Source: a virus (taxonomy: Duplodnaviria > Heunggongvirae > Uroviricota > Caudoviricetes). Taken from it: a stretch of 40,004 nucleotides of DNA. The DNA is taken from IMG/VR virus record IMGVR_UViG_2645727669_000017; one strand, written 5' to 3'. Below, in pieces: positions 1 to 40,004 of this stretch. Under the pieces are notes generated by a model. The model saw only the letters and a program-made list of their open reading frames with translations. It was not told where the DNA came from and ran no database searches. How positions within the stretch are numbered: the stretch's first letter is position 1; each line of letters begins with the position of its first letter. A program made the translations under genes and the position numbers.

Positions 1-90
1 TTGCCTCCCCCCCGTTGATGGGTAAAATAGCCGCAATTTTTCGTTTTCAACAAGCGCGGCGCGATGCCGCTTACTCAAGAAGAAAGAATT

Positions 91-165
91 ATGACGTTGT
101 CTCCTTATTTGCAAGAGGTGGCGAAGCGCCGCACTTTTGCCATTATTTCTCACCCCAATAATTAA
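91..165 (+). pseudogene. prfC: 5' fragment of the peptide chain release factor 3 gene, truncated by prophage insertion (attL junction)
   Basis: ATG at 91 encodes [22 protein letters not shown], which matches my recollection of the RF3 N-terminus up to the start of the GTP-binding P-loop; it then diverges (NN-stop) into AT-rich DNA at ~156-160. Confidence 0.65.
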
Positions 166-319
166 GCCAAAATTAAAGCTCTTTTACTCTTTCAAAATCC
201 TTTCAATTAATTGAGTTATAATCATATAATTCATTTAATAACATGATGTTATGTTGTTTCTTTGATTGAAAATTCTTTCATGTAACTTTAAATCGATCAG
301 GTTGCTTTCATCAAAAATC

Positions 320-376
320 TGTACATGCGCTTGTACATAATGTACAAAACAGCAGAGGTGTTTTGTTATTTGTACA
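320..376. promoter_or_regulatory. Cluster of four TGTACA hexamers including the perfect palindrome TTGTACA-TAA-TGTACAA, just upstream of the int start; candidate integrase arm-type or operator sites
   Basis: TGTACA at 320, 333, 341 and 371; palindrome at 332-348; AT-rich promoter-like context; int RBS AAGGTGAG follows. Confidence 0.3.
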
Positions 377-385
377 AGGTGAGTA

Positions 386-1609
386 ATGGCGTTGTCTGAT
401 GCGTGGTTGCGTTCAGTCGTTGGAAAGGAACGTGATAAGGTTTTGGTTAAATCCGATCGTGATGGTTTGTCTGTCAGAGTATCACCGAAAGGTCGCGTAG
501 TGTTCCAATATCGTTATCAATGGGCAGGGAAAGGCGAGCGCCTTGATATCGGAACTTACCCGGCAACTGGATTAAAAGAGGCCAGAGAAGAAGTTATCCG
601 TCTTCGTGGTGAACTCGAGTCAAACCGCAATCCACGATTGGTCAAGCAGGTAGAAAAACGCAAAGCTACTGAAGCCATGACGGTGGAGTCTGTGATCCGT
701 GCCTGGTATGCAGCATATTGTGTAAAAAATAAAAAAGGCTCTGAGCAGATACTCCGCTCATTTGAACTGCACCTGTTCTCTAAAATCGGGAGTATCCCTC
801 ACGATGTAGCTACATTGCATGATTGGTTAGAGGTCCTGGAGCCTCTTAGCACTAAGACTCCAGCAATAGCAGACCGATTGCTAATTAACGCAAAGCAGGC
901 CCATGTCTGGGCGTATAAGAGAAAGCTCATTGAAACTCGCCCGCTGTCGGATATCACGGGTAAAGATATGGATATCCGTAAAGGTCAGAAGAAACGGTTT
1001 CTGACACATGATGAAATTAAAATCCTTTATGCTGCGATCGATGGTTCTCGAATGGTTCCTAAATACCGGGCCTTCATTAAACTATTGCTGCATTTTGGTT
1101 GCCGTAGTTCAGAGCTAATTACTGCCCGGGTGGACGATTTTGATTTCATTAATAAAGTATGGACTGTACCACCAGAACGACATAAGACTGGGGAGATAAC
1201 AGGCGAACCGCTAAAGCGACCCATTATTGAACCGGTTGAAGAGCTTATAAAGTACGCTATCTCTATGAACAATGGTTCCGATATGCTTTTTACTAAGGAA
1301 GGAAGCTGGGAACCCGTTGGTCGGACATCATTGCAGTCGCTGCCTTACAATTTAATGCAGTACGCATGGCGGCGTTTGGGGTATCAATTCCCTCATTGGT
1401 CTCTTCATGATTTGAGACGAACAGCACGAACAAACTTTTCTGATCTTACTGAGCCTCATATTGCAGAAATAATGCTAGGTCATAAACTGCCAGGGGTATG
1501 GCAAGTTTATGATAAGAGCGATTATCTAGAAGAACAGCGTAAAGCCTACCAGGCATGGTGGGAGAGAGTTGAATCGATTGTTACTTGTACTAACTCATGC
1601 TCCAATTGA
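386..1609 (+). CDS. int: Tyrosine-type site-specific integrase (P4-like, with N-terminal arm-binding domain)
   Basis: 407-aa ORF; N-terminal LSVRVSPKGRVVFQYRYQ motif typical of the integrase arm-binding domain; C-terminal HDLRRTARTN...Y catalytic region; next to the att junction and reading inward. Confidence 0.9.
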   Translation: MALSDAWLRSVVGKERDKVLVKSDRDGLSVRVSPKGRVVFQYRYQWAGKGERLDIGTYPATGLKEAREEVIRLRGELESNRNPRLVKQVEKRKATEAMTVESVIRAWYAAYCVKNKKGSEQILRSFELHLFSKIGSIPHDVATLHDWLEVLEPLSTKTPAIADRLLINAKQAHVWAYKRKLIETRPLSDITGKDMDIRKGQKKRFLTHDEIKILYAAIDGSRMVPKYRAFIKLLLHFGCRSSELITARVDDFDFINKVWTVPPERHKTGEITGEPLKRPIIEPVEELIKYAISMNNGSDMLFTKEGSWEPVGRTSLQSLPYNLMQYAWRRLGYQFPHWSLHDLRRTARTNFSDLTEPHIAEIMLGHKLPGVWQVYDKSDYLEEQRKAYQAWWERVESIVTCTNSCSN

Positions 1610-1642
1610 TACAGTATGCCCAGCCAGTATGTAATCAAATTT

Positions 1643-1690
1643 GGCAGCCTGCTTTGAGCGTAAAGCGAGAGCTGCCATTATTCTTATATT
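1643..1690. terminator. Two-tier hairpin followed by a T-rich tract between the convergent int and the 517-aa gene
   Basis: GGCAGC (1643-1648) pairs with GCTGCC (1671-1676), with inner stem GCTTT/AAAGC; followed by ATTATTCTTATATTT. Confidence 0.35.
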
Positions 1691-1780
1691 TGAACGCTAT
1701 ACGATTAACTTTTTGACTGATAGATCAACTGGGTTCAGGATACCACCTGCAATATAAGCAGGTGATGGATAAATATATCA

Positions 1781-3334
1781 TTATTGGTCAGGATATTTTG
1801 ATAGTTCAACTTCAAAAGTTGAATTTTTGTTTTTTAGAACATGAACAACACCTTTATAAAGTTGCCGTAATTTATTTACTGCATTTATATCAATGGAAGC
1901 AGGGGAGAATGCTCGGATAAGATTGTTGAAGATTTCCTTGGAGTAAGCAGATTTCTTCTTTTTATCAAGAGAGTCCATTCTTTTAATAATGATTTCTAAA
2001 AGATATGTCTTTTGATTGTTATGCATTTTTTCTGAAGTAATAATCAGATACATCATTTCCCCCAAGGTTTTAGAGGCAAAGAACTCTGGAGATTGCTCTT
2101 TATCTTCTGTTGTCCAGTTATCATAATTGAGGTGTTCTGTTGCTCCTGCCCATATATTACAACGGCTGATTAGCTCATATATTAAATAATCAAATCGCAT
2201 GGGGAACTCTCTATTTACATCTATGCTGCTAGATTTTTCATAGCTCTCAAGTATTTCCTTTAGGAAACAACGATAATACATGAGCCACATATTGTTTTTT
2301 GAGCGTTTGAATATTGCTGTAGATACCATAACATCGAAAAACGTCAATCCAACGAAGATTGGGCATTCCCAACGCTCATCACTACTTGAATAGTAATTAT
2401 CTGGATGATTGTAAAAGCAAGAACTCCCTTTTTGTTTTTTTATGTAGCTAATGACATAATTACCCACAGGTTTCCATATTTCTAAATCTATCGCCATGCG
2501 AATATCATTTAAATAAAAATTAAGCAAGGCATTACTTTCGTCGAGTGCATACTCCCCTGTATATGAACGATTTTGGTTGTCTCGTAACTCCCTATACATA
2601 ATGCTGTTTGGGTTAGATATTAAATACGTAAAGAAATTTGTATTATACTCACAATTATATCTAAGCTGTAAGCAGGTGGCCTTCATAGCTACGTGAGGGT
2701 AAGTATCAATTAGATAATGTGAAAAAACCTTTGATTTCAGAAGATTGGATATATTTAATTGAATATCATTTTGTCTTTTGTCTTCATAAGGGAAAAACTT
2801 TGACATAAATCTCCTGACTTTTTTGAATCGTAATTTTTTTACCTTCTCTTCATCCATTTCAATGGGAGATAATGAAGGGGCTAAGTAATTATGTACGCGA
2901 ACATACCATTTTTTATTGCTGATTATATTGAATAGCTGCTCGTGATATTTATCAAAAAGATATCCTAGTTGTTCTATTTTTTTTGCGCGCAGATATGTTT
3001 CTGAAACACTGATCCAACAGGTAAGGTTTGCTTTTGGTAGTATTTTGCCCTGTACTTTAATTCCAAAAAATATAATTATGATACAAAGACAAGTAAAAGC
3101 CAATGTATCTTCGTTAAAACCGAGTATCCAAGGGATCGGTTTTATCGGGAAAACACTTAGCAAAACCTTAGAATATATAACTGTTAATATTGTTGATATA
3201 AAAAAGATAATGAATACTAAATTAAATTTAGATATGCGTAACCTTAAATCAACACGTCTCTCATCCGTTAAGAGAGTATACCAAGCAATAAGTATGACGA
3301 AGACTGCTAGTAAACCATTGGCACCCATTATCAC
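1781..3334 (-). CDS. AT-rich membrane-anchored protein of unknown function (about 3 N-terminal TM helices plus ~420-aa soluble domain); candidate phage-defence or exclusion gene
   Basis: 517-aa ORF; hydrophobic N-terminus (LLAVFVILIAWYTLL, LVFIIFFISTILTVIY, LAFTCLCIIIIFFGI); N/K/I/Y/F-rich composition and visibly low GC versus flanking DNA; AT-rich promoter-like sequence upstream at 3335-3385. Confidence 0.6.
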   Translation of the reverse strand: MIMGANGLLAVFVILIAWYTLLTDERRVDLRLRISKFNLVFIIFFISTILTVIYSKVLLSVFPIKPIPWILGFNEDTLAFTCLCIIIIFFGIKVQGKILPKANLTCWISVSETYLRAKKIEQLGYLFDKYHEQLFNIISNKKWYVRVHNYLAPSLSPIEMDEEKVKKLRFKKVRRFMSKFFPYEDKRQNDIQLNISNLLKSKVFSHYLIDTYPHVAMKATCLQLRYNCEYNTNFFTYLISNPNSIMYRELRDNQNRSYTGEYALDESNALLNFYLNDIRMAIDLEIWKPVGNYVISYIKKQKGSSCFYNHPDNYYSSSDERWECPIFVGLTFFDVMVSTAIFKRSKNNMWLMYYRCFLKEILESYEKSSSIDVNREFPMRFDYLIYELISRCNIWAGATEHLNYDNWTTEDKEQSPEFFASKTLGEMMYLIITSEKMHNNQKTYLLEIIIKRMDSLDKKKKSAYSKEIFNNLIRAFSPASIDINAVNKLRQLYKGVVHVLKNKNSTFEVELSKYPDQ

Positions 3335-3385
3335 CTCTGAATAAGCTACATTTAGACATTCATAAAAAACTTTAATACTATGTAC

Positions 3386-3580
3386 TTATTGTAACAAATT
3401 CTGGGTGTTTTCATCAGAATTATCTGCATCATCCTGCACCATTAATTTTGGTGCTTCGCTGGTGGTATTTGCAACATCTACTTCAGGCACAGAGTAGACA
3501 GTCTGATTAGGTTTAGCTCTGTGCCATAGATGTGTTAACTCACATCTGAACGAATACGTATTACTCAATAACTCCCGCAA
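3386..3580 (-). CDS. Small acidic hypothetical protein downstream of xis (uncertain)
   Basis: 64-aa ORF overlapping the xis-like stop by ~20 nt; no recognisable motif. Confidence 0.2.
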   Translation of the reverse strand: MRELLSNTYSFRCELTHLWHRAKPNQTVYSVPEVDVANTTSEAPKLMVQDDADNSDENTQNLLQ

Positions 3581-3755
3581 ACCTGTATATCTTGCGTGAT
3601 GCCCATTTATTTGGGCAGGATTTAATATCAGGATCTGGGAAGTCAGGCCTGTATTTCTGGCCAGTTCTCCTGTTTACGCTGTTCCAGCGAAGAACTGTCG
3701 ATACTGAAACGCCACAGAAATCAGCGACTTGTTTAGTTGTCATTAAGTTGTTCAT
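3561..3755 (-). CDS. xis: Excisionase / AlpA-family HTH DNA-binding protein
   Basis: 64-aa ORF with TTKQVADFCGVSVSTVLRW HTH and a downstream FPDP...KW motif characteristic of AlpA/Xis-type proteins. Confidence 0.5.
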   Translation of the reverse strand: MNNLMTTKQVADFCGVSVSTVLRWNSVNRRTGQKYRPDFPDPDIKSCPNKWASRKIYRFAGVIE

Positions 3756-4936
3756 TACTTCACCTCCTGCGGCGGCTCCGGTAGCGGCATCCAGTGGGTT
3801 ACTTTCGATGCCGGTTCTTCCCCATTGTCAGTAACTGCCCACCATTTGTTTCTCGAACAATCGTAATACCCTTCGAAGGTATCGCACTCAGTCCAGCCGT
3901 AAGACTTACCCCAACACCAAACATACTGTTTATCGTTCGGCATTCGCTCACTACAGCTTATCCAACCATCCGGAGTTACCGGAGAGTTGCCATTCACAAG
4001 GTCAGCTCGAACATATAGCGTGTCATCATGGTGCTGATTGTGGCTGCACCACGTTAATTCGCTTAACTCGCCATCTTCTGGCCATACTCCAGCTGTTTGC
4101 AGCCAGATATGGGCTGGCGCATCTTGGCAAGGTGTATTAACTGGCAACTTGTAAGTTTGGCTTACAGGTTGGCTACCCTGAAGCATGGCCGCGCGGCAGG
4201 CATTCCACCCCTTCACATAACCGAACGCCATCAACTGATCATTCATGGCGGGCAGCATTGTGTGGGTCGTACTGATTTCCTCCGGCACTACTGGCGATGG
4301 CTGTTTGGCTTCTAAATCAGCAATTCTGTCAACTACGGCATCGACAGCATCTGAAAAACTGAAACAGTTACTCCACTCCGGCCAGTTCCCGGTTGCTGCA
4401 AAGTACATATCTGCTAAAGCAGATTCAGCATGGTCACGCTCGTTAATGAGTTGCTCTTCGCTTTTCTCCAGTTCAGCAATACGCTTCTCTGCGGCTTCTG
4501 CCCTGCATTGTTCCCGTTGGAACATTTTGTGGGTGCGGTCGAGCGCCTCAAGTCTGGCTGCTGATGTTTTCTCTTCTGCTTCAAGCTCAACGCGCAGCTT
4601 CCCAACCGTAAGCGCAATATCCTCGTTCTCCTGGTCGCGGGATTTGATGTATTGCTGGTTTCTTTCCCGTTCATCCAGTAGTGCCAGCGCAACATTTGGA
4701 TTAAAAGCAGCAATAAATTCAGCGTTTGCATAAGCCTGAACATCTGTTTCAATCAGGCAGTTAACATGACATTCCGCAATCACGCCACCGGGTTCTCCTT
4801 TCCATTTTTGACAAACAAAAACTCCTGTTAAATTGCCGTGTTGGTTAACAGATGTATGCCCTACGATGTAGCTTCCTTTAGTTGCTTTCTCTGCCTTTTC
4901 ACGCAGTGCCTGATAGTCAATTGTCATTCTCGCCAT
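3755..4936 (-). CDS. Ea22-like early protein with central coiled coil and C-terminal DUF551-like Cys/Trp-rich domain
   Basis: 393-aa ORF; coiled-coil region (ELEAEEKTSAARLEALDR...); C-terminal WCWGKSYGWTECDTFEGYYDCSRNKWW resembling the DUF551 domain of lambdoid Ea22-like proteins. Confidence 0.55.
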   Translation of the reverse strand: MARMTIDYQALREKAEKATKGSYIVGHTSVNQHGNLTGVFVCQKWKGEPGGVIAECHVNCLIETDVQAYANAEFIAAFNPNVALALLDERERNQQYIKSRDQENEDIALTVGKLRVELEAEEKTSAARLEALDRTHKMFQREQCRAEAAEKRIAELEKSEEQLINERDHAESALADMYFAATGNWPEWSNCFSFSDAVDAVVDRIADLEAKQPSPVVPEEISTTHTMLPAMNDQLMAFGYVKGWNACRAAMLQGSQPVSQTYKLPVNTPCQDAPAHIWLQTAGVWPEDGELSELTWCSHNQHHDDTLYVRADLVNGNSPVTPDGWISCSERMPNDKQYVWCWGKSYGWTECDTFEGYYDCSRNKWWAVTDNGEEPASKVTHWMPLPEPPQEVK

Positions 4937-5550
4937 CCTTCACAGTTGTAATCACTACAGCCTTCAAAATCATATGGGTTGTACTGCCAGGTGATTTTTC
5001 CGCAATGCGGACAATTCCAACGCACCTTCCCGCTTCGCGACTTCTTTCTTCTGTTCTGCTTTTTCAACCAGTCAGGCATGACCAAACCTGCGCCCTGAAC
5101 CATTGTTCTGCGGTTAAAGTTATTGATATTGAACGTCCGGCGCTTTGCTGAATCAGCAATGGAAAATGGCAACCAAACTATTCCTGGTTCGTTTTTGTTG
5201 GCGACGCTAAAGATGGTCGCTTTACTGAAGTCATCTGTTGGCAATCCACCGTGTTGAAGCCAGTAAACATCGTTGCCGTTCCAGCTACTTTTTTTGTAGG
5301 CCACATACGCAGTGCAATCTGGCTCAATCAGGTTTTCTGTAGGGATGTACTGGTAATCAACGTGCCACACAGCCATTGCATCCACGCTATCAGCGCAAAC
5401 AGGCTGATCGATATCTCGACCACAATTCCAGGCTTTTTGGGCTTCTTCCAGCGTGTAAACATGAGCGCGATCGATATTAGAACTGTAACCATTGCCGTTA
5501 TGGCAATGGAATGAAGCGTTATTACCCACAGTTTCACGCAAGCACATCAT
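4924..5550 (-). CDS. Hypothetical early protein with C-terminal Cys-rich zinc-ribbon-like motif
   Basis: ORF 4924..5601; an internal Met (MMCLRE) gives a start that does not overlap the upstream gene; C-terminal CPHCGKITW...CSDYNC. Confidence 0.45.
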   Translation of the reverse strand: MMCLRETVGNNASFHCHNGNGYSSNIDRAHVYTLEEAQKAWNCGRDIDQPVCADSVDAMAVWHVDYQYIPTENLIEPDCTAYVAYKKSSWNGNDVYWLQHGGLPTDDFSKATIFSVANKNEPGIVWLPFSIADSAKRRTFNINNFNRRTMVQGAGLVMPDWLKKQNRRKKSRSGKVRWNCPHCGKITWQYNPYDFEGCSDYNCEGWRE

Positions 5551-5564
5551 GTAAAAGCGGTTAT

Positions 5565-5915
5565 TCACTGGTTGCCTCCTTTGCGAATCTGTTCCGCCCA
5601 TTCTTCAAGGGATTTCTCCGCATATTCACCGGACAGACCATCAATCGGGTGCGGTTCATTAGCCAACTCATCTTTCGCTGACAGAATCATGCGTGTAACG
5701 TCGAAAACTTCACGTAAAGACTTATTGATAAATCCGTGATTGAACGCAGCAGCAAGGCGGCTTGCGGTATAGTTAATACCCTCGTTGCGAGCCTCAGCAC
5801 GTACTTCATCGAATTTACGCACCAGATACTCAGCATTTGTTTCATTCACTTTCAGATCTCGCGGTACACATTTCCCGCGAAGAAACCCTTCCATTTCGAA
5901 AACATTCATGCGCAT
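5565..5915 (-). CDS. Hypothetical early protein (possibly CPS-53 YfdS-like)
   Basis: 116-aa ORF; alternative start at 5909 forms an ATGA overlap with the upstream stop. Confidence 0.5.
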   Translation of the reverse strand: MRMNVFEMEGFLRGKCVPRDLKVNETNAEYLVRKFDEVRAEARNEGINYTASRLAAAFNHGFINKSLREVFDVTRMILSAKDELANEPHPIDGLSGEYAEKSLEEWAEQIRKGGNQ

Positions 5916-6442
5916 TTGCGTAACTCCGATAACTCGTTAAAACGTTCCATAAACATCCCGTAGGCATGGCCCGGTGCCAGTGGAATCACGTTGAACATCT
6001 CTGTTGCCGGGATGCCTTCCAGTACAGGCCAGAAAGAGCCATCATCAAGCCCGAGATCGCGGCGTTCGGTTGCCAGCATGATGAGATCGGCATATTTCAC
6101 GGGCGTACTCATAACCGGGGGTAACCCGTATTTCTCACGGATTACGGCGTCTATTTTTTCTTCCATCTGTTTATAGTCAGGAAGAAGGCGTTTCAGTGGA
6201 GCGGGGATGTCCTGGCAATACGCTTCTGTTGCATCATGCATTAACGCTTCAAAAGCAAATTCCTGCGGTACCAGCTGGCTGCAAAGAACCGCATGTTGGG
6301 CGACGCTGTAGAAGTGCGAAAGATGACCGGCAAAGCGACAGATATTTGAAAGGGAAACCGCGATATCGTTAATATCGATGTCGTCTTTATTTATCCTGTC
6401 ATAATAAAAATGCTTACCGGAAAAAGTTTTAATAAATGACAT
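5906..6442 (-). CDS. yfdR: HD-domain phosphohydrolase, likely a 5'-deoxynucleotidase (YfdR-like)
   Basis: Metal-binding motifs H..H and HD (VAQHAVL, LMHDATEAY); the 178-aa product from the internal ATG (MSFIKTF) with GGAG RBS matches the recalled size of E. coli YfdR. Confidence 0.7.
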   Translation of the reverse strand: MSFIKTFSGKHFYYDRINKDDIDINDIAVSLSNICRFAGHLSHFYSVAQHAVLCSQLVPQEFAFEALMHDATEAYCQDIPAPLKRLLPDYKQMEEKIDAVIREKYGLPPVMSTPVKYADLIMLATERRDLGLDDGSFWPVLEGIPATEMFNVIPLAPGHAYGMFMERFNELSELRKCA

Positions 6443-6569
6443 TTTGTTCTCCACGTATATGCGCTGCACCGCGCTGAATTCTGGTAAAAGGAAGCCCTCA
6501 CCATCCGGCGATTATTGAGTTAATTACGTTTCCATAAATGCCCCCGCAGGGGCATTTGCAGTAATGAAA

Positions 6570-7394
6570 TCAGGCGGTGAAAGTACCAATAAAGGTTTCT
6601 ACTTTGCTGTCTTTGAATTTCTCAACAAGCAGATCACGAAATTCGTTAGCCATTTCTTCCTGCACTGCTTCCAGCTGAATAATGCGCAGAACCAGTACAG
6701 GACGATCGCCAGTGATAATGCTGAGGCGTAATTTAAATGGACGTTCTTTCAGACCTTCAAACGGAACGCATTTAAATTCAAATGCCACTGGCATAATATC
6801 TTTGGTCTTCGCTTCGACAGACTCCATCAGGGAGCGTTTGCCGCTGAAGTCATTATCTTCAAAATCAGCGGTCTGGTTTGCTTCAATCGTGATTTTACGG
6901 ACAGCCGCAGCCGCTTTTGTTGCCTGAATAGCGTCACCATTAGCATCAAAGCCCACAAGGTAGTCGGCCCAGTCTTCAATCCATTCTGCCAGTGACTTCT
7001 GGGAGTTACGCTCGCCATTAACAGACAACAGAGCAGAAAACGGTGCTGTCTTTTTTAGCTTGAGAGTGGCGGTGTTATCTGCGTGACCTGGTTCATCAAT
7101 AGTACCCAGGTTAAGCACACTGACGGCACGCATATTATCGGCATCGATAAAGCAGCGGGTGCCTTCATCTGCAAGATCTTTAGAATAACGGGTAAAGTCA
7201 TCGATGCTGGCAGTGGAAAGCGCACCACGGAAACGGAAACGATTTAAATTAAATTTTTCCAGATCATGAATGCGGAAATTCTCAGGCAATGCCACAGCAT
7301 CGGCACCAATCTTACTGATAATTTCATTAACACCCTGAGCAGAAATAAGGGCATGGATTTGATTAATTGCGGTTGCGTCTAAGTTCTGAGACAT
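6570..7394 (-). CDS. yfdQ: DUF2303-like early protein (YfdQ-like)
   Basis: 274-aa ORF in an operon with the HD phosphohydrolase; length and context fit my recollection of the CPS-53 yfdP-Q-R-S arrangement. Confidence 0.5.
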
Positions 7395-7458
7395 AATAAG
7401 TCCTCACTATATAAAGATATTCAGTGATGAGATAAATAATCAGTTTATTAATAACGTA

Positions 7459-7821
7459 TTAATGACCTGCTGCGCGGAGTTTTCCGTCAGGTTCACCGGC
7501 AAGAGTCAGTAATTGTCCCTGGTCTTCCTGCAGAATAGTCAGGCGACCACCGCGATTGACATACATCGGCGTTTCGGTGGTGTCTTCTTCGGAAATTTTC
7601 CCGCGGTTAGTCGGGCGAACATATGAGAGTTTGTGTTTGATTTTCACACGGTTCTCATCAAATGGTTCGATTTCCAGGTTGAGTGAGACCTTACCTTTGG
7701 TTTTCGTGTTCATCACACCTGAAGCGACTTCACTGAGAACTGCGCCGATTTTGGTTTCAAATACGCCGCCGTCCAGCTCCCCGATAAATGCCTGCACATC
7801 AGTACTGCGTTCGCTAGCCAT
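7459..7821 (-). CDS. yfdP: Hypothetical early protein (YfdP-like), first gene of the leftward early operon
   Basis: 120-aa product from internal ATG (MASERSTDV) preceded by GAGGAG RBS; the longer track ORF (to 8052) runs into a structured non-coding leader. Confidence 0.5.
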   Translation of the reverse strand: MASERSTDVQAFIGELDGGVFETKIGAVLSEVASGVMNTKTKGKVSLNLEIEPFDENRVKIKHKLSYVRPTNRGKISEEDTTETPMYVNRGGRLTILQEDQGQLLTLAGEPDGKLRAAGH

Positions 7822-7869
7822 TTTGCTGCTCCTCATCATATCGACCCTGCAAGGTCGGTTGGTTTCTCC

Positions 7870-7957
7870 ACAAAACAGAGAAGAACACCTGCGGTGGCAG
7901 CCGCCCGGGTGGATTGGGTTATGAGCCCGTCGTCCGGTGATGCTCTTCTCTGTTTTG
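7870..7957 (-). ncRNA. Long imperfect hairpin (15-bp arms) in the untranslated leader of the leftward early operon; candidate structured regulatory RNA
   Basis: ACAAAACAGAGAAGA (7870-7884) is the exact reverse complement of TCTTCTCTGTTTTGT (7943-7957); ~58-nt GC-rich interior with further complementarity. Confidence 0.35.
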
Positions 7958-8429
7958 TAAAAAGAGCGGTACCAGCCGGAAGCAAGTGTACAAACTGGTA
8001 CCGCCAAAGCAGTGGCTGTTGTGGTGGGCTTGTCACTTAAGCGTATGGTCAACCTGACAACCCGGTGTCCTCAACGGGGAAGGAATAACCCCGCCATACT
8101 TACCGCCGCGCCATTTCGCGGATTACCACAACGCTGAGAGCACTTAGCCAGTTACGGCACCACACTTTGTCGCGGTTCCATAAATGCCCTCATCGTTGCA
8201 CCCTGGTCTCTTCCCAGGCGTCAAACCGAATCGCCACGCTGGTTAGGCGTCTTATCAGCATCCTCATTGACTTGCACATTCCGGCTACCTGGTTTGTTTG
8301 CCCGAGCAAGGAGTGGATTGTCCCCTTTAACGTCCCCAGACCGCTAACGACGCATGTGCCATACGCCGTGTTACAACCAAATTTTGTTAGTACCTTGTTT
8401 GTAGGTCTGGAAAGAAAGATAAAATGAAG

Positions 8430-8468
8430 TTGCGCATTATGCAAGTGTTTTTATTGCGAGATATGCAA
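8430..8468 (-). promoter_or_regulatory. oL/pL-like region: two operators of form TTGC-N7-GCAA overlapping a leftward sigma70-like promoter
   Basis: TTGCGCATTATGCAA (8430-8444) and TTGCGAGATATGCAA (8454-8468); on the minus strand TTGCAT and CATAAT-like hexamers about 17 nt apart. Confidence 0.45.
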
Positions 8469-8524
8469 TTTGGTGGGTAATGAAAAGCCACCTTCTGGTG
8501 GCTAATTGATGTTGAGGTAGGGGG

Positions 8525-9217
8525 TTAATTGTGTCGCTTAAGGGTTTGTGACTGACTGATTAAGACCTTTCCAAAGACCATAAACCGATGTTCGTTTTCG
8601 CTGGTAATTCCCCATTCGCGGTAAATCTGATTATCAGAAATTACCAGCAGTTTATCAGGTATCATTTGCAGTCGTTTGACGTAAATTTTATCATCAAAAC
8701 CAAATACATATATACCATCCCCATCAAACTGATTGATACTGATATCAACGAAGATGAGATCTCCTGGCTCAATGGTTGGACACATACTGTCCCCACGAAC
8801 GTTGATAACTTTAATGTGATTTGCTGGTCGTCCACCAAACATCGATACAGCATTATCAGTTCTGTATTCAATGGCATGAATCACATCAATGACATCACCG
8901 CCCTGGATAAGGCCATTTCCCGCACTGGCACTGACATCCAGCATTTCAATACGGAATACATCCTTCACCTGCGCAACATCCTCACTAATACTGTTTTTAC
9001 ATACAGTATTACTTTTGAGGTCTGAGGTAAAGAGATCAGCAATATCAACACCTAAGCTCCTGGCAATATTACTCAGGGCTTGTTCAGTGAATTGTTTCTG
9101 CTTACCTGTTTCGAGGCGCGAGATATTCGCCGCATCCACTCCTATTGCTTCAGCGAGATCGGCGATTTTCATGTTCTTCGCCTGGCGAAGTTGTCTGACT
9201 CGATTTCCTATGTTCAT
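8525..9217 (-). CDS. CI-like prophage repressor (XRE HTH + S24 LexA-type autopeptidase domain)
   Basis: 230-aa ORF; N-terminal HTH (RVRQLRQAKNMKIADLAEAIGVDAANISRLETGK); C-terminal S24 signature (GDSMCPTI...KRL); divergent from the cro-like gene. Confidence 0.9.
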   Translation of the reverse strand: MNIGNRVRQLRQAKNMKIADLAEAIGVDAANISRLETGKQKQFTEQALSNIARSLGVDIADLFTSDLKSNTVCKNSISEDVAQVKDVFRIEMLDVSASAGNGLIQGGDVIDVIHAIEYRTDNAVSMFGGRPANHIKVINVRGDSMCPTIEPGDLIFVDISINQFDGDGIYVFGFDDKIYVKRLQMIPDKLLVISDNQIYREWGITSENEHRFMVFGKVLISQSQTLKRHN

Positions 9218-9237
9218 GCGTTTATTACATTTCTTTA

Positions 9238-9300
9238 TTGCGCGTTAAGCAAATCAACTTGCGCAAAATATTTGCGTGAAATAATATGCTCATCACGCAA
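9238..9300. promoter_or_regulatory. oR region with pR/pRM: operator TTGCGCGTTAAGCAA, palindrome TTGCGCAA and inverted repeat TTGCGTGA...TCACGCAA
   Basis: Same half-site (TTGC/GCAA) as the oL sites; putative pR -35 TTGCGC (9259-9264) and -10 TAATAT (9282-9287), 17-nt spacer, upstream of cro RBS GGAGG. Confidence 0.5.
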
Positions 9301-9314
9301 TATGTGGAGGTTAT

Positions 9315-9575
9315 ATGCAATCACCATTACGGAATGTGCGTAAGGCGCACGGATTTACTTTGCAGCATGTTGCTGCGGGCGTTCAGGTCAATCCAGCGAC
9401 GCTGAGTCGTATTGAAAGACTGGAACAAATTCCATCTATCGAGCTTGCAGAACGTCTGGCCAATTTTTTTAAGGGAGAAATCAGCGAAATGCAGATTCTC
9501 TATCCTGCACGCTTTCAATCTAGTCAAAACCGGAATGAGTTAAAACCACAGGAACAGGAGGTAAGCCGTGGGTAA
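9315..9575 (+). CDS. Cro-like HTH regulator
   Basis: 86-aa ORF with XRE-type HTH (FTLQHVAAGVQVNPATLSRIER); transcribed divergently from the repressor off the oR region. Confidence 0.75.
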   Translation: MQSPLRNVRKAHGFTLQHVAAGVQVNPATLSRIERLEQIPSIELAERLANFFKGEISEMQILYPARFQSSQNRNELKPQEQEVSRG

Positions 9576-10119
9576 GCATCACTGGAAAGTGGAAAAACAG
9601 CCTGAGTGGTACGTGAAAGCTGTCAGAAAAACTATCGCGGTGTTGCCGGGGGGTTACGCTGAAGCTGCTGAGTGGCTGGATGTAACAGAGAACGCTTTAT
9701 TCAACCGCCTTCGTGCCGATGGCGATCAGTTTTTTCCGTTGGGATGGGCAATGGTTTTACAGCGTGCGGCTGGTACTCACCACATTGCGGATGCTGTCGC
9801 ACAGTCTGCTGGTGGGGTGTTTGTATCACTTCCAGAAATTGAGGAAGTAGAGAACGCCGATATAAACCAGCGCCTGCTGGAAGTCATCGAACAGATCGGG
9901 AGTTACTCAAAGCAGATTCGTTCGGCAATCGAAGATGGGGTAGTGGAGCCACACGAGCAGACAGCAATTAATGATGAGTTGTATCTGTCAATTTCGAAGC
10001 TCCAGGAGCATGCAGCACTGGTCTACAAAATCTTCTGCGCTCCAGAAAAGAGTAACGCCCGCGAGTGTGCAGCTCCGGGCGTCGTGGCGTTTTGTGTCTG
10101 TGGAGAAACTAACGCATGA
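9568..10119 (+). CDS. CII-like / YdaT-like phage regulatory protein
   Basis: 183-aa ORF with GTG start immediately downstream of cro, overlapping it; assignment by position and size only. Confidence 0.45.
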   Translation: MGKHHWKVEKQPEWYVKAVRKTIAVLPGGYAEAAEWLDVTENALFNRLRADGDQFFPLGWAMVLQRAAGTHHIADAVAQSAGGVFVSLPEIEEVENADINQRLLEVIEQIGSYSKQIRSAIEDGVVEPHEQTAINDELYLSISKLQEHAALVYKIFCAPEKSNARECAAPGVVAFCVCGETNA

Positions 10120-10444
10120 ACAGTTTAACGGCAAATAACCGTTTGTCGCAACAGCTGGTGGTCAGTGTCGCTGCACACCTGTTGTTACGGCATGAATGCA
10201 GATTACCAAATCACCTGGCTGTAAGTAACCACAGAGAACTTTACCTGACTGTGGGGGGCGAGTTGTGCAGGAACTTAACCGCTGGTTTCGTGACGGAAGA
10301 GGACTTTATGTTCATGTTATTCGTTGGGAGCCAGAAACACAGCGCGTTATCTATCTTCGCAAAGACTACCCGCATGAGTGCTTTAGTCCTTTGTGGAAAT
10401 TCAGGCGTGATTTTGTTGAGTGTGAAGGACCACCAGCATATTGA
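10116..10444 (+). pseudogene. Small gene apparently split by a frameshift at a G6 tract (10253-10258)
   Basis: The frame from ATG 10116 (MNSLTANNRLSQQ...LYLTVGG) and a second open frame (RVVQELNRWFRDGRGLYVHVIRWEPETQRVIYLRKDYPHECFSPLWKFRRDFVECEGPPAY-stop at 10444) meet at GTGGGGGGCG; together ~108 aa. Confidence 0.3.
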
Positions 10445-10718
10445 TTCTGCAATTCCGGGACGTTACACTGTTCAGGCACCTTATAAAGCGGGTGCCGGGA
10501 TTGGCGTCCTGAAATTGTCAACGGCGATGTATGACGCGCCAGCGTCTTTTTTATCGTCCGCATTTGCTCACATCCAGATTATGGTGGGCTGGGCGGGGGC
10601 ACCGAAAGGTGCGCCGGTCTCCGTTGACGCCGGTTACGCCAACCCCGTCCAGTTCACCACCAGTGAAATTGGCGTTTCCGGTGGTGGAAGTTTTTCACTG
10701 TCAACGGAGGCTGCCATC

Positions 10719-11276
10719 ATGGCTACGATCCAAGCCCTCACTCAACCTGAAATCACCATTGACAACGGCCAGGCCGTTACCACTTCTTTGGCTGTTGCCA
10801 ACTTCTTCTCCAAGCGTCACGACGATGTGCTGAAAAAGATCCGCACTCTGGATTGTTCCCCTGAGTTTTGTGCCCGCAATTTTGCGGAGACATCGATTTC
10901 GGTAAATCAACCGAACGGTGGTACACGCAAGCTCCCTTGCTATCAAATCACACGAGACGGTTTTGCGTTTCTTGCTATGGGTTTCACGGGTAAACGTGCT
11001 GCCCGGTTCAAAGAGGCATACATCAATGCCTTTAACCAGATGGAAAAACTGCTTTCAAAGCCATCCACGCTGAGCGATGCCGCAGATAACGCCAGCGTGC
11101 TTTACTCCCACCTGTCGGTAATCCACAAGGTCTGGCTGCAGCAGCTTTATCCTATGTTGGCAAAAGCTGAATCTCCGCTGGCTGTTAGCTTATATGATTA
11201 TATTAATGATGCTTCGGCGCTGGCCTGCCTCATAAATTTGTCGCTGAACCCTTCAGAGGTAAGGGGGCGCAAATGA
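10719..11276 (+). CDS. Rha-family phage regulatory protein
   Basis: Conserved Rha-like N-terminus (ITIDNGQAVTTSLAVANFFSKRHDDVLKKIRTL) starts at internal ATG 10719 with GGAGG RBS; the 386-aa track ORF 10116..11276 is judged composite. Confidence 0.6.
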   Translation: MATIQALTQPEITIDNGQAVTTSLAVANFFSKRHDDVLKKIRTLDCSPEFCARNFAETSISVNQPNGGTRKLPCYQITRDGFAFLAMGFTGKRAARFKEAYINAFNQMEKLLSKPSTLSDAADNASVLYSHLSVIHKVWLQQLYPMLAKAESPLAVSLYDYINDASALACLINLSLNPSEVRGRK

Positions 11277-11497
11277 TCCGGAATATTTTCAAACGGTTTA
11301 CCAATCAGACTTTCCGTTGTCCTCGTCCGGGTCAGTGGTACACCACACCTGCAGGGCATGTTCTACGTGTTAGCCTGGTTGACCGTGAATGTCAGAAGGT
11401 GATTTGTGAACCGCTGGGCCGTAATTACCGCGTCAGTATGCCGCTTATAGCCTTTCGCTCCGGAAAAAACATGAAGCATCTCGGAGGTGCTGCATGA
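11273..11497 (+). CDS. Small hypothetical protein
   Basis: 74-aa ORF with ATGA overlap to the Rha stop and overlapping the next gene start. Confidence 0.35.
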   Translation: MIRNIFKRFTNQTFRCPRPGQWYTTPAGHVLRVSLVDRECQKVICEPLGRNYRVSMPLIAFRSGKNMKHLGGAA

Positions 11498-12312
11498 GTA
11501 TGGAGCTGATGGTTAAAGCGATGAAAATTCGAGTGGGTAATCCATTGCGAAAACTGGTTCTGATCAAGCTGGCTGATAATGCCAGCGATCAGGGGGAGTG
11601 CTGGCCCAGCTACCAGCATATTGCTGACCAGTGCGAGATTAGCAAACGTTCTGTGATGAATCATATTGCGGCCCTTTGTGAGTCCGGGCTGGTAAAAAAA
11701 GTCACCCGGAAAGGTGAAAAAGGTAACTCAAGTAATATCTATCTCCTTCATCTGGATGGTGCAGGAGATTCACTAGGGGGTAGTGCAAATAATTCACTAT
11801 CTGGCGCAGCAAATTCACCAGGTAGTGCAGGAGTTGCACCAGGGGGTAGTGCAGGAGATTCACCCAGAACCAGTCACTCTTTTGAACCAGTCAAAGAACC
11901 AGTCAATGAACCAATAGCTGTTGGTGCATCAGTTGATGAGTCTGTGCGAGTTCGTTCAAACCGACCGGAATACTCTCCGGAGTTTGAGCAGGCATGGCTG
12001 GCATATCCCAAACGTGCTGGTGGCAATTCAAAATCTGCAGCCTTCAAAGCCTGGAAAGCCCGTTTGAATGAGGGGGTAAACCCCGAAACCATGCTGGAAG
12101 GTGTGAAACGCTACGCGGGCTGGGTATCTGCGATGGGTAACAGCGGCACACAATTTGTGAAACAGGCTGTCACGTTCTTTGGTCCGGATCGTCATTTCGA
12201 AGAATCCTGGGAAGTTCCTGCGGTATCTGCAGCCAGACGTGAGGACCCGTACTTCAAAGCCAGTTACGACAACGTGGACTACAGCCAGATCCCGGCAGGA
12301 TTCAGGGGGTGA
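11494..12312 (+). CDS. Replication initiation protein (O-like, N-terminal winged HTH) with internal origin iterons
   Basis: 272-aa ORF; N-terminal HTH (SYQHIADQCEISKRSVMNHIAALCESGLVKK); Gly/Ser/Ala-rich repetitive linker encoded by direct DNA repeats; position after cro/cII. Confidence 0.65.
   Translation: MSMELMVKAMKIRVGNPLRKLVLIKLADNASDQGECWPSYQHIADQCEISKRSVMNHIAALCESGLVKKVTRKGEKGNSSNIYLLHLDGAGDSLGGSANNSLSGAANSPGSAGVAPGGSAGDSPRTSHSFEPVKEPVNEPIAVGASVDESVRVRSNRPEYSPEFEQAWLAYPKRAGGNSKSAAFKAWKARLNEGVNPETMLEGVKRYAGWVSAMGNSGTQFVKQAVTFFGPDRHFEESWEVPAVSAARREDPYFKASYDNVDYSQIPAGFRG
11759..11910. repeat. Iteron-like direct repeats inside the replication gene; candidate ori
   Basis: About four copies of GG(T/G)AGTGCAGGAG(A/T)T(T/G)CAC between 11759 and 11866, followed by three GAACCAGTC repeats (11866-11910). 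Confidence 0.5.
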
Positions 12313-12314
12313 TC

Positions 12315-12803
12315 ATGAGTCTTTTGAATGAAGTTCAGAAATACATTGAAGCCCATCCGGGGTGTACTTCCGGAGACATTGCGGATGCTTTTGCAGGTTA
12401 CTCACGGCAGCGCGTTCTGCAGTATGCAAGCAAGTTACGTCAGAGTGGGCGTGTGGCTCACCGTTGTGAAGGAGATACACGCAGACATTTCCCGCGCCTG
12501 ACTGAGAGAGCGCAGGAGCTGGAACCACAACCAGTTCGTGAAACCAGACCTGTGCGCAATTTCTATGTCGGCACTAACGACCCGCGGGTGATTTTGTGCC
12601 TGACCCGCCAGGCGGAAGAACTGGAGTCAAGGGGCTTATACCGTCGTGCTGCAACCGTGTGGATGGCGGCATTCCGTGAAAGCCACTCCCAGCCAGAACG
12701 AAACAATTTTCTGGCACGTCGTGAGCGGTGCTTACGGAAAAGCAGCAAGCGCGCTGCATCGGGTGAAGAGTGGTATCTGTCAGGGAATTACGTGGGGGCT
12801 TAA
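12315..12803 (+). CDS. PerC-family transcriptional regulator homologue with N-terminal winged-helix region
   Basis: PerC-like motif LESRGLYRRAATVWMAAF...RRERCLRK; ATG 12315 with AGGGGG RBS; TAATG overlap with the next gene. Confidence 0.5.
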   Translation: MSLLNEVQKYIEAHPGCTSGDIADAFAGYSRQRVLQYASKLRQSGRVAHRCEGDTRRHFPRLTERAQELEPQPVRETRPVRNFYVGTNDPRVILCLTRQAEELESRGLYRRAATVWMAAFRESHSQPERNNFLARRERCLRKSSKRAASGEEWYLSGNYVGA

Positions 12804-13456
12804 TGAGTAATAAATATTGCCGGGCGCTGGTGGAACTGCGGAACAAACCAGCCCATGAACTGAAGGAAGTGGGCGATCAGTGGCGCACGCCGGATAACAT
12901 TTTCTGGGGAATTAACACCCTGTTTGGCCCGTTTGTCCTGGATCTGTTTACTGACGGTGATAACGCCAAATGTACCGCGTATTACACGGCGGAAGACAAC
13001 GCGCTGGCGCATGACTGGTCAGAACGTCTTGCGGAGCTTAAAGGTGCTGCCTTTGGTAATCCCCCATACAGCCGCGCCAGTCAGCATGAGGGGCAATACA
13101 TCACCGGCATGCGTTACATCATGAAACATGCCAGTGCCATGCGTGATAAAGGCGGGCGCTATGTTTTCCTGATCAAAGCTGCCACCTGCGAAGTGTGGTG
13201 GCCGGAAGATGCAGATCATATTGCTTTTATTCGCGGGCGTATTGGTTTTGAACTGCCTGCCTGGTTTATCCCGAAAGATGAGAAGCAGGTGCCGACAGGC
13301 GCTTTCTTCGCTGGTGCTATTGCTGTTTTCGACAAGACCTGGAAGGGACCGGCAATCAGCTACATCGGGCGCGATGAACTTGAGGCATGTGGTGAGGCGT
13401 TTCTGGCGCAGGTTCGCCAGCAGGCAGAAAAACTGGTCAGGGAGATGGCGGCATGA
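12803..13456 (+). CDS. Phage DNA N6-adenine methyltransferase (Dam-like)
   Basis: NPPY catalytic motif (GNPPYS) within a ~217-aa product; start from TAATG overlap at 12803. Confidence 0.8.
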   Translation: MSNKYCRALVELRNKPAHELKEVGDQWRTPDNIFWGINTLFGPFVLDLFTDGDNAKCTAYYTAEDNALAHDWSERLAELKGAAFGNPPYSRASQHEGQYITGMRYIMKHASAMRDKGGRYVFLIKAATCEVWWPEDADHIAFIRGRIGFELPAWFIPKDEKQVPTGAFFAGAIAVFDKTWKGPAISYIGRDELEACGEAFLAQVRQQAEKLVREMAA

Positions 13457-13779
13457 CGACGTTAACTCAATGCCAGCAGCAGGTGCTGGATATGCTGATT
13501 TCTTATCAGAAAGAACGTGGCTTCCCGCCAACCAATCAGGAGGTGGCAACCATGCTGGGATACCGTTCAGTGAATGCAGCGGTGGAGCATCTTCGCGCAC
13601 TGGAGAAAAAAGGCGTCATCACGATAAAGCGTGGCGTGGCCCGGGGGATCACGCTTCATACCGCGGTGAAGGACGACGACAGCGAGGCGGTCGGGATTAT
13701 CCGCTCACTGCTTGCCGGTGAGGAAAACGCAAGGCTGCGTGCAACCCACTGGTTACATGAGAGAGGCTTGAAAGCATGA
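13453..13779 (+). CDS. LexA-like DNA-binding-domain protein lacking the S24 protease domain
   Basis: 108-aa ORF; N-terminus (LTQCQQQVLDMLISYQKERGFPPTNQEVATMLGYRSVNAAVEHLRALEKKGVI) parallels the LexA N-terminal winged HTH; no Ser/Lys dyad domain. Confidence 0.6.
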   Translation: MTTLTQCQQQVLDMLISYQKERGFPPTNQEVATMLGYRSVNAAVEHLRALEKKGVITIKRGVARGITLHTAVKDDDSEAVGIIRSLLAGEENARLRATHWLHERGLKA

Positions 13780-14165
13780 AGCTGATCCTGCCTTTTCCGC
13801 CCAGCGTGAACACGTACTGGCGACACCCCAACAAAGGGGCGTTTGCTGGTAAGAGCCTGATAAGCTCGGCGGGGCGAAAATTCCAGAGCGCGGCGTGCGC
13901 AGCAATAGTTGAGCAGTTACGTCGTCTGCCGAAACCAACGTCGGCACCTGCTTCAGTGGAGATCGTGTTGTTTCCTCCGGATAACCGGATCCGCGATCTG
14001 GACAACTATAACAAGGCGCTGTTTGACGCCCTGACCCATGCGGGTGTGTGGGAAGACGACAGTCAGGTGAAAAGAATGCTGGTGGAGTGGGGACCGGTTA
14101 TCCCGAAAGGGAAGGTCGAGATCACTATCAGTAAGTACGAGAAAACGGCGGGTGCAGCCGCCTGA
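13776..14165 (+). CDS. rusA: RusA Holliday junction resolvase
   Basis: 129-aa ORF with RusA-like LPFPPSVNTYWRH and DLDNYNKALFDALT motifs. Confidence 0.85.
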   Translation: MKLILPFPPSVNTYWRHPNKGAFAGKSLISSAGRKFQSAACAAIVEQLRRLPKPTSAPASVEIVLFPPDNRIRDLDNYNKALFDALTHAGVWEDDSQVKRMLVEWGPVIPKGKVEITISKYEKTAGAAA

Positions 14166-14184
14166 TCAAGAGGAGAAACGAAGT

Positions 14185-14994
14185 ATGAATAATCTGATGG
14201 TCATTGATGGTATTGAAGTTCGTCGTGATGCTTATGGGCGTTACAGCCTGAACGATCTGCATCGCGCAGCAGTAGCATCTGGTGCAAATGCCAGAACCAA
14301 GGAGCCGGGAAAGTTTCTTTCCAGCCAACAAACTGTTGAGCTTGTTCATGAATTGACCAACACCCAGAATTTGGGTGTTGACCCGGTGAGTGTGATTCAT
14401 GGGGGAAATGAACGGGGAACGTATGTCTGCAAGGAACTGGTGTATGCCTATGCAATGTGGATCAGCCCGTCATTCCATCTGAAGGTGATCCGTACTTTCG
14501 ATATGGTAACCAGCGCACCGGAAAAATTATCCGGACAGGCTGCTGACAAGATGCAGGCTGGCGTGATCCTGCTGGACTTTATGCGCCGGGAGTTAAACCT
14601 GTCTAACTCTTCAGTGCTTGGTGCCTGTCAGAAACTCCAGGAGGCTGTTGGCTTACCGAATCTGGCACCGCGCTATGCCATTGATGCTCCTGCTGATGCA
14701 CACGATGGCTCAAGTCGCCCGACACTGTCACTGAGTGCACTGCTGAAACAGTATGGTATACGCCTGACGGCTAATCAGGCATATCACCAGATGGTGAAAC
14801 TGGGGATCGTCGAGCAGCGCGAACGATACAGCCGTACCGCGATTAACAACATCAAAAAATTCTGGTCGCTGACAGCGAAAGGCTGCATGTTCGGCAAGAA
14901 CATCACCAGTCCCGCAAATCCGCGCGAGACGCAGCCGCATTTCTTCGAATCCCGATTCTCTGAGCTGTTAAAGCTGCTCGATACCGTTCATTGA
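14185..14994 (+). CDS. KilA-N domain protein
   Basis: N-terminal KilA-N signature (VIHGGNERGTYVCKELVYAYAMWISPSFHLKVIRTF); internal ATG 14185 preceded by AAGAGGAG RBS. Confidence 0.7.
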   Translation: MNNLMVIDGIEVRRDAYGRYSLNDLHRAAVASGANARTKEPGKFLSSQQTVELVHELTNTQNLGVDPVSVIHGGNERGTYVCKELVYAYAMWISPSFHLKVIRTFDMVTSAPEKLSGQAADKMQAGVILLDFMRRELNLSNSSVLGACQKLQEAVGLPNLAPRYAIDAPADAHDGSSRPTLSLSALLKQYGIRLTANQAYHQMVKLGIVEQRERYSRTAINNIKKFWSLTAKGCMFGKNITSPANPRETQPHFFESRFSELLKLLDTVH

Positions 14995-14995
14995 G

Positions 14996-15991
14996 GTGAC
15001 CGTGAGAGCACTACTGACCCCTGAAATTGCCCCGCGTATGGGGATCGTATTGTTCAGGCCAGGTTCAGAGCTGATGCCCCTGTTTATGCAGGGGCGTGTC
15101 CTGCTGGAGCCTGAGCCGGAGCGTTATTCATCTTTCGCCAGTGGTGCCGTTCCGGCGGCATCACAACCGCTGGCGGATGATCCTGCCGTTCGGGCCGTGT
15201 TCCGCAATGAGGCAGTGATCCGTCGTGCTGGTGGCGTGGAATGTCTTGAAAGCTGGTTACTTCGTGAAAAAGGCTGCCAGTGGCCTCATTCCGACTGGCA
15301 CAGCGAGAACATGACCACAATGCGACACGCTCCGGGTGCAATCCGTCTGTGCTGGCACTGCGATAACCAGCTGCGCGATCAGTTCACGGAACGGCTGGAA
15401 TCAATGGCAACGGATAACTGTGCCCGCTGGGTGTTGTCTGTTGTGCGTCGGGATCTCGGTTTTGATGACAGTCACGTTGTGACAATGCCGGAACTGTGCT
15501 GGTGGCTGATTCGTAATGATCTGGCGGATGCCTTACCGGAAAGTGCAGCCCGTAAGGCACTGAGATTACCGAAGCCTGTTGTGCCGTCTGTTACCCGGGA
15601 AAGTGACCTTGTGCCTTCGGTTCCTGCCACCAGCATCATCCAGGATAAGGCGAAAAAGGTGCTGGCGCTGAAAGTGGATCCGGAGTCGCCGGAGTCTTTT
15701 ATGTTACGCCCAAAACGTCGCCGCTGGGTTAATGAAAAGTACACGCGCTGGGTTAAGACACAGCCGTGTGCATGTTGTGGAAAGCCCGCTGATGATCCCC
15801 ACCACCTGATAGGTCACGGTCAGGGTGGAATGGGAACAAAAGCGCATGACCTTTTTGTGTTGCCTTTGTGCAGAAAGCATCACGACGAGCTGCATGCGGA
15901 TACCGTGGCATTTGAAGAGAAGTATGGCTCCCAGCTGGAGCTGATATTTCGTTTTATCGATCGTGCGCTGGCAATTGGCGTGCTGGCCTGA
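14996..15991 (+). CDS. DUF968-like prophage protein with C-terminal HNH-type zinc-finger nuclease motif
   Basis: 331-aa ORF (GTG start); C-terminal [13 protein letters not shown]...HHDELH typical of HNH/DUF968 proteins of lambdoid nin regions. Confidence 0.6.
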
Positions 15992-16008
15992 TTTTGTGGA
16001 GAAAGTTG

Positions 16009-16374
16009 ATGCGTGATATTCAAATGGTTCTTGAACGTTGGGGGGCATGGGTGGCAAATAATCACGAGGATGTCACCTGGTCGTCTATTGCTGCAGGATT
16101 TAAAGGACTAATCCCTTCAAAAGTAAAATCCCGCCCGCAATGTTGTGACGATGACGCGATGATCATTTGTGGATGCATGGCTCGCCTGAAAAAGAACAAC
16201 AGCGATTTGCACGATTTATTAGTGGATTATTATGTAGGTGGTATGACTTTTATGGCGCTTGCCCGTAAACATGGGCGTTCTGATTGCTGGGTTGGGCGTT
16301 TATTGCAAAAGGCTGAAGGTGTAGTTGATGGCATGTTAATGATGTTAGAAATTGAGCTAGAGATGGATCGTTAG
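16009..16374 (+). CDS. Late-gene antiterminator Q (short Q family)
   Basis: ~121-aa product from internal ATG ([14 protein letters not shown]...) with Cys-rich zinc-binding core ([16 protein letters not shown]); last gene before the late region. Confidence 0.65.
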
Positions 16375-16385
16375 AAGACCTCTTA

Positions 16386-16414
16386 TTGAGGGGGTAATTG
16401 AATCAGTTTAATGT
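16386..16414 (+). promoter_or_regulatory. Candidate late promoter pR'
   Basis: TTGAGG (16386-16391), 17-nt spacer, TAATGT (16409-16414), immediately downstream of the Q stop. Confidence 0.3.
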
Positions 16415-16415
16415 G

Positions 16416-16446
16416 TGGGGAGTCGATTTATTCTCCCCATTTTATT
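16416..16446 (+). terminator. Rho-independent terminator (candidate tR') just downstream of the putative late promoter
   Basis: TGGGGAG (16416-16422), 10-nt loop, CTCCCCA (16433-16439), then a T-rich run. Confidence 0.5.
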
Positions 16447-16454
16447 TAATTTAT

Positions 16455-16901
16455 TTAAGGTTTTAATTCATCAAGACGTTGTTGGATAGTGTTTTTGCTT
16501 GCGTTGTCTGTTATAGACATTTGTTGTACTTGCCCCATTGCCATTTGAGTTTCCATCCACATATCGGCCCACACTTTTGTATCGTTATTAACTTGAGCGA
16601 TAGTAAATCTGACTTTTGATACCGGGGTTGTTGAATAGGCATTGCCGATTAACATTTGTCCAAAAACAGCAGAGCCGCCTTCCAGTTCTTTACCACATAT
16701 AACACTGCTGTTATCCGCGTTGTAAATTATCAACCCTCTACTATTGCAGTAATTCACAAGGGCATCTTTGACTTTATCTTTTGTCGTATTTTGATAAACC
16801 CCCTCAGGTTTTCCTGATTGAGTTTTCTTTATCAATGGTACGGAAGAAGTACAACCTGAAATGATAGTTGCGCTAAGTAATAGTACAGTCATTTTATTCA
16901 T
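16455..16901 (-). CDS. Lipoprotein moron of unknown function, antisense to late transcription between Q and the lysis genes
   Basis: 148-aa ORF with lipoprotein signal peptide and lipobox (LLLSATIISGC); AT-rich; opposite orientation to flanking genes. Confidence 0.6.
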   Translation of the reverse strand: MNKMTVLLLSATIISGCTSSVPLIKKTQSGKPEGVYQNTTKDKVKDALVNYCNSRGLIIYNADNSSVICGKELEGGSAVFGQMLIGNAYSTTPVSKVRFTIAQVNNDTKVWADMWMETQMAMGQVQQMSITDNASKNTIQQRLDELKP

Positions 16902-17147
16902 GTTTCTTATCCATTGTTAAGGGCATACCCACACAATTATTTTTATTGGAGATGAATAATCAACCGTTTACAATCGTAAAAAATCAAATATGCTGTTAAG
17001 AGTGGTTACTTCGCCACACAACTTAAACCCGCCGCTGAGCGGTTTTTTTGTACCTGTAAACCTGGTGCAGTACAGTAAACACGCTGGTGGTCGTGAATAC
17101 TGACTTTTTATCTTGCTGGCTTTTTAGACAAGAGTTATTGGTATGTC

Positions 17148-17375
17148 ATGTTAACCAGAAGGGAAAAAGACATGCTAAAACAGCAAGATATGACAGAAAC
17201 CGCCGCCGCAGTCCTTCATTTCTTACCTGCTGACAAGTGGGTAACGCCACGCATGATGACGAGAACTACCGGAGTAAGCGAAGCCCGGTGCCAGTTAATA
17301 CTGACTCAGTTAGTTCTGGCGGGTCTGGCGAAGGATAACGGCGGGTACGGGAATAAATTCAGACGCTGCCAGTAA
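17148..17375 (+). CDS. Small putative winged-helix DNA-binding protein
   Basis: 75-aa ORF upstream of the methyltransferase; function unknown. Confidence 0.35.
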   Translation: MLTRREKDMLKQQDMTETAAAVLHFLPADKWVTPRMMTRTTGVSEARCQLILTQLVLAGLAKDNGGYGNKFRRCQ

Positions 17376-17525
17376 TGGCGGTTTCCTGCTGTGAAAATGG
17401 GCGGCTGGTGGGTGTTGGTAGCACCTGCCAGCCATTCGCTCATGCTTACTGGTCACAAGCGAACCACGGCCCACTGCTTTAGCGCAAAAGCAGAGTGAGC
17501 CTACCAGAGTTACGCTTACTGATCC

Positions 17526-18578
17526 ATGAAAAATACTGTAAAAATAAACAGTGTTGATTTAATCAACGCTGATTGCCTGCATTTTATTCAGTCCCTGCCT
17601 GATGATTCCATTGACCTGATTGTTACCGATCCGCCGTACTTCAAGGTGAAACCCAACGGCTGGGACAATCAGTGGAAAGGGGACGAAGATTACCTTAAGT
17701 GGCTGGACCACTGTCTGGCCCAGTTCTGGCGGGTGTTAAAACCTGCCGGAAGCCTTTACCTGTTCTGTGGGCATCGCCTGGCATCTGATATTGAGATCAT
17801 GATGCGTGAACGTTTCAACGTGCTTAACCATATCATCTGGGCGAAGCCGTCCGGACGTTGGAATGGGTGTAATAAAGAAAGTCTGCGTGCATATTTTCCA
17901 GCCACAGAGCGCGTTCTGTTTGCTGAACATTACCAGGGGCCATATCGCGGCAAAAGTGACGGCTATGCGGCAAAAGAAAGGGAACTCAAACAGCACATAA
18001 TGGCACCGCTGATTTCGTATTTCAGGGATGCTCGTGCCGAACTGGGTATAACGGCAAAACAAATTGCCGAAGCCACAGGTAAGAAAAATATGGTTTCCCA
18101 CTGGTTTGGTGCCAGTCAGTGGCAGTTGCCGAATGAGGCTGACTATCGGAAGTTACAGGCACTGTTTTCCCGTATAGCGGCAGAGAAGTTTCAGGAACAA
18201 CAACTGGAACAACCACACCACCAGCTGGTGGCATCTTATGATTCACTGAATCGCAAATATTCTGAATTGCTGGATGAGTTTAAATCTCTCCGGCGCTATT
18301 TCTCCGTATCAGTCTCCGTGCCTTATACCGATGTCTGGATGCATAAACCCGTTCAGTTCTACCCGGGTAAACATCCGTGTGAGAAACCTGCGGATATGCT
18401 CCGGCAAATAATCAATGCCAGTAGTCGACCTGGTGATCTGGTTGCTGATTTTTTTATGGGATCCGGTTCCACAATAAAAGCAGCAATGGCGCTGGGGCGT
18501 CGGGCCTTAGGTGTTGAGCTTGAGTCAGAGCGGTTTAACCAGACAGTGAAAGAGATAAACGAGCTGGTGGGGAAATAA
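17526..18578 (+). CDS. Orphan N6-adenine/N4-cytosine DNA methyltransferase
   Basis: 350-aa ORF with DPPY catalytic motif (IVTDPPYF) near the N-terminus and a C-terminal AdoMet-binding region (DFFMGSGST); no adjacent restriction enzyme. Confidence 0.85.
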   Translation: MKNTVKINSVDLINADCLHFIQSLPDDSIDLIVTDPPYFKVKPNGWDNQWKGDEDYLKWLDHCLAQFWRVLKPAGSLYLFCGHRLASDIEIMMRERFNVLNHIIWAKPSGRWNGCNKESLRAYFPATERVLFAEHYQGPYRGKSDGYAAKERELKQHIMAPLISYFRDARAELGITAKQIAEATGKKNMVSHWFGASQWQLPNEADYRKLQALFSRIAAEKFQEQQLEQPHHQLVASYDSLNRKYSELLDEFKSLRRYFSVSVSVPYTDVWMHKPVQFYPGKHPCEKPADMLRQIINASSRPGDLVADFFMGSGSTIKAAMALGRRALGVELESERFNQTVKEINELVGK

Positions 18579-18584
18579 TCTGGT

Positions 18585-18606
18585 GGCCACGTAGGTGGCC
18601 TTTTTA
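18585..18606 (+). terminator. Hairpin plus T-run between the methyltransferase and the holin
   Basis: GGCCAC (18585-18590), loop GTAG, GTGGCC (18595-18600), then TTTTT. Confidence 0.4.
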
Positions 18607-18644
18607 TTTCCATTACACAGCACCCGCATCTGCGAGGTGGGGTT

Positions 18645-18860
18645 ATGAAATCCATGGATAAGTTAACAACGGGTGTCGCCTATGGCACCTCAGCAGGTAG
18701 TGCCGGGTACTGGTTTTTACAGTTGCTCGATAAAGTCACGCCCTCACAGTGGGCGGCAATAGGTGTGCTGGGTAGTCTGGTATTTGGCTTGCTGACGTAT
18801 CTGACAAACCTTTATTTCAAGATTAAAGAAGATAAGCGTAAGGCTGCGAGAGGTGAATAA
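18645..18860 (+). CDS. Class II holin (phage 21 S-type pinholin) with dual start
   Basis: 71-aa ORF; two TM segments; MKSMDK dual-start arrangement (ATG 18645 and 18654); strong resemblance to the S21 holin. Confidence 0.85.
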
Positions 18861-19357
18861 TGTCGCCATCATTACGCAAGGCTGTTGCTGCTGCTATTGG
18901 TGGTGGGGCTGTTGCCATAGCGTCTGTGCTCATCACTGGTCCGAGTGGTGACGATGGCCTGGAAGGTGTCAGCTACATACCATACAAAGATATCGTTGGC
19001 GTATGGACTGTATGCCACGGACACACCGGAAAAGACATCATGCTAGGTAAAACGTATACCGAAGCAGAATGCAAAGCCCTCCTGAATAAAGACCTTGCCA
19101 CGGTCGCCAGACAAATTAACCCGTACATCAAAGTCGATATACCGGAAACAACGCGCGGCGCTCTTTACTCGTTCGTCTACAACGTGGGTGCTGGCAATTT
19201 CAGAACATCGACGCTTCTTCGCAAAATAAACCAGGGCGATATCAAAGGCGCATGTGACCAGCTACGTCGCTGGACATACGCTGGCGGTAAGCAATGGAAA
19301 GGCCTGATGACTCGTCGTGAGATTGAGCGTGAAGTCTGTTTGTGGGGGCAACAATGA
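18860..19357 (+). CDS. SAR endolysin (lysozyme with N-terminal signal-anchor-release domain)
   Basis: 165-aa ORF; Gly/Ala-rich weakly hydrophobic N-terminus ([20 protein letters not shown]) followed by a lysozyme-like domain; pairs with the pinholin. Confidence 0.85.
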
Positions 19358-19821
19358 GCAGAGTAACCGCGATTATCTCCGCTCTGGTTATCTGCATCAT
19401 CGTCTGCCTGTCGTGGGCGGTCAATCATTACCGTGATAACGCCATCGCCTACAAAGAACAGCGTGATAAAAAAGTCAGTGAGCTGAAGCAGGCGACCGCC
19501 ACCATCGCTGACATGCAGCAGCGTCAGCGTGATGTTGCTGCGATCGATGCAAAATACACGAAGGAGTTAGCCGATGCGAAAACTGAAAATGAAACTCTGC
19601 GCGCTGATGTTGCCGCTGGTCGTAAGCGCCTGCGGGTCAATGCCAGTTGCTCCGCAGCCGTGCGTGAAGCCACCGGACCCACCAGCATGGATAATGCAAC
19701 CAGCCCCCGACTGGCAGACACCGCTGAACGGGATTATTTCACCCTCAGAGAACGGTTGATGACGATGCAGAAGCAACTGGAAGGGGCGCAGGAATATATC
19801 CGCACCCAGCGCATTAAGTAG
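19354..19821 (+). CDS. rz: Rz i-spanin
   Basis: N-terminal TM segment then coiled coil; ATGA overlap with the endolysin stop; contains the embedded Rz1 frame. Confidence 0.8.
19574..19759 (+). CDS. rz1: Rz1 o-spanin lipoprotein, embedded in the +1 frame of Rz
   Basis: 61-aa ORF wholly inside Rz; lipobox LVVSAC; proline-rich mature region. Confidence 0.8.
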
Positions 19822-19842
19822 CTGGAGAAAAAACACGAATCT

Positions 19843-20205
19843 GTGGTTTTTACTGAGCGCGGTGTACACGGTGGAACATATGGCGGGAAGTTTGTTGCTT
19901 ATGATTATGCAGCATGGCTAAACCCCGGATTTAAATATGCAGCCTATAAAGTCCTGGATGACTACTTCACCGGAGAACTTCAGCATCGCAACAGCTTAAG
20001 TGCGCAGCTCAATATGAAGTGTCATGAGTTTGATCAGAAAAAAGATATGGTGAGCTTCTGTGGACAAGGGCTGGCGGCATGGCGCTATACGAAGCCAGTG
20101 TTGGTCGCTGAGATTAACTCCCTGGCTAACCAGCTGCAGATAACGATCCCCGGGCTGTCCGGTATTTGCCGGTATGAAATTACCGGAAGGCGCGGTCGTT
20201 ACTGA
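19843..20205 (+). pseudogene. Remnant carrying only the C-terminal half of a KilA-N domain
   Basis: Begins at GTG with GVHGGTYGGKFVAYDYAAWLNPGFKYAAYKV (C-terminal half of the KilA-N signature); sits directly after the Rz stop in the same frame. Confidence 0.35.
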
Positions 20206-20439
20206 GTAAGAGCAGGCATTACAGCAGCCCTTCACTGAGGGGCTGCGATAATGTGAGGAATAAAAAACCGGCAGGGGAAATCCATTGAAGATTTGCCGGT
20301 GGCAAAAGATGGCCATGCTTTTAACCTTAGTAGCAGAGCTACGGAGTTCAACAACGACCGTCGCCGTTATCTTGCTGAAAGGCGTTTCAATGATTTTCAT
20401 CAATTTATTCATCAGCAATGGTGATAATCACTCTCATTT

Positions 20440-20530
20440 TGGCGGGTCCTTCCGGTGGGGTGGCCTGCCACGGGGCGGGAGCGTTGCGGAAAAAGGCTAG
20501 TTTTTGAAATTTCATCCGTCATCACCACTA
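20440..20530. other. Candidate cos site (cosN/cosB-like) upstream of the terminase genes
   Basis: GGGGCGGGAGCGTTGCGGAAAAAGG...TGAAATTTCATCCGTCAT resembles my recollection of lambda GGGCGGCGACCTCGCGGGTTTTCG...TGAAAATTTTCCGG...CGTCAT; about 130 nt upstream of the small terminase subunit. Confidence 0.4.
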
Positions 20531-20658
20531 CTGTAATGTATTGATATTACGGTGATTTTATTTTTATGGTGTCGATTTTGATTGTTTTTTGTTCACCACT
20601 AACACCGTTTGCCTAAAGTTGTTCGCAAGATGCATGTTTAAAACATTCTGGAGCGGGT

Positions 20659-21153
20659 ATGGATCGAGAGTTAAAAAATCTGACGCTGAATATCAGTCAA
20701 CTGGCGGCACTGTCAGGTGTACATCGCCAGACTGCTGCGGCAAGGCTGCAAAATCTACCCGTTGCAGGGGGGCATGAAAGCAACCTCAAGCTTTATCGGG
20801 TGGTTGATATTGTGTCGGCATTTCTGGCATTACCACCGCCGGTTGCAGAAGGCGAAATGGACGCGCATGAGCGCAAAGCCTGGTATCAGTCTGAACGTGA
20901 GCGTCTTAAGTTCGAACAGGAAACGGCACAACTCATTCCGGCCAGTGATGTCAGACGGGAGTTTGCCATCTGGGCAAAAGCGGTCGTGCAGGTGCTGGAG
21001 ACATTACCGGATATTCTTGAACGTGACTGCGGTCTGCAGCCTGCCGCTGTGAGCCGTGTTCAGTCCATTATTGATGATCTGCGCGATCAGATAGCCCTGC
21101 GGGTGACTGAAGCAGGTGCGGATGATGAGGAGGAATTACAGCAGGAGGAGTAA
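20659..21153 (+). CDS. Terminase small subunit
   Basis: 164-aa ORF with N-terminal winged HTH and acidic C-terminus; directly precedes the large subunit with TAATG overlap. Confidence 0.8.
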   Translation: MDRELKNLTLNISQLAALSGVHRQTAAARLQNLPVAGGHESNLKLYRVVDIVSAFLALPPPVAEGEMDAHERKAWYQSERERLKFEQETAQLIPASDVRREFAIWAKAVVQVLETLPDILERDCGLQPAAVSRVQSIIDDLRDQIALRVTEAGADDEEELQQEE

Positions 21154-23255
21154 TGCTGAATCAGGAAACCGCAAAGGCAGCACGAACCGATTCAGGTTAT
21201 ATCCTTCGCGCACCGAGACGAATGCGGGTTGCTGATGCCGTTGCTCAGTATATGCGGGTGCCCATGGGGGCCGGGAACTCAGTCCCGTGGGATCCGCTGG
21301 TGGCACCGTATGTTATTGAGCCGATGAACTGCCTGGCCTCGCGTGAATACGACGCAGTGATATTTGTTGGCCCGGCACGAACCGGCAAGACTATCGGCCT
21401 GATTGACGGCTGGGTGATTTACAACGTGATTTGCGATCCTGCTGATATGCTGATCATTCAGATGACGGAGGAAAAAGCCCGCGAACACTCCAAAAAACGA
21501 CTCGCCAGAACGTTTCGCGTCAGCCCGGAAGTGGTCAGTCGCCTGAGTCCGAACAAAAATGACAACAACGTTTATGACAGAACATTCCTTGCTGGCAACT
21601 ACCTGAAAATCGGCTGGCCGTCAGTCAATATCATGTCCTCATCAGATTATAAATGCGTCGCGCTGACGGATTATGACCGTTTTCCGGAAGATATTGATGG
21701 CGAGGGGGATGCCTTCTCTCTTGCCTCAAAACGTACCACCACATTTATGTCCAGCGGTATGACGTTGGTGGAGAGTTCCCCCGGCAGGGATGTGAAGGAT
21801 GTGAAATGGCGACGGACTTCACCGCATGAGGCTCCACCAACCACGGGGATCCTGTCGCTCTATAACCGTGGTGATCGCCGTCGCTGGTACTGGCCCTGTC
21901 CACACTGTGGTGAGTATTTTCAGCCCTGCGGCGATGTGGTTGCTGGTTTCCGTGATATTGCCGATCCCGTGCTGGCAAGTGAGGCGGCTTATATTCAGTG
22001 TCCTTCCTGTTCAGGACGGATTATGCCTGAACACAAACGTGAGCTGAACGGACGTGGGGTCTGGTTGCGGGATGGTGAATCCATCAATGCGGATGGCAGT
22101 CGTTATGGTGATCCCCGACGCTCACGTATTGCGTCATTCTGGATGGAGGGTCCGGCAGCTGCTTACCAGACACTCTCGCAACTCGTTTACAAACTGCTTA
22201 CTGCAGAACAGGAATACGAGACAACCGGAAGTGAAGAAACACTCAAGACGGTTATCAATACCGACTGGGGATTACCTTATCTTCCCCGCGCCAGCATGGA
22301 GCAACGAAAAAGTGAACTGCTTGAGCAGCGGGCAGAGCCAGTTCCTTCCCGCAGTGTGCCGGATGGCGTTAATTTCCTTGTGGCGACAGTGGATGTGCAG
22401 GCGGGACGTCATCGCCGTTTTGTGGTTCAGGTAACGGGCTATGGCAGCCGTGGCGAACGCTGGATTATTGATCGTTACAACATCACGCAGTCATTGCGCG
22501 GTGACAGCGACGGGGAGAGCCAGCGAATTGATCCGGCCAGCTATCCGGAAGACTGGGATGTCCTGCTGACGGATGTTTTTCATAAAAGCTGGCCGCTGGC
22601 CTCCGATCCTTCTCAACAAATGCGACTGATGGCAATGGCGGTGGACTCCGGCGGTGAAGACGGGGTCACTGATAATGCCTATAAATTCTGGCGTCGTTGC
22701 CGTCGTGATGGCCTTGGTAAACGTATTTACCTGTTTAAGGGCGACAGCATCCGGCGCGCAAAACTGATCACCCGTACATTCCCTGATAACACCGGACGAA
22801 CGGGCCGACGGGCGCAGGCCGCAGGTGATGTGCCGCTCTGGCTTCTTCAGACGGATGCACTGAAAGACCGGGTGAATAACGCGTTATGGCGTGACTCGCC
22901 AGGTCCCGGCTATGTGCATTTCCCTGACTGGCTGGGGAGCTGGTTTTACGACGAACTGACGTATGAAGAGCGGAGCAGTGACGGGAAATGGAGTAAGCCG
23001 GGTCGCGGTGCCAACGAAGCTTTTGACCTGATGGTGTATGCCGAGGCTCTGGTCATTCTGCATGGATACGAAAAGATCCGCTGGCCGGATGCACCGGAGT
23101 GGGCGAGCCGGGAAACCTGGCTGGAGTGTGTCCAGGACAGTACCGAACCGTCATCCTCACCGGAACCGGTATCCACGCCTGTTAAAAAACAAAAACGGAA
23201 GAAAACAGTAACTGACGATGTTAACCCCTGGCTGACTTCCGGAGGATGGTTATGA
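21153..23255 (+). CDS. Terminase large subunit (GpA family)
   Basis: 700-aa ORF; Walker A-like VGPARTGKT; GpA-type domain organisation; synteny with small subunit and portal. Confidence 0.9.
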   Translation: MLNQETAKAARTDSGYILRAPRRMRVADAVAQYMRVPMGAGNSVPWDPLVAPYVIEPMNCLASREYDAVIFVGPARTGKTIGLIDGWVIYNVICDPADMLIIQMTEEKAREHSKKRLARTFRVSPEVVSRLSPNKNDNNVYDRTFLAGNYLKIGWPSVNIMSSSDYKCVALTDYDRFPEDIDGEGDAFSLASKRTTTFMSSGMTLVESSPGRDVKDVKWRRTSPHEAPPTTGILSLYNRGDRRRWYWPCPHCGEYFQPCGDVVAGFRDIADPVLASEAAYIQCPSCSGRIMPEHKRELNGRGVWLRDGESINADGSRYGDPRRSRIASFWMEGPAAAYQTLSQLVYKLLTAEQEYETTGSEETLKTVINTDWGLPYLPRASMEQRKSELLEQRAEPVPSRSVPDGVNFLVATVDVQAGRHRRFVVQVTGYGSRGERWIIDRYNITQSLRGDSDGESQRIDPASYPEDWDVLLTDVFHKSWPLASDPSQQMRLMAMAVDSGGEDGVTDNAYKFWRRCRRDGLGKRIYLFKGDSIRRAKLITRTFPDNTGRTGRRAQAAGDVPLWLLQTDALKDRVNNALWRDSPGPGYVHFPDWLGSWFYDELTYEERSSDGKWSKPGRGANEAFDLMVYAEALVILHGYEKIRWPDAPEWASRETWLECVQDSTEPSSSPEPVSTPVKKQKRKKTVTDDVNPWLTSGGWL

Positions 23256-23464
23256 ACCAGAATGATATCGAAGCCATGATTCAGCGTTATATGGAAGCTG
23301 AAATGGCGGTGCTGGACGGAAAATCCGTCACCTTTAATGGTCAGCAGATGACCATGGAAAACTTATCTGAGATCCGGCAGGGACGGCAGGAGTGGGAGCG
23401 CCGCCTTGCGGCTCTGATTACACGACGACGGGGGCATCCCGGGTACCGGCTGGCGAGGTTCTGA
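23252..23464 (+). CDS. Head-tail joining protein W
   Basis: ~70-aa product with gpW-like C-terminus (RRRGHPGY); ATGA overlap with terminase stop; GGAGG RBS. Confidence 0.7.
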   Translation: MNQNDIEAMIQRYMEAEMAVLDGKSVTFNGQQMTMENLSEIRQGRQEWERRLAALITRRRGHPGYRLARF

Positions 23465-24972
23465 TGGCAATTCTTGATGATGTGATTGGCGTTTTTTCAC
23501 CTGGATGGAAAGCGGCAAGGCTGCGTTCCCGTGCGGTGATCCAGGCTTATGAAGCCGTAAAAACGACGCGGACACACAAAGCCCGACGGGAGAACCGAAC
23601 TGCCGACCAGCTAAGCCAGTACGGGGCCGTGTCGTTACGTGAGCAGGCCCGTTACCTTGATAACAACCACGATCTGGTTATTGGTGTATTTGACAAGCTG
23701 GAAGAACGGGTGGTGGGGAAAAACGGGATTATTGTCGAGCCACATCCGGTATTACGCAATGGGGCCATTGCCCGTGATCTGGCAGCGGAGATTCGCACCC
23801 GATGGAGTGAATGGTCTGTCAGCCCGGAAGTCACCGGGCAGTTTACCCGTCCGATGCTGGAACGTCTGATGCTGCGTACCTGGCTGCGCGATGGTGAGGT
23901 GTTTGCCCAGATGGTTTCCGGGCGCATAAACAGCCTGACGCCTTCTGCCGGTGTTCATTTCTGGCTGGAGGCGCTCGAGCCAGACTTTATTCCCATGACC
24001 AGTGATGAGAGCAACAGGCTGAATCAGGGCGTGTTTGTTGATGACTGGGGGCGTCCCGAAAAATATCTGGTGTATAAAAGCCGTCCCGTATCCGGACGGC
24101 AGATGGAAACCAAAGAAGTGGATGCAGAGCGAATGCTGCATCTTAAATTTGTTCGCCGTCTGCACCAGATGCGCGGGACGTCTTTGTTGTCCGGTGTGCT
24201 GATCCGCCTCAGTGCCCTGAAAGATTATGAAGATTATGAGCTGACTGCAGCAAGGATCGCCGCTGCTCTGGGGATGTACATCCGCAAAGGCGACGGGCAG
24301 AGCTATGAACCGGATGGTAATGGCAGCAAGGATAAGGAACGCGAGCTTACCATTCAGCCAGGCATTATTTACGACGATCTGAAACCCGGCGAAGAAATCG
24401 GAATGGTGAAGTCGGATCGCCCCAATCCTAACCTTGAAACTTTTCGTAATGGTCAGTTGCGTGCCGTGGCGGCGGGCAGTCGTCTGAGTTTTTCCAGTAC
24501 AGCGCGCAACTATAACGGCACTTACAGCGCCCAGCGTCAGGAGCTGGTTGAATCTACTGATGGCTACCTGATCCTGCAGGACTGGTTTATTGGTGCCGTC
24601 ACCCGCCCGATGTATCGTGCCTGGCTGAAACAGGCTGTGGCATCCGGTGTTATCAGGCTACCCCGCGATCTTGACCGTTCTTCACTGTATACCGCGGTGT
24701 ATTCCGGACCAGTGATGCCGTGGATTGACCCTGTTAAGGAGGCTGAGGCCTGGAAAATCCAGATTCGTGGTGGAGCGGCGACAGAATCAGACTGGGTACG
24801 TGCTGGTGGTCGTAATCCGGATGATGTCAAACGTCGGCGCAAGGCCGAAATTGATGAAAACCGCAAGCTGGATCTGGTATTTGATACCGATCCGGCCAGT
24901 GATAAAGGAGGCAGTAGTGCCGCAACGAAACGACAGGAGCCGCAGCACACCGACGACCAGTCCGAAGATTAA
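23464..24972 (+). CDS. Portal protein
   Basis: ~502-aa product starting MAILDDVIG; TGATG overlap with W; position between terminase and protease/capsid. Confidence 0.9.
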   Translation: MAILDDVIGVFSPGWKAARLRSRAVIQAYEAVKTTRTHKARRENRTADQLSQYGAVSLREQARYLDNNHDLVIGVFDKLEERVVGKNGIIVEPHPVLRNGAIARDLAAEIRTRWSEWSVSPEVTGQFTRPMLERLMLRTWLRDGEVFAQMVSGRINSLTPSAGVHFWLEALEPDFIPMTSDESNRLNQGVFVDDWGRPEKYLVYKSRPVSGRQMETKEVDAERMLHLKFVRRLHQMRGTSLLSGVLIRLSALKDYEDYELTAARIAAALGMYIRKGDGQSYEPDGNGSKDKERELTIQPGIIYDDLKPGEEIGMVKSDRPNPNLETFRNGQLRAVAAGSRLSFSSTARNYNGTYSAQRQELVESTDGYLILQDWFIGAVTRPMYRAWLKQAVASGVIRLPRDLDRSSLYTAVYSGPVMPWIDPVKEAEAWKIQIRGGAATESDWVRAGGRNPDDVKRRRKAEIDENRKLDLVFDTDPASDKGGSSAATKRQEPQHTDDQSED

Positions 24973-26944
24973 TTCCTGGTTCAGGATGCAGGCTGGTCAC
25001 CAGAGTGACGCGGATATTTATATTTATGACGAGATTGGTTTCTGGGGTGTTACAGCGAAGCAGTTTATCAGTGATCTGAATGCACTGGGCGATATCACCC
25101 ACATTAATCTCCATATTAATTCACCGGGTGGCGATGTCTTTGAAGGCATCGCCATTTTTAATGCGCTGAAAACACATGGTGCGTCCATTACCGTTTATGT
25201 CGACGGTGTGGCGGCGTCAATGGCGTCGGTCATTGCGATGGTAGGAAACCCGGTCATTATGCCGGAAAACACCTTCATGATGATTCATAAACCATTTGGC
25301 TTTACGGGCGGTGATGCGGAGGACATGCGCACCTATGCCGACCTGCTCGATAAAGTTGAGGCGGTTCTGTTACCCGCTTATGCACAGAAAACCGGGAAAA
25401 CCACCGATGAAATTGCTGCCATGCTGGCGGATGAGACCTGGATGTCCGGTGCCGAATGTCTGGCACATGGATTTGCTGATCAGGTAACGCCAGCCGTTAA
25501 GGCAATGGCATGTATTCAGTCAAAACGTACAGAGGAATTTAAAAAGATGCCGGAATCCATTCGAAACATGATTACTCCGCCACGCAACAGTGCTCCACGC
25601 GTACAGGATAATGAACCTGAAGCCTCCCGGACGCCAGTGCAGGCAGCAGCACCCGTGGTGGATGAAAACAGCATCCGTGCGCAGGTACTGGCAGAGCAAA
25701 AAGCGCGTGTAAACGGTATTAATGATCTGTTTGCCATGTTTGGCGGGCGTTATCAGACGCTGCAGGCTCAGTGTCTTGCCGATCCTGAATGTTCGCTGGA
25801 GCAGGCCCGCGAAAAGCTGTTGAACGAGATGGGGCGCGAGTCCACGCCATCCAATAAAAATACCCCGGCTCATATTTATGCCGGTAACGGTAATTTTGTG
25901 GGGGACGGGATCCGCCAGGCGCTGATGGCGCGTGCCGGATTTGAAAAAACCGAACGTGATAATGTCTACAACGGGATGACCCTGCGTGAATATGCCCGTA
26001 TGTCACTGACTGAACGGGGTATTGGGGTTTCCAGTTATAACCCGATGCAGATGGTCGGTGCGGCGTTCACACACAGTACGTCTGACTTCGGTAATATTCT
26101 GCTGGATGTTGCGAACAAAGCCATTCTGCAGGGCTGGGAAGATGCCCCTGAAACCTATGAACAGTGGACGCGGAAAGGTCAGTTGTCTGATTTTAAAATT
26201 GCCCATCGTGTGGGTATGGGGGGCTTCAGTGCTCTGCGTCAGGTGCGTGAAGGGGCGGAATATAAATACGTCACCACCGGAGATAAACAGGCCACTATTG
26301 CACTGGCGACCTATGGCGAGCTGTTCAGTATCACCCGTCAGGCCATTATCAATGATGATCTGAATATGCTGACCGATGTCCCGATGAAACTGGGCCGTGC
26401 GGCGAAATCCACTATTGCCGATCTGGTTTATGCCATTCTGACGTCTAACCCGAAAATCTCCACAGATAATGTAAGTCTGTTCGATAAAGCGAAACATGCA
26501 AACGTACTGGAGAGCGCTGCAATGGACGTGGCATCGCTGGATAAAGCCCGCCAGTTGATGCGCGTTCAGAAAGAGGGGGAGCGTCATCTGAATATTCGTC
26601 CTGCGTTCGTACTGGTACCGACGGCGATGGAGTCTGTTGCTAACCAGGTCATTCGCTCCTCAAGTGTCAAGGGGGCTGACATTAACGCCGGTATTATTAA
26701 CCCGGTGAAAGATTTTGCGACCGTTATTGCAGAGCCTCGTCTTGATGATAACAGCCAGACCACCTTCTACCTGGCTGCGTCAAAAGGCTCCGATACGATT
26801 GAAGTGGCTTATCTCAACGGTGTGGATACGCCATATATTGATCAGATGGAGGGCTTCAGTGTGGATGGCGTGACAACGAAAGTGCGTATTGACGCCGGTG
26901 TCGCGCCAGTTGATCACCGCGGTCTGGTGAAATGTACGGCGTAA
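24917..26944 (+). CDS. Prohead protease (ClpP/S49-like) fused to major capsid protein
   Basis: Single ORF with N-terminal ClpP-like domain (INSPGGDVFEGIAIFNAL...SMASVIAM), a linker and a C-terminal capsid domain; start taken as GTG 24917 with AAGGAGG RBS (alternative ATG 24986). Confidence 0.85.
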   Translation: MPQRNDRSRSTPTTSPKINSWFRMQAGHQSDADIYIYDEIGFWGVTAKQFISDLNALGDITHINLHINSPGGDVFEGIAIFNALKTHGASITVYVDGVAASMASVIAMVGNPVIMPENTFMMIHKPFGFTGGDAEDMRTYADLLDKVEAVLLPAYAQKTGKTTDEIAAMLADETWMSGAECLAHGFADQVTPAVKAMACIQSKRTEEFKKMPESIRNMITPPRNSAPRVQDNEPEASRTPVQAAAPVVDENSIRAQVLAEQKARVNGINDLFAMFGGRYQTLQAQCLADPECSLEQAREKLLNEMGRESTPSNKNTPAHIYAGNGNFVGDGIRQALMARAGFEKTERDNVYNGMTLREYARMSLTERGIGVSSYNPMQMVGAAFTHSTSDFGNILLDVANKAILQGWEDAPETYEQWTRKGQLSDFKIAHRVGMGGFSALRQVREGAEYKYVTTGDKQATIALATYGELFSITRQAIINDDLNMLTDVPMKLGRAAKSTIADLVYAILTSNPKISTDNVSLFDKAKHANVLESAAMDVASLDKARQLMRVQKEGERHLNIRPAFVLVPTAMESVANQVIRSSSVKGADINAGIINPVKDFATVIAEPRLDDNSQTTFYLAASKGSDTIEVAYLNGVDTPYIDQMEGFSVDGVTTKVRIDAGVAPVDHRGLVKCTA

Positions 26945-26967
26945 ACGTCGCAGACAACAACTCTGAT

Positions 26968-26987
26968 GGCCCGTAAGGGCTTTTTTT
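26968..26987 (+). terminator. Short hairpin plus T7 run after the capsid gene
   Basis: GCCC-GTAA-GGGC followed by TTTTTTT; second hairpin AGCCCC-TGAAC-GGGGCT at 26999-27015. Confidence 0.35.
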
Positions 26988-27030
26988 GTACCTGAAATCA
27001 GCCCCTGAACGGGGCTGTGCGGAGACAGTT

Positions 27031-27354
27031 ATGGCAAAGAATTTTGTAGAAGAAGGAAAAACGGTGGCGATTGTTGCCAGTGCAGCCATCAGCAGCGGAG
27101 ACCTGGTGCAGGTGGGTGATGTTTTTGCGGTGGCGCTGACCGATATTCCACAGGGTGAAACAGGCGACGGCCTGACCGAAGGTGTGTTTATGCTGCCTAA
27201 GCTGAAAACGGATGACATGAAAACGGGTAAGAAGGTTTATCTGAAGTCCGGAAAAGTTCAGCTGACTAACAGCGGCTCTGATCCGCTGGTCGGGGTTGTC
27301 TGGGCAGATGCCGGAACCAGTGCAGAAGAAGTGCCGGTAAAACTCAATGTCTGA
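27031..27354 (+). CDS. Head accessory protein (DUF2190-like; decoration or head-closure candidate)
   Basis: 108-aa product from ATG 27031 with GGAG RBS; positioned between capsid and head-tail joining genes. Confidence 0.45.
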   Translation: MAKNFVEEGKTVAIVASAAISSGDLVQVGDVFAVALTDIPQGETGDGLTEGVFMLPKLKTDDMKTGKKVYLKSGKVQLTNSGSDPLVGVVWADAGTSAEEVPVKLNV

Positions 27355-27622
27355 TCCCTTTTCCCGGCTGGCAGCGCGTATGGATGCGATCACGGTCAGA
27401 AAGATGGGAAAGACAGCCTCGATTAATGATGTCGATATGACTGTGATCCCGGGAGAAACACTGGCAGAGCTGAATGCTCTGTCCGGACCTGCGGTCTCTC
27501 TGGTGGTGTTTTCTTCGGGATACCGCCCACGGCGCGGGGATCGCGTTGTTTATGACGGACAACATTGGACGGTCACACGGCATGAACGCTTTAACGGTAA
27601 GCCAATGATCTTTATTGAGTAA
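27347..27622 (+). CDS. Head-tail joining protein (FII-like)
   Basis: 91-aa ORF with RRGDRVVYDGQHWTV motif resembling the lambda FII C-terminal region; synteny before Z. Confidence 0.5.
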   Translation: MSDPFSRLAARMDAITVRKMGKTASINDVDMTVIPGETLAELNALSGPAVSLVVFSSGYRPRRGDRVVYDGQHWTVTRHERFNGKPMIFIE

Positions 27623-27633
27623 AGAGGTGTGGG

Positions 27634-28212
27634 ATGAAGGGGCTTGAGAATGCCATCCGCAATCTGAACAGCCTTGATACCCGTATGGTGCCACAGGCCA
27701 GCGCATGGGCGATAAACCGTGTGGCACAGAAAGCGGTCTCGGTTGCCACCCGGCAGGTTGCCGGGAATACCGTTGCGGGAGATAACCAAGTGAAAGGGAT
27801 ACCCCTGAAACTGGTACGTCAGCGTGTCCGGGTGTTTAAAGCCAGTCCGTCAGGAAAAATGACGGCCAGGATCCGCGTTAACCGGGGCAATCTGCCTGCC
27901 ATTAAGCTGGGGACCGCCCGGGTCAGTCTGACCCGGCGTGGTGGAAAACTGCAGTACCGTGGCAGCGTGCTGAAGGTGGGTAAATATCTTTTCCGGGATG
28001 CGTTTATTCAGCAACTGGCGAATGGTCGCTGGCATGTGATGCGGCGTATTGATGGCAAAAATCGTTACCCCATTGATGTGGTGAAAATCCCTCTGTCCGG
28101 ACCGCTGACACAGGCATTTGAAGATGCCCGCGACCGCATCATTGCTGCGGAAATGCCGAAACAGCTGGGGTATGCACTGAAACAACAACTGAGGTTATGG
28201 CTGACCCGATGA
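27634..28212 (+). CDS. Z: Minor tail protein Z
   Basis: 192-aa ORF closely matching my recollection of lambda gpZ (INRVA..., RVNRGNLPAIKLG, NGRWHVMRR...NRYPIDVVKIP). Confidence 0.85.
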   Translation: MKGLENAIRNLNSLDTRMVPQASAWAINRVAQKAVSVATRQVAGNTVAGDNQVKGIPLKLVRQRVRVFKASPSGKMTARIRVNRGNLPAIKLGTARVSLTRRGGKLQYRGSVLKVGKYLFRDAFIQQLANGRWHVMRRIDGKNRYPIDVVKIPLSGPLTQAFEDARDRIIAAEMPKQLGYALKQQLRLWLTR

Positions 28213-28610
28213 ACCGACATACACAAATCCGCCAGGTCGTACTGGCACGCCTTCGGGAACAGTGTGGAGACAGCGCCACGTTTTTTGACGGGCTTCCGGC
28301 ATTTGTTGATGCGCAGGAACTGCCTGCCGTGGCGGTGTGGCTGAGTGATGCTCAGTACACCGGAAAAATGACGGATGAAGATGACTGGCAGGCTGTTCTG
28401 CATATTGCTGTCTTCATCCGGGCACAGGCACCGGATTCAGAGCTGGATATGTGGATGGAGAGCACCATTTTCCCGGCTCTGAATGATATACCGGCACTTT
28501 CCGGACTCATCGACACCCTGATCCCTCTCGGTTTTAACTATCAACGTGATAATGAGATGGCCACCTGGGCGATGGCGGAAATCACGTACCAGATCACGTA
28601 CACGAATTAA
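28209..28610 (+). CDS. U: Tail terminator protein U
   Basis: ATGA overlap with Z; product matches lambda gpU pattern (ATFFDG, FPAVAVWLSDAQYTG, PDSELDMWMES, DIPALS). Confidence 0.85.
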   Translation: MNRHTQIRQVVLARLREQCGDSATFFDGLPAFVDAQELPAVAVWLSDAQYTGKMTDEDDWQAVLHIAVFIRAQAPDSELDMWMESTIFPALNDIPALSGLIDTLIPLGFNYQRDNEMATWAMAEITYQITYTN

Positions 28611-28620
28611 GGAGGTGGCA

Positions 28621-29364
28621 ATGACCACACCAAATCCACTGGCAAAAACGAAAGGTGCGGGAACGACGTTCTGGATGTACACCGGCAAGGGCGATGCGTT
28701 TGCGAACCCTTTATCGGACACTGACTGGCTGCGTCTTGCGATGGTGAAGGATCTGCAGCCTGGCGAAATGACCGCTGATGCAGAAGATGACACTTATCTC
28801 GATGATGAAGATGCAGACTGGAAAACGACAACCCAGGGGCAGAAATCCGTCGGTGATACTTCGGCGACGCTGGCCTGGCGTCCGGGTGACAGCGGGCAGA
28901 AAAAACTGGTTCAGTTGTTCGACTCCGGTGAAGTCTGCGCGTTTCGTATCAAATATCCCAACGGTACTGTTGATGTTTTCCGTGGCTGGCTGAGTTCACT
29001 GGGTAAAACCATTGCCTCAAAAGACGTGATGACCCGCACAGTGAAAATCAGCGGTGTGGGGCGTCCGTATCTGGCAGAAGAAGGCACTGAAACCGTGGGC
29101 GTTACCGGGCTGACGGTGGCACCGGCATCTGCCAGTGTAAAAGTGGGAGCAACCACCACGCTGACCTTTACAGTAAAACCTGACGGAGCCAGTGACAAAG
29201 CGATCAGTGTGCATTCGACAGATCCACAGACTGCCACGGTGACCCTGAACGGGCTTGTGGCCACGGTGAAAGGCGTGAAGCAGGGCAGTGTCAGCATTGT
29301 GGGCATGACTTCTGACGGCGATTTTGTGGCAGTGGCTACGGTGGCCGTCAGCGCCGCAGGTTAA
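28621..29364 (+). CDS. V: Major tail protein V with C-terminal Ig-like domain
   Basis: MTTPNPLAKTKGAGTTFWMY...YLDDEDADW...NGTVDVFRGW closely matches lambda gpV as I recall it; AAGGAGGTG RBS. Confidence 0.9.
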   Translation: MTTPNPLAKTKGAGTTFWMYTGKGDAFANPLSDTDWLRLAMVKDLQPGEMTADAEDDTYLDDEDADWKTTTQGQKSVGDTSATLAWRPGDSGQKKLVQLFDSGEVCAFRIKYPNGTVDVFRGWLSSLGKTIASKDVMTRTVKISGVGRPYLAEEGTETVGVTGLTVAPASASVKVGATTTLTFTVKPDGASDKAISVHSTDPQTATVTLNGLVATVKGVKQGSVSIVGMTSDGDFVAVATVAVSAAG

Positions 29365-29384
29365 CAGGACGATACTCATCATTT

Positions 29385-29408
29385 GCCCCGATTATCCGGG
29401 GCTTTTTT
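29385..29408 (+). terminator. Hairpin plus T-run between V and G (partial terminator or attenuator)
   Basis: GCCCCG-ATTATC-CGGGGC followed by TTTTTT, immediately before the G RBS. Confidence 0.4.
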
Positions 29409-29421
29409 GCAGGTGGAGAAC

Positions 29422-29811
29422 ATGATGTTTCTGAAACAGGGCACGTTTAATTATGAAAAGCAGTCCGTGGTGCTCAGTGAGCTGTCCGGGCTGCAGAGAA
29501 TTGAATATCTGGCGTTTGTTCAGCAGCGAACGGCAAAGTTTGATGCCGAAGAGGGAGAACTGCCGGAGGCTGAACGACAGATTGCTTTTCTGCGGATGGG
29601 GATGGATATCAATGCCTGGCTGGTTTCCCGCTCACTGTGGAATGCGGAACAGTCTCAGGATGTTGAGACGCTTTGCGCATCCGTTATTACAACATGGTCG
29701 TATGATGCCCTGGGAGCGGGGGCGGAGATGGTTCTGTCGCTGAGCGGTATGGGAGCCATTGAGAATGCCGGGGATTTGGAGCATGAGGTGCTGACGCCGG
29801 AAAAGTCCTGA
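29422..29811 (+). CDS. G: Tail assembly chaperone G
   Basis: MMFLKQG... matches lambda gpG pattern (VTLSELSALQRIE); stop at 29809-29811. Confidence 0.85.
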   Translation: MMFLKQGTFNYEKQSVVLSELSGLQRIEYLAFVQQRTAKFDAEEGELPEAERQIAFLRMGMDINAWLVSRSLWNAEQSQDVETLCASVITTWSYDALGAGAEMVLSLSGMGAIENAGDLEHEVLTPEKS

Positions 29812-30149
29812 CGCGGGAAATGCAGTTTGTCATGCGGCTTGCCCGGGAGTTCCGGCGGGCAGACTGGCGGCGGATGCTGTCGGAAATGTCGGCCACTGAG
29901 CTTGGTGAGTGGGGCGATTATTTCCGGATGCAGAGCTTCAGTGATGTGTGGATGGATGCGCAGTTTGCCTCGCTGAAGGCATTGATCGTGAGAATGGTGT
30001 CCGGCAGCAGTGATGCTGCGGTGGCTGATTTCAGCCTTTTACCGGAAGAGAACGGGATACCGGAGCGAACGGACGAAGAACTGATGCATCTTGGGGAAGG
30101 TATTTCCGGAGGTGTGCGTTATGGACCAGATAGCCAACCTGGTCATTGA
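29787..30149 (+). CDS. T: T segment of the tail assembly chaperone G-T fusion, reached by a -1 programmed frameshift near the 3' end of G
   Basis: The -1 frame is open from 29787 to 30149 and overlaps the last 8 codons of G; candidate slippery heptamer GGAAAAG at 29799-29805. Confidence 0.7.
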   Translation, partial: GADAGKVLTREMQFVMRLAREFRRADWRRMLSEMSATELGEWGDYFRMQSFSDVWMDAQFASLKALIVRMVSGSSDAAVADFSLLPEENGIPERTDEELMHLGEGISGGVRYGPDSQPGH

Positions 30150-33100
30150 TTTGGGGATTGATGCGGCAGAGTTTAAAAATGAAATTCCCCGTATCAAAAA
30201 CCTTCTGAATGGTGCAGCCAGCGATGCAGAACGGTCTTCTGCCCGTATGCAGCGTTTTATGGAGCGTCAGACTCAGGCCGCCCGGCAGACAATGCAGGCG
30301 GCTTCTTCGGCTGCAACAGCCGCATCCGTCCATGCGCAGACGGTGGAGAAGAGCGCACAGGCTCATGAACGCATGGCCCGCGAGGTGGAGCAAACCCGCC
30401 AGCGTATGGAGGCACTGAGCCAGAAAATGCGCGAGGAACAGGCACAGGCCATGGCTCTGGCGGAGGCTCAGGATAAAGCGGCTGCCGCGTTTTATCGTCA
30501 GATTGACAGTGTGAAACAGGCCAGTGCGGGGTTGCAGGAATTACAGCGTATTCAGCAGCAGATCCGACAGGCCAGAAACAGTGGCGGGATTGGTCAGCAG
30601 GATTATCTGGCGCTGATTTCTGAGGTTACGGCGAAAACCCGTGTTCTTACGCAGGCTGAGGCAGAGGCTACCCGACAGAAAGTGGCGTTTATCCGTCAGC
30701 TTAAAGAGCAGGCAACCCGCCAGAATCTTTCTTCTTCTGAGTTGCTTCGTGCCAGGGCTGCCCAGCTGGGGGTAAGCAGTGCTGCAGAAGTGTATATCCG
30801 CAAAATGGAGCGGGCAGGAAAAGCCACGCATTCGCTGGGTCTGAAAAGTGCAGCGGCCCGCCAGGAGATAGGCGTTCTGATAGGTGAACTGGCCCGCGGC
30901 AATTTAGGGGCGCTGAGGGGATCCGGGATAACGCTGGCTAACCGTGCCGGATGGATAGACACACTGATGTCACCGAAAGGCATGATGCTGGGCGGGGTTA
31001 TTGGCGGTATTACCGCGGCCGTCTATGGTCTGGGTAAAGCCTGGTATGACGGTCAGAAGGAGGGGGAAGAATTTAACCGCCAGCTGTCGCTGACGGGGCA
31101 TTATGCCGGAGTCACTGCCGGGCAGCTGTGGACGCTCAGTCGTGCTATTTCCGGGAATGGTATCACGCAACATGCTGCAGCCGGTGCGCTGGCTCAGGTG
31201 GTGGGGAGTGGTGCATTTCGTGGAAACGATATCGGTATGGTGGCGAGAGCTGCCGCACAGATGGAGCGATCGGTTGGCCAGTCGATCAGCGATACCATAA
31301 ATCAGTTTAAGCGGCTGAAGGATGATCCTGTAAATGCCGCGAAGGCTCTGGACAATGAGCTGCATTTTCTTACTGCCACTCAGCTTGAGCAGATACGCAT
31401 CCTTGGAGAGCAGGGGCGGTCCAGTGATGCGGCACGGATAGCCATGTCTGCACTGGCAGAGGAAACCGGTCGGCGTACTGCGGATATTGATAATAACCTC
31501 AATGCGCTGGGTAGTACGCTGCAAACCTTGTCTGACTGGTGGAAGCAGTTCTGGGATGCGGCCATGAATATTGGTCGTGAAGATTCGCTGGATGCGCAGA
31601 TTGCCACTTTGCAGGAGAAAGTATCGCGGGCGAAAAGACTCCCCTGGACGGCATCATCTTCTCAGGTTGAATACGATCAGCAGCGTCTTAACGAGCTTCA
31701 GGAGAAAAAACGCCAGAAGGATTTGCAGGATGCAAAAGAGCAGGCAGAGCGGAATTATCAGGAGCAACAGAAACGACGTAATGCTGAAAATGCTGCACTG
31801 AACCGGATGAATGAAACGGAAGCAGCACGACATCAGCGTGAAATTGCGCGTATTAATGCCATGCAGTACGCCGACCAGGCTGTCAGGGATGCGGCGATAC
31901 AACGTGAAAATGAACGTTACGAGAAAGCCCTGGCATCCGGTAAGAAAAAAACACGCGAAACCCGTAATGATGAGGCCACCCGGTTATTGCTGCAGTACAG
32001 TCAGCAACAGGCACAGGTGGAAGGACAGATTGCTGCTGCAAGACAGTCAGCAGGCATTGCCACTGAAAAGATGACAGAAGCGCATAAACAGCTTCTGGCT
32101 CTGCAGCAGCGCATCAGCGACCTGGACGGGAAAAAACTGACGGCAGATGAAAAGAGTGTGCTGGCCCGTAAAGATGAACTGATTCAGGCACTGACGCTGC
32201 TGGATGTAAAACAGCAGGAGCTTCAGAAACAGACGGCACTCAACGATCTGAAGAAAAAAACAATTCAGCTGACCAGTCAACTGGCTGAAGAAGAGCGCGC
32301 TCAGCGTCAGCAACATGACCTGGATATCGCCACGGTGGGTATGGGTGATCAGCAGCGGCAGCGATATCAGGTACAACTGAGCCTTCGCCAGAAATACCAG
32401 CAACAGCTGGAGCAGTTGAGGCGGGATAGTGAGCAGAAAGGGACATATAACACGGATGACTACAGAAAGGCCGAGCAGGCGCTGACGGAGAGCCTGAACA
32501 GGCAACTGAATGAGAATCGCCGTTACTGGCAACAGCTTGAAATTGCTCAGGGTAACTGGAAAAACGGTGCCATGCGGGCGTTTCAGAATTTCACGGCAGA
32601 TGCGGATAATGCGGCAGGCACTGCGGAGCAGATGCTTACAGCGGCATTTAATAGTGCAGGTAATGCACTGGCTACATTCTGTACCACCGGAAAACTGAAC
32701 TTCAAATCTTTTACCGCCTCGCTCCTTTCTGATCTGGCAAAAATCATGGCTCAGATGTCCATGATGCAGGCAGTTAAGGGGATTGGTTCGGCGTTTGGCT
32801 GGGGGAGTGCAGCAACTGCCAGTGTGACGCCCAATGCTGATGGTGGTGTTTATCAGTCTGCTGATTTGAGTCGCTACAGTGGCACGGTGGTTAACCGTCC
32901 GACGTTTTTTGCTTTTGCAAAAGGTGCAGGTGTGATGGGGGAAGCTGGGCCTGAAGCCATTCTGCCTCTGCGTCGTGGTGCTGACGGTAAGCTGGGGGTT
33001 GTGGCGGATATTGGTGGTTCAGGTATGGCGATGTTTGCCCCGCAGTACAACATCGAGATCAATAACGATGGCACGAACGGGCAGATAGGTCCGGCTGCCC

Positions 33101-33195
33101 TGAAGGTGGTTTATGACCTCGGGAAAAAAGCAGCAGCGGACTTTATGCAACAGCAGTCCCGTGATGGTGGTCTGTTCTCCGGAGGTGGACGATGA
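30121..33195 (+). CDS. H: Tail tape measure protein H
   Basis: ~1024-aa product; N-terminus MDQIANLVIDLGIDAAEF and C-terminus NNDGTNGQIGPAALKVVYD...RDGGLFSGGGR match lambda gpH as I recall it; GGAGGTG RBS. Confidence 0.9.
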   Translation: MDQIANLVIDLGIDAAEFKNEIPRIKNLLNGAASDAERSSARMQRFMERQTQAARQTMQAASSAATAASVHAQTVEKSAQAHERMAREVEQTRQRMEALSQKMREEQAQAMALAEAQDKAAAAFYRQIDSVKQASAGLQELQRIQQQIRQARNSGGIGQQDYLALISEVTAKTRVLTQAEAEATRQKVAFIRQLKEQATRQNLSSSELLRARAAQLGVSSAAEVYIRKMERAGKATHSLGLKSAAARQEIGVLIGELARGNLGALRGSGITLANRAGWIDTLMSPKGMMLGGVIGGITAAVYGLGKAWYDGQKEGEEFNRQLSLTGHYAGVTAGQLWTLSRAISGNGITQHAAAGALAQVVGSGAFRGNDIGMVARAAAQMERSVGQSISDTINQFKRLKDDPVNAAKALDNELHFLTATQLEQIRILGEQGRSSDAARIAMSALAEETGRRTADIDNNLNALGSTLQTLSDWWKQFWDAAMNIGREDSLDAQIATLQEKVSRAKRLPWTASSSQVEYDQQRLNELQEKKRQKDLQDAKEQAERNYQEQQKRRNAENAALNRMNETEAARHQREIARINAMQYADQAVRDAAIQRENERYEKALASGKKKTRETRNDEATRLLLQYSQQQAQVEGQIAAARQSAGIATEKMTEAHKQLLALQQRISDLDGKKLTADEKSVLARKDELIQALTLLDVKQQELQKQTALNDLKKKTIQLTSQLAEEERAQRQQHDLDIATVGMGDQQRQRYQVQLSLRQKYQQQLEQLRRDSEQKGTYNTDDYRKAEQALTESLNRQLNENRRYWQQLEIAQGNWKNGAMRAFQNFTADADNAAGTAEQMLTAAFNSAGNALATFCTTGKLNFKSFTASLLSDLAKIMAQMSMMQAVKGIGSAFGWGSAATASVTPNADGGVYQSADLSRYSGTVVNRPTFFAFAKGAGVMGEAGPEAILPLRRGADGKLGVVADIGGSGMAMFAPQYNIEINNDGTNGQIGPAALKVVYDLGKKAAADFMQQQSRDGGLFSGGGR

Positions 33196-33521
33196 AAACC
33201 TTCCGCTGGAAAGTGAAACCCGGTATGGATGTGGCTTCGGCCCCTTCCGTAATAAAGGTGCGCTTTGGTGATGGCTATTCTCAGCGTGCGCCTGCCGGGC
33301 TGAACGCTGACCTGAAAACGTACAGCGTGACGCTTTCTGTTCCCCGCGAGGAGGCCACGGCACTGGAATCGTTTCTGGCTGAGCACGGGGGCTGGAAGGC
33401 CTTTCTGTGGACGCCGCCTTATGGCTACCGGCAGATAAAGGTGACCTGCGCAAAATGGTCGTCGCGGGTCAGTGTGTTGCGTGTTGAGTTCAGCGCAGAG
33501 TTTAAACAGGTGGTGAACTGA
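33192..33521 (+). CDS. M: Minor tail protein M
   Basis: 109-aa product nearly identical to lambda gpM as I recall it (MKTFRWKVKPGMDVAS...EFSAEF.QVVN). Confidence 0.9.
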   Translation: MKTFRWKVKPGMDVASAPSVIKVRFGDGYSQRAPAGLNADLKTYSVTLSVPREEATALESFLAEHGGWKAFLWTPPYGYRQIKVTCAKWSSRVSVLRVEFSAEFKQVVN

Positions 33522-34219
33522 TGCAGGATATCCGGCAGGAAACACTGAATGAATGCACCCGTGCGGAGCAGTCGGCCAGCGTGGTGCTCTGGGAAATCGA
33601 TCTGACAGAGGTCGGTGGTGAACGTTATTTTTTCTGTAATGAGCAGAACGAAAAAGGTGAGCCGGTCACCTGGCAGGGGCGGCAGTATCAGGCCTATCCC
33701 ATTCAGGGAAGTGGATTTGAGATGAACGGCAAAGGAGCCAGTGCAAGGCCAACGCTGAAAGTCTCTAATCTGCACGGCATGGTCACCGGGATGGTGGAAG
33801 ACCTGCAGAGTCTGGTCGGAGGAACGGTGGTCAGGCGTAAGGTTTACGCCCGTTTTCTGGATGCGGTGAACTTCGTCAACGGAAATAGCGATGCCGATCC
33901 GGAGCAGGAGGTGATCAGCCGCTGGCGCATCGAGCAGTGCAGCGAACTGAGCGCGGTGAGCGCCTCTTTTGTACTGTCCACGCCGACGGAAACGGATGGC
34001 GCTGTTTTTCCGGGGCGCATCATGCTGGCCAACACCTGTACCTGGACCTATCGCGGTGATGAGTGCGGTTATAGCGGTCCGGCTGTCGCGGATGAATATG
34101 ACCAGCCGACGTCCGATATCACGAAAGATAAATGCAGTAAATGCCTGAGTGGCTGTAAGTTTCGCAATAATGTCGGCAACTTTGGCGGCTTCCTTTCCAT
34201 TAACAAACTTTCGCAGTAA
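33521..34219 (+). CDS. L: Minor tail protein L
   Basis: 232-aa ORF in the lambda position with gpL-like Cys-rich C-terminus. Confidence 0.9.
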   Translation: MQDIRQETLNECTRAEQSASVVLWEIDLTEVGGERYFFCNEQNEKGEPVTWQGRQYQAYPIQGSGFEMNGKGASARPTLKVSNLHGMVTGMVEDLQSLVGGTVVRRKVYARFLDAVNFVNGNSDADPEQEVISRWRIEQCSELSAVSASFVLSTPTETDGAVFPGRIMLANTCTWTYRGDECGYSGPAVADEYDQPTSDITKDKCSKCLSGCKFRNNVGNFGGFLSINKLSQ

Positions 34220-34223
34220 TCCC

Positions 34224-34967
34224 ATGACAGAGACAGAATCAGCGATTCTGGCGCACGCCCGGCGATGTGCGCCAGCGGAGTCGTGCGGCTTCGTGGTGAG
34301 AACGCCGGAGGGGGAAAGATATTTTCCCTGCGTGAATATCTCCGGTGAGCCGGAGGAGTATTTCCGGATGTCGCCGGAGGACTGGCTGCAGGCAGAAATG
34401 CAGGGTGAGATTGTGGCGCTGGTCCACAGTCACCCCGGTGGTCTGCCCTGGCTGAGTGAGGCCGATCGGCGGCTGCAGGTGCAGAGTGATTTGCCGTGGT
34501 GGCTGGTCTGCCGGGGGGCGATTTACAAGTTCCGCTGTGTGCCACATCTTACCGGGCGGCGCTTTGAGCACGGGGTGACGGACTGTTACACGCTGTTCCG
34601 GGATGCTTACCATCTGGCGGGGATTGAGATGCCGGATTTTCATCGCGAGGATGACTGGTGGCGTAACGGTCAGAATCTCTATCTGGATAATCTGGAGGCC
34701 ACAGGGCTGTATCAGGTGCCGTTGTCAGCGGCGCAGCCGGGCGATGTGCTGCTGTGCTGTTTTGGTTCATCGGTGCCGAATCATGCCGCCATTTACTGTG
34801 GTGACGGCGAGCTGCTGCACCATATTCCTGAACAACTGAGCAAACGAGAGAGGTATACCGACAAATGGCAGCGACGCACACACTCCCTCTGGCGTCACCG
34901 GGCATGGCACGCATCTGCCTTTACGGGGATTTACAACGATTTGGTCGCCGCATCGACCTTCGTGTGA
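34224..34967 (+). CDS. K: Tail assembly protein K (JAB/MPN plus NlpC/P60-like domains)
   Basis: MTETESAILAHARRCAPAESCGF...HSHPGG (JAB motif) closely matches lambda gpK as I recall it; internal ATG 34224 just after the L stop. Confidence 0.9.
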   Translation: MTETESAILAHARRCAPAESCGFVVRTPEGERYFPCVNISGEPEEYFRMSPEDWLQAEMQGEIVALVHSHPGGLPWLSEADRRLQVQSDLPWWLVCRGAIYKFRCVPHLTGRRFEHGVTDCYTLFRDAYHLAGIEMPDFHREDDWWRNGQNLYLDNLEATGLYQVPLSAAQPGDVLLCCFGSSVPNHAAIYCGDGELLHHIPEQLSKRERYTDKWQRRTHSLWRHRAWHASAFTGIYNDLVAASTFV

Positions 34968-35506
34968 AAACGGGGGCTGAAGCCATCCGGGCGCTGGCCA
35001 CGCAGCTTCCGGCGTTTCGCCAGAAACTGAATGAGGGCTGGTATCAGGTGCGCATTTCCGGGCGTGATGCAGGCGAAAACGAATTATCTGCCCGTCTTAA
35101 TGAGCCGCTGGCAAATGGTGCCGTGATCCACATCGTACCGCGTCTGGCGGGTGCCAAAAGTGGCGGTATTTTTCAGGCAGTGCTGGGTGCGGCGCTAATT
35201 GCTACGGCAATCTGGATGCCGGGGCTTAGTATTGTTGCAAGTAATCTCATGTTCTCTCTTGGGGCAGGTATGGTTTTAGGCGGTGTTGCGCAGATGCTGG
35301 CACCGAAAGCCAAAACGCCTAAAGTGTCAGCCACTGATAACGGTAAGCAAAATACCTATTTTTCCTCATTGGATAACATGGTTGCCCAGGGCAATGTCCT
35401 GCCTGTTCTGTACGGTGAAATGCGCGTGGGGTCACGTGTGGCATCTCAGGAGATCAGCACGGCAGATGAAGGGGATGGTGGTCAGGTTGTGGTAATTGGG
35501 CGGTAA
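34865..35506 (+). CDS. I: Tail assembly protein I
   Basis: MAATHTLPLASPGMARICLYGDLQRFGRRIDLRV... and C-terminus VVIGR match lambda gpI as I recall it; overlaps the 3' end of K in another frame. Confidence 0.85.
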   Translation: MAATHTLPLASPGMARICLYGDLQRFGRRIDLRVKTGAEAIRALATQLPAFRQKLNEGWYQVRISGRDAGENELSARLNEPLANGAVIHIVPRLAGAKSGGIFQAVLGAALIATAIWMPGLSIVASNLMFSLGAGMVLGGVAQMLAPKAKTPKVSATDNGKQNTYFSSLDNMVAQGNVLPVLYGEMRVGSRVASQEISTADEGDGGQVVVIGR

Positions 35507-35578
35507 TATTATTTACTCATGTTCTAACTGATTTAATATTTATATCGAACACTGATAATTATTCTGTTGGTTAGCTAT

Positions 35579-35917
35579 ATGAACAAAACGATTTTATTCT
35601 GCACGATTATTGCCTTAACAGGATGTAAATCTTTGGATTACGTAAAATCCGGCAAGCCTGTAATGGAAGGTAATTCATTAAAAAATATTGATGAATTGTC
35701 AGGCTGCATATCCAGACAATGGGCTGGTAATGGAACACCTATAACATCCCTTCCTATTGAGAATGGGGTAAGCCTTTTAGTTCCACAGGCTATGGGTGGG
35801 TATGATGTTGTGCTTGATATCAAAAAAGCAGGAAATGGCAGTAGTTTTACTCTTTATGAACGCGTACCAGCATTAACGCCAAAAATTTTTGCTGATAGTG
35901 TTAATGCATGTAAATAA
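35579..35917 (+). CDS. Lipoprotein moron between I and J; candidate superinfection-exclusion or surface factor
   Basis: Lipoprotein signal peptide and lipobox (MNKTILFCTIIALTGC); AT-rich island with its own promoter-like upstream region (35507-35578) and terminator; lambda has no gene at this position. Confidence 0.6.
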   Translation: MNKTILFCTIIALTGCKSLDYVKSGKPVMEGNSLKNIDELSGCISRQWAGNGTPITSLPIENGVSLLVPQAMGGYDVVLDIKKAGNGSSFTLYERVPALTPKIFADSVNACK

Positions 35918-35941
35918 TAGTTAATCCTGCCGTAACTCATG

Positions 35942-35969
35942 AGCCGCCTTTTGGGCGGCTTTGTTGTTT
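35942..35969 (+). terminator. Rho-independent terminator after the lipoprotein moron
   Basis: AGCCGCC-TTTTG-GGCGGCT followed by TTGTTGTTT. Confidence 0.5.
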
Positions 35970-35983
35970 ATGGAGTGTGAGGA

Positions 35984-38146
35984 ATGGGTAAAGGTAGCAG
36001 TAAGGGGCATACCCCGCGCGAAGCGAAGGACAACCTGAAGTCCACGCAGCTGCTGAGTGTGATCGATGCCATCAGCGAAGGGCCGGTTGAAGGTCCGGTG
36101 GATGGATTAAAAAGCGTGCTGCTGAACAGTACGCCGGTGCTGGACAGTGAGGGGAATACCAATATCTCCGGCGTCACGGTGGTGTTCCGGGCAGGTGAGC
36201 AGGAGCAGACACCGCCTGAGGGCTTTGAATCCTCCGGCTCCGAGACGGTGCTGGGTACGGAAGTGAAATATGACACGCCGATCACCCGGACCATCACGTC
36301 GGCAAACATTGACCGTCTGCGTTTTACTTTCGGCGTGCAGGCACTGGTGGAAACCACCTCAAAGGGTGACCGGAATCCGTCGGAAGTCCGCCTGCTGGTT
36401 CAGATACAACGTAACGGTGGCTGGGTGACGGAAAAAGACATCACCATTAAGGGCAAAACCACGTCGCAGTATCTGGCCTCGGTGGTGGTGGATAACCTGC
36501 CGCCGCGCCCGTTCAATATCCGGATGCGCAGGATGACGCCGGACAGCACCACAGACCAGCTGCAGAACAAAACGCTCTGGTCGTCATACACCGAAATCAT
36601 CGATGTGAAACAGTGCTACCCGAACACGGCACTGGTCGGCGTACAGGTGGACTCGGAGCAGTTCGGCAGCCAGCAGGTGAGCCGTAATTATCATCTTCGC
36701 GGGCGCATTCTGCAGGTGCCGTCGAACTATAACCCGCAGACGCGGCAATACAGCGGTATCTGGGACGGAACGTTAAAACCGGCATACAGCAACAACCCGG
36801 CCTGGTGTCTGTGGGATATGCTGACCCATCCGCGCTACGGCATGGGGAAACGTCTTGGTGCGGCGGATGTGGATAAATGGGCGCTGTATGTCATCGGCCA
36901 GTACTGCGACCAGGCAGTGCCGGACGGCTTTGGCGGCACGGAGCCGCGCATCACCTGTAATGCCTACCTGACCACACAGCGCAAGGCGTGGGATGTGCTC
37001 AGTGATTTCTGCTCGGCGATGCGCTGTATGCCGGTATGGAACGGGCAGACGCTGACGTTCGTGCAGGACCGGCCATCGGATAAGGTGTGGACCTATAACC
37101 GCAGTAATGTGGTGATGCCGGATGATGGCGCGCCGTTCCGCTACAGCTTCAGCGCCCTGAAAGACCGCCATAATGCCGTTGAGGTGAACTGGATTGACCC
37201 GAACAACGGCTGGGAGACGGCAACAGAGCTTGTGGAGGACACGCAGGCCATTGCCCGTTACGGTCGTAACGTCACGAAGATGGATGCCTTTGGCTGTACC
37301 AGCCGGGGGCAGGCACACCGCGCCGGGCTGTGGCTGATTAAAACAGAACTGCTGGAAACGCAGACCGTGGACTTCTGCGTGGGCGCAGAAGGGCTTCGCC
37401 ATGTGCCGGGCGATGTCATTGAAATCTGTGATGATGACTATGCCGGTATCAGCACCGGCGGGCGCGTGCTGGCGGTAAACAGCCAGACCCGGACGCTGAC
37501 GCTCGACCGTGAAATCACGCTGCCATCCTCCGGTACCACGCTGATAAGCCTGGTTGACGGAAGTGGCAATCCGGTCAGCGTGGAGGTTCAGTCCGTCACC
37601 GACGGCGTGAAGGTAAAAGTGAGCCGTGTTCCTGACGGCGTTGCTGAATACAGCGTATGGGGGCTGAAGCTGCCGACGTTGCGCCAGCGCCTGTTCCGCT
37701 GCGTGAGTATCCGTGAGAACGACGACGGCACGTACGCCATCACAGCCGTGCAGCATGTCCCGGAAAAAGAGGCCATCGTGGATAACGGGGCGCACTTTGA
37801 CGGCGACCAGAGCGGCACGGTGAATGGTGTCACGCCGCCAGCGGTGCAGCACCTGACCGCAGAAGTCACCGCAGACAGCGGGGAATATCAGGTGCTGGCG
37901 CGATGGGACACACCGAAGGTGGTGAAGGGCGTGAGCTTCATGCTCCGCCTGACCGTAACAGCAGACGACGGCAGTGAGCGGCTGGTCAGCACGGCCCGGA
38001 CGACGGAAACCACATACCGCTTCACGCAACTGGCCCTGGGAAACTACACGCTGACAGTCCGGGCGGCAAATGCCTGGGGGCAGCAGGGCGATCCGGCATC
38101 GGTATCGTTCCGGATTGCCGCACCGGCAGCACCTGTCACGGATTGA
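35984..38146 (+). CDS. J: Tail tip / host specificity protein J, N-terminal ~720 aa, ending prematurely because of a frameshift
   Basis: [26 protein letters not shown]... J-like through ...[10 protein letters not shown], then VTD-stop; lambda J is ~1130 aa in one frame. Confidence 0.85.
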
Positions 38147-39398
38147 ACTGACACCAGGCTATTTTCAGATAACAGCAACCCCGAAACTGGCCGTATATGA
38201 CCCGACGGTACAGTTTGAGTTCTGGTTCTCGGAAAAGCGGATTACCGATATCAGGCAGGTTGAAACCACAGCCCGCTATCTTGGCACGGCGCTGTACTGG
38301 ATAGCCGCCAGTAGCAATATCAAACCGGGCCATGATTATTACTTTTATATCCGCAGCGTGAACACCGTAGGCAAATCGGCATTTGTGGAGGCCGTCGGTC
38401 GGGCGAGCGATGATGCGGAAGGTTACCTGAATTTTTACAAAGGCCAGATAAACAAAACCCATCTCGGCAAGGAACTGCTGGAAAAAGTCGAGCTGACGGA
38501 GGATAACGCCAGCAAACTGGAGGAGTTTTCGAAAGAGTGGAAGGACGCCAACGATAAATGGAATGCCATGTGGGCCGTCAAAATTGAGCAGACCAAAGAC
38601 GGCAAACATTATGTCGCGGGTATTGGCCTCAGCATGGAGGACACGGAGGAAGGCAAACTGAGCCAGTTTCTGGTTGCCGCTAACCGTATCGCATTTATTG
38701 ACCCGGCAAACGGGAATGAAACGCCGATGTTTGTGGCGCAGGGCAACCAGATATTCATGAACGACGTGTTCCTGAAACGCCTGACGGCCCCCACCATTAC
38801 CAGCGGTGGAAATCCACCGGCATTTTCCCTGACACCAGACGGAAAGCTGACCGCTAAAAATGCGGATATCAGTGGCAGAGTGAATGCGAACGCCGGGACG
38901 CTCAACAATGTCACGGTAAATGAAAACTGTACGATTAAGGGCATGCTGGAGGCGACCCAAGTCAGAGGGGACTTCGTTAAAGCTGTATCCAAATCATTTC
39001 CGAAACAGGCTGGTACGTGGGGTAACACGGAAACACCAAACGGGACGGTTACAGTCACCATCAGCGATGATCATAACTTTGACCGTCAAATCATTATTCC
39101 GCCCATTATCTTTAACGGAATAGCGTATAGCTATCCGGGAAGTGGTAATAACCCGGGAGGTAAAAGTTACACGGGTTATGGTTTTGAAGTTCGCAAAAAC
39201 GGTGTATTAATCGCATCCAGAGAAACTAAAGGGGCCATTCCCGGTAGCTACAGTGCGGTTATTGATATGCCGAGTGGCAGGGGAAGCGTCACTCTGGAGT
39301 TTAAGGTTTTCCATAAAGGCAATCAGTGGGCAGGTAATATCACCGACTGTACGGTGATTGTGACCAAAAAAGCCGCTTCCGGCATCAGTATTCGTTGA
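38070..39398 (+). CDS. J: C-terminal receptor-binding portion of J in the +1 frame (J-like sequence begins ~38136)
   Basis: Frame-B ORF reads [31 protein letters not shown]... to the J C-terminus; the upstream part of this ORF overlaps the end of the N-terminal J ORF. Confidence 0.7.
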
Positions 39399-39418
39399 AA
39401 TTGTTATAACCCATATAA

Positions 39419-39444
39419 GGGCACCAAAAATGGTGCCTTTTTTA
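39419..39444 (+). terminator. Rho-independent terminator after J
   Basis: GGCACC-AAAAAT-GGTGCC followed by TTTTTT. Confidence 0.55.
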
Positions 39445-39467
39445 TTGCAGAAAAGCGAGAGGTAATT

Positions 39468-40004
39468 ATGCGTAAAGTTTGTGCAGCAATTTTGTCCGCA
39501 GCCATTTGTCTGGCCGTATCCGGTGCGCCTGCATGGGCGTCTGAACATCAGTCCACACTGAGCGCGGGGTATCTTCATGCCCGGACGAACGCTCCCGGTA
39601 GCGATAATCTTAACGGGATTAACGTGAAATACCGTTATGAATTTACGGACACGCTGGGGCTGGTGACGTCATTCAGCTATGCAGGAGACAAGAATCGCCA
39701 GCTTACCCGTTACAGCGATACCCGCTGGCATGAAGATTCCGTGCGTAACCGCTGGTTCAGCGTAATGGCGGGGCCGTCTGTGCGCGTGAATGAATGGTTC
39801 AGCGCGTATGCGATGGCGGGTGTGGCTTACAGCCGTGTGTCGACTTTCTCCGGGGATTATCTTCGCGTAACTGACAACAAGGGGAAAACGCACGATGTGC
39901 TGACCGGAAGTGATGACGGTCGCCACAGCGACACCTCTCTGGCGTGGGGAGCTGGCGTGCAGTTTAACCCGACCGAATCCGTGGCCATTGATATTGCTTA
40001 TGAA
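39468..40004 (+). CDS. lom: Lom outer-membrane protein (Ail/Lom family), 3' end beyond the window
   Basis: ATG 39468 with GAGAGG RBS; signal peptide [24 protein letters not shown]; GINVKYRYE and later motifs match lambda Lom as I recall it; runs off the window end. Confidence 0.85.

What the first reader, a model, noticed from the sequence alone, without database searches (positions are those of the whole stretch)
16455..16901. Reverse-oriented lipoprotein moron in the Q-to-lysis interval (the stx position of Stx phages)
An AT-rich 148-aa lipoprotein gene on the opposite strand lies between Q and the lysis cassette. This is the slot where Shiga-toxin phages carry stx and where morons usually sit. 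Its orientation suggests expression from the prophage independent of late transcription; it could be a surface-exposed fitness or exclusion factor.
Basis: partly seen in the sequence, partly recalled or inferred. Interest (0 to 1): 0.55.

Follow-up and report, generated by a model that had tools for sequence, protein, structure and literature searches.

The report
Prophage lipoprotein moron beside Q
A real, conserved but uncharacterised phage "add-on" gene for an outer-membrane lipoprotein sits backwards just after the late-gene activator Q; it occupies the slot where related phages carry a porin gene (not the Shiga-toxin slot), and it most likely blocks entry of related phages, though that is untested.

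Summary
16455..16901(-) is an intact 148-aa ORF with a canonical lipobox (I-S-G-C17), 38% GC against 50% for the window. It lies between Q (16009..16374) and the lysis genes.

It is not in the stx sub-slot. It lies upstream of the conserved pR'-like promoter and terminator (16967..17049). That is where PA-2, DLP12 and PhiR29_1 carry the reverse-oriented porin gene lc/nmpC/ompD, and where phage 1H12 carries lipocalin Blc. In a Stx2k phage, stx lies about 1.4 kb further downstream, after the tRNAs, co-oriented with the late genes.

The gene is full length in 185 of 5426 complete E. coli genomes, always linked to this Q allele, and in the viable phages PhiR40_1 and PhiR55_1. It matches PHROG 3152 (function unknown) and no Pfam, NCBIfam or PDB family. 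The predicted fold is generic: alpha/beta, resembling TBP-like, KA1 and BamC N-terminal domains.

Homologues are under purifying selection. In 27-28 of 35 other loci they sit co-oriented inside lambda-like tail modules (H|M, M|L, K|I), as known exclusion morons do.

Best guess, at about 0.4: a periplasm-facing outer-membrane lipoprotein that blocks entry of lambda-like siphophages. It is a new member of a known kind, of moderate interest.

The parts
16009..16374 (+). Antiterminator Q (phage 82/DLP12 QuuD family); left boundary of the slot. The ORF listing offers a TTG start at 15994, but RefSeq and GenBank annotate the 366-nt version.
   Evidence: PF06530, E 2.1e-51. Annotated as 366 nt in PhiR40_1 and in the O157 prophage. 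Homology to other Q-bearing phages ends at or before 16368.
16417..16450 (+). Hairpin GGGGAG-N10-CUCCCC followed by a T-rich tract on the + strand. It looks like an intrinsic terminator for rightward (pR/Q) transcription. The same hairpin, without a U-tract, closes the 3' end of the leftward lipoprotein mRNA. It belongs to the inserted block.
   Evidence: Terminator scan. Fold -15.8 kcal/mol, z -2.8. The sequence after Q differs between phages with different cargo, and each cargo has its own hairpin.
16455..16901 (-). Lipoprotein CDS, 148 aa, PHROG 3152. The signal peptide is residues 1-16. The lipobox ISGC is at nt 16862-16851 and the Cys17 codon at 16853-16851. The mature protein is 131-132 aa, about 14.5 kDa, pI about 8.5.
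16936..16963 (-). Candidate sigma-70 promoter for the lipoprotein gene (TTGATT-16-AATAAT, 9/12), back-to-back with the rightward promoter. This is a consensus-level call only.
   Evidence: A higher-scoring match at 16920..16891 overlaps the start codon and cannot serve the annotated ORF.
16967..16994 (+). Inferred late promoter pR' (TTTACA-16-TATGCT); right boundary of the slot.
   Evidence: The 65-85 bp segment is conserved in PA-2, 434B/DLP12 and many phages with Q82-family genes, whatever cargo lies between Q and the segment. The 25-mer TATGCTGTTAAGAGTGGTTACTTCG is exact in the window, PhiR40_1, the O157 prophage, PA-2 and 434B.
17031..17049 (+). Inferred tR'-like intrinsic terminator (GCCGCUGAGCGG plus U7), about 30-50 nt downstream of the inferred start.
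   Evidence: The homologous site is annotated 'terminator' in phages Ayreon and SfV.
17148..17375 (+). Context: small ORF (75 aa, PHROG 331, annotated 'TrmB family' in some records), the first gene of the late leader. It is shared with Stx2c, Stx2k, cdtI and phiP27 phages.
17526..18578 (+). Context: DNA N6/N4 methyltransferase. It occupies the part of the Q-S interval that corresponds positionally to the stx slot (downstream of pR'-tR', co-oriented).
   Evidence: PF01555. PADLOC MTase_II, E 3e-152. Compared with the Stx2k phage layout.

Best explanation
SHOWN. The block from about 16375 to 16965 is a moron: an AT-rich insert of about 590 bp carrying one gene. The gene encodes a Sec/LspA-type lipoprotein of an uncharacterised family, PHROG 3152. 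The block sits between Q and the conserved promoter/terminator segment, pointing away from the late genes. This is the slot where sister phages with Q of the same family carry other reverse-oriented outer-membrane protein genes: the porin Lc/NmpC/OmpD, or the lipocalin Blc.

INFERRED, expression. The gene is transcribed leftward from its own sigma-70-type promoter, back-to-back with pR'. A terminator just after Q shields it from rightward read-through. It can therefore be expressed from the repressed prophage, independently of Q.

INFERRED, location. The product is lipidated at Cys17 and sorted by Lol to the inner leaflet of the outer membrane, because +2 is Thr. A flexible tether of about 12 residues then presents a compact disulfide-containing alpha/beta domain to the periplasm.

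INFERRED, function (most likely). The domain blocks cell entry by lambda-like siphophages. This would give superinfection exclusion in the lysogen. Where the gene is embedded in the late tail operon, it would also protect progeny from abortive adsorption or injection. The block would work in one of two ways:
- by binding the periplasmic face of an outer-membrane receptor, as T5 Llp and Cor do; or
- by intercepting the incoming tail tip, tape-measure protein or NlpC/P60 protein gpK, in the manner of HK97 gp15, Streptococcus Ltp or T4 Sp.

Confidence. That it is a bona fide moron lipoprotein in the lc/nmpC slot: about 0.9. That its function is a block to phage entry: about 0.4. The figure given below is the second.
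For: Gene reality and lipoprotein features.

Moron features:
- GC 0.33-0.38 against 0.50 for the window.
- The gene is also AT-poorer than its flanks in Jejubacter, Phytobacter and other prophages.
- Promoter and terminator candidates flank it.
- Alternative cargo occupies the same slot.

Slot definition: the conserved pR'-like segment, and stx lying further downstream in a Stx2k phage.

Periplasmic, protein-binding character:
- C52 and C69 are conserved in at least 90% of 57 diverse members.
- Some relatives are fused to PDZ or TPR/YfiO domains.

Exclusion hypothesis:
- 27-28 of 35 non-redundant homologous loci place the gene co-oriented inside lambda-like tail modules. There are at least five different junctions: before H, H|M, M|L, K|I and after TMP.
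- The gaps to the neighbouring tail genes are often only 11-85 bp.
- This is the habitat of proven exclusion morons: HK97 gp15 between the tail chaperone and TMP, and Cor (PMC3594210); and the mEpimmI Lpp lipoproteins, which exclude OmpA- or LamB-dependent phages (PMC11893012).
- The lipoprotein diverges much faster than the adjacent K and J N-terminal region. It is 46-50% identical where K is 70-80% and J-N is 75-85%. This is similar to the J receptor-binding end.
- The only cargo with a known phenotype in the same Q slot, Lc of PA-2, is by my own knowledge a lysogenic-conversion porin that replaces the phage's OmpC receptor.
Against: - No experiment, transcript or phenotype is available.
- There is no sequence or convincing fold relationship to any known exclusion protein. 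hhalign against Cor and Bor aligns only the signal peptide. There is no PADLOC hit.
- The three E. coli carriers examined have J C-termini only about 50% identical to one another. The Salmonella and Jejubacter copies are 85% identical although their J C-termini are only 39% identical. The protein is therefore not tightly tied to one receptor-binding domain.
- The family also occurs outside recognisable prophages: in Halomonas and Sphingosinicella, in a chromosomal PDZ fusion, and next to a MobA/MobL element. This points to a more general envelope function that phages may simply have borrowed.
- The promoter call is consensus-level, 9 of 12.
- pR' is inferred from conservation and was not mapped.
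Confidence: 0.4

Rival explanations
1. Host-fitness or virulence conversion factor unrelated to phages: an outer-membrane lipoprotein that increases serum resistance, adhesion or stress tolerance of the lysogen, as lambda Bor/Iss or plasmid TraT do.
For: It is a reverse-oriented lipoprotein moron next to the lysis region, like bor. It is found in pathogenic lineages, including O157:H7 and ETEC strains. Sister cargos in the same slot, a porin and Blc, are envelope proteins with host-physiology roles.
Against: There is no homology to Bor beyond the signal peptide. There is no Pfam hit to Lambda_Bor or TraT. The strong bias of homologues to the inside of tail operons, co-transcribed with late genes, is hard to explain for a lysogen-only virulence factor. 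Carriers span commensal, animal, environmental and clinical strains with no pathotype enrichment evident.
Confidence: 0.15
2. General periplasmic envelope factor borrowed from bacteria, for example a small helix-grip, BamC-like or TBP-like domain that binds an envelope protein or lipid. It would be carried by phages as a passenger or to condition the envelope, for example for outer-membrane stability during late infection or lysis timing, without blocking other phages.
For: The family has 823 representative clusters at E<=1e-3. It includes non-phage chromosomal members and PDZ/TPR fusions. The fold resembles BamC-N, Flpp3 and DUF4468. Operon-embedded copies would be expressed late, in a cell that is about to lyse.
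Confidence: 0.25
3. stx-like late cargo: a gene expressed from pR' by Q antitermination on induction and released at lysis. This follows the first reader's positional analogy.
For: It lies in the Q-to-S interval.
Against: It is on the opposite strand and upstream of the conserved promoter/terminator segment. stx in a Stx2k phage lies downstream of the homologue of window 17026-17200 and of the tRNAs, co-oriented.
Confidence: 0.03
4. A non-functional or decaying ORF.
For: There is no annotation beyond 'hypothetical protein' or 'Lipoprotein'.
Against: It is full length in 185 of 185 genomes. pN is far below the saturated pS. 25 columns are invariant across 21 homologues. The fold prediction is confident.
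Confidence: 0.02

Closest known systems
lc (phage PA-2), nmpC (DLP12/qsr') and ompD-like porin morons
   Same: The slot and orientation are identical: immediately downstream of a Q82-family antiterminator, reverse-oriented, and upstream of the same conserved promoter/terminator segment that precedes the holin. Both are outer-membrane proteins and both are AT-rich inserts with their own signals.
   Different: Lc and NmpC are 16-strand porins of about 365 aa. This is a 148-aa lipoprotein with no sequence relationship to them. In PA-2 the porin promoter region is about 370 bp from pR'. Here the two candidate promoters are back-to-back, about 4 bp apart.
Lipocalin Blc gene of phage 1H12 (Jouyvirus)
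   Same: A reverse-oriented outer-membrane lipoprotein gene directly after a Q that is 85.6% identical at the DNA level.
   Different: There is no sequence similarity (BLASTP E 0.9). Blc is a lipocalin beta-barrel. The segment after it in 1H12 is not the conserved pR' segment.
Cor (phi80/N15/HK022) and T5 Llp receptor-blocking lipoproteins
   Same: Small phage-encoded outer-membrane lipoproteins, genetically associated with tail or receptor-binding genes in most family members. This is the mechanism proposed here.
   Different: The mature domains are unrelated: hhalign aligns only the signal peptide of Cor. Cor (77 aa) and Llp (about 60 aa mature; my own knowledge) are much smaller. No FhuA link is shown. 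Llp was not directly compared.
HK97 gp15, mEpimmI Lpp021/Lpp010 and Streptococcus Ltp exclusion morons
   Same: Morons embedded in siphophage tail or structural modules that block entry of phages with matching tails or receptors (PMC3594210; PMC11893012).
   Different: gp15 is an inner-membrane YebO-like protein, not a lipoprotein. tblastn of this protein at E<=1e-3 found only PhiR40_1 and PhiR55_1 among 50,697 phage records; I did not confirm that the mEp genomes are in that collection.
Lambda Bor / Iss
   Same: A reverse-oriented lipoprotein moron near the lysis cassette, expressed from the prophage (PMC3594210).
   Different: Bor lies after Rz, not after Q. It is 97 aa, and only the signal peptide aligns.

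Membership tests
Bacterial lipoprotein (Lgt/LspA/Lnt substrate) | N-terminal signal peptide with a positive n-region and hydrophobic core, ending in the lipobox [LVI][ASTVI][GAS]C | tested here: met
   MNK-MTVLLLSATI-ISG-C17. The Cys is invariant in 21 and in 57 aligned homologues.
Bacterial lipoprotein (Lgt/LspA/Lnt substrate) | Outer-membrane sorting: no Asp at +2 (Lol avoidance rule, established knowledge) | tested here: met
   +2 is Thr. Homologues have A, T or V at that position.
Bacterial lipoprotein (Lgt/LspA/Lnt substrate) | Actual lipidation and membrane localisation | not testable with these tools
   This needs globomycin or palmitate labelling and membrane fractionation.
Moron (Juhala et al. 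2000; reviewed in PMC3594210) | Extra DNA relative to related phages, with base composition different from its surroundings | tested here: met
   GC 0.33-0.38 against 0.50. Phages with Q of the same family carry different cargo in this slot. Homologues sit at at least seven different positions in other prophages. No empty site with this exact Q allele was found.
Moron (Juhala et al. 2000; reviewed in PMC3594210) | Own promoter and terminator | tested here: inconclusive
   There is a 9/12 sigma-70 match at 16963..16936 and a hairpin at 16417-16439. These are consensus-level calls only. Many tail-embedded relatives have no room for their own terminator, with gaps of 11-25 bp.
Moron (Juhala et al. 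2000; reviewed in PMC3594210) | Expression from the repressed prophage | not testable with these tools
   No transcriptome of a carrier strain was available.
stx-type late-operon cargo of Stx phages | Located downstream of pR'-tR' (and the tRNAs), co-oriented with late genes, so that expression depends on Q | tested here: not met
   The gene is on the opposite strand and upstream of the conserved promoter/terminator segment. The layout of phiSTEC1575-Stx2k is shown.
lc/nmpC-type Q-proximal conversion gene | Reverse-oriented outer-membrane protein gene between a Q82-family gene and the conserved pR' segment | tested here: met
lc/nmpC-type Q-proximal conversion gene | Porin (OmpC/OmpF family) homology | tested here: not met
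   No Pfam family at E<=0.01.
PHROG 3152 | Full-length match to the family HMM | tested here: met
   E 3.2e-104, residues 1-148 against profile positions 1-148 of 148. The family is annotated 'unknown function'.
Cor superinfection-exclusion lipoprotein | Homology of the mature domain | tested here: not met
   hhalign of A1 against HK022 Cor aligns residues 1-31 only, which is the signal peptide.
Bor/Iss serum-resistance lipoprotein | Homology of the mature domain (PF06291) | tested here: not met
   hhalign aligns residues 1-38 only. No Pfam hit.
T5 Llp | Homology or shared fold of the mature domain | not tested
   No direct comparison was run. The only PHROG hit was 3152. tblastn found only PhiR40_1 and PhiR55_1 among 50,697 phage records. 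The size differs, 131 against about 60 mature residues (my own knowledge).
Known anti-phage defence systems (PADLOC) | Match to a defence-protein HMM | tested here: not met
   The best hit was PbeC, E 0.014, 11.9 bits, a partial match.
BamC-like, KA1 or TBP-like helix-grip domain | Significant structural superposition | tested here: inconclusive

The most novel reading that the evidence does not exclude
PHROG 3152 and its relatives would be a previously unrecognised, widespread family of periplasm-facing outer-membrane lipoproteins that travel inside lambda-like tail-tip modules. They would block DNA delivery by siphophages, either by a new route or by allosteric receptor masking. The new route could be binding the ejected tape-measure protein, or the gpK NlpC/P60 tail-tip protein, in the periplasm. 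In E. coli the gene would have been re-wired into the Q-pR' slot for constitutive expression in the lysogen.
Probability: 0.3. Interest if true: 0.6.

Novelty: new member of a known kind. Interest (0 to 1): 0.4.

Why it matters
About 3% of complete E. coli genomes, including O157:H7 and ETEC strains, carry this gene, and its function is unknown.

If it is an entry-exclusion factor, it would add a new protein family to the small set of envelope-level phage blocks. It would affect the host range of temperate phages and of therapeutic siphophages. Because the family sits next to TMP, M, L, K, I and J, it would also give a handle on the poorly understood periplasmic step of lambda-like DNA delivery.

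The comparison also sharpens the map of the Q-S interval. There are two distinct cargo slots:
- A reverse-oriented 'envelope protein' slot between Q and pR', holding a porin, Blc or this lipoprotein.
- A co-oriented late-leader slot, holding stx, tRNAs or a methylase.

If the gene is not an exclusion factor, it is one more ordinary prophage moron.

Tried and rejected
- Sequence family searches gave nothing beyond the PHROG match. Pfam, NCBIfam and PADLOC were tried on the protein. Pfam was tried on ten distant homologues at E<=1 and NCBIfam on all 57 members of A3; only signal-peptide-level or noise hits came back.
- PDB sequence searches with the single protein and with the profile found only lipoprotein signal peptides.
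- The Rfam scan of 15900-18700 gave no hit.
- Fur, CRP and LexA boxes upstream of the gene did not exceed the background of the window.
- I looked for an 'empty' Q-pR' junction with this Q allele in 5426 E. coli genomes and found none. The allele is always linked to the lipoprotein.
- I tested linkage to one J receptor-binding domain and it was not supported. The C-termini of three carriers are only about 50% identical, and the signal among tail-embedded relatives is mixed.
- Literature searches for the RefSeq accession and for the pR' sequence string returned nothing.
- The source paper of the PhiR phages (Brenes & Laub 2025) is not held.
- The Xenorhabdus homologue's name, 'VirB7 lipoprotein', is a signal-peptide artefact of automatic annotation.
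- The best-scoring promoter match, at 16920..16891, was rejected because its -10 element lies inside the ORF.

Full report
**1. Observation**

- The N-terminus is MNKMTVLLLSATIISGC. It has a positive n-region, a hydrophobic core and the lipobox I-S-G-C17. Residue +2 is Thr, so under the Lol rule (established knowledge) the mature protein should go to the outer membrane.
- The CDS is 37.8% GC and its two flanking spacers are 33-34% GC, against 50.5% for the window.
- On the left is an antiterminator Q (PF06530, E 2e-51). RefSeq-style coordinates for it are 16009..16374.
- On the right are a 75-aa ORF, a DNA methyltransferase, a P21-type holin, a lysozyme and Rz/Rz1.

**2. It is a real gene**

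- The protein matches PHROG 3152 end to end (E 3e-104, function unknown) and matches no Pfam or NCBIfam model.
- The identical protein is on at least 1000 contigs in the protein collection.
- The gene is present and full length in 185 of 5426 complete E. coli genomes, and 176 of those copies are at least 99% identical.
- The single unannotated copy lies in an assembly in which every neighbouring gene is frameshifted.
- It is also in two sequenced phages, PhiR40_1 and PhiR55_1. These are plated as infectious temperate phages in PMC13190303.
- Homologues of 50-72% identity occur in Salmonella, Jejubacter, Citrobacter, Enterobacter, Phytobacter, Xenorhabdus and Morganella.
- Against three of these, pN is 0.20-0.32 while pS is saturated at 0.76-0.85. 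The coding sequence is therefore under purifying selection.

**3. Which slot it occupies**

The comparisons say otherwise.

*The right boundary.* Homology to other phages resumes at 16966. An 85-bp segment there contains TTTACA-16-TATGCT (16967..16994) followed by a GC hairpin and U7 (17031..17049).

- This segment is conserved in PA-2, 434B/DLP12 and dozens of phages whose Q belongs to the same family.
- A 25-mer spanning the -10 element and the start region is exact in the window, PhiR40_1, an O157:H7 prophage, PA-2 and 434B.
- In PA-2/434B/DLP12-type phages it lies about 140 bp upstream of the holin gene, measured in 434B.
- Its terminator is annotated as such in phages Ayreon and SfV.
- I therefore infer that it is the Q-dependent late promoter pR' with its terminator tR'. 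This rests on conservation plus consensus matches, not on mapping.

*What else occupies the interval between Q and this segment.*

- PA-2, 434B/DLP12 and PhiR29_1 carry the reverse-oriented porin gene lc/nmpC/ompD.
- Phage 1H12 carries a reverse-oriented lipocalin Blc gene directly after a related Q, although the conserved segment was not found downstream of it there.
- This window carries the lipoprotein.

*Where stx lies.* In phiSTEC1575-Stx2k, stx2AB lies about 1.4 kb downstream of the homologue of window 17026-17200. It follows an HTH gene and three tRNAs and is co-oriented with the late genes. In the window, that position is taken by the methyltransferase.

The finding is therefore in the lc/nmpC slot, a known home of reverse-oriented outer-membrane conversion genes, and not in the stx slot.

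**4. Local signals**

- On the minus strand, a 9/12 sigma-70 match (TTGATT-16-AATAAT, 16963..16936) sits back-to-back with the inferred pR'.
- A better-scoring match overlaps the start codon and cannot serve this ORF.
- Between Q and the 3' end of the gene there is a hairpin (16417..16439) followed by a T-rich run on the plus strand.
- That hairpin would stop rightward read-through from Q before it runs antisense into the gene. Each alternative cargo brings its own hairpin at this place.
- The inserted block is thus about 16375..16965. With its composition, this fits the moron definition (PMC3594210), but the signals are consensus-level.
- No empty site with this exact Q allele exists among 5426 genomes; the two are always linked. 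All 50 E. coli-type IMG/VR loci keep the Q-lipoprotein-pR' order where the contig allows.

**5. The protein**

- A profile search finds 823 representative clusters at E<=1e-3, so the family is large and unnamed.
- Cys17 is invariant. Two further cysteines, C52 and C69, are conserved in at least 90% of 57 diverse members. The motifs GN-YSTTP and KVWAD-W-ETQM are strongly conserved in the closer set.
- Some relatives carry C-terminal PDZ or TPR/YfiO-like domains. This fits a periplasmic protein-binding module.
- AlphaFold2 gives a confident model (pLDDT 85, pTM 0.75). It has a disordered tether to about residue 30 and a beta-alpha-beta-beta-alpha-beta-beta-beta-alpha domain.
- There is no sequence hit in the PDB even with a profile.
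- hhalign against lambda Bor and HK022 Cor aligns only the signal peptide.
- There is no PADLOC hit.

**6. Where the relatives live**

This is the most informative result. I collected contexts from the look-up of encoding contigs and from two collection scans. I labelled neighbours with phmmer against Pfam-annotated references and spot-checked the labels with Pfam.

Of 35 non-redundant loci that are not of the E. coli Q-slot type, 27-28 have the gene co-oriented inside a lambda-like tail module. The junctions are different:

- between K and I (Morganella, Salmonella, Jejubacter and several UViGs);
- between H (TMP) and M (Citrobacter and others);
- between M and L;
- just after or just before TMP (Photorhabdus, Haemophilus and others);
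- in a Proteus-type arrangement, TMP-x-x-LP-NlpC/P60-J.

Gaps to the neighbouring tail genes are often 11-85 bp, so many copies must be co-transcribed with late tail genes. Other copies lie in an early region (Phytobacter), in a P1-like dar region, after J, next to a MobA/MobL element, or in apparently non-phage DNA (Halomonas, Sphingosinicella, and a chromosomal PDZ fusion).

The E. coli copy, reversed and parked beside Q, is the exception in its family.

Among tail-embedded copies the lipoprotein diverges much faster than the flanking K and J N-terminal region. It is 46-50% identical where K is 70-80% and J-N is 75-85%. This is roughly in step with the J C-terminus, but there are counter-examples: the Salmonella and Jejubacter copies are 85% identical although their J C-termini are only 39% identical.

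**7. Mechanism**

Shown:
- a lipoprotein moron in the lc/nmpC slot;
- anti-oriented to late transcription;
- under purifying selection;
- mobile among phages, with a strong preference for tail-tip modules.

Inferred:
- leftward transcription from its own promoter in the lysogen;
- lipidation, and Lol sorting to the periplasmic leaflet of the outer membrane;
- a tethered, disulfide-stabilised binding domain.

Most likely function, at about 0.4: a block to entry of lambda-like siphophages. The reasons are as follows.

- A secreted lipoprotein cannot be a virion part, yet it is inherited with tail-tip genes.
- That is the habitat of proven exclusion morons. Examples are HK97 gp15 beside TMP and Cor (PMC3594210), and the mEpimmI Lpp lipoproteins that exclude OmpA- or LamB-dependent phages (PMC11893012).
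- T5 Llp is encoded next to the receptor-binding protein gene and also protects progeny from receptor in debris (my own knowledge).
- The rapid divergence of the lipoprotein relative to neighbouring tail genes suggests an arms-race target.
- The only cargo with a known phenotype in the same Q slot, Lc, remodels the phage's own receptor landscape (my own knowledge).

Whether the target is a receptor's periplasmic face or the incoming tail tip, TMP or gpK cannot be decided here.

Against this reading:
- There are no data on expression or phenotype.
- There is no homology to any exclusion protein.
- The three E. coli carriers have different J C-termini, about 50% identical.
- Non-phage family members exist.

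Rivals:
- a general periplasmic envelope factor, 0.25;
- Bor-, Iss- or TraT-like host fitness, 0.15;
- stx-like late cargo, 0.03, contradicted by strand and position;
- a dead ORF, 0.02.

**8. Comparison with known systems, and novelty**

- By position, the gene works like lc/nmpC: a Q-proximal, reverse-oriented envelope conversion gene. It is not a porin.
- It may work like Cor, Llp, gp15 or the mEp Lpp proteins, but it is not a member of those that I compared directly.
- It is a member of PHROG 3152, whose function is unknown.
- As a kind, a prophage lipoprotein moron is familiar. The family itself is uncharacterised, and its wandering within tail-tip modules has not, to my knowledge, been described.
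- I rate it a new member of a known kind, with interest 0.4. It is not surprising to a phage biologist, but it offers a cheap and well-defined experiment that could uncover a new exclusion family.

Noticed in passing
window 35984-39398: The tail-tip gene J is split into two overlapping ORFs, 35984..38146 and 38070..39398. The N-part is 97.5% identical to PhiR40_1 J residues 1-717. The C-part is only about 50% identical to the J C-termini of PhiR40_1 and the O157 prophage. This is either a frameshift at a recombination junction, implying a defective prophage, or a sequencing error.
   Followed up: partly
window 17526-18578: An orphan-looking type II DNA methyltransferase (PF01555; PADLOC MTase_II, E 3e-152) sits in the late leader between tR' and the holin. 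This is the part of the interval that corresponds to the stx slot. The same module (terminator, 75-aa ORF, methylase) follows different Q types in Ayreon and mEp460.
   Followed up: partly
L018 3050-3574 (phage 1H12, NC_049947.1 41561-42085): A reverse-oriented lipocalin Blc outer-membrane lipoprotein gene occupies the same post-Q position behind a Q 85.6% identical in DNA. The Q-proximal slot therefore seems to collect outer-membrane protein genes of unrelated families: a porin, Blc and this lipoprotein.
   Followed up: partly
window 17148-17375: A 75-aa ORF (PHROG 331; 'TrmB family transcriptional regulator' in some records) immediately follows the tR'-like terminator. It is conserved at 97-98% DNA identity in Stx2c and Stx2k phages, the cdtI phage and mEp460, and at about 84% in phiP27. 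Its function is unknown.
   Followed up: no
L032, L100, L102 (Proteus-type prophages), about 5001-5886: In these loci the lipoprotein homologue lies directly upstream of a DUF6950/NlpC-P60-like gene. In the K|I group it lies directly downstream of gpK (JAB plus NlpC/P60). This recurrent adjacency to the tail-tip peptidase-like protein might point to the target.
   Followed up: no
L021 (E. coli O157:H7 NE 1092-2, NZ_CP038328.1 5200000-5236200): The O157:H7 carrier prophage is integrated next to dusA. Beyond the tail fibre genes it carries the T3SS effector gene nleG7 and a frameshifted espS pseudogene. It has the Ile-Arg-Arg tRNA block but no stx, so the lipoprotein travels with an effector-bearing, stx-less lambdoid prophage.
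   Followed up: no
window 15994-16374: the ORF listing offers a TTG start at 15994 for Q (126 aa). Public annotations use the ATG at 16009 (121 aa, MRDIQ...).
   Followed up: yes
window 16375-16380: The 3' end of this Q allele (about 16285-16374) is found in E. coli only together with the lipoprotein block. Other Q alleles of the family diverge from it before the stop codon, so one recombination boundary of the insert lies inside Q.
   Followed up: partly

What the first reader, a model, noticed from the sequence alone, without database searches (positions are those of the whole stretch)
29787..29811. G-T programmed -1 frameshift with a GGAAAAG slippery site
The T frame is open only in the -1 frame and overlaps the last 8 codons of G. 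The only slippery candidate in the overlap is G-GAA-AAG (29799-29805), which differs by one base from the G-GGA-AAG heptamer I recall for lambda. Frameshifting would yield the GT fusion chaperone needed for tail assembly.
Basis: partly seen in the sequence, partly recalled or inferred. Interest (0 to 1): 0.45.

Follow-up and report, generated by a model that had tools for sequence, protein, structure and literature searches.

The report
Phage tail chaperone G-T frameshift site
This is the usual lambda-type -1 ribosomal frameshift that makes a small amount of a fused G-T tail-assembly chaperone; its GGAAAAG slip site is the common form in this gene family and is already annotated in phage N15, so the finding is correct but ordinary.

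Summary
G (29425-29811, Pfam Phage_TAC_2) ends ACG CCG GAA AAG TCC TGA. The T reading frame (Pfam Phage_tail_T) is open only in the -1 frame, from 29787. G_GAA_AAG (29799-29805) is the only in-phase site in the 25-nt overlap where the A-site tRNA can re-pair.

- C-GGAAAAG is invariant across diverged relatives whose upstream ~45 nt are hypervariable.
- T-frame homology (GK[VA][LF]xxExxF) starts at the heptamer.
- The ATG at 29820, annotated as the T start, has no Shine-Dalgarno sequence and is not conserved.

GGAAAAG is not a degraded lambda site. It occupies the homologous position in N15 and LLS, where GenBank annotates it as the slippery sequence, and in phi80, Gifsy-1 and 7 of 10 distant family members sampled. 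37 of 48 family representatives end in ...EK....

No downstream RNA structure was found. An upstream SD-like GAGGTG, 8 nt 5' of the site, is a possible stimulator but unproven.

The predicted product is a 241-aa, 27-kDa GT fusion. That fusion is absent from public protein collections, which carry a stand-alone 109-aa T instead. This is a known mechanism and a known site, so interest is low.

The parts
28621..29364 (+). Major tail tube protein gene (lambda V homologue), immediately upstream of G
   Evidence: Pfam Phage_TTP_12 1.5e-66 plus Big_2. Annotated as a 744-nt major tail protein in Ayreon, mEp460 and CE10.
29385..29408 (+). Terminator-like GC hairpin plus T-run between V and G
   Evidence: Consensus scan. 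Annotated as a rho-independent terminator in mEp460 and Ayreon, and at the same place in N15.
29425..29811 (+). Tail assembly chaperone gene G (128 aa, 14.2 kDa). An alternative ATG lies at 29422.
   Evidence: Pfam Phage_TAC_2 1.7e-39; translation; mass.
29785..29790 (+). SD-like GAGGTG, 8 nt 5' of the heptamer. Possible upstream frameshift stimulator (inferred, unproven).
   Evidence: Anti-SD duplex -9.2 kcal/mol, empirical p about 0.04 against other positions in G/T. Similar GGAGG/GAGG elements occur in other short-tail lineages. None occurs in N15, phi80 or lambda.
29787..29811 (+). G / T(-1 frame) overlap window
   Evidence: -1 frame stop TGA at 29784-29786; G stop at 29809-29811.
29799..29805 (+). 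Slippery heptamer G_GAA_AAG. The A-site tRNA-Lys moves AAG to AAA. The P-site tRNA-Glu moves GAA to GGA, with a central G.U pair.
   Evidence: Sequence. Invariant in 189 related loci, 23 distinct junctions, and in Gifsy-1, phi80, LLS and N15. Present in 7 of 10 distant family members. Annotated as the slippery sequence in N15 and LLS.
29805..30149 (+). T segment read in the -1 frame after the shift (114 codons plus stop). The predicted GT fusion is 241 aa, 27.1 kDa.
   Evidence: Translation; Pfam Phage_tail_T 5.1e-15; homology from the heptamer onward.
29820..29822 (+). ATG used as the T start in public annotation. Probably an internal Met codon, not a start.
   Evidence: Best SD duplex is -1.1 kcal/mol, against -7 to -14 for real starts. 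The position is M/L/I/R in relatives. Several relatives have no start codon before codon 25.
30121..33195 (+). Tape measure protein gene (lambda H homologue). Its SD GGAGGTG (30108-30114) and its ATG are embedded in the T codons for GGVRYG.
   Evidence: Pfam TMP_2, Tape_meas_lam_C and TMP_4; SD -13.1 kcal/mol; sequence.

Best explanation
This is a programmed -1 ribosomal frameshift of the lambda G/GT type.

Most ribosomes translate G (128 aa) and stop at TGA 29809. A minority slip back one base on G_GAA_AAG (29799-29805). In that slip:
- peptidyl-tRNA-Glu moves from GAA to GGA (C-G, U.G, U-A pairing);
- Lys-tRNA moves from AAG to its fully cognate AAA;
- reading resumes at GTC 29805 in the T frame.

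The product is a 241-aa G-T fusion with the junction ...LTPEK|VLTREMQF.... By homology to lambda, the G part binds the tape measure protein and the T part recruits the tail tube protein. The low shift rate sets a high G:GT ratio.

What is shown here: the anatomy, the homology, conservation of the site, and the absence of a credible T start. What is inferred: that shifting occurs, its rate, two-tRNA versus one-tRNA slippage, and any help from the upstream SD-like GAGGTG.
For: - G and T are Pfam Phage_TAC_2 and Phage_tail_T, lying between V and H.
- T is open only in the -1 frame, with a 25-nt overlap.
- The heptamer is the only re-pairable site in the overlap.
- C-GGAAAAG is invariant across 11 diverged lineages. 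Their upstream 43 nt show only 59% majority identity.
- The same heptamer sits at the homologous position in Gifsy-1, phi80, LLS and N15, and in 7 of 10 relatives sampled from the 50%-identity cluster representatives (26-46% identity to the window G; junctions).
- The base before GAA is always G, although the preceding codon changes (CCG, GCG, CTG, GTG). The frequency of G-ending codons in those codon boxes is 0.24-0.75.
- In L092 the post-heptamer codons differ (GTA TTA versus GTC CTG). They keep V-L in the -1 frame but change the 0-frame residue. This indicates selection on the -1 frame directly after the site.
- T-frame homology GK[VA][LF]xxExxF[VA]xxLARE starts at the heptamer in all 17 sequences compared, including lambda.
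- ATG 29820 has no SD (-1.1 kcal/mol) and is not conserved.
- N15 and LLS GenBank records annotate GGAAAAG as the -1 slippery sequence. Gifsy-1 T is annotated as a frameshift product.
- Lambda G:GT is about 30:1 and is needed for tail assembly (PMC5009743).
- A_AAG is the most shift-prone tetramer in E. coli (PMC4066793).
Against: - No measurement of frameshifting exists for this allele.
- G_GAA_AAG is not a canonical X_XXY_YYZ heptamer. Peng et al. 2019 (PMC6924986) chose AUG GAA AAG as the 'unfavourable' control and saw mainly 0-frame product in vitro.
- A_AAG without a stimulator was barely above background in vivo, about 0.15% (PMC4066793).
- No downstream structure is conserved or stable.
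- All public records for this allele annotate T as a separate gene.
Confidence: 0.85

Rival explanations
1. The same -1 frameshift happens, but as single-tRNA slippage. Only Lys-tRNA slips on the A_AAG tetramer, either in the A site or in the P site while UCC and then UGA are awaited. tRNA-Glu re-pairing plays no part.
For: - A_AAG alone supports up to 5.6% shifting with a strong stimulator.
- One relative has A_GCA_AAG and another group has GCA_AAA + TAG, where P-site re-pairing is impossible.
- In several relatives the G stop follows the Lys codon directly.
- Peng et al. describe GAA to GGA as a second-position mismatch.
Against: - The first G of the heptamer is invariant through four different preceding codons (CCG, GCG, CTG, GTG) in more than 10 lineages. 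A pure tetramer mechanism gives no reason for that.
- No strong stimulator of the kind a tetramer needs was found.
Confidence: 0.2
2. T is made on its own from ATG 29820, as GenBank and PGAP annotate it. This could work by termination-reinitiation after the G stop 9 nt upstream. No frameshift is needed.
For: - An in-frame ATG lies 9 nt after the G stop.
- All records for this allele annotate a 109-aa T.
- That 109-aa protein is on at least 1000 contigs in public collections.
Against: - The SD duplex is -1.1 kcal/mol, against -7 to -14 for neighbouring real starts.
- The ATG aligns with L/I/R in Gifsy-1, Salmonella lineages, L192, phi80, N15 and lambda. L107, phi80 and LLS have no ATG/GTG/TTG before codon 25.
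- Protein homology extends 7 codons upstream of the ATG, to the heptamer.
- In lambda, function requires T fused to G (PMC5009743).
Confidence: 0.06
3. The GT fusion arises by transcriptional slippage of RNA polymerase on the A-run, not by ribosomal slippage.
For: The site contains a run of A, and a deleted A in the mRNA would give the same fusion frame.
Against: - The run is only 4 A. From established knowledge, productive transcriptional slippage in bacteria needs runs of roughly 7-9 or more.
- The conserved unit is the phased heptamer including the flanking G's, not the A-run length.
Confidence: 0.01

Closest known systems
Phage lambda G / GT (-1 frameshift at G_GGA_AAG; Levin, Hendrix & Casjens 1993; Xu, Hendrix & Duda 2004, 2013, 2014, as cited in PMC5009743)
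   Same: - Homologous G and T proteins (31% identity for G).
- Same gene order V-G-T-H.
- T is in the -1 frame.
- The shift site is at the homologous position, with an AAG Lys codon in the A site.
- The T sequence after the shift is GKV(F/L)xxE.
- No downstream structure.
   Different: - The P-site codon is GAA (Glu) instead of GGA (Gly). Re-pairing therefore has a central G.U, rather than lambda's re-pairing of tRNA-Gly from GGA to GGG, where only the third codon position changes.
- The G stop is 1 codon after the site instead of 5.
- A possible SD-like element lies upstream, which lambda lacks.
Phage N15 genes 14/15 (NC_001901) and phage LLS genes 11/12 (PQ299149)
   Same: - The identical heptamer GGAAAAG in the same phase and at the homologous position.
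- It is explicitly annotated as the -1 slippery sequence.
   Different: - G is only about 34% identical (measured for LLS and phi80, not directly for N15).
- The preceding codon is GCG or GTG.
- The G stop is 5 codons downstream.
- There is no SD-like element upstream.
Salmonella phage Gifsy-1 STM2596/STM2595
   Same: - Same short-tail clade (56% identity).
- Identical junction ACG CCG GAA AAG TCC TGA.
- T is annotated as 'part of gpG by translational frameshifting'.
   Different: - The residue at the window's ATG 29820 position is Leu.
- The upstream SD-like match is weak.
E. coli dnaX (A_AAA_AAG with an internal SD 10 nt upstream and a 3' stem-loop) and IS3 (A_AAG tetramer with a pseudoknot)
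   Same: - The A-site tRNA-Lys slips from AAG to AAA.
- The window has an SD-like GAGGTG at a comparable distance, 8 nt from the heptamer and 11 nt from the A_AAG tetramer.
   Different: - There is no 3' stem-loop or pseudoknot.
- The genes are unrelated.
- The expected efficiency is far lower.

Membership tests
Lambda-type G/GT tail assembly chaperone with -1 programmed frameshift | Upstream ORF is a gpG-family chaperone located between the tail tube gene and the tape measure gene | tested here: met
   Pfam PF06894 1.7e-39. The neighbours are Phage_TTP_12 and TMP_2/Tape_meas_lam_C.
Lambda-type G/GT tail assembly chaperone with -1 programmed frameshift | Downstream gpT-family ORF in the -1 frame, overlapping the 3' end of G | tested here: met
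   Pfam PF06223 5.1e-15. The -1 frame is open 29787-30149, with a 25-nt overlap.
Lambda-type G/GT tail assembly chaperone with -1 programmed frameshift | T lacks its own conserved start codon and ribosome-binding site | tested here: met
   ATG 29820 has SD -1.1 kcal/mol. The position is M/L/I/R in relatives. No start codon occurs before codon 25 in L107, phi80 or LLS.
Lambda-type G/GT tail assembly chaperone with -1 programmed frameshift | A conserved in-phase slippery site in the overlap, at the position homologous to lambda's | tested here: met
   G_GAA_AAG is invariant in the clade and present in N15, phi80, LLS, Gifsy-1 and 7 of 10 distant members. Lambda has G_GGA_AAG and Stx phages have A_AAA_AAG at the same place.
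Lambda-type G/GT tail assembly chaperone with -1 programmed frameshift | -1-frame protein homology continues directly from the shift site | tested here: met
   GK[VA][LF]xxExxF... aligns from the heptamer in 17 sequences. In L092, changes that are synonymous in the -1 frame alter the 0 frame.
Lambda-type G/GT tail assembly chaperone with -1 programmed frameshift | GT fusion actually produced at a few percent of G and required for tail assembly | not testable with these tools
   Needs a reporter assay, western blot, mass spectrometry or genetics. The predicted 241-aa GT is absent from public protein collections.
Canonical tandem-slippage heptamer X_XXY_YYZ | First three bases identical, so that the P-site tRNA re-pairs with a change at the wobble position only | tested here: not met
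   G_GAA: the -1 codon GGA gives a second-position G.U with tRNA-Glu (stated in PMC6924986). The A-site half, A_AAG, is canonical.
Stimulated bacterial -1 frameshift cassette (dnaX / IS911 / IS3 type) | Stable, conserved 3' stem-loop or pseudoknot 5-9 nt after the site | tested here: not met
   RNAalifold finds nothing in the first 60 nt. MFE z-scores range from -1.2 to +0.8 across the clade. The window z-score is +0.53.
Stimulated bacterial -1 frameshift cassette (dnaX / IS911 / IS3 type) | Internal Shine-Dalgarno-like sequence about 10 nt 5' of the site | tested here: inconclusive
   GAGGTG lies 8 nt upstream (-9.2 kcal/mol, empirical p 0.04). Fisher p is 0.0014 over 10 non-independent lineages. 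The match is weak in mEp460-type, L112 and L193, and absent in N15, phi80 and lambda.
Transcriptional slippage site | Homopolymer run long enough for RNA polymerase slippage (about 7-9 or more A/T) | tested here: not met
   The run is only 4 A.

The most novel reading that the evidence does not exclude
G_GAA_AAG is the very sequence a ribosome-kinetics study used as its poorly slippery control. Yet it may be the modal, selected shift site of the whole lambda-G chaperone family: 37 of 48 cluster representatives end in ...EK..., and the first-base G is kept through P/A/L/V changes of the preceding codon.

That would imply selection for a near-cognate P-site re-pairing (tRNA-Glu on GGA with a central G.U) that sets a very low GT:G ratio. 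In the short-tail clade that includes this window, an SD-like element 8-10 nt upstream may tune the rate.

The open-access literature I could search does not discuss this site in phages. It may, however, be covered in Xu et al. 2004, which I could not read.
Probability: 0.2. Interest if true: 0.35.

Novelty: already known. Interest (0 to 1): 0.15.

Why it matters
Biologically it adds little. G-T frameshifting is a textbook conserved feature of long-tailed phages, and GGAAAAG is already flagged as the slip site in N15 and LLS.

The practical value is for annotation. This module sits in 1848 of 5426 complete E. coli genomes. Everywhere I looked it is annotated as G plus a stand-alone 109-aa T. 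The likely real product, a 241-aa GT fusion, is absent from a 15-billion-protein collection.

A minor mechanistic point also follows. The family mostly uses a non-canonical heptamer that motif searches restricted to X_XXZ_ZZN would miss.

Tried and rejected
- Downstream stimulatory structure: RNAalifold and per-sequence MFE with shuffles on 11 lineages, and strand folding on 29806-29875 (z +0.53). Nothing was conserved or unusually stable. The 5-bp UCCUG/CGGGA hairpin starts at +1, so it would lie inside the ribosome, and it is absent in Salmonella lineages.
- Rfam scan of the whole window: no frameshift element.
- Other slip sites in the overlap: none allows A-site re-pairing.
- Independent T start: rejected on SD strength and non-conservation.
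- Transcriptional slippage: rejected, since the run is only A4.
- Chance occurrence of the heptamer string: it is not enriched in the window, so the string count alone is no evidence.
- The first viral-contig scan returned only near-identical copies. The genome-contig scan returned only 11 loci. Diversity came from scans with diverged queries and from exact-protein look-ups.
- Literature searches for GGAAAAG as a phage slip site in the open-access library found none. Xu et al. 2004 is not held.
- The upstream SD-like element as a general compensator for the weak heptamer: not supported, because N15, phi80 and LLS use GGAAAAG without it.

Full report
**1. What is in the sequence**

The region is a lambda-like tail module on the + strand:
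- tail tube gene, 28621-29364 (Pfam Phage_TTP_12 1.5e-66, plus Big_2);
- G, 29425-29811 (Phage_TAC_2 1.7e-39);
- a T reading frame (Phage_tail_T 5.1e-15);
- the tape measure gene, 30121-33195 (TMP_2, Tape_meas_lam_C);
- M- and L-like genes further on.

G ends ...GAG GTG CTG ACG CCG GAA AAG TCC TGA. The -1 frame has a TGA at 29784-29786 and is then open from 29787 to 30149.

GGAAAAG is at 29799-29805 in the phase G_GAA_AAG. Going through every in-phase heptamer of the overlap, it is the only one where the A-site tRNA can re-pair (AAG to AAA). Lambda has GCG GGA AAG at the corresponding place, one base different.

The heptamer string alone is not unusual: 9 copies in the window against 5.8 expected. 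What matters is its phase, its position and its conservation.

**2. Where the window comes from**

The G-T segment matches known phages and prophages closely:

| Match | Identity |
|---|---|
| Prophage of E. coli CE10 | 100% |
| Phages Ayreon and phi458 | 99.6% |
| mEp460, cdtI | ~98% |

The segment occurs in 1848 of 5426 complete E. coli genomes.

None of the records I opened joins G and T. Ayreon calls T from a later ATG. mEp460, Tritos and RefSeq/PGAP call T as a 109-aa protein from ATG 29820. The exact 109-aa T is on at least 1000 contigs in the public protein collection. The predicted 241- or 242-aa fusion is not there at all.

**3. Comparative evidence for the shift site**

From 189 related loci in viral and genome collections I obtained 23 distinct junctions. 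Every member of the window's clade has CCG GAA AAG YCC TGA. This holds although G proteins fall to about 55% identity and the roughly 20 codons before the site are hypervariable.

Anchoring 11 diverged lineages on the heptamer gave these majority identities:

| Segment relative to heptamer | Majority identity |
|---|---|
| -45 to -3 | 59% |
| Island around C-GGAAAAG | 90% (the 8 bases themselves invariant) |

A 41%-identical homologue from Symbiopectobacterium has GCG GAA AAG TAT TAA. Its -1 frame still reads G-K-V-L, through GTA TTA instead of GTC CTG, while the 0-frame residue changes. So the constraint just after the site is on the -1 frame.

Named phages show the following at the homologous position:

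| Phage | Junction | Site |
|---|---|---|
| Gifsy-1 | ACG CCG GAA AAG TCC TGA | G_GAA_AAG |
| phi80 | GCG GAA AAG | G_GAA_AAG |
| LLS | GTG GAA AAG | G_GAA_AAG |
| N15 | GCG GAA AAG | G_GAA_AAG |
| An Stx2a phage | TCA AAA AAG | A_AAA_AAG |
| Lambda | GCG GGA AAG | G_GGA_AAG |

An exhaustive HMMER search of 50%-identity cluster representatives gave 48 full-length G proteins. Their C-terminal motifs split as follows:

| C-terminal motif | Count |
|---|---|
| ...EK... | 37 |
| GK | 4 |
| AK | 3 |
| KK | 3 |

I fetched DNA for ten of the distant representatives:

| Site | Number of ten |
|---|---|
| G_GAA_AAG (preceded by GCG, CTG or GTG) | 7 |
| G_GGA_AAG | 2 |
| A_GCA_AAG | 1 |

The base before GAA is always G, whichever amino acid precedes it. 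The G-ending codon is used at only 0.24-0.75 in those codon boxes in this phage. That points to selection on the full heptamer, not only on A_AAG.

**4. Does T have its own start?**

Three observations argue that it does not:
- The best anti-SD duplex upstream of ATG 29820 is -1.1 kcal/mol. The values for G, H and M are -7.0, -13.1 and -13.8.
- In an alignment of the -1 frame from the heptamer, all 17 sequences, including lambda, share GK[VA][LF]xxE[LMIR]xF[VAS]xxLARE. The Met of 29820 aligns with Leu, Ile or Arg elsewhere.
- L107, phi80 and LLS have no ATG, GTG or TTG before codon 25.

T homology therefore begins at the shift site, 7 codons upstream of the annotated start. The independent-start model looks like an annotation artefact of a Met at a hydrophobic position.

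**5. Mechanism**

The shown facts fit the lambda model (PMC5009743). G is the main product. A minority of ribosomes shift -1 near the end of G to make GT, and the G:GT ratio of about 30:1 is critical for tail assembly. The G part binds the tape measure protein and the T part binds the tube protein.

In this window the shift would give ...LTPEK|VLTREMQF..., a protein of 241 aa and 27.1 kDa. G alone is 14.2 kDa.

The A-site half, A_AAG, is the best -1 tetramer in E. coli. On its own it is near background, about 0.15%, and it reaches 5.6% only with a strong pseudoknot (PMC4066793).

The P-site half is non-canonical. tRNA-Glu must re-pair with GGA, giving a second-position G.U. Peng et al. 2019 used AUG GAA AAG as their unfavourable control for that reason and saw mainly 0-frame product (PMC6924986). 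The PRFect authors note the same GAA to GGA re-pairing in the mycobacteriophage GGGGGAA motif, and they list a 'twofour' motif class (PMC10885494); GGAAAA fits what that name implies (two identical bases, then four), though I did not read their definition of it.

I infer a low shift rate, probably at or below lambda's few percent. I could not measure it.

**6. Stimulators**

No downstream structure was found:
- RNAalifold gives nothing in the first 60 nt.
- MFE z-scores across the clade range from -1.2 to +0.8.
- The window's 70 nt give z = +0.53.

Upstream, the window has GAGGTG at 29785-29790. It lies 8 nt before the heptamer and 11 nt before A_AAG, and has an anti-SD duplex of -9.2 kcal/mol. 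This resembles the dnaX internal SD, which lies 10 nt upstream.

Against all other positions in G/T the empirical p is about 0.04. Over ten short-tail lineages Fisher's p is 0.0014, but those lineages are not independent. mEp460-type (GAGGCG), L112 and L193 match weakly. N15, phi80, LLS and lambda have nothing. I treat this element as a possible, clade-specific modulator, not as part of the core signal.

**7. Comparison with what is known, and novelty**

The mechanism is the known conserved G-T frameshift. The heptamer itself is already on record:
- N15's GenBank entry marks 10027-10033, GGAAAAG, as 'slippery sequence for -1 translational frameshift'.
- Phage LLS carries a joined CDS and a misc_feature naming GGAAAAG.
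- Gifsy-1, which has the identical junction, annotates T as part of gpG by frameshifting.

The open-access literature I could search does not discuss GGAAAAG in phages. I could not read Xu et al. 2004.

My verdict is that the finding is correct and already known in kind and in site. The residual value is twofold: an annotation gap for a very common E. coli prophage module, and the modest point that lambda's canonical heptamer is the minority form in its own family.

Noticed in passing
window 10476-10552 and 10577-10664 (+): Rfam gathering-level hits to isrK Hfq-binding RNA (62 bits) and C4 antisense RNA (81 bits), adjacent to each other. This looks like a P1/P7-type c4/ant-like immunity RNA module in the early region of this prophage.
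   Followed up: no
window 29385-29408 (+): GC-rich hairpin GCCCCGATTATCCGGGGC followed by TTTTTT, between the tail tube gene and G. It is annotated as a rho-independent terminator in mEp460 and Ayreon, and a similar one sits at the same place in N15. It may lower G/T/H transcription relative to V.
   Followed up: partly
window 30108-30123 (+): The tape measure gene's strong SD GGAGGTG and its ATG are encoded inside the T codons for the conserved C-terminal motif GGVRYG (GGA GGT GTG CGT TAT GGA). One 16-nt stretch thus serves as conserved T peptide, ribosome-binding site and H start codon. Lambda T ends with the same GGVRYG.
   Followed up: partly
window 29820-30149; public records MF807953, JQ182728, OV696610, NC_017646: T is annotated everywhere as a stand-alone protein, 109 aa from ATG 29820 or shorter. 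The exact 241- or 242-aa GT fusion is absent from a collection of about 15 billion proteins, while the 109-aa form is on at least 1000 contigs.
   Followed up: yes
proteins P0032, P0049, P0001: These are rare variant gene calls in public assemblies. Two are in-frame G-T fusions created by internal deletions; P0049 joins ...SYDA directly to GKVLTREMQF in the T frame. One G carries an internal duplication of about 55 residues. They could be natural mutants or assembly errors.
   Followed up: no
loci L108/L109 (viral contigs), L210 (LR134155.1), L201/L205: Some G homologues lack any two-tRNA heptamer. Examples are GCA AAA TAG (A_AAA followed directly by the stop) and CCA GCA AAG TCC TAG (A_AAG only). 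In L201 and L205, G_GAA_AAG is followed immediately by TAG. These could be natural test cases for tetramer or stop-adjacent slippage in G-T genes.
   Followed up: partly
window 24725-26944 (+): Long ORF annotated in the identical CE10 prophage as a ClpP-like prohead protease / major capsid protein fusion. The head module is therefore not lambda-like, although the tail module is.
   Followed up: no

Follow-up and report, generated by a model that had tools for sequence, protein, structure and literature searches.

We describe a new, widespread family of lipoproteins that behaves as a tail-operon moron, a finding that is not surprising in kind. The gene studied here lies between tail genes I and J of a lambda-like Escherichia coli prophage of the Caudoviricetes (IMG/VR record IMGVR_UViG_2645727669_000017; the 40,004-nucleotide stretch that was analysed is called the window below) and is a mobile accessory gene, a moron, in the I-J slot of a lambda-type tail operon. 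By analogy, a superinfection-exclusion or surface role of the lipoprotein is a reasonable hypothesis.

RESULTS AND DISCUSSION

The cassette between tail genes I and J

An earlier, sequence-only reading of the window had placed a lipoprotein gene between I and J, and the gene coordinates confirm this placement (Table 1). The LTGC lipobox given in that reading also stands; the length of 113 aa does not, being one residue more than is counted from the ATG (counted from an upstream TTG, the ORF has 116 aa). An identical locus is present in RefSeq in Escherichia coli strain E2, where it reads I, hypothetical protein WP_001332187.1, and J. In the window, J is broken by a +1-nt insertion near position 38134, which leaves ORFs of 720 and 442 aa.

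Table 1. Features of the cassette and its flanks, in window coordinates
Feature	Position	Strand	Remarks
Tail assembly protein I, left flank	34865..35506	+	Stop codon at 35506
Cassette-specific DNA, ~435 bp, low GC	35509..35943	+	Local alignment to the lambda_2E9 I-J spacer; GC profile
AT-rich leader, ~30% GC	35509..35578	+	Sub-threshold sigma-70-like matches only; no clear Shine-Dalgarno
Lipoprotein gene	35579..35917	+	Intact ORF, 112 aa from ATG, PHROG 914
GC-rich hairpin and interrupted T-run, terminator-like	35941..35970	+	Directly 5' of the J ribosome-binding site
Host-specificity protein J, right flank	35984..39398	+	

The cassette is AT-rich, as had been noticed before: its GC content ranges from 0.30 to 0.42, with 0.37 in the lipoprotein gene and 0.30 in the 5' leader, compared to 0.56 to 0.60 in the flanks. 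Rfam and tRNA scans of the region revealed no RNA gene. Short repeats are found at the cassette edges, namely ACTCATG, present twice, and TTGGGCGG, present at the end of I and within the hairpin; they are too short to be accepted as target-site duplications.

The statement that lambda has no gene at this position is borne out by 107 phage records in which the I and J flanks are 90 to 99% identical and the cassette is missing. Lambda-type phages join I and J directly, and the I-J spacer of lambda_2E9 measures 60 bp. In local alignments to this spacer, homology stops at position 35508 and restarts at 35944, inside the hairpin; the limits of the cassette-specific DNA in Table 1 follow from these two points, and the ~435 bp between them stand in for ~24 bp of the lambda I-J spacer.

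The cassette had also been credited with its own terminator. The hairpin does exist (positions 35941 to 35961; 9-bp stem with 6 G-C pairs; fold z-score of −2.5 versus shuffles) and is followed by the T-run TTTGTTGTTTAT, but lambda's empty I-J spacer contains a homologous hairpin (window, CCGCCTTTTGGGCGGCTTTGTTGTTTATGGAG; lambda, CCGCCTCCGGGCGGTTTTGTCGTTTATGGAG), and the terminator is therefore not peculiar to the cassette. Hairpin, T-run, and a GGAG before J are all common to the window and to lambda's empty I-J spacer, which, with its hairpin, looks like the bare 3' boundary of a moron slot.

The promoter-like character ascribed to the upstream region did not emerge from a search for consensus sites. 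A sigma-70 consensus scan of the plus strand upstream of the lipoprotein gene returned no site with at least 9 of 12 matches; by eye, nothing better than 8/12 was seen, in TTTACT-16-TAATAT and in TTTAAT-16-GATAAT, and two such matches are unremarkable in DNA of 30% GC. Direct reading of the sequence upstream of the gene showed no clear Shine-Dalgarno either. The upstream region occurs in five variants among 58 copies, each only a few bases apart, and in homologue copies located between K and I just ~32 to 40 bp separate K from the lipoprotein start codon. The gene points the same way as the tail genes, and from this we infer that late-operon transcription, at the least, would include it, with antiterminated RNA polymerase reading through the hairpin. 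Late-operon cotranscription is the only route of expression that can be deduced.

A family defined by PHROG 914

The window protein is a full-length match to PHROG 914 (E = 7.3e-33; residues 1 to 112 on profile positions 1 to 118 of 118), a group annotated as "function unknown" and the only PHROG that it matches at E ≤ 1. The same PHROG is matched by 61 of 61 distant relatives. An exhaustive profile search yielded 125 representative clusters, nearly all of 105 to 125 aa; two long hits from the representative search, of 1047 and 782 aa, were discarded as repeat-rich false positives. Close relatives, with 44 to 62% identity, are found in Kluyvera, Klebsiella, Enterobacter, Citrobacter, Salmonella, and Jejubacter.

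Other collections were searched as well. In Pfam, no family, including Lambda_Bor, matched the window protein at E ≤ 1, and no relevant family matched the 61 relatives; PADLOC-DB was searched with the window protein and with four homologues, and nothing matched at E ≤ 1. The sole NCBIfam match, VirB7, was rejected; it covers the signal peptide only, at an E value of 0.08, and scores far below the cutoff. A sequence search of the PDB with the family profile returned signal-peptide-level matches only. Every source names the family protein hypothetical, Lipoprotein, or Phage protein, and literature searches for WP_001332187.1 and for the PHROG number found nothing. As judged by these profiles, PHROG 914 is a separate, larger, widespread, and uncharacterised phage lipoprotein family that lies outside Cor, Llp, and Bor.

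Lipoprotein signal, conserved cysteines, and predicted fold

The features of a bacterial lipoprotein sorted to the outer membrane, a signal peptide ending in a lipobox of the pattern [LVI][ASTVI][GAS]C and a residue other than Asp at position +2, are all present in the window protein. Its N terminus is MNKTILFCTIIALTGC, continuing KSLDYV, with an L-T-G-C lipobox and cleavage before Cys16; the signal peptide (residues 1 to 15) consists of a basic n-region, M-N-K, and a hydrophobic segment, TILFCTIIA, ahead of L-T-G-C16. Asp at +2 keeps lipoproteins in the inner membrane, and other residues direct them to the outer membrane via Lol; the window protein has Lys at +2 and thus no Lol-avoidance Asp. 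The mature protein, ~96 aa after lipidation of Cys16, is expected to reside in the outer membrane, where it would face the periplasm from the inner leaflet on a tether of ~10 residues.

The lipobox is found in 58 of the 61 diverse relatives. Asp at +2 is absent from all 58, and in 48 of them the number of further Cys residues is exactly two. Across the 61 distant members, invariance is limited to Cys16, Cys43, and Cys111; Pro27, Trp48, and Gly63 come close to it. Since Cys43 and Cys111 are both conserved and the expected location is periplasmic, a Cys43-Cys111 disulfide is predicted. The family pattern of Cys residues, lipobox, and +2 position is that of a putative periplasmic domain sorted to the outer membrane and carrying one disulfide.

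An AlphaFold2 model built from a 20-sequence alignment (pLDDT of 86.5, pTM of 0.77) has a compact beta-alpha-beta-beta-beta-beta-alpha (beta-alpha-beta4-alpha) topology that follows the ~10-residue tether. Its nearest structural neighbour is Flpp3 (DUF3568), an outer-membrane lipoprotein and virulence determinant of Francisella tularensis. The resemblance is weak (Foldseek E value of 9e-3, TM score of ~0.5, sequence identity of 6 to 12%), and Pfam DUF3568 matched neither the window protein nor the 61 relatives. Flpp3/DUF3568 and other TBP-like or KA1-like alpha+beta domains share with the model a generic fold only; such resemblances, at 6 to 13% identity, are generic and assign no function. 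None of the model's top structural matches is to T5 Llp (PDB 8A60, chain B). In a viral structure library, the best match is a protein of Pseudomonas phage phiAH14a, which is a true family member (hhalign probability of 99.7 once its misannotated start is corrected). A 140-aa lipoprotein, p83 of phiAH14a, was also considered as a homologue and rejected; it has no similarity beyond the signal peptide and tether.

Homologues occupy several tail-operon slots

Family members are found in four slots of tail operons: between I and J in E. coli; between K and I in Klebsiella, Kluyvera, several IMG/VR prophages, the HK97-like phage Fraca, and Pseudomonas aeruginosa phage vB_PaeS-D14P; between T and H (chaperone and tape measure) in HK97-like prophages of Enterobacter, Citrobacter, and Salmonella; and after J, at the prophage end, in Klebsiella oxytoca. 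Their orientation is always that of the tail genes. Across loci the lipoprotein is 48 to 59% identical, and the flanking tail proteins are mostly 24 to 40% identical to those of the window. Every homologue copy examined has a GC content below that of its flanks and a GC hairpin with a T-run 3' of the gene. The lipoprotein gene of vB_PaeS-D14P is unannotated.

Outside the tail module, the phiAH14a member lies in the early-left region, paired with a second gpI-like gene and downstream of a cI-like repressor on the same strand, a site typical of lysogen-expressed defence genes. One distant family member adjoins a phage replication module. In Dyella, members with 20 to 23% identity are chromosomal, in a conserved gene order that runs from two TonB-dependent receptor-type genes through PpnN and the lipoprotein to a GspH-like gene and UvrB. 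Since these remote members are nothing but ordinary genes of a chromosome, the domain is not anti-phage by nature; it is thus an ordinary envelope lipoprotein module that was recruited by phages.

The view of the gene as a moron, put forward in the sequence-only reading, gains support from the four slots, the low GC content, the 3' hairpins, and conservation above that of the neighbouring tail proteins. This is an extra gene between genes that are usually adjacent (I and J adjoin in lambda-type phages), its base composition deviates from that of its surroundings (0.37 versus 0.56 to 0.60), and its family occurs in several genomic contexts, the four tail-operon slots plus the early-left region of phiAH14a. 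The presence of homologues in four slots, co-oriented with the tail genes and with a hairpin on the 3' side, makes it a genuinely mobile moron and is the result that carries most weight. A moron in the sense of Juhala and Hendrix would also bring a promoter for expression from the repressed prophage and a factor-independent terminator; for these, the window offers 8/12 promoter matches and a hairpin that lambda's empty spacer shares.

The same arrangement could suit a late-phase helper of the phage's own cycle that acts on the envelope at lysis or with a gpI-type partner and is made by late-operon read-through only. The invariable co-orientation with tail genes points that way, as do the 32- to 40-bp K-I gap, which leaves almost no room for a promoter, the adjacency to gene I in two of the four slots (K-I and I-J), and the second gpI-like partner in phiAH14a. 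We nevertheless find such a role quite improbable: the gene is accessory (most E. coli I-J junctions of this type are empty, and lambda does without it), an exported lipoprotein cannot join cytoplasmic tail assembly, and the 3' end of I varies (84% versus 100% identity) beside the same lipoprotein allele.

Prevalence and selection in E. coli

Of 5426 complete E. coli genomes, 337 (~6%) contain the 477-bp cassette at ≥95% identity, at 349 places that are almost all chromosomal, and all copies are annotated as hypothetical. The same type of I-J junction is found in 4304 E. coli genomes, compared to 337 with the cassette; in a spread sample of these junctions, most are empty, with a spacer of ~60 bp, and the sole occupant seen is the lipoprotein gene. 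A scan of species-representative genomes found one locus only, because the gene is accessory. The exact window protein is encoded on at least 1000 contigs.

The lipoprotein gene is intact in 58 of 61 copies examined. These 58 intact E. coli copies fall into 13 DNA alleles that differ by 11 synonymous and 6 non-synonymous changes; with 75 synonymous and 261 non-synonymous sites, the per-site ratio of non-synonymous to synonymous polymorphism is ~0.16, and the gene is therefore under purifying selection. Disruptions affect 3/61 copies of the lipoprotein gene versus 10/~44 copies of J, which is ten times longer. Per kilobase, disruption strikes the lipoprotein gene and J at about the same rate, and no preferential retention in decaying prophages was seen.

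Cassette-bearing E. coli come from many hosts, which would be in keeping with cargo that serves host fitness or virulence by altering the lysogen envelope (serum, stress, or antimicrobial resistance, or adhesion). Lambda Bor and Lom and Gifsy-2 SodCI are prophage cargo of this kind, and tail-operon slots house it: in Gifsy-2, both sodCI and an Ail-like gene lie amid the tail genes. In lysogens, sodCI is among the few highly expressed Gifsy-2 genes (PMC7067206). The distant Dyella relatives, chromosomal and housekeeping-like, fit this explanation too. Still, we hold it to be unlikely: the window protein has no Pfam match and hence none to Lambda_Bor or other named families, its structural similarity is weak and its fold generic, no promoter for expression in the lysogen was detected, and the members in Enterobacteriaceae and Pseudomonas are tied to lambda-type tail modules, a linkage that a general fitness gene would not need.

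The lipoprotein does not covary with the J receptor-binding end

Cor (phi80, N15, and HK022; PHROG 1119) and T5 Llp are outer-membrane lipoproteins that inactivate FhuA. The lipoprotein of the window might likewise bind and inactivate, from the periplasmic face, the receptor that its own J recognizes; an outer-membrane lipoprotein on a short tether, as predicted here, is what this would take. The gene adjoins J in the window and directly follows it in K. oxytoca, which is the position of Cor; the tether is Cor-like, and 2 of the 61 relatives touch the Cor PHROG weakly (E of ~5e-4).

The pairing of lipoprotein alleles with J tells a different story. Alleles that are at least 98% identical adjoin four types of J C terminus (last 250 aa), at 24, 8, 3, and 2 loci; three of these clusters are 56 to 73% identical to each other, and the fourth aligns over ~50 residues only. 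The DNA of the receptor-binding end of J is often unalignable between loci with near-identical lipoprotein alleles. A blocker fitted to the receptor of its own phage would be expected to covary with this end of J, and the occurrence of near-identical alleles beside at least four J receptor-binding types speaks against one of the Cor kind; this diversity lowers the probability of a Cor/Llp-type mechanism, with the proviso that different J ends could still share one receptor. In addition, homologues in the T-H slot are far from J, the window protein has no match to the Cor PHROG, and its similarity to Cor, Lpp010, and Llp is confined to the signal peptide; the mature protein of ~96 aa has a predicted alpha/beta fold, versus ~60 aa for Cor and Llp. 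Taken together, these observations render an own-receptor block quite unlikely.

A tentative envelope-level role

Other lipoprotein or membrane morons reside in the same slots, and the family is linked to tail modules. On these grounds we propose, tentatively and at somewhat less than even chances, that the lipoprotein is an envelope-level factor directed against phages. It might exclude superinfecting lambda- or HK97-type siphophages at the cell envelope; alternatively, it might guard progeny against wasteful adsorption to, or injection into, lysing cells and debris. Such a factor, in contrast to Cor and Llp, would not be matched to the outer-membrane receptor of its own phage; its target would more likely be something shared, e.g., a periplasmic step after adsorption.

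A more specific version, which we consider very unlikely to be correct, is that PHROG 914 constitutes a new, receptor-independent class of exclusion proteins that intercept a conserved component ejected into the periplasm by the tail tips of lambda- and HK97-type phages, the channel-forming gpI or tape-measure proteins, and thereby block DNA entry. Anchored under the outer membrane, the lipoprotein would stop siphophages whichever receptor they use. A block of this type would explain why the gene travels with lambda-type tail modules, why it is frequently adjacent to gene I and has a spare gpI-like partner in phiAH14a, and why covariation with the J receptor-binding domain is missing.

Temperate phages are known to alter the surface of their hosts through lipoprotein morons beside tail genes, as with Cor, Llp, Bor, and the mEpimmI Lpp proteins. 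Members of the family described here occur in ~6% of complete E. coli genomes, and prophages of Klebsiella, Enterobacter, Citrobacter, Salmonella, Kluyvera, and Pseudomonas carry them too. If the envelope-level factor that we propose does exclude phages, it would count as a resistance determinant that is common and has gone unscored to date, with a bearing on phage therapy and on host-range prediction in Enterobacteriaceae, and its mechanism might be receptor independent. If it does not, the family is one more conserved prophage cargo gene.

Comparison with known exclusion lipoproteins and morons

The sequence-only reading had likened the protein to Cor-type lipoproteins. We compared it with Cor, T5 Llp, and Lpp010, and in each case the similarity ends at the signal peptide or just after it. 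A BLAST comparison with HK022 Cor, which is annotated as a moron in that phage, gave an E value of 1.1, and the HMM match covers the signal peptide and tether only; T5 Llp was matched in the PDB sequence search over residues 1 to 20 only. The resemblance to Cor and Llp is therefore one of type: a small phage lipoprotein, expected in the outer membrane, encoded beside tail or receptor-binding genes, and containing conserved Cys residues. The short N-terminal tether of the window protein, C-x3-L-x-K-x-K-P, is loosely similar to that of Cor. Beyond this point family, size, and predicted fold all differ, and the window lipoprotein does not covary with the J receptor-binding domain.

The closest precedent to have been put to experiment comes from the mEpimmI coliphages, whose lipoproteins Lpp010 and Lpp021 are encoded in the structural cluster and, when expressed from a plasmid, exclude the cognate phages and, in the case of Lpp010, also lambda (PMC11893012). 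Like the gene in the window, these lipoprotein genes lie in or beside a lambda-like tail module (L-K-I-J). Unlike it, the gene for Lpp010 is on the opposite strand, downstream of J, and its product of 82 aa is unrelated beyond the signal peptide, with hhalign aligning 16 residues only.

HK97 and HK022 offer the closest parallel in gene arrangement. Their tail-operon morons were reportedly described by Juhala and colleagues (Juhala et al. 2000), and one of them, HK97 gp15, is a superinfection-exclusion protein. Five of these morons, HK97 gp15, gp22, and gp23 and HK022 gp22 and gp23, were compared with the family HMM, which scored all five at chance; they show no sequence relationship to the window protein. 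HK97 gp15 and HK022 gp20 carry a hydrophobic segment at the N terminus but lack a lipobox and are thus not lipoproteins; a further difference is that no promoter was identified for the window gene. What the two groups have in common is where and how their genes are inserted. HK97 gp15 is found at T-H, and HK97 gp22/gp23 and HK022 gp20, gp22, and gp23 are found at K-I and I-J, which are the very slots that the PHROG 914 family uses, along with the one after J; in both, a hairpin, a T-run, and ATGG stand just before the next tail gene.

A possible common 3' boundary of moron slots in tail operons

The morons (extra genes) of HK97 (L096) and HK022 (L087) that occupy the slots between T and H, K and I, and I and J all end in a hairpin and T-run followed by ATGG, and this element directly abuts the next tail gene in the spacers before H, I, and J. 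The I-J spacer of lambda_2E9, which carries no cassette, retains a hairpin homologous to the one 3' of the lipoprotein gene in the window. From these shared sequences, the hairpin, T-run, and ATGG seem to form a module that commonly marks the 3' boundary of moron slots in tail operons; the lambda I-J spacer may be an empty moron slot or a scar. At the cassette edges in the window, two direct repeats were found, one of which occurs at the end of gene I and again in the 3' arm of the hairpin; because these repeats are short, recombination joints and chance matches are indistinguishable here.

Features located in the window and in comparison loci
Feature	Location	Strand	Details
isrK	window 10476-10552	+	Rfam match above gathering score
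C4 antisense RNA	window 10577-10664	+	Rfam match above gathering score
Direct repeat TTGGGCGG	window 35496-35515 and 35951-35970		end of I and 3' arm of hairpin
Direct repeat ACTCATG	window 35515-35521 and 35935-35941		both cassette ends
Region with the hairpin 3' of lipoprotein gene	window 35941-35983
Region with the homologous hairpin, lambda_2E9 I-J spacer	L003 429-467
Gene J	window 35984-39398		indel near 38134; two ORFs, 720 and 442 aa
Shine-Dalgarno hairpins	L008 ~5960-6000; L088 ~6925-6958		just 5' of start codon
phiAH14a PHROG 914 member and gpI-like gene	L088 6959-7945 (record 13998-14984)	minus (record)
vB_PaeS-D14P family member	L089 5956-6297		unannotated, 113 aa, lipobox LAGC; K-I gap of P. 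aeruginosa phage
Fraca second small ORF	L002 3725-3994		89 aa; K-I slot
Distant chromosomal members	L091-L093 7001-7342		~20-23% identity; Dyella telluris and metagenome contigs

Homologues and their surroundings

The K-I slot holds an unannotated family member in phage vB_PaeS-D14P and two genes in phage Fraca, where a small ORF without a lipobox lies directly upstream of the lipoprotein homologue; thus, several cargo genes can be stacked at this position. The distant members share a conserved synteny of two TonB-dependent-receptor-type genes, PpnN, the lipoprotein, a convergent GspH-like gene, and UvrB, with no phage genes nearby.

In two homologues (L008 and that of phiAH14a, L088), the Shine-Dalgarno sequence (GGAGG or GGAGGG) and a CCTCC or CCCTCC upstream of it form the two arms of a small hairpin, which could serve translational control. 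No clear Shine-Dalgarno sequence precedes the lipoprotein gene of the window.

Gene J and the early region of the prophage

Compared with the intact 1,137-aa J genes of close relatives, J of the window is broken by a 1-nt insertion (GCAGCACC-T-GTC). Unless this additional nucleotide reflects an error in sequencing, J of this prophage is thus probably a pseudogene. Judging by its two RNA matches, positions 10476 to 10664 (+) in the early region are a P1/P7-type antirepressor control module.

In Pseudomonas phage phiAH14a, a PHROG 914 member and its partner, a second copy of a gpI-like gene, sit in the early-left region downstream of the cI-like repressor. The annotated start of this member was placed too far downstream, and its true ORF contains the lipobox LSGC. 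According to the published description, lipoprotein and gpI pairs also occur in the tail module, and the satellite phage AH14b has them as well.

Follow-up and report, generated by a model that had tools for sequence, protein, structure and literature searches.

A single extra base at a mosaic junction splits the lambda-type tail-tip gene J in a prophage sequence

In the stretch of viral DNA analysed here (the window; 40,004 nt, IMG/VR record IMGVR_UViG_2645727669_000017), the tail-tip gene J is divided between two reading frames by one extra T at position 38134. The most probable explanation, to which we give a probability of roughly 60%, is that this T is a real and very recent single-base insertion that inactivated J at a recombination junction in an otherwise complete lambda-type prophage. 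The gene is a lambda-family J that is either in pseudogene form or mis-assembled. A J-defective prophage and an assembly error were the two explanations offered by an earlier reading of the sequence alone, and they remain the only two that are well supported.

One extra base divides J into two reading frames

The N-terminal frame of J (positions 35984-38146, plus strand) is an ORF of 720 aa that is lambda-like as far as ...RIAAPAAP. After 717 J residues, which comprise the hub domains and FNIII-1, it continues with VTD and ends at the premature TGA of the shifted frame (38144-38146, plus strand), the VTD-stop described by the sequence-only reading. That reading had also placed the rest of J in the +1 frame, and this proved correct up to position 39398: a second ORF in the next frame (38070-39398; the 427-aa piece) reaches the normal J C-terminus, and the C-terminal continuation of J within it (38136-39398, plus strand) encodes FNIII-2, the helical shaft, the central straight fibre and the receptor-binding domain, as judged from Pfam and from residues 718-1131 of gpJ in the PDB. 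A lambda-type J is expected to be one uninterrupted ORF of about 1130-1165 aa, whereas the J gene of the window is split at codon 717.

Alignments with the J genes of lambda, of the strains whose complete genomes have the three nearest alleles (numer 3, GPEC60 and 4/1-1), and of SCU-115, A17 and HN257 attributed the break to a single unambiguous extra base, the T at 38134 (plus strand; CACC-T-GTCAC), between C38133 and G38135. Pairwise alignment to lambda J, a check suggested by the sequence-only reading, likewise gave exactly one extra base. The site had been located correctly at around 38135 (CCT-G-TCA), but the inserted base is T38134 and not G38135. The claim that no homopolymer is involved also stands, since the neighbours of the T are C and G. 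When T38134 was deleted in silico, a 3414-nt ORF of 1137 codons with zero internal stops was restored, and its length equals that of the intact J of E. coli strains numer 3 and 4/1-1. The gene therefore has the form of a frameshift pseudogene, in which a single indel is present relative to intact orthologues and its removal restores the ORF. Position 38134 of the window corresponds to JHSM01000025.1 near position 86842, and the junction sequence without the extra T, within 38000-38300, is CACCGTCAC. The antisense ORF at 38136-38960 was not regarded as a feature, because every J allele has long antisense ORFs.

The break parts the hub half of J from the fibre half

Pfam searches of the 720-aa piece identified FNIII-A_GpJ (residues 86-207), Phage-tail_3 (330-498) and Ig_J (610-714), and those of the 427-aa piece identified Ig_J_second, Phage_Tail_Tip and Ig_GpJ_C, the C-terminal receptor-binding Ig domain. 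Thus, all six J-specific Pfam domains occur in the correct order across the two pieces, with scores far above the Pfam cut-offs. The first piece aligned to residues 1-717 of the solved lambda gpJ (PDB 8iyk), and the second aligned to gpJ residues 718-1131 and also to the gpJ713 constructs (PDB 8xcj and 9wca). Because both pieces match J domains in order and match gpJ structures, a chance pattern of ORFs was dismissed. In the tail operon, too, the gene stands where J is expected, following K and I and preceding lom.

The domain scheme of lambda gpJ includes a linker between FNIII-1 and FNIII-2 (PMC11101478), and the limits of the Pfam domains together with those of the gpJ alignments place the frameshift in this linker. 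The break therefore parts the hub half of the protein from the whole fibre and receptor-binding half. The truncation costs more than host recognition, as FNIII-2, the helical shaft, the central straight fibre and the receptor-binding domain are all removed. Translation from the J start would be expected to yield a fragment of ~79 kDa that ends three codons past FNIII-1, while FNIII-2, the shaft, the central straight fibre and the receptor-binding parts would remain untranslated in frame, with no usable start.

The split allele is found on one contig

Exact look-ups among ~15 billion proteins found the 720-aa and 427-aa pieces each on one contig only, JHSM01000025.1 of the draft assembly GCA_001265975.1. 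This contig is 88,714 bp long and is identical to the window over the compared stretch 35400-39500. The repaired 1137-aa J had no occurrence in the exact look-up of the same ~15 billion proteins; the protein database search was clustered at 90%, a level at which a near-identical intact allele would be hidden.

At the nucleotide level, in both the phage collection and the complete E. coli genomes, the 1101-nt J query always aligned over 1100 nt, without the extra base, among the matches listed. A query carrying the T on the standard allele had zero exact matches in the 4,447 matched records from 5,426 complete E. coli genomes (best match per record), and its best matches covered 92 of 93 nt (98.9%) with the gap at the T. 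In addition, no junction-spanning pattern, exact or gapped, with or without the T, was present in the GTDB representative genomes, IMG/VR or the JGI metagenome contigs. A recurrent insertion hotspot was rejected on the grounds that the T on the standard background was unmatched exactly in the complete E. coli genomes. Judging from these searches, T38134 is neither a conserved feature nor a recurrent hotspot. J itself is a repeat of which E. coli genomes have a median of 2-3 copies.

A divergent tract begins next to the inserted base

A tract of window-unique and mostly synonymous substitutions with a strong N-to-A bias extends from 38138 to 38900 (plus strand; densest at 38138-38585) and starts 4 nt after T38134. 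In comparison with four references, 10 unique substitutions lie within the 62 nt directly after the T, whereas upstream no unique change lies closer than 85 nt. The stretch 38136-39143 contains 28 substitutions unique to the window, 19 of them at third codon positions of the repaired frame. In that frame 17 of the 28 are synonymous, against 7.2 expected under random placement (P<5e-5). This synonymous excess indicates that the tract is a natural, selection-filtered allele whose frame was intact while it diverged. Sequencing noise was rejected as the source of the tract because of the strong enrichment for synonymous sites in the repaired frame. On the coding strand, the spectrum consists mainly of G>A (11), T>A (7) and C>A (4), so that 22 of the 28 changes are to A and none is to T, an odd directional spectrum.

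No donor of the tract, nor any similar allele, came to light in the complete E. coli genomes, phage records, IMG/VR, GTDB representative genomes or JGI metagenome contigs. The complete E. coli genomes gave a best identity of 95.0%, and phages one of 94.4-94.6%. IMG/VR lacked a tract-specific 25-mer, and an 11-residue tract peptide, when back-translated, was missing from both IMG/VR and the JGI metagenome contigs. A diversity-generating origin of the DGR type was rejected: the window holds neither a second copy of the tract nor a template repeat copy, neither the genes called here nor those annotated in the related HN257 prophage include a reverse transcriptase, and the changes are mostly synonymous and at third positions.

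If the T had been placed independently of the tract, its chance of falling at the left edge would be roughly 90/3414, or about 3%, by a post-hoc estimate. The coincidence points to a common origin of the insertion and the mosaic junction, whether in a recombination event or in a chimeric consensus.

The rest of the prophage looks intact

The window is almost wholly one prophage, with a P4-type integrase gene (386-1609), an early region, lysis genes and a lambda-like late operon. Comparison with E. coli HN257 revealed that the early region contains CPS-53-type genes, namely homologues of yfdN to yfdR. The interval 20000-35989 is collinear with HN257 and differs from it by 75 substitutions of an ordinary, transition-dominated spectrum, with no indel. 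All of the late genes are equal in length to their annotated HN257 counterparts, and the same is true of the comparable early-gene ORFs. Upstream of J, the tail assembly gene I (34865-35506, plus strand) is intact; downstream, a gene for a lom-like outer-membrane protein (Ail_Lom; 39468-40004, plus strand) is truncated where the contig and window end. J is thus the sole visibly broken gene, which makes an indel-prone assembly less likely and implies that the lesion, if real, is recent.

Several other features of the window were noted. JHSM01000025.1 ends inside the lom-like gene about 600 nt past J, as typically happens where a repeat interrupts a short-read assembly. Between I and J lies an ORF of 112 aa (35579-35917, plus strand) with a lipoprotein-like N-terminus (…LTGC…). 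It is conserved at the same spot in related E. coli prophages, where it is annotated as hypothetical, and is absent from lambda; it has no Pfam match, matches only phrog_914 (unknown function) and is a possible moron. Beside the integrase gene, an ORF of 516 aa (1781-3334, minus strand) has no Pfam domain and matches only phrog_13820. The interval 1-3700 of the window is at least 80% covered in only 35 of the 5,426 complete E. coli genomes. The window yielded no tRNA gene.

A real insertion or an assembly error

Several observations favour a real insertion. First, the sequence context is not a homopolymer and hence is not that of the usual platform indel error. Second, the surrounding assembly is clean, with no indel over 16 kb. 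Third, the position of the junction fits recombination between diverged J alleles. Fourth, it is common for J to be a pseudogene and for lambdoid prophages to be defective (GPEC60; PMC2669165). In addition, the substitutions downstream of the break are selection-filtered in the repaired frame, which indicates that the frame was intact until recently. The likeliest origin of T38134, we infer, is a recombination between two J alleles, the base having been inserted at the junction or along with it; the divergent tract would have been imported in this event, with the insertion at its 5' edge.

The main alternative is that J is intact in the genome and that the T is an artefact of the draft, for example a mis-joined or collapsed consensus of two diverged J copies. 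We consider this explanation a serious one that has roughly one chance in three of being correct. The allele comes from a single draft contig, without independent confirmation, and the 420 codons downstream of the break contain no second lesion, as an assembly error would also give. Moreover, the repaired frame is perfect, with purifying selection evident as far as the break. Spontaneous mutations that insert a base different from both of its neighbours are uncommon, and this too counts against a real insertion. J belongs to a repeat family, the contig breaks just after it in lom, and the T coincides with the switch to a divergent allele, where a consensus of mixed reads is least reliable; with a multi-copy J and a contig end nearby, it is conceivable that the consensus is chimeric or collapsed at the margin of a divergent copy. 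However, the non-homopolymer context argues against an error, as do the adjacent 16 kb, which contain no other indel, and the other compared genes, which are all intact. Graph assemblers, furthermore, do not invent bases that are absent from the reads. A consensus artefact in which a SNP (CCG versus CCT) was rendered as an indel was also tested and proved unsupported, as no CCT-TCN allele was found in IMG/VR. No description of the sequencing platform or assembler of JHSM01 was found in the literature.

Quite improbable, in our estimation, is a third scenario, in which a single strand-specific event affecting the receptor-binding half of J left behind both the T and the tract at 38138-38900. 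The event might have been an import from an unsampled phage lineage whose composition is very different, or a patch of error-prone, A-inserting synthesis in the course of recombination. Were this scenario true, the frameshift would be the sign of a mechanism that diversifies tail fibres and not of random decay.

Programmed recoding or a two-gene J, an improbable alternative

The weakest of the explanations is that the split is tolerated or functional, J being completed by +1 ribosomal frameshifting or its halves being made separately and assembling, as in phages with separate hub and fibre proteins. In its favour, the break falls exactly in an inter-domain linker, and a C-terminal construct of gpJ from residue 713 (gpJ713) folds and binds LamB by itself (PDB 8xcj, 9wca; PMC11101478). 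Against it, the T occurs in no relative among the best J matches of the 4,447 matched E. coli records, and the length of the linker is constant among the J homologues examined. A fibre without a covalent link, moreover, has no evident attachment to the hub. The shorter J-like entries in the protein clusters carry the source label 'partial'.

The sequence around the break was also inspected for signals of recoding and reinitiation. No slippery codon that would allow +1 re-pairing was seen in CCU GUC ACG GAU UGA (CCU-G, GAU-UGA-A), and no AGGAGG-like element was seen upstream of the candidate shift codons. No significant local fold was detected (z = -1.15 in the window and -0.58 in the ancestral-type sequence), and a quasi-palindrome or frameshift-stimulating structure was rejected because the folds were non-significant in both. 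The gene thus lacks the conserved site, and the slippery codon with a stimulator or structure, of a prfB-type programmed +1 frameshift. The C-terminal frame is open from 38055, and its only candidate starts are ATG 38070 and TTG 38115, the next start lying >150 nt downstream; a start-codon scan revealed no third start codon before 38300. ATG 38070 has GGGCGG three bases upstream, at poor spacing, and TTG 38115 has no Shine-Dalgarno sequence, so that no start preceded by a Shine-Dalgarno sequence is available to the second half. Naturally split hub and fibre genes would be expected to recur in relatives and to give the second gene a ribosome-binding site and start of its own, and neither property was found here. 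The sequence-only reading had allowed that related phages might encode J as two genes with a functional second start; this possibility failed, since the T is absent from relatives, the linker is constant and no start is credible. Neither programmed recoding nor a naturally two-gene J is thus supported, and we regard a tolerated split as extremely unlikely.

Predicted consequences of the split

In lambda, the parts of gpJ that are lost here are responsible for sealing the tail tip, for receptor binding and for relaying the signal to open (PMC11101478). Because these parts close the tip and bind the receptor, induced particles should be non-infectious unless J is supplied or repaired, that is, unless another lambdoid prophage complements it or recombinationally repairs it (PMC2669165). 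If the T is real, an otherwise complete prophage would be unable on its own to build a working tail tip, and predictions of completeness and host range for the strain should treat the prophage as defective but rescuable. If the T is an artefact, a one-base consensus error in a repeat-family gene would have placed two spurious proteins in public databases. In neither case does the finding change what is known of J or of frameshifting. The case is an ordinary one, of a frameshifted lambda-family J or a one-base error in a draft, and its only mildly unusual element is the unsampled, A-biased tract.

Comparison with known systems

The domain order and synteny (K, I, J, lom) of lambda gpJ (PDB 8iyk, 8xcj) are like those of the J gene in the window, and the DNA identity between the two in the central region is about 94-95%. 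However, lambda J is one ORF of 1132 aa, whereas J in the window is interrupted by one extra T. Once repaired, it is of the 1137-aa type, with a receptor-binding end different from that of lambda, and the 112-aa lipoprotein-like gene that stands between I and J in the window is not present in lambda.

Some public records with J-like sequences were unusual. J-like proteins of 1,300-1,900 aa exist, one of which is assigned to Bacillus thuringiensis Sbt003 with 96% identity, and the record 'Campylobacter phage CJLB-4' showed 94.5% identity to the 1,101-nt central J query, about level with lambda. The oversized proteins and the Sbt003 and CJLB-4 records look like contamination or mis-assemblies in public data.

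The closest counterparts are in E. coli strains numer 3 (WP_110101773.1) and 4/1-1 (WP_124850291.1), which have the same 3414-nt J as the window once the T is removed, the same flanking genes and 97-98% identity to the window over the region from I to lom. The J genes of these strains differ from that of the window in having neither the T nor the divergent tract of 38138-38900.

GPEC60 provides a second damaged example. Its J gene (ACYX3Y_RS09580; NZ_CM142764.1, locus 1585-4997) likewise carries a single-base indel in an otherwise lambda-like late operon and is labelled 'frameshifted' by PGAP. The lesion in GPEC60 is a one-base deletion in a run of G at a different site, equivalent to about 37336 of the window, whereas that in the window is a non-homopolymer insertion at a mosaic junction. 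This separate lesion shows that single-base lesions of J, or errors, have appeared independently within this family of prophages. Defective prophages of the lambdoid type are common, and other prophages can rescue them, as illustrated by the defective pool of O157 Sakai (PMC2669165). Apart from its split J, the prophage in the window looks complete.
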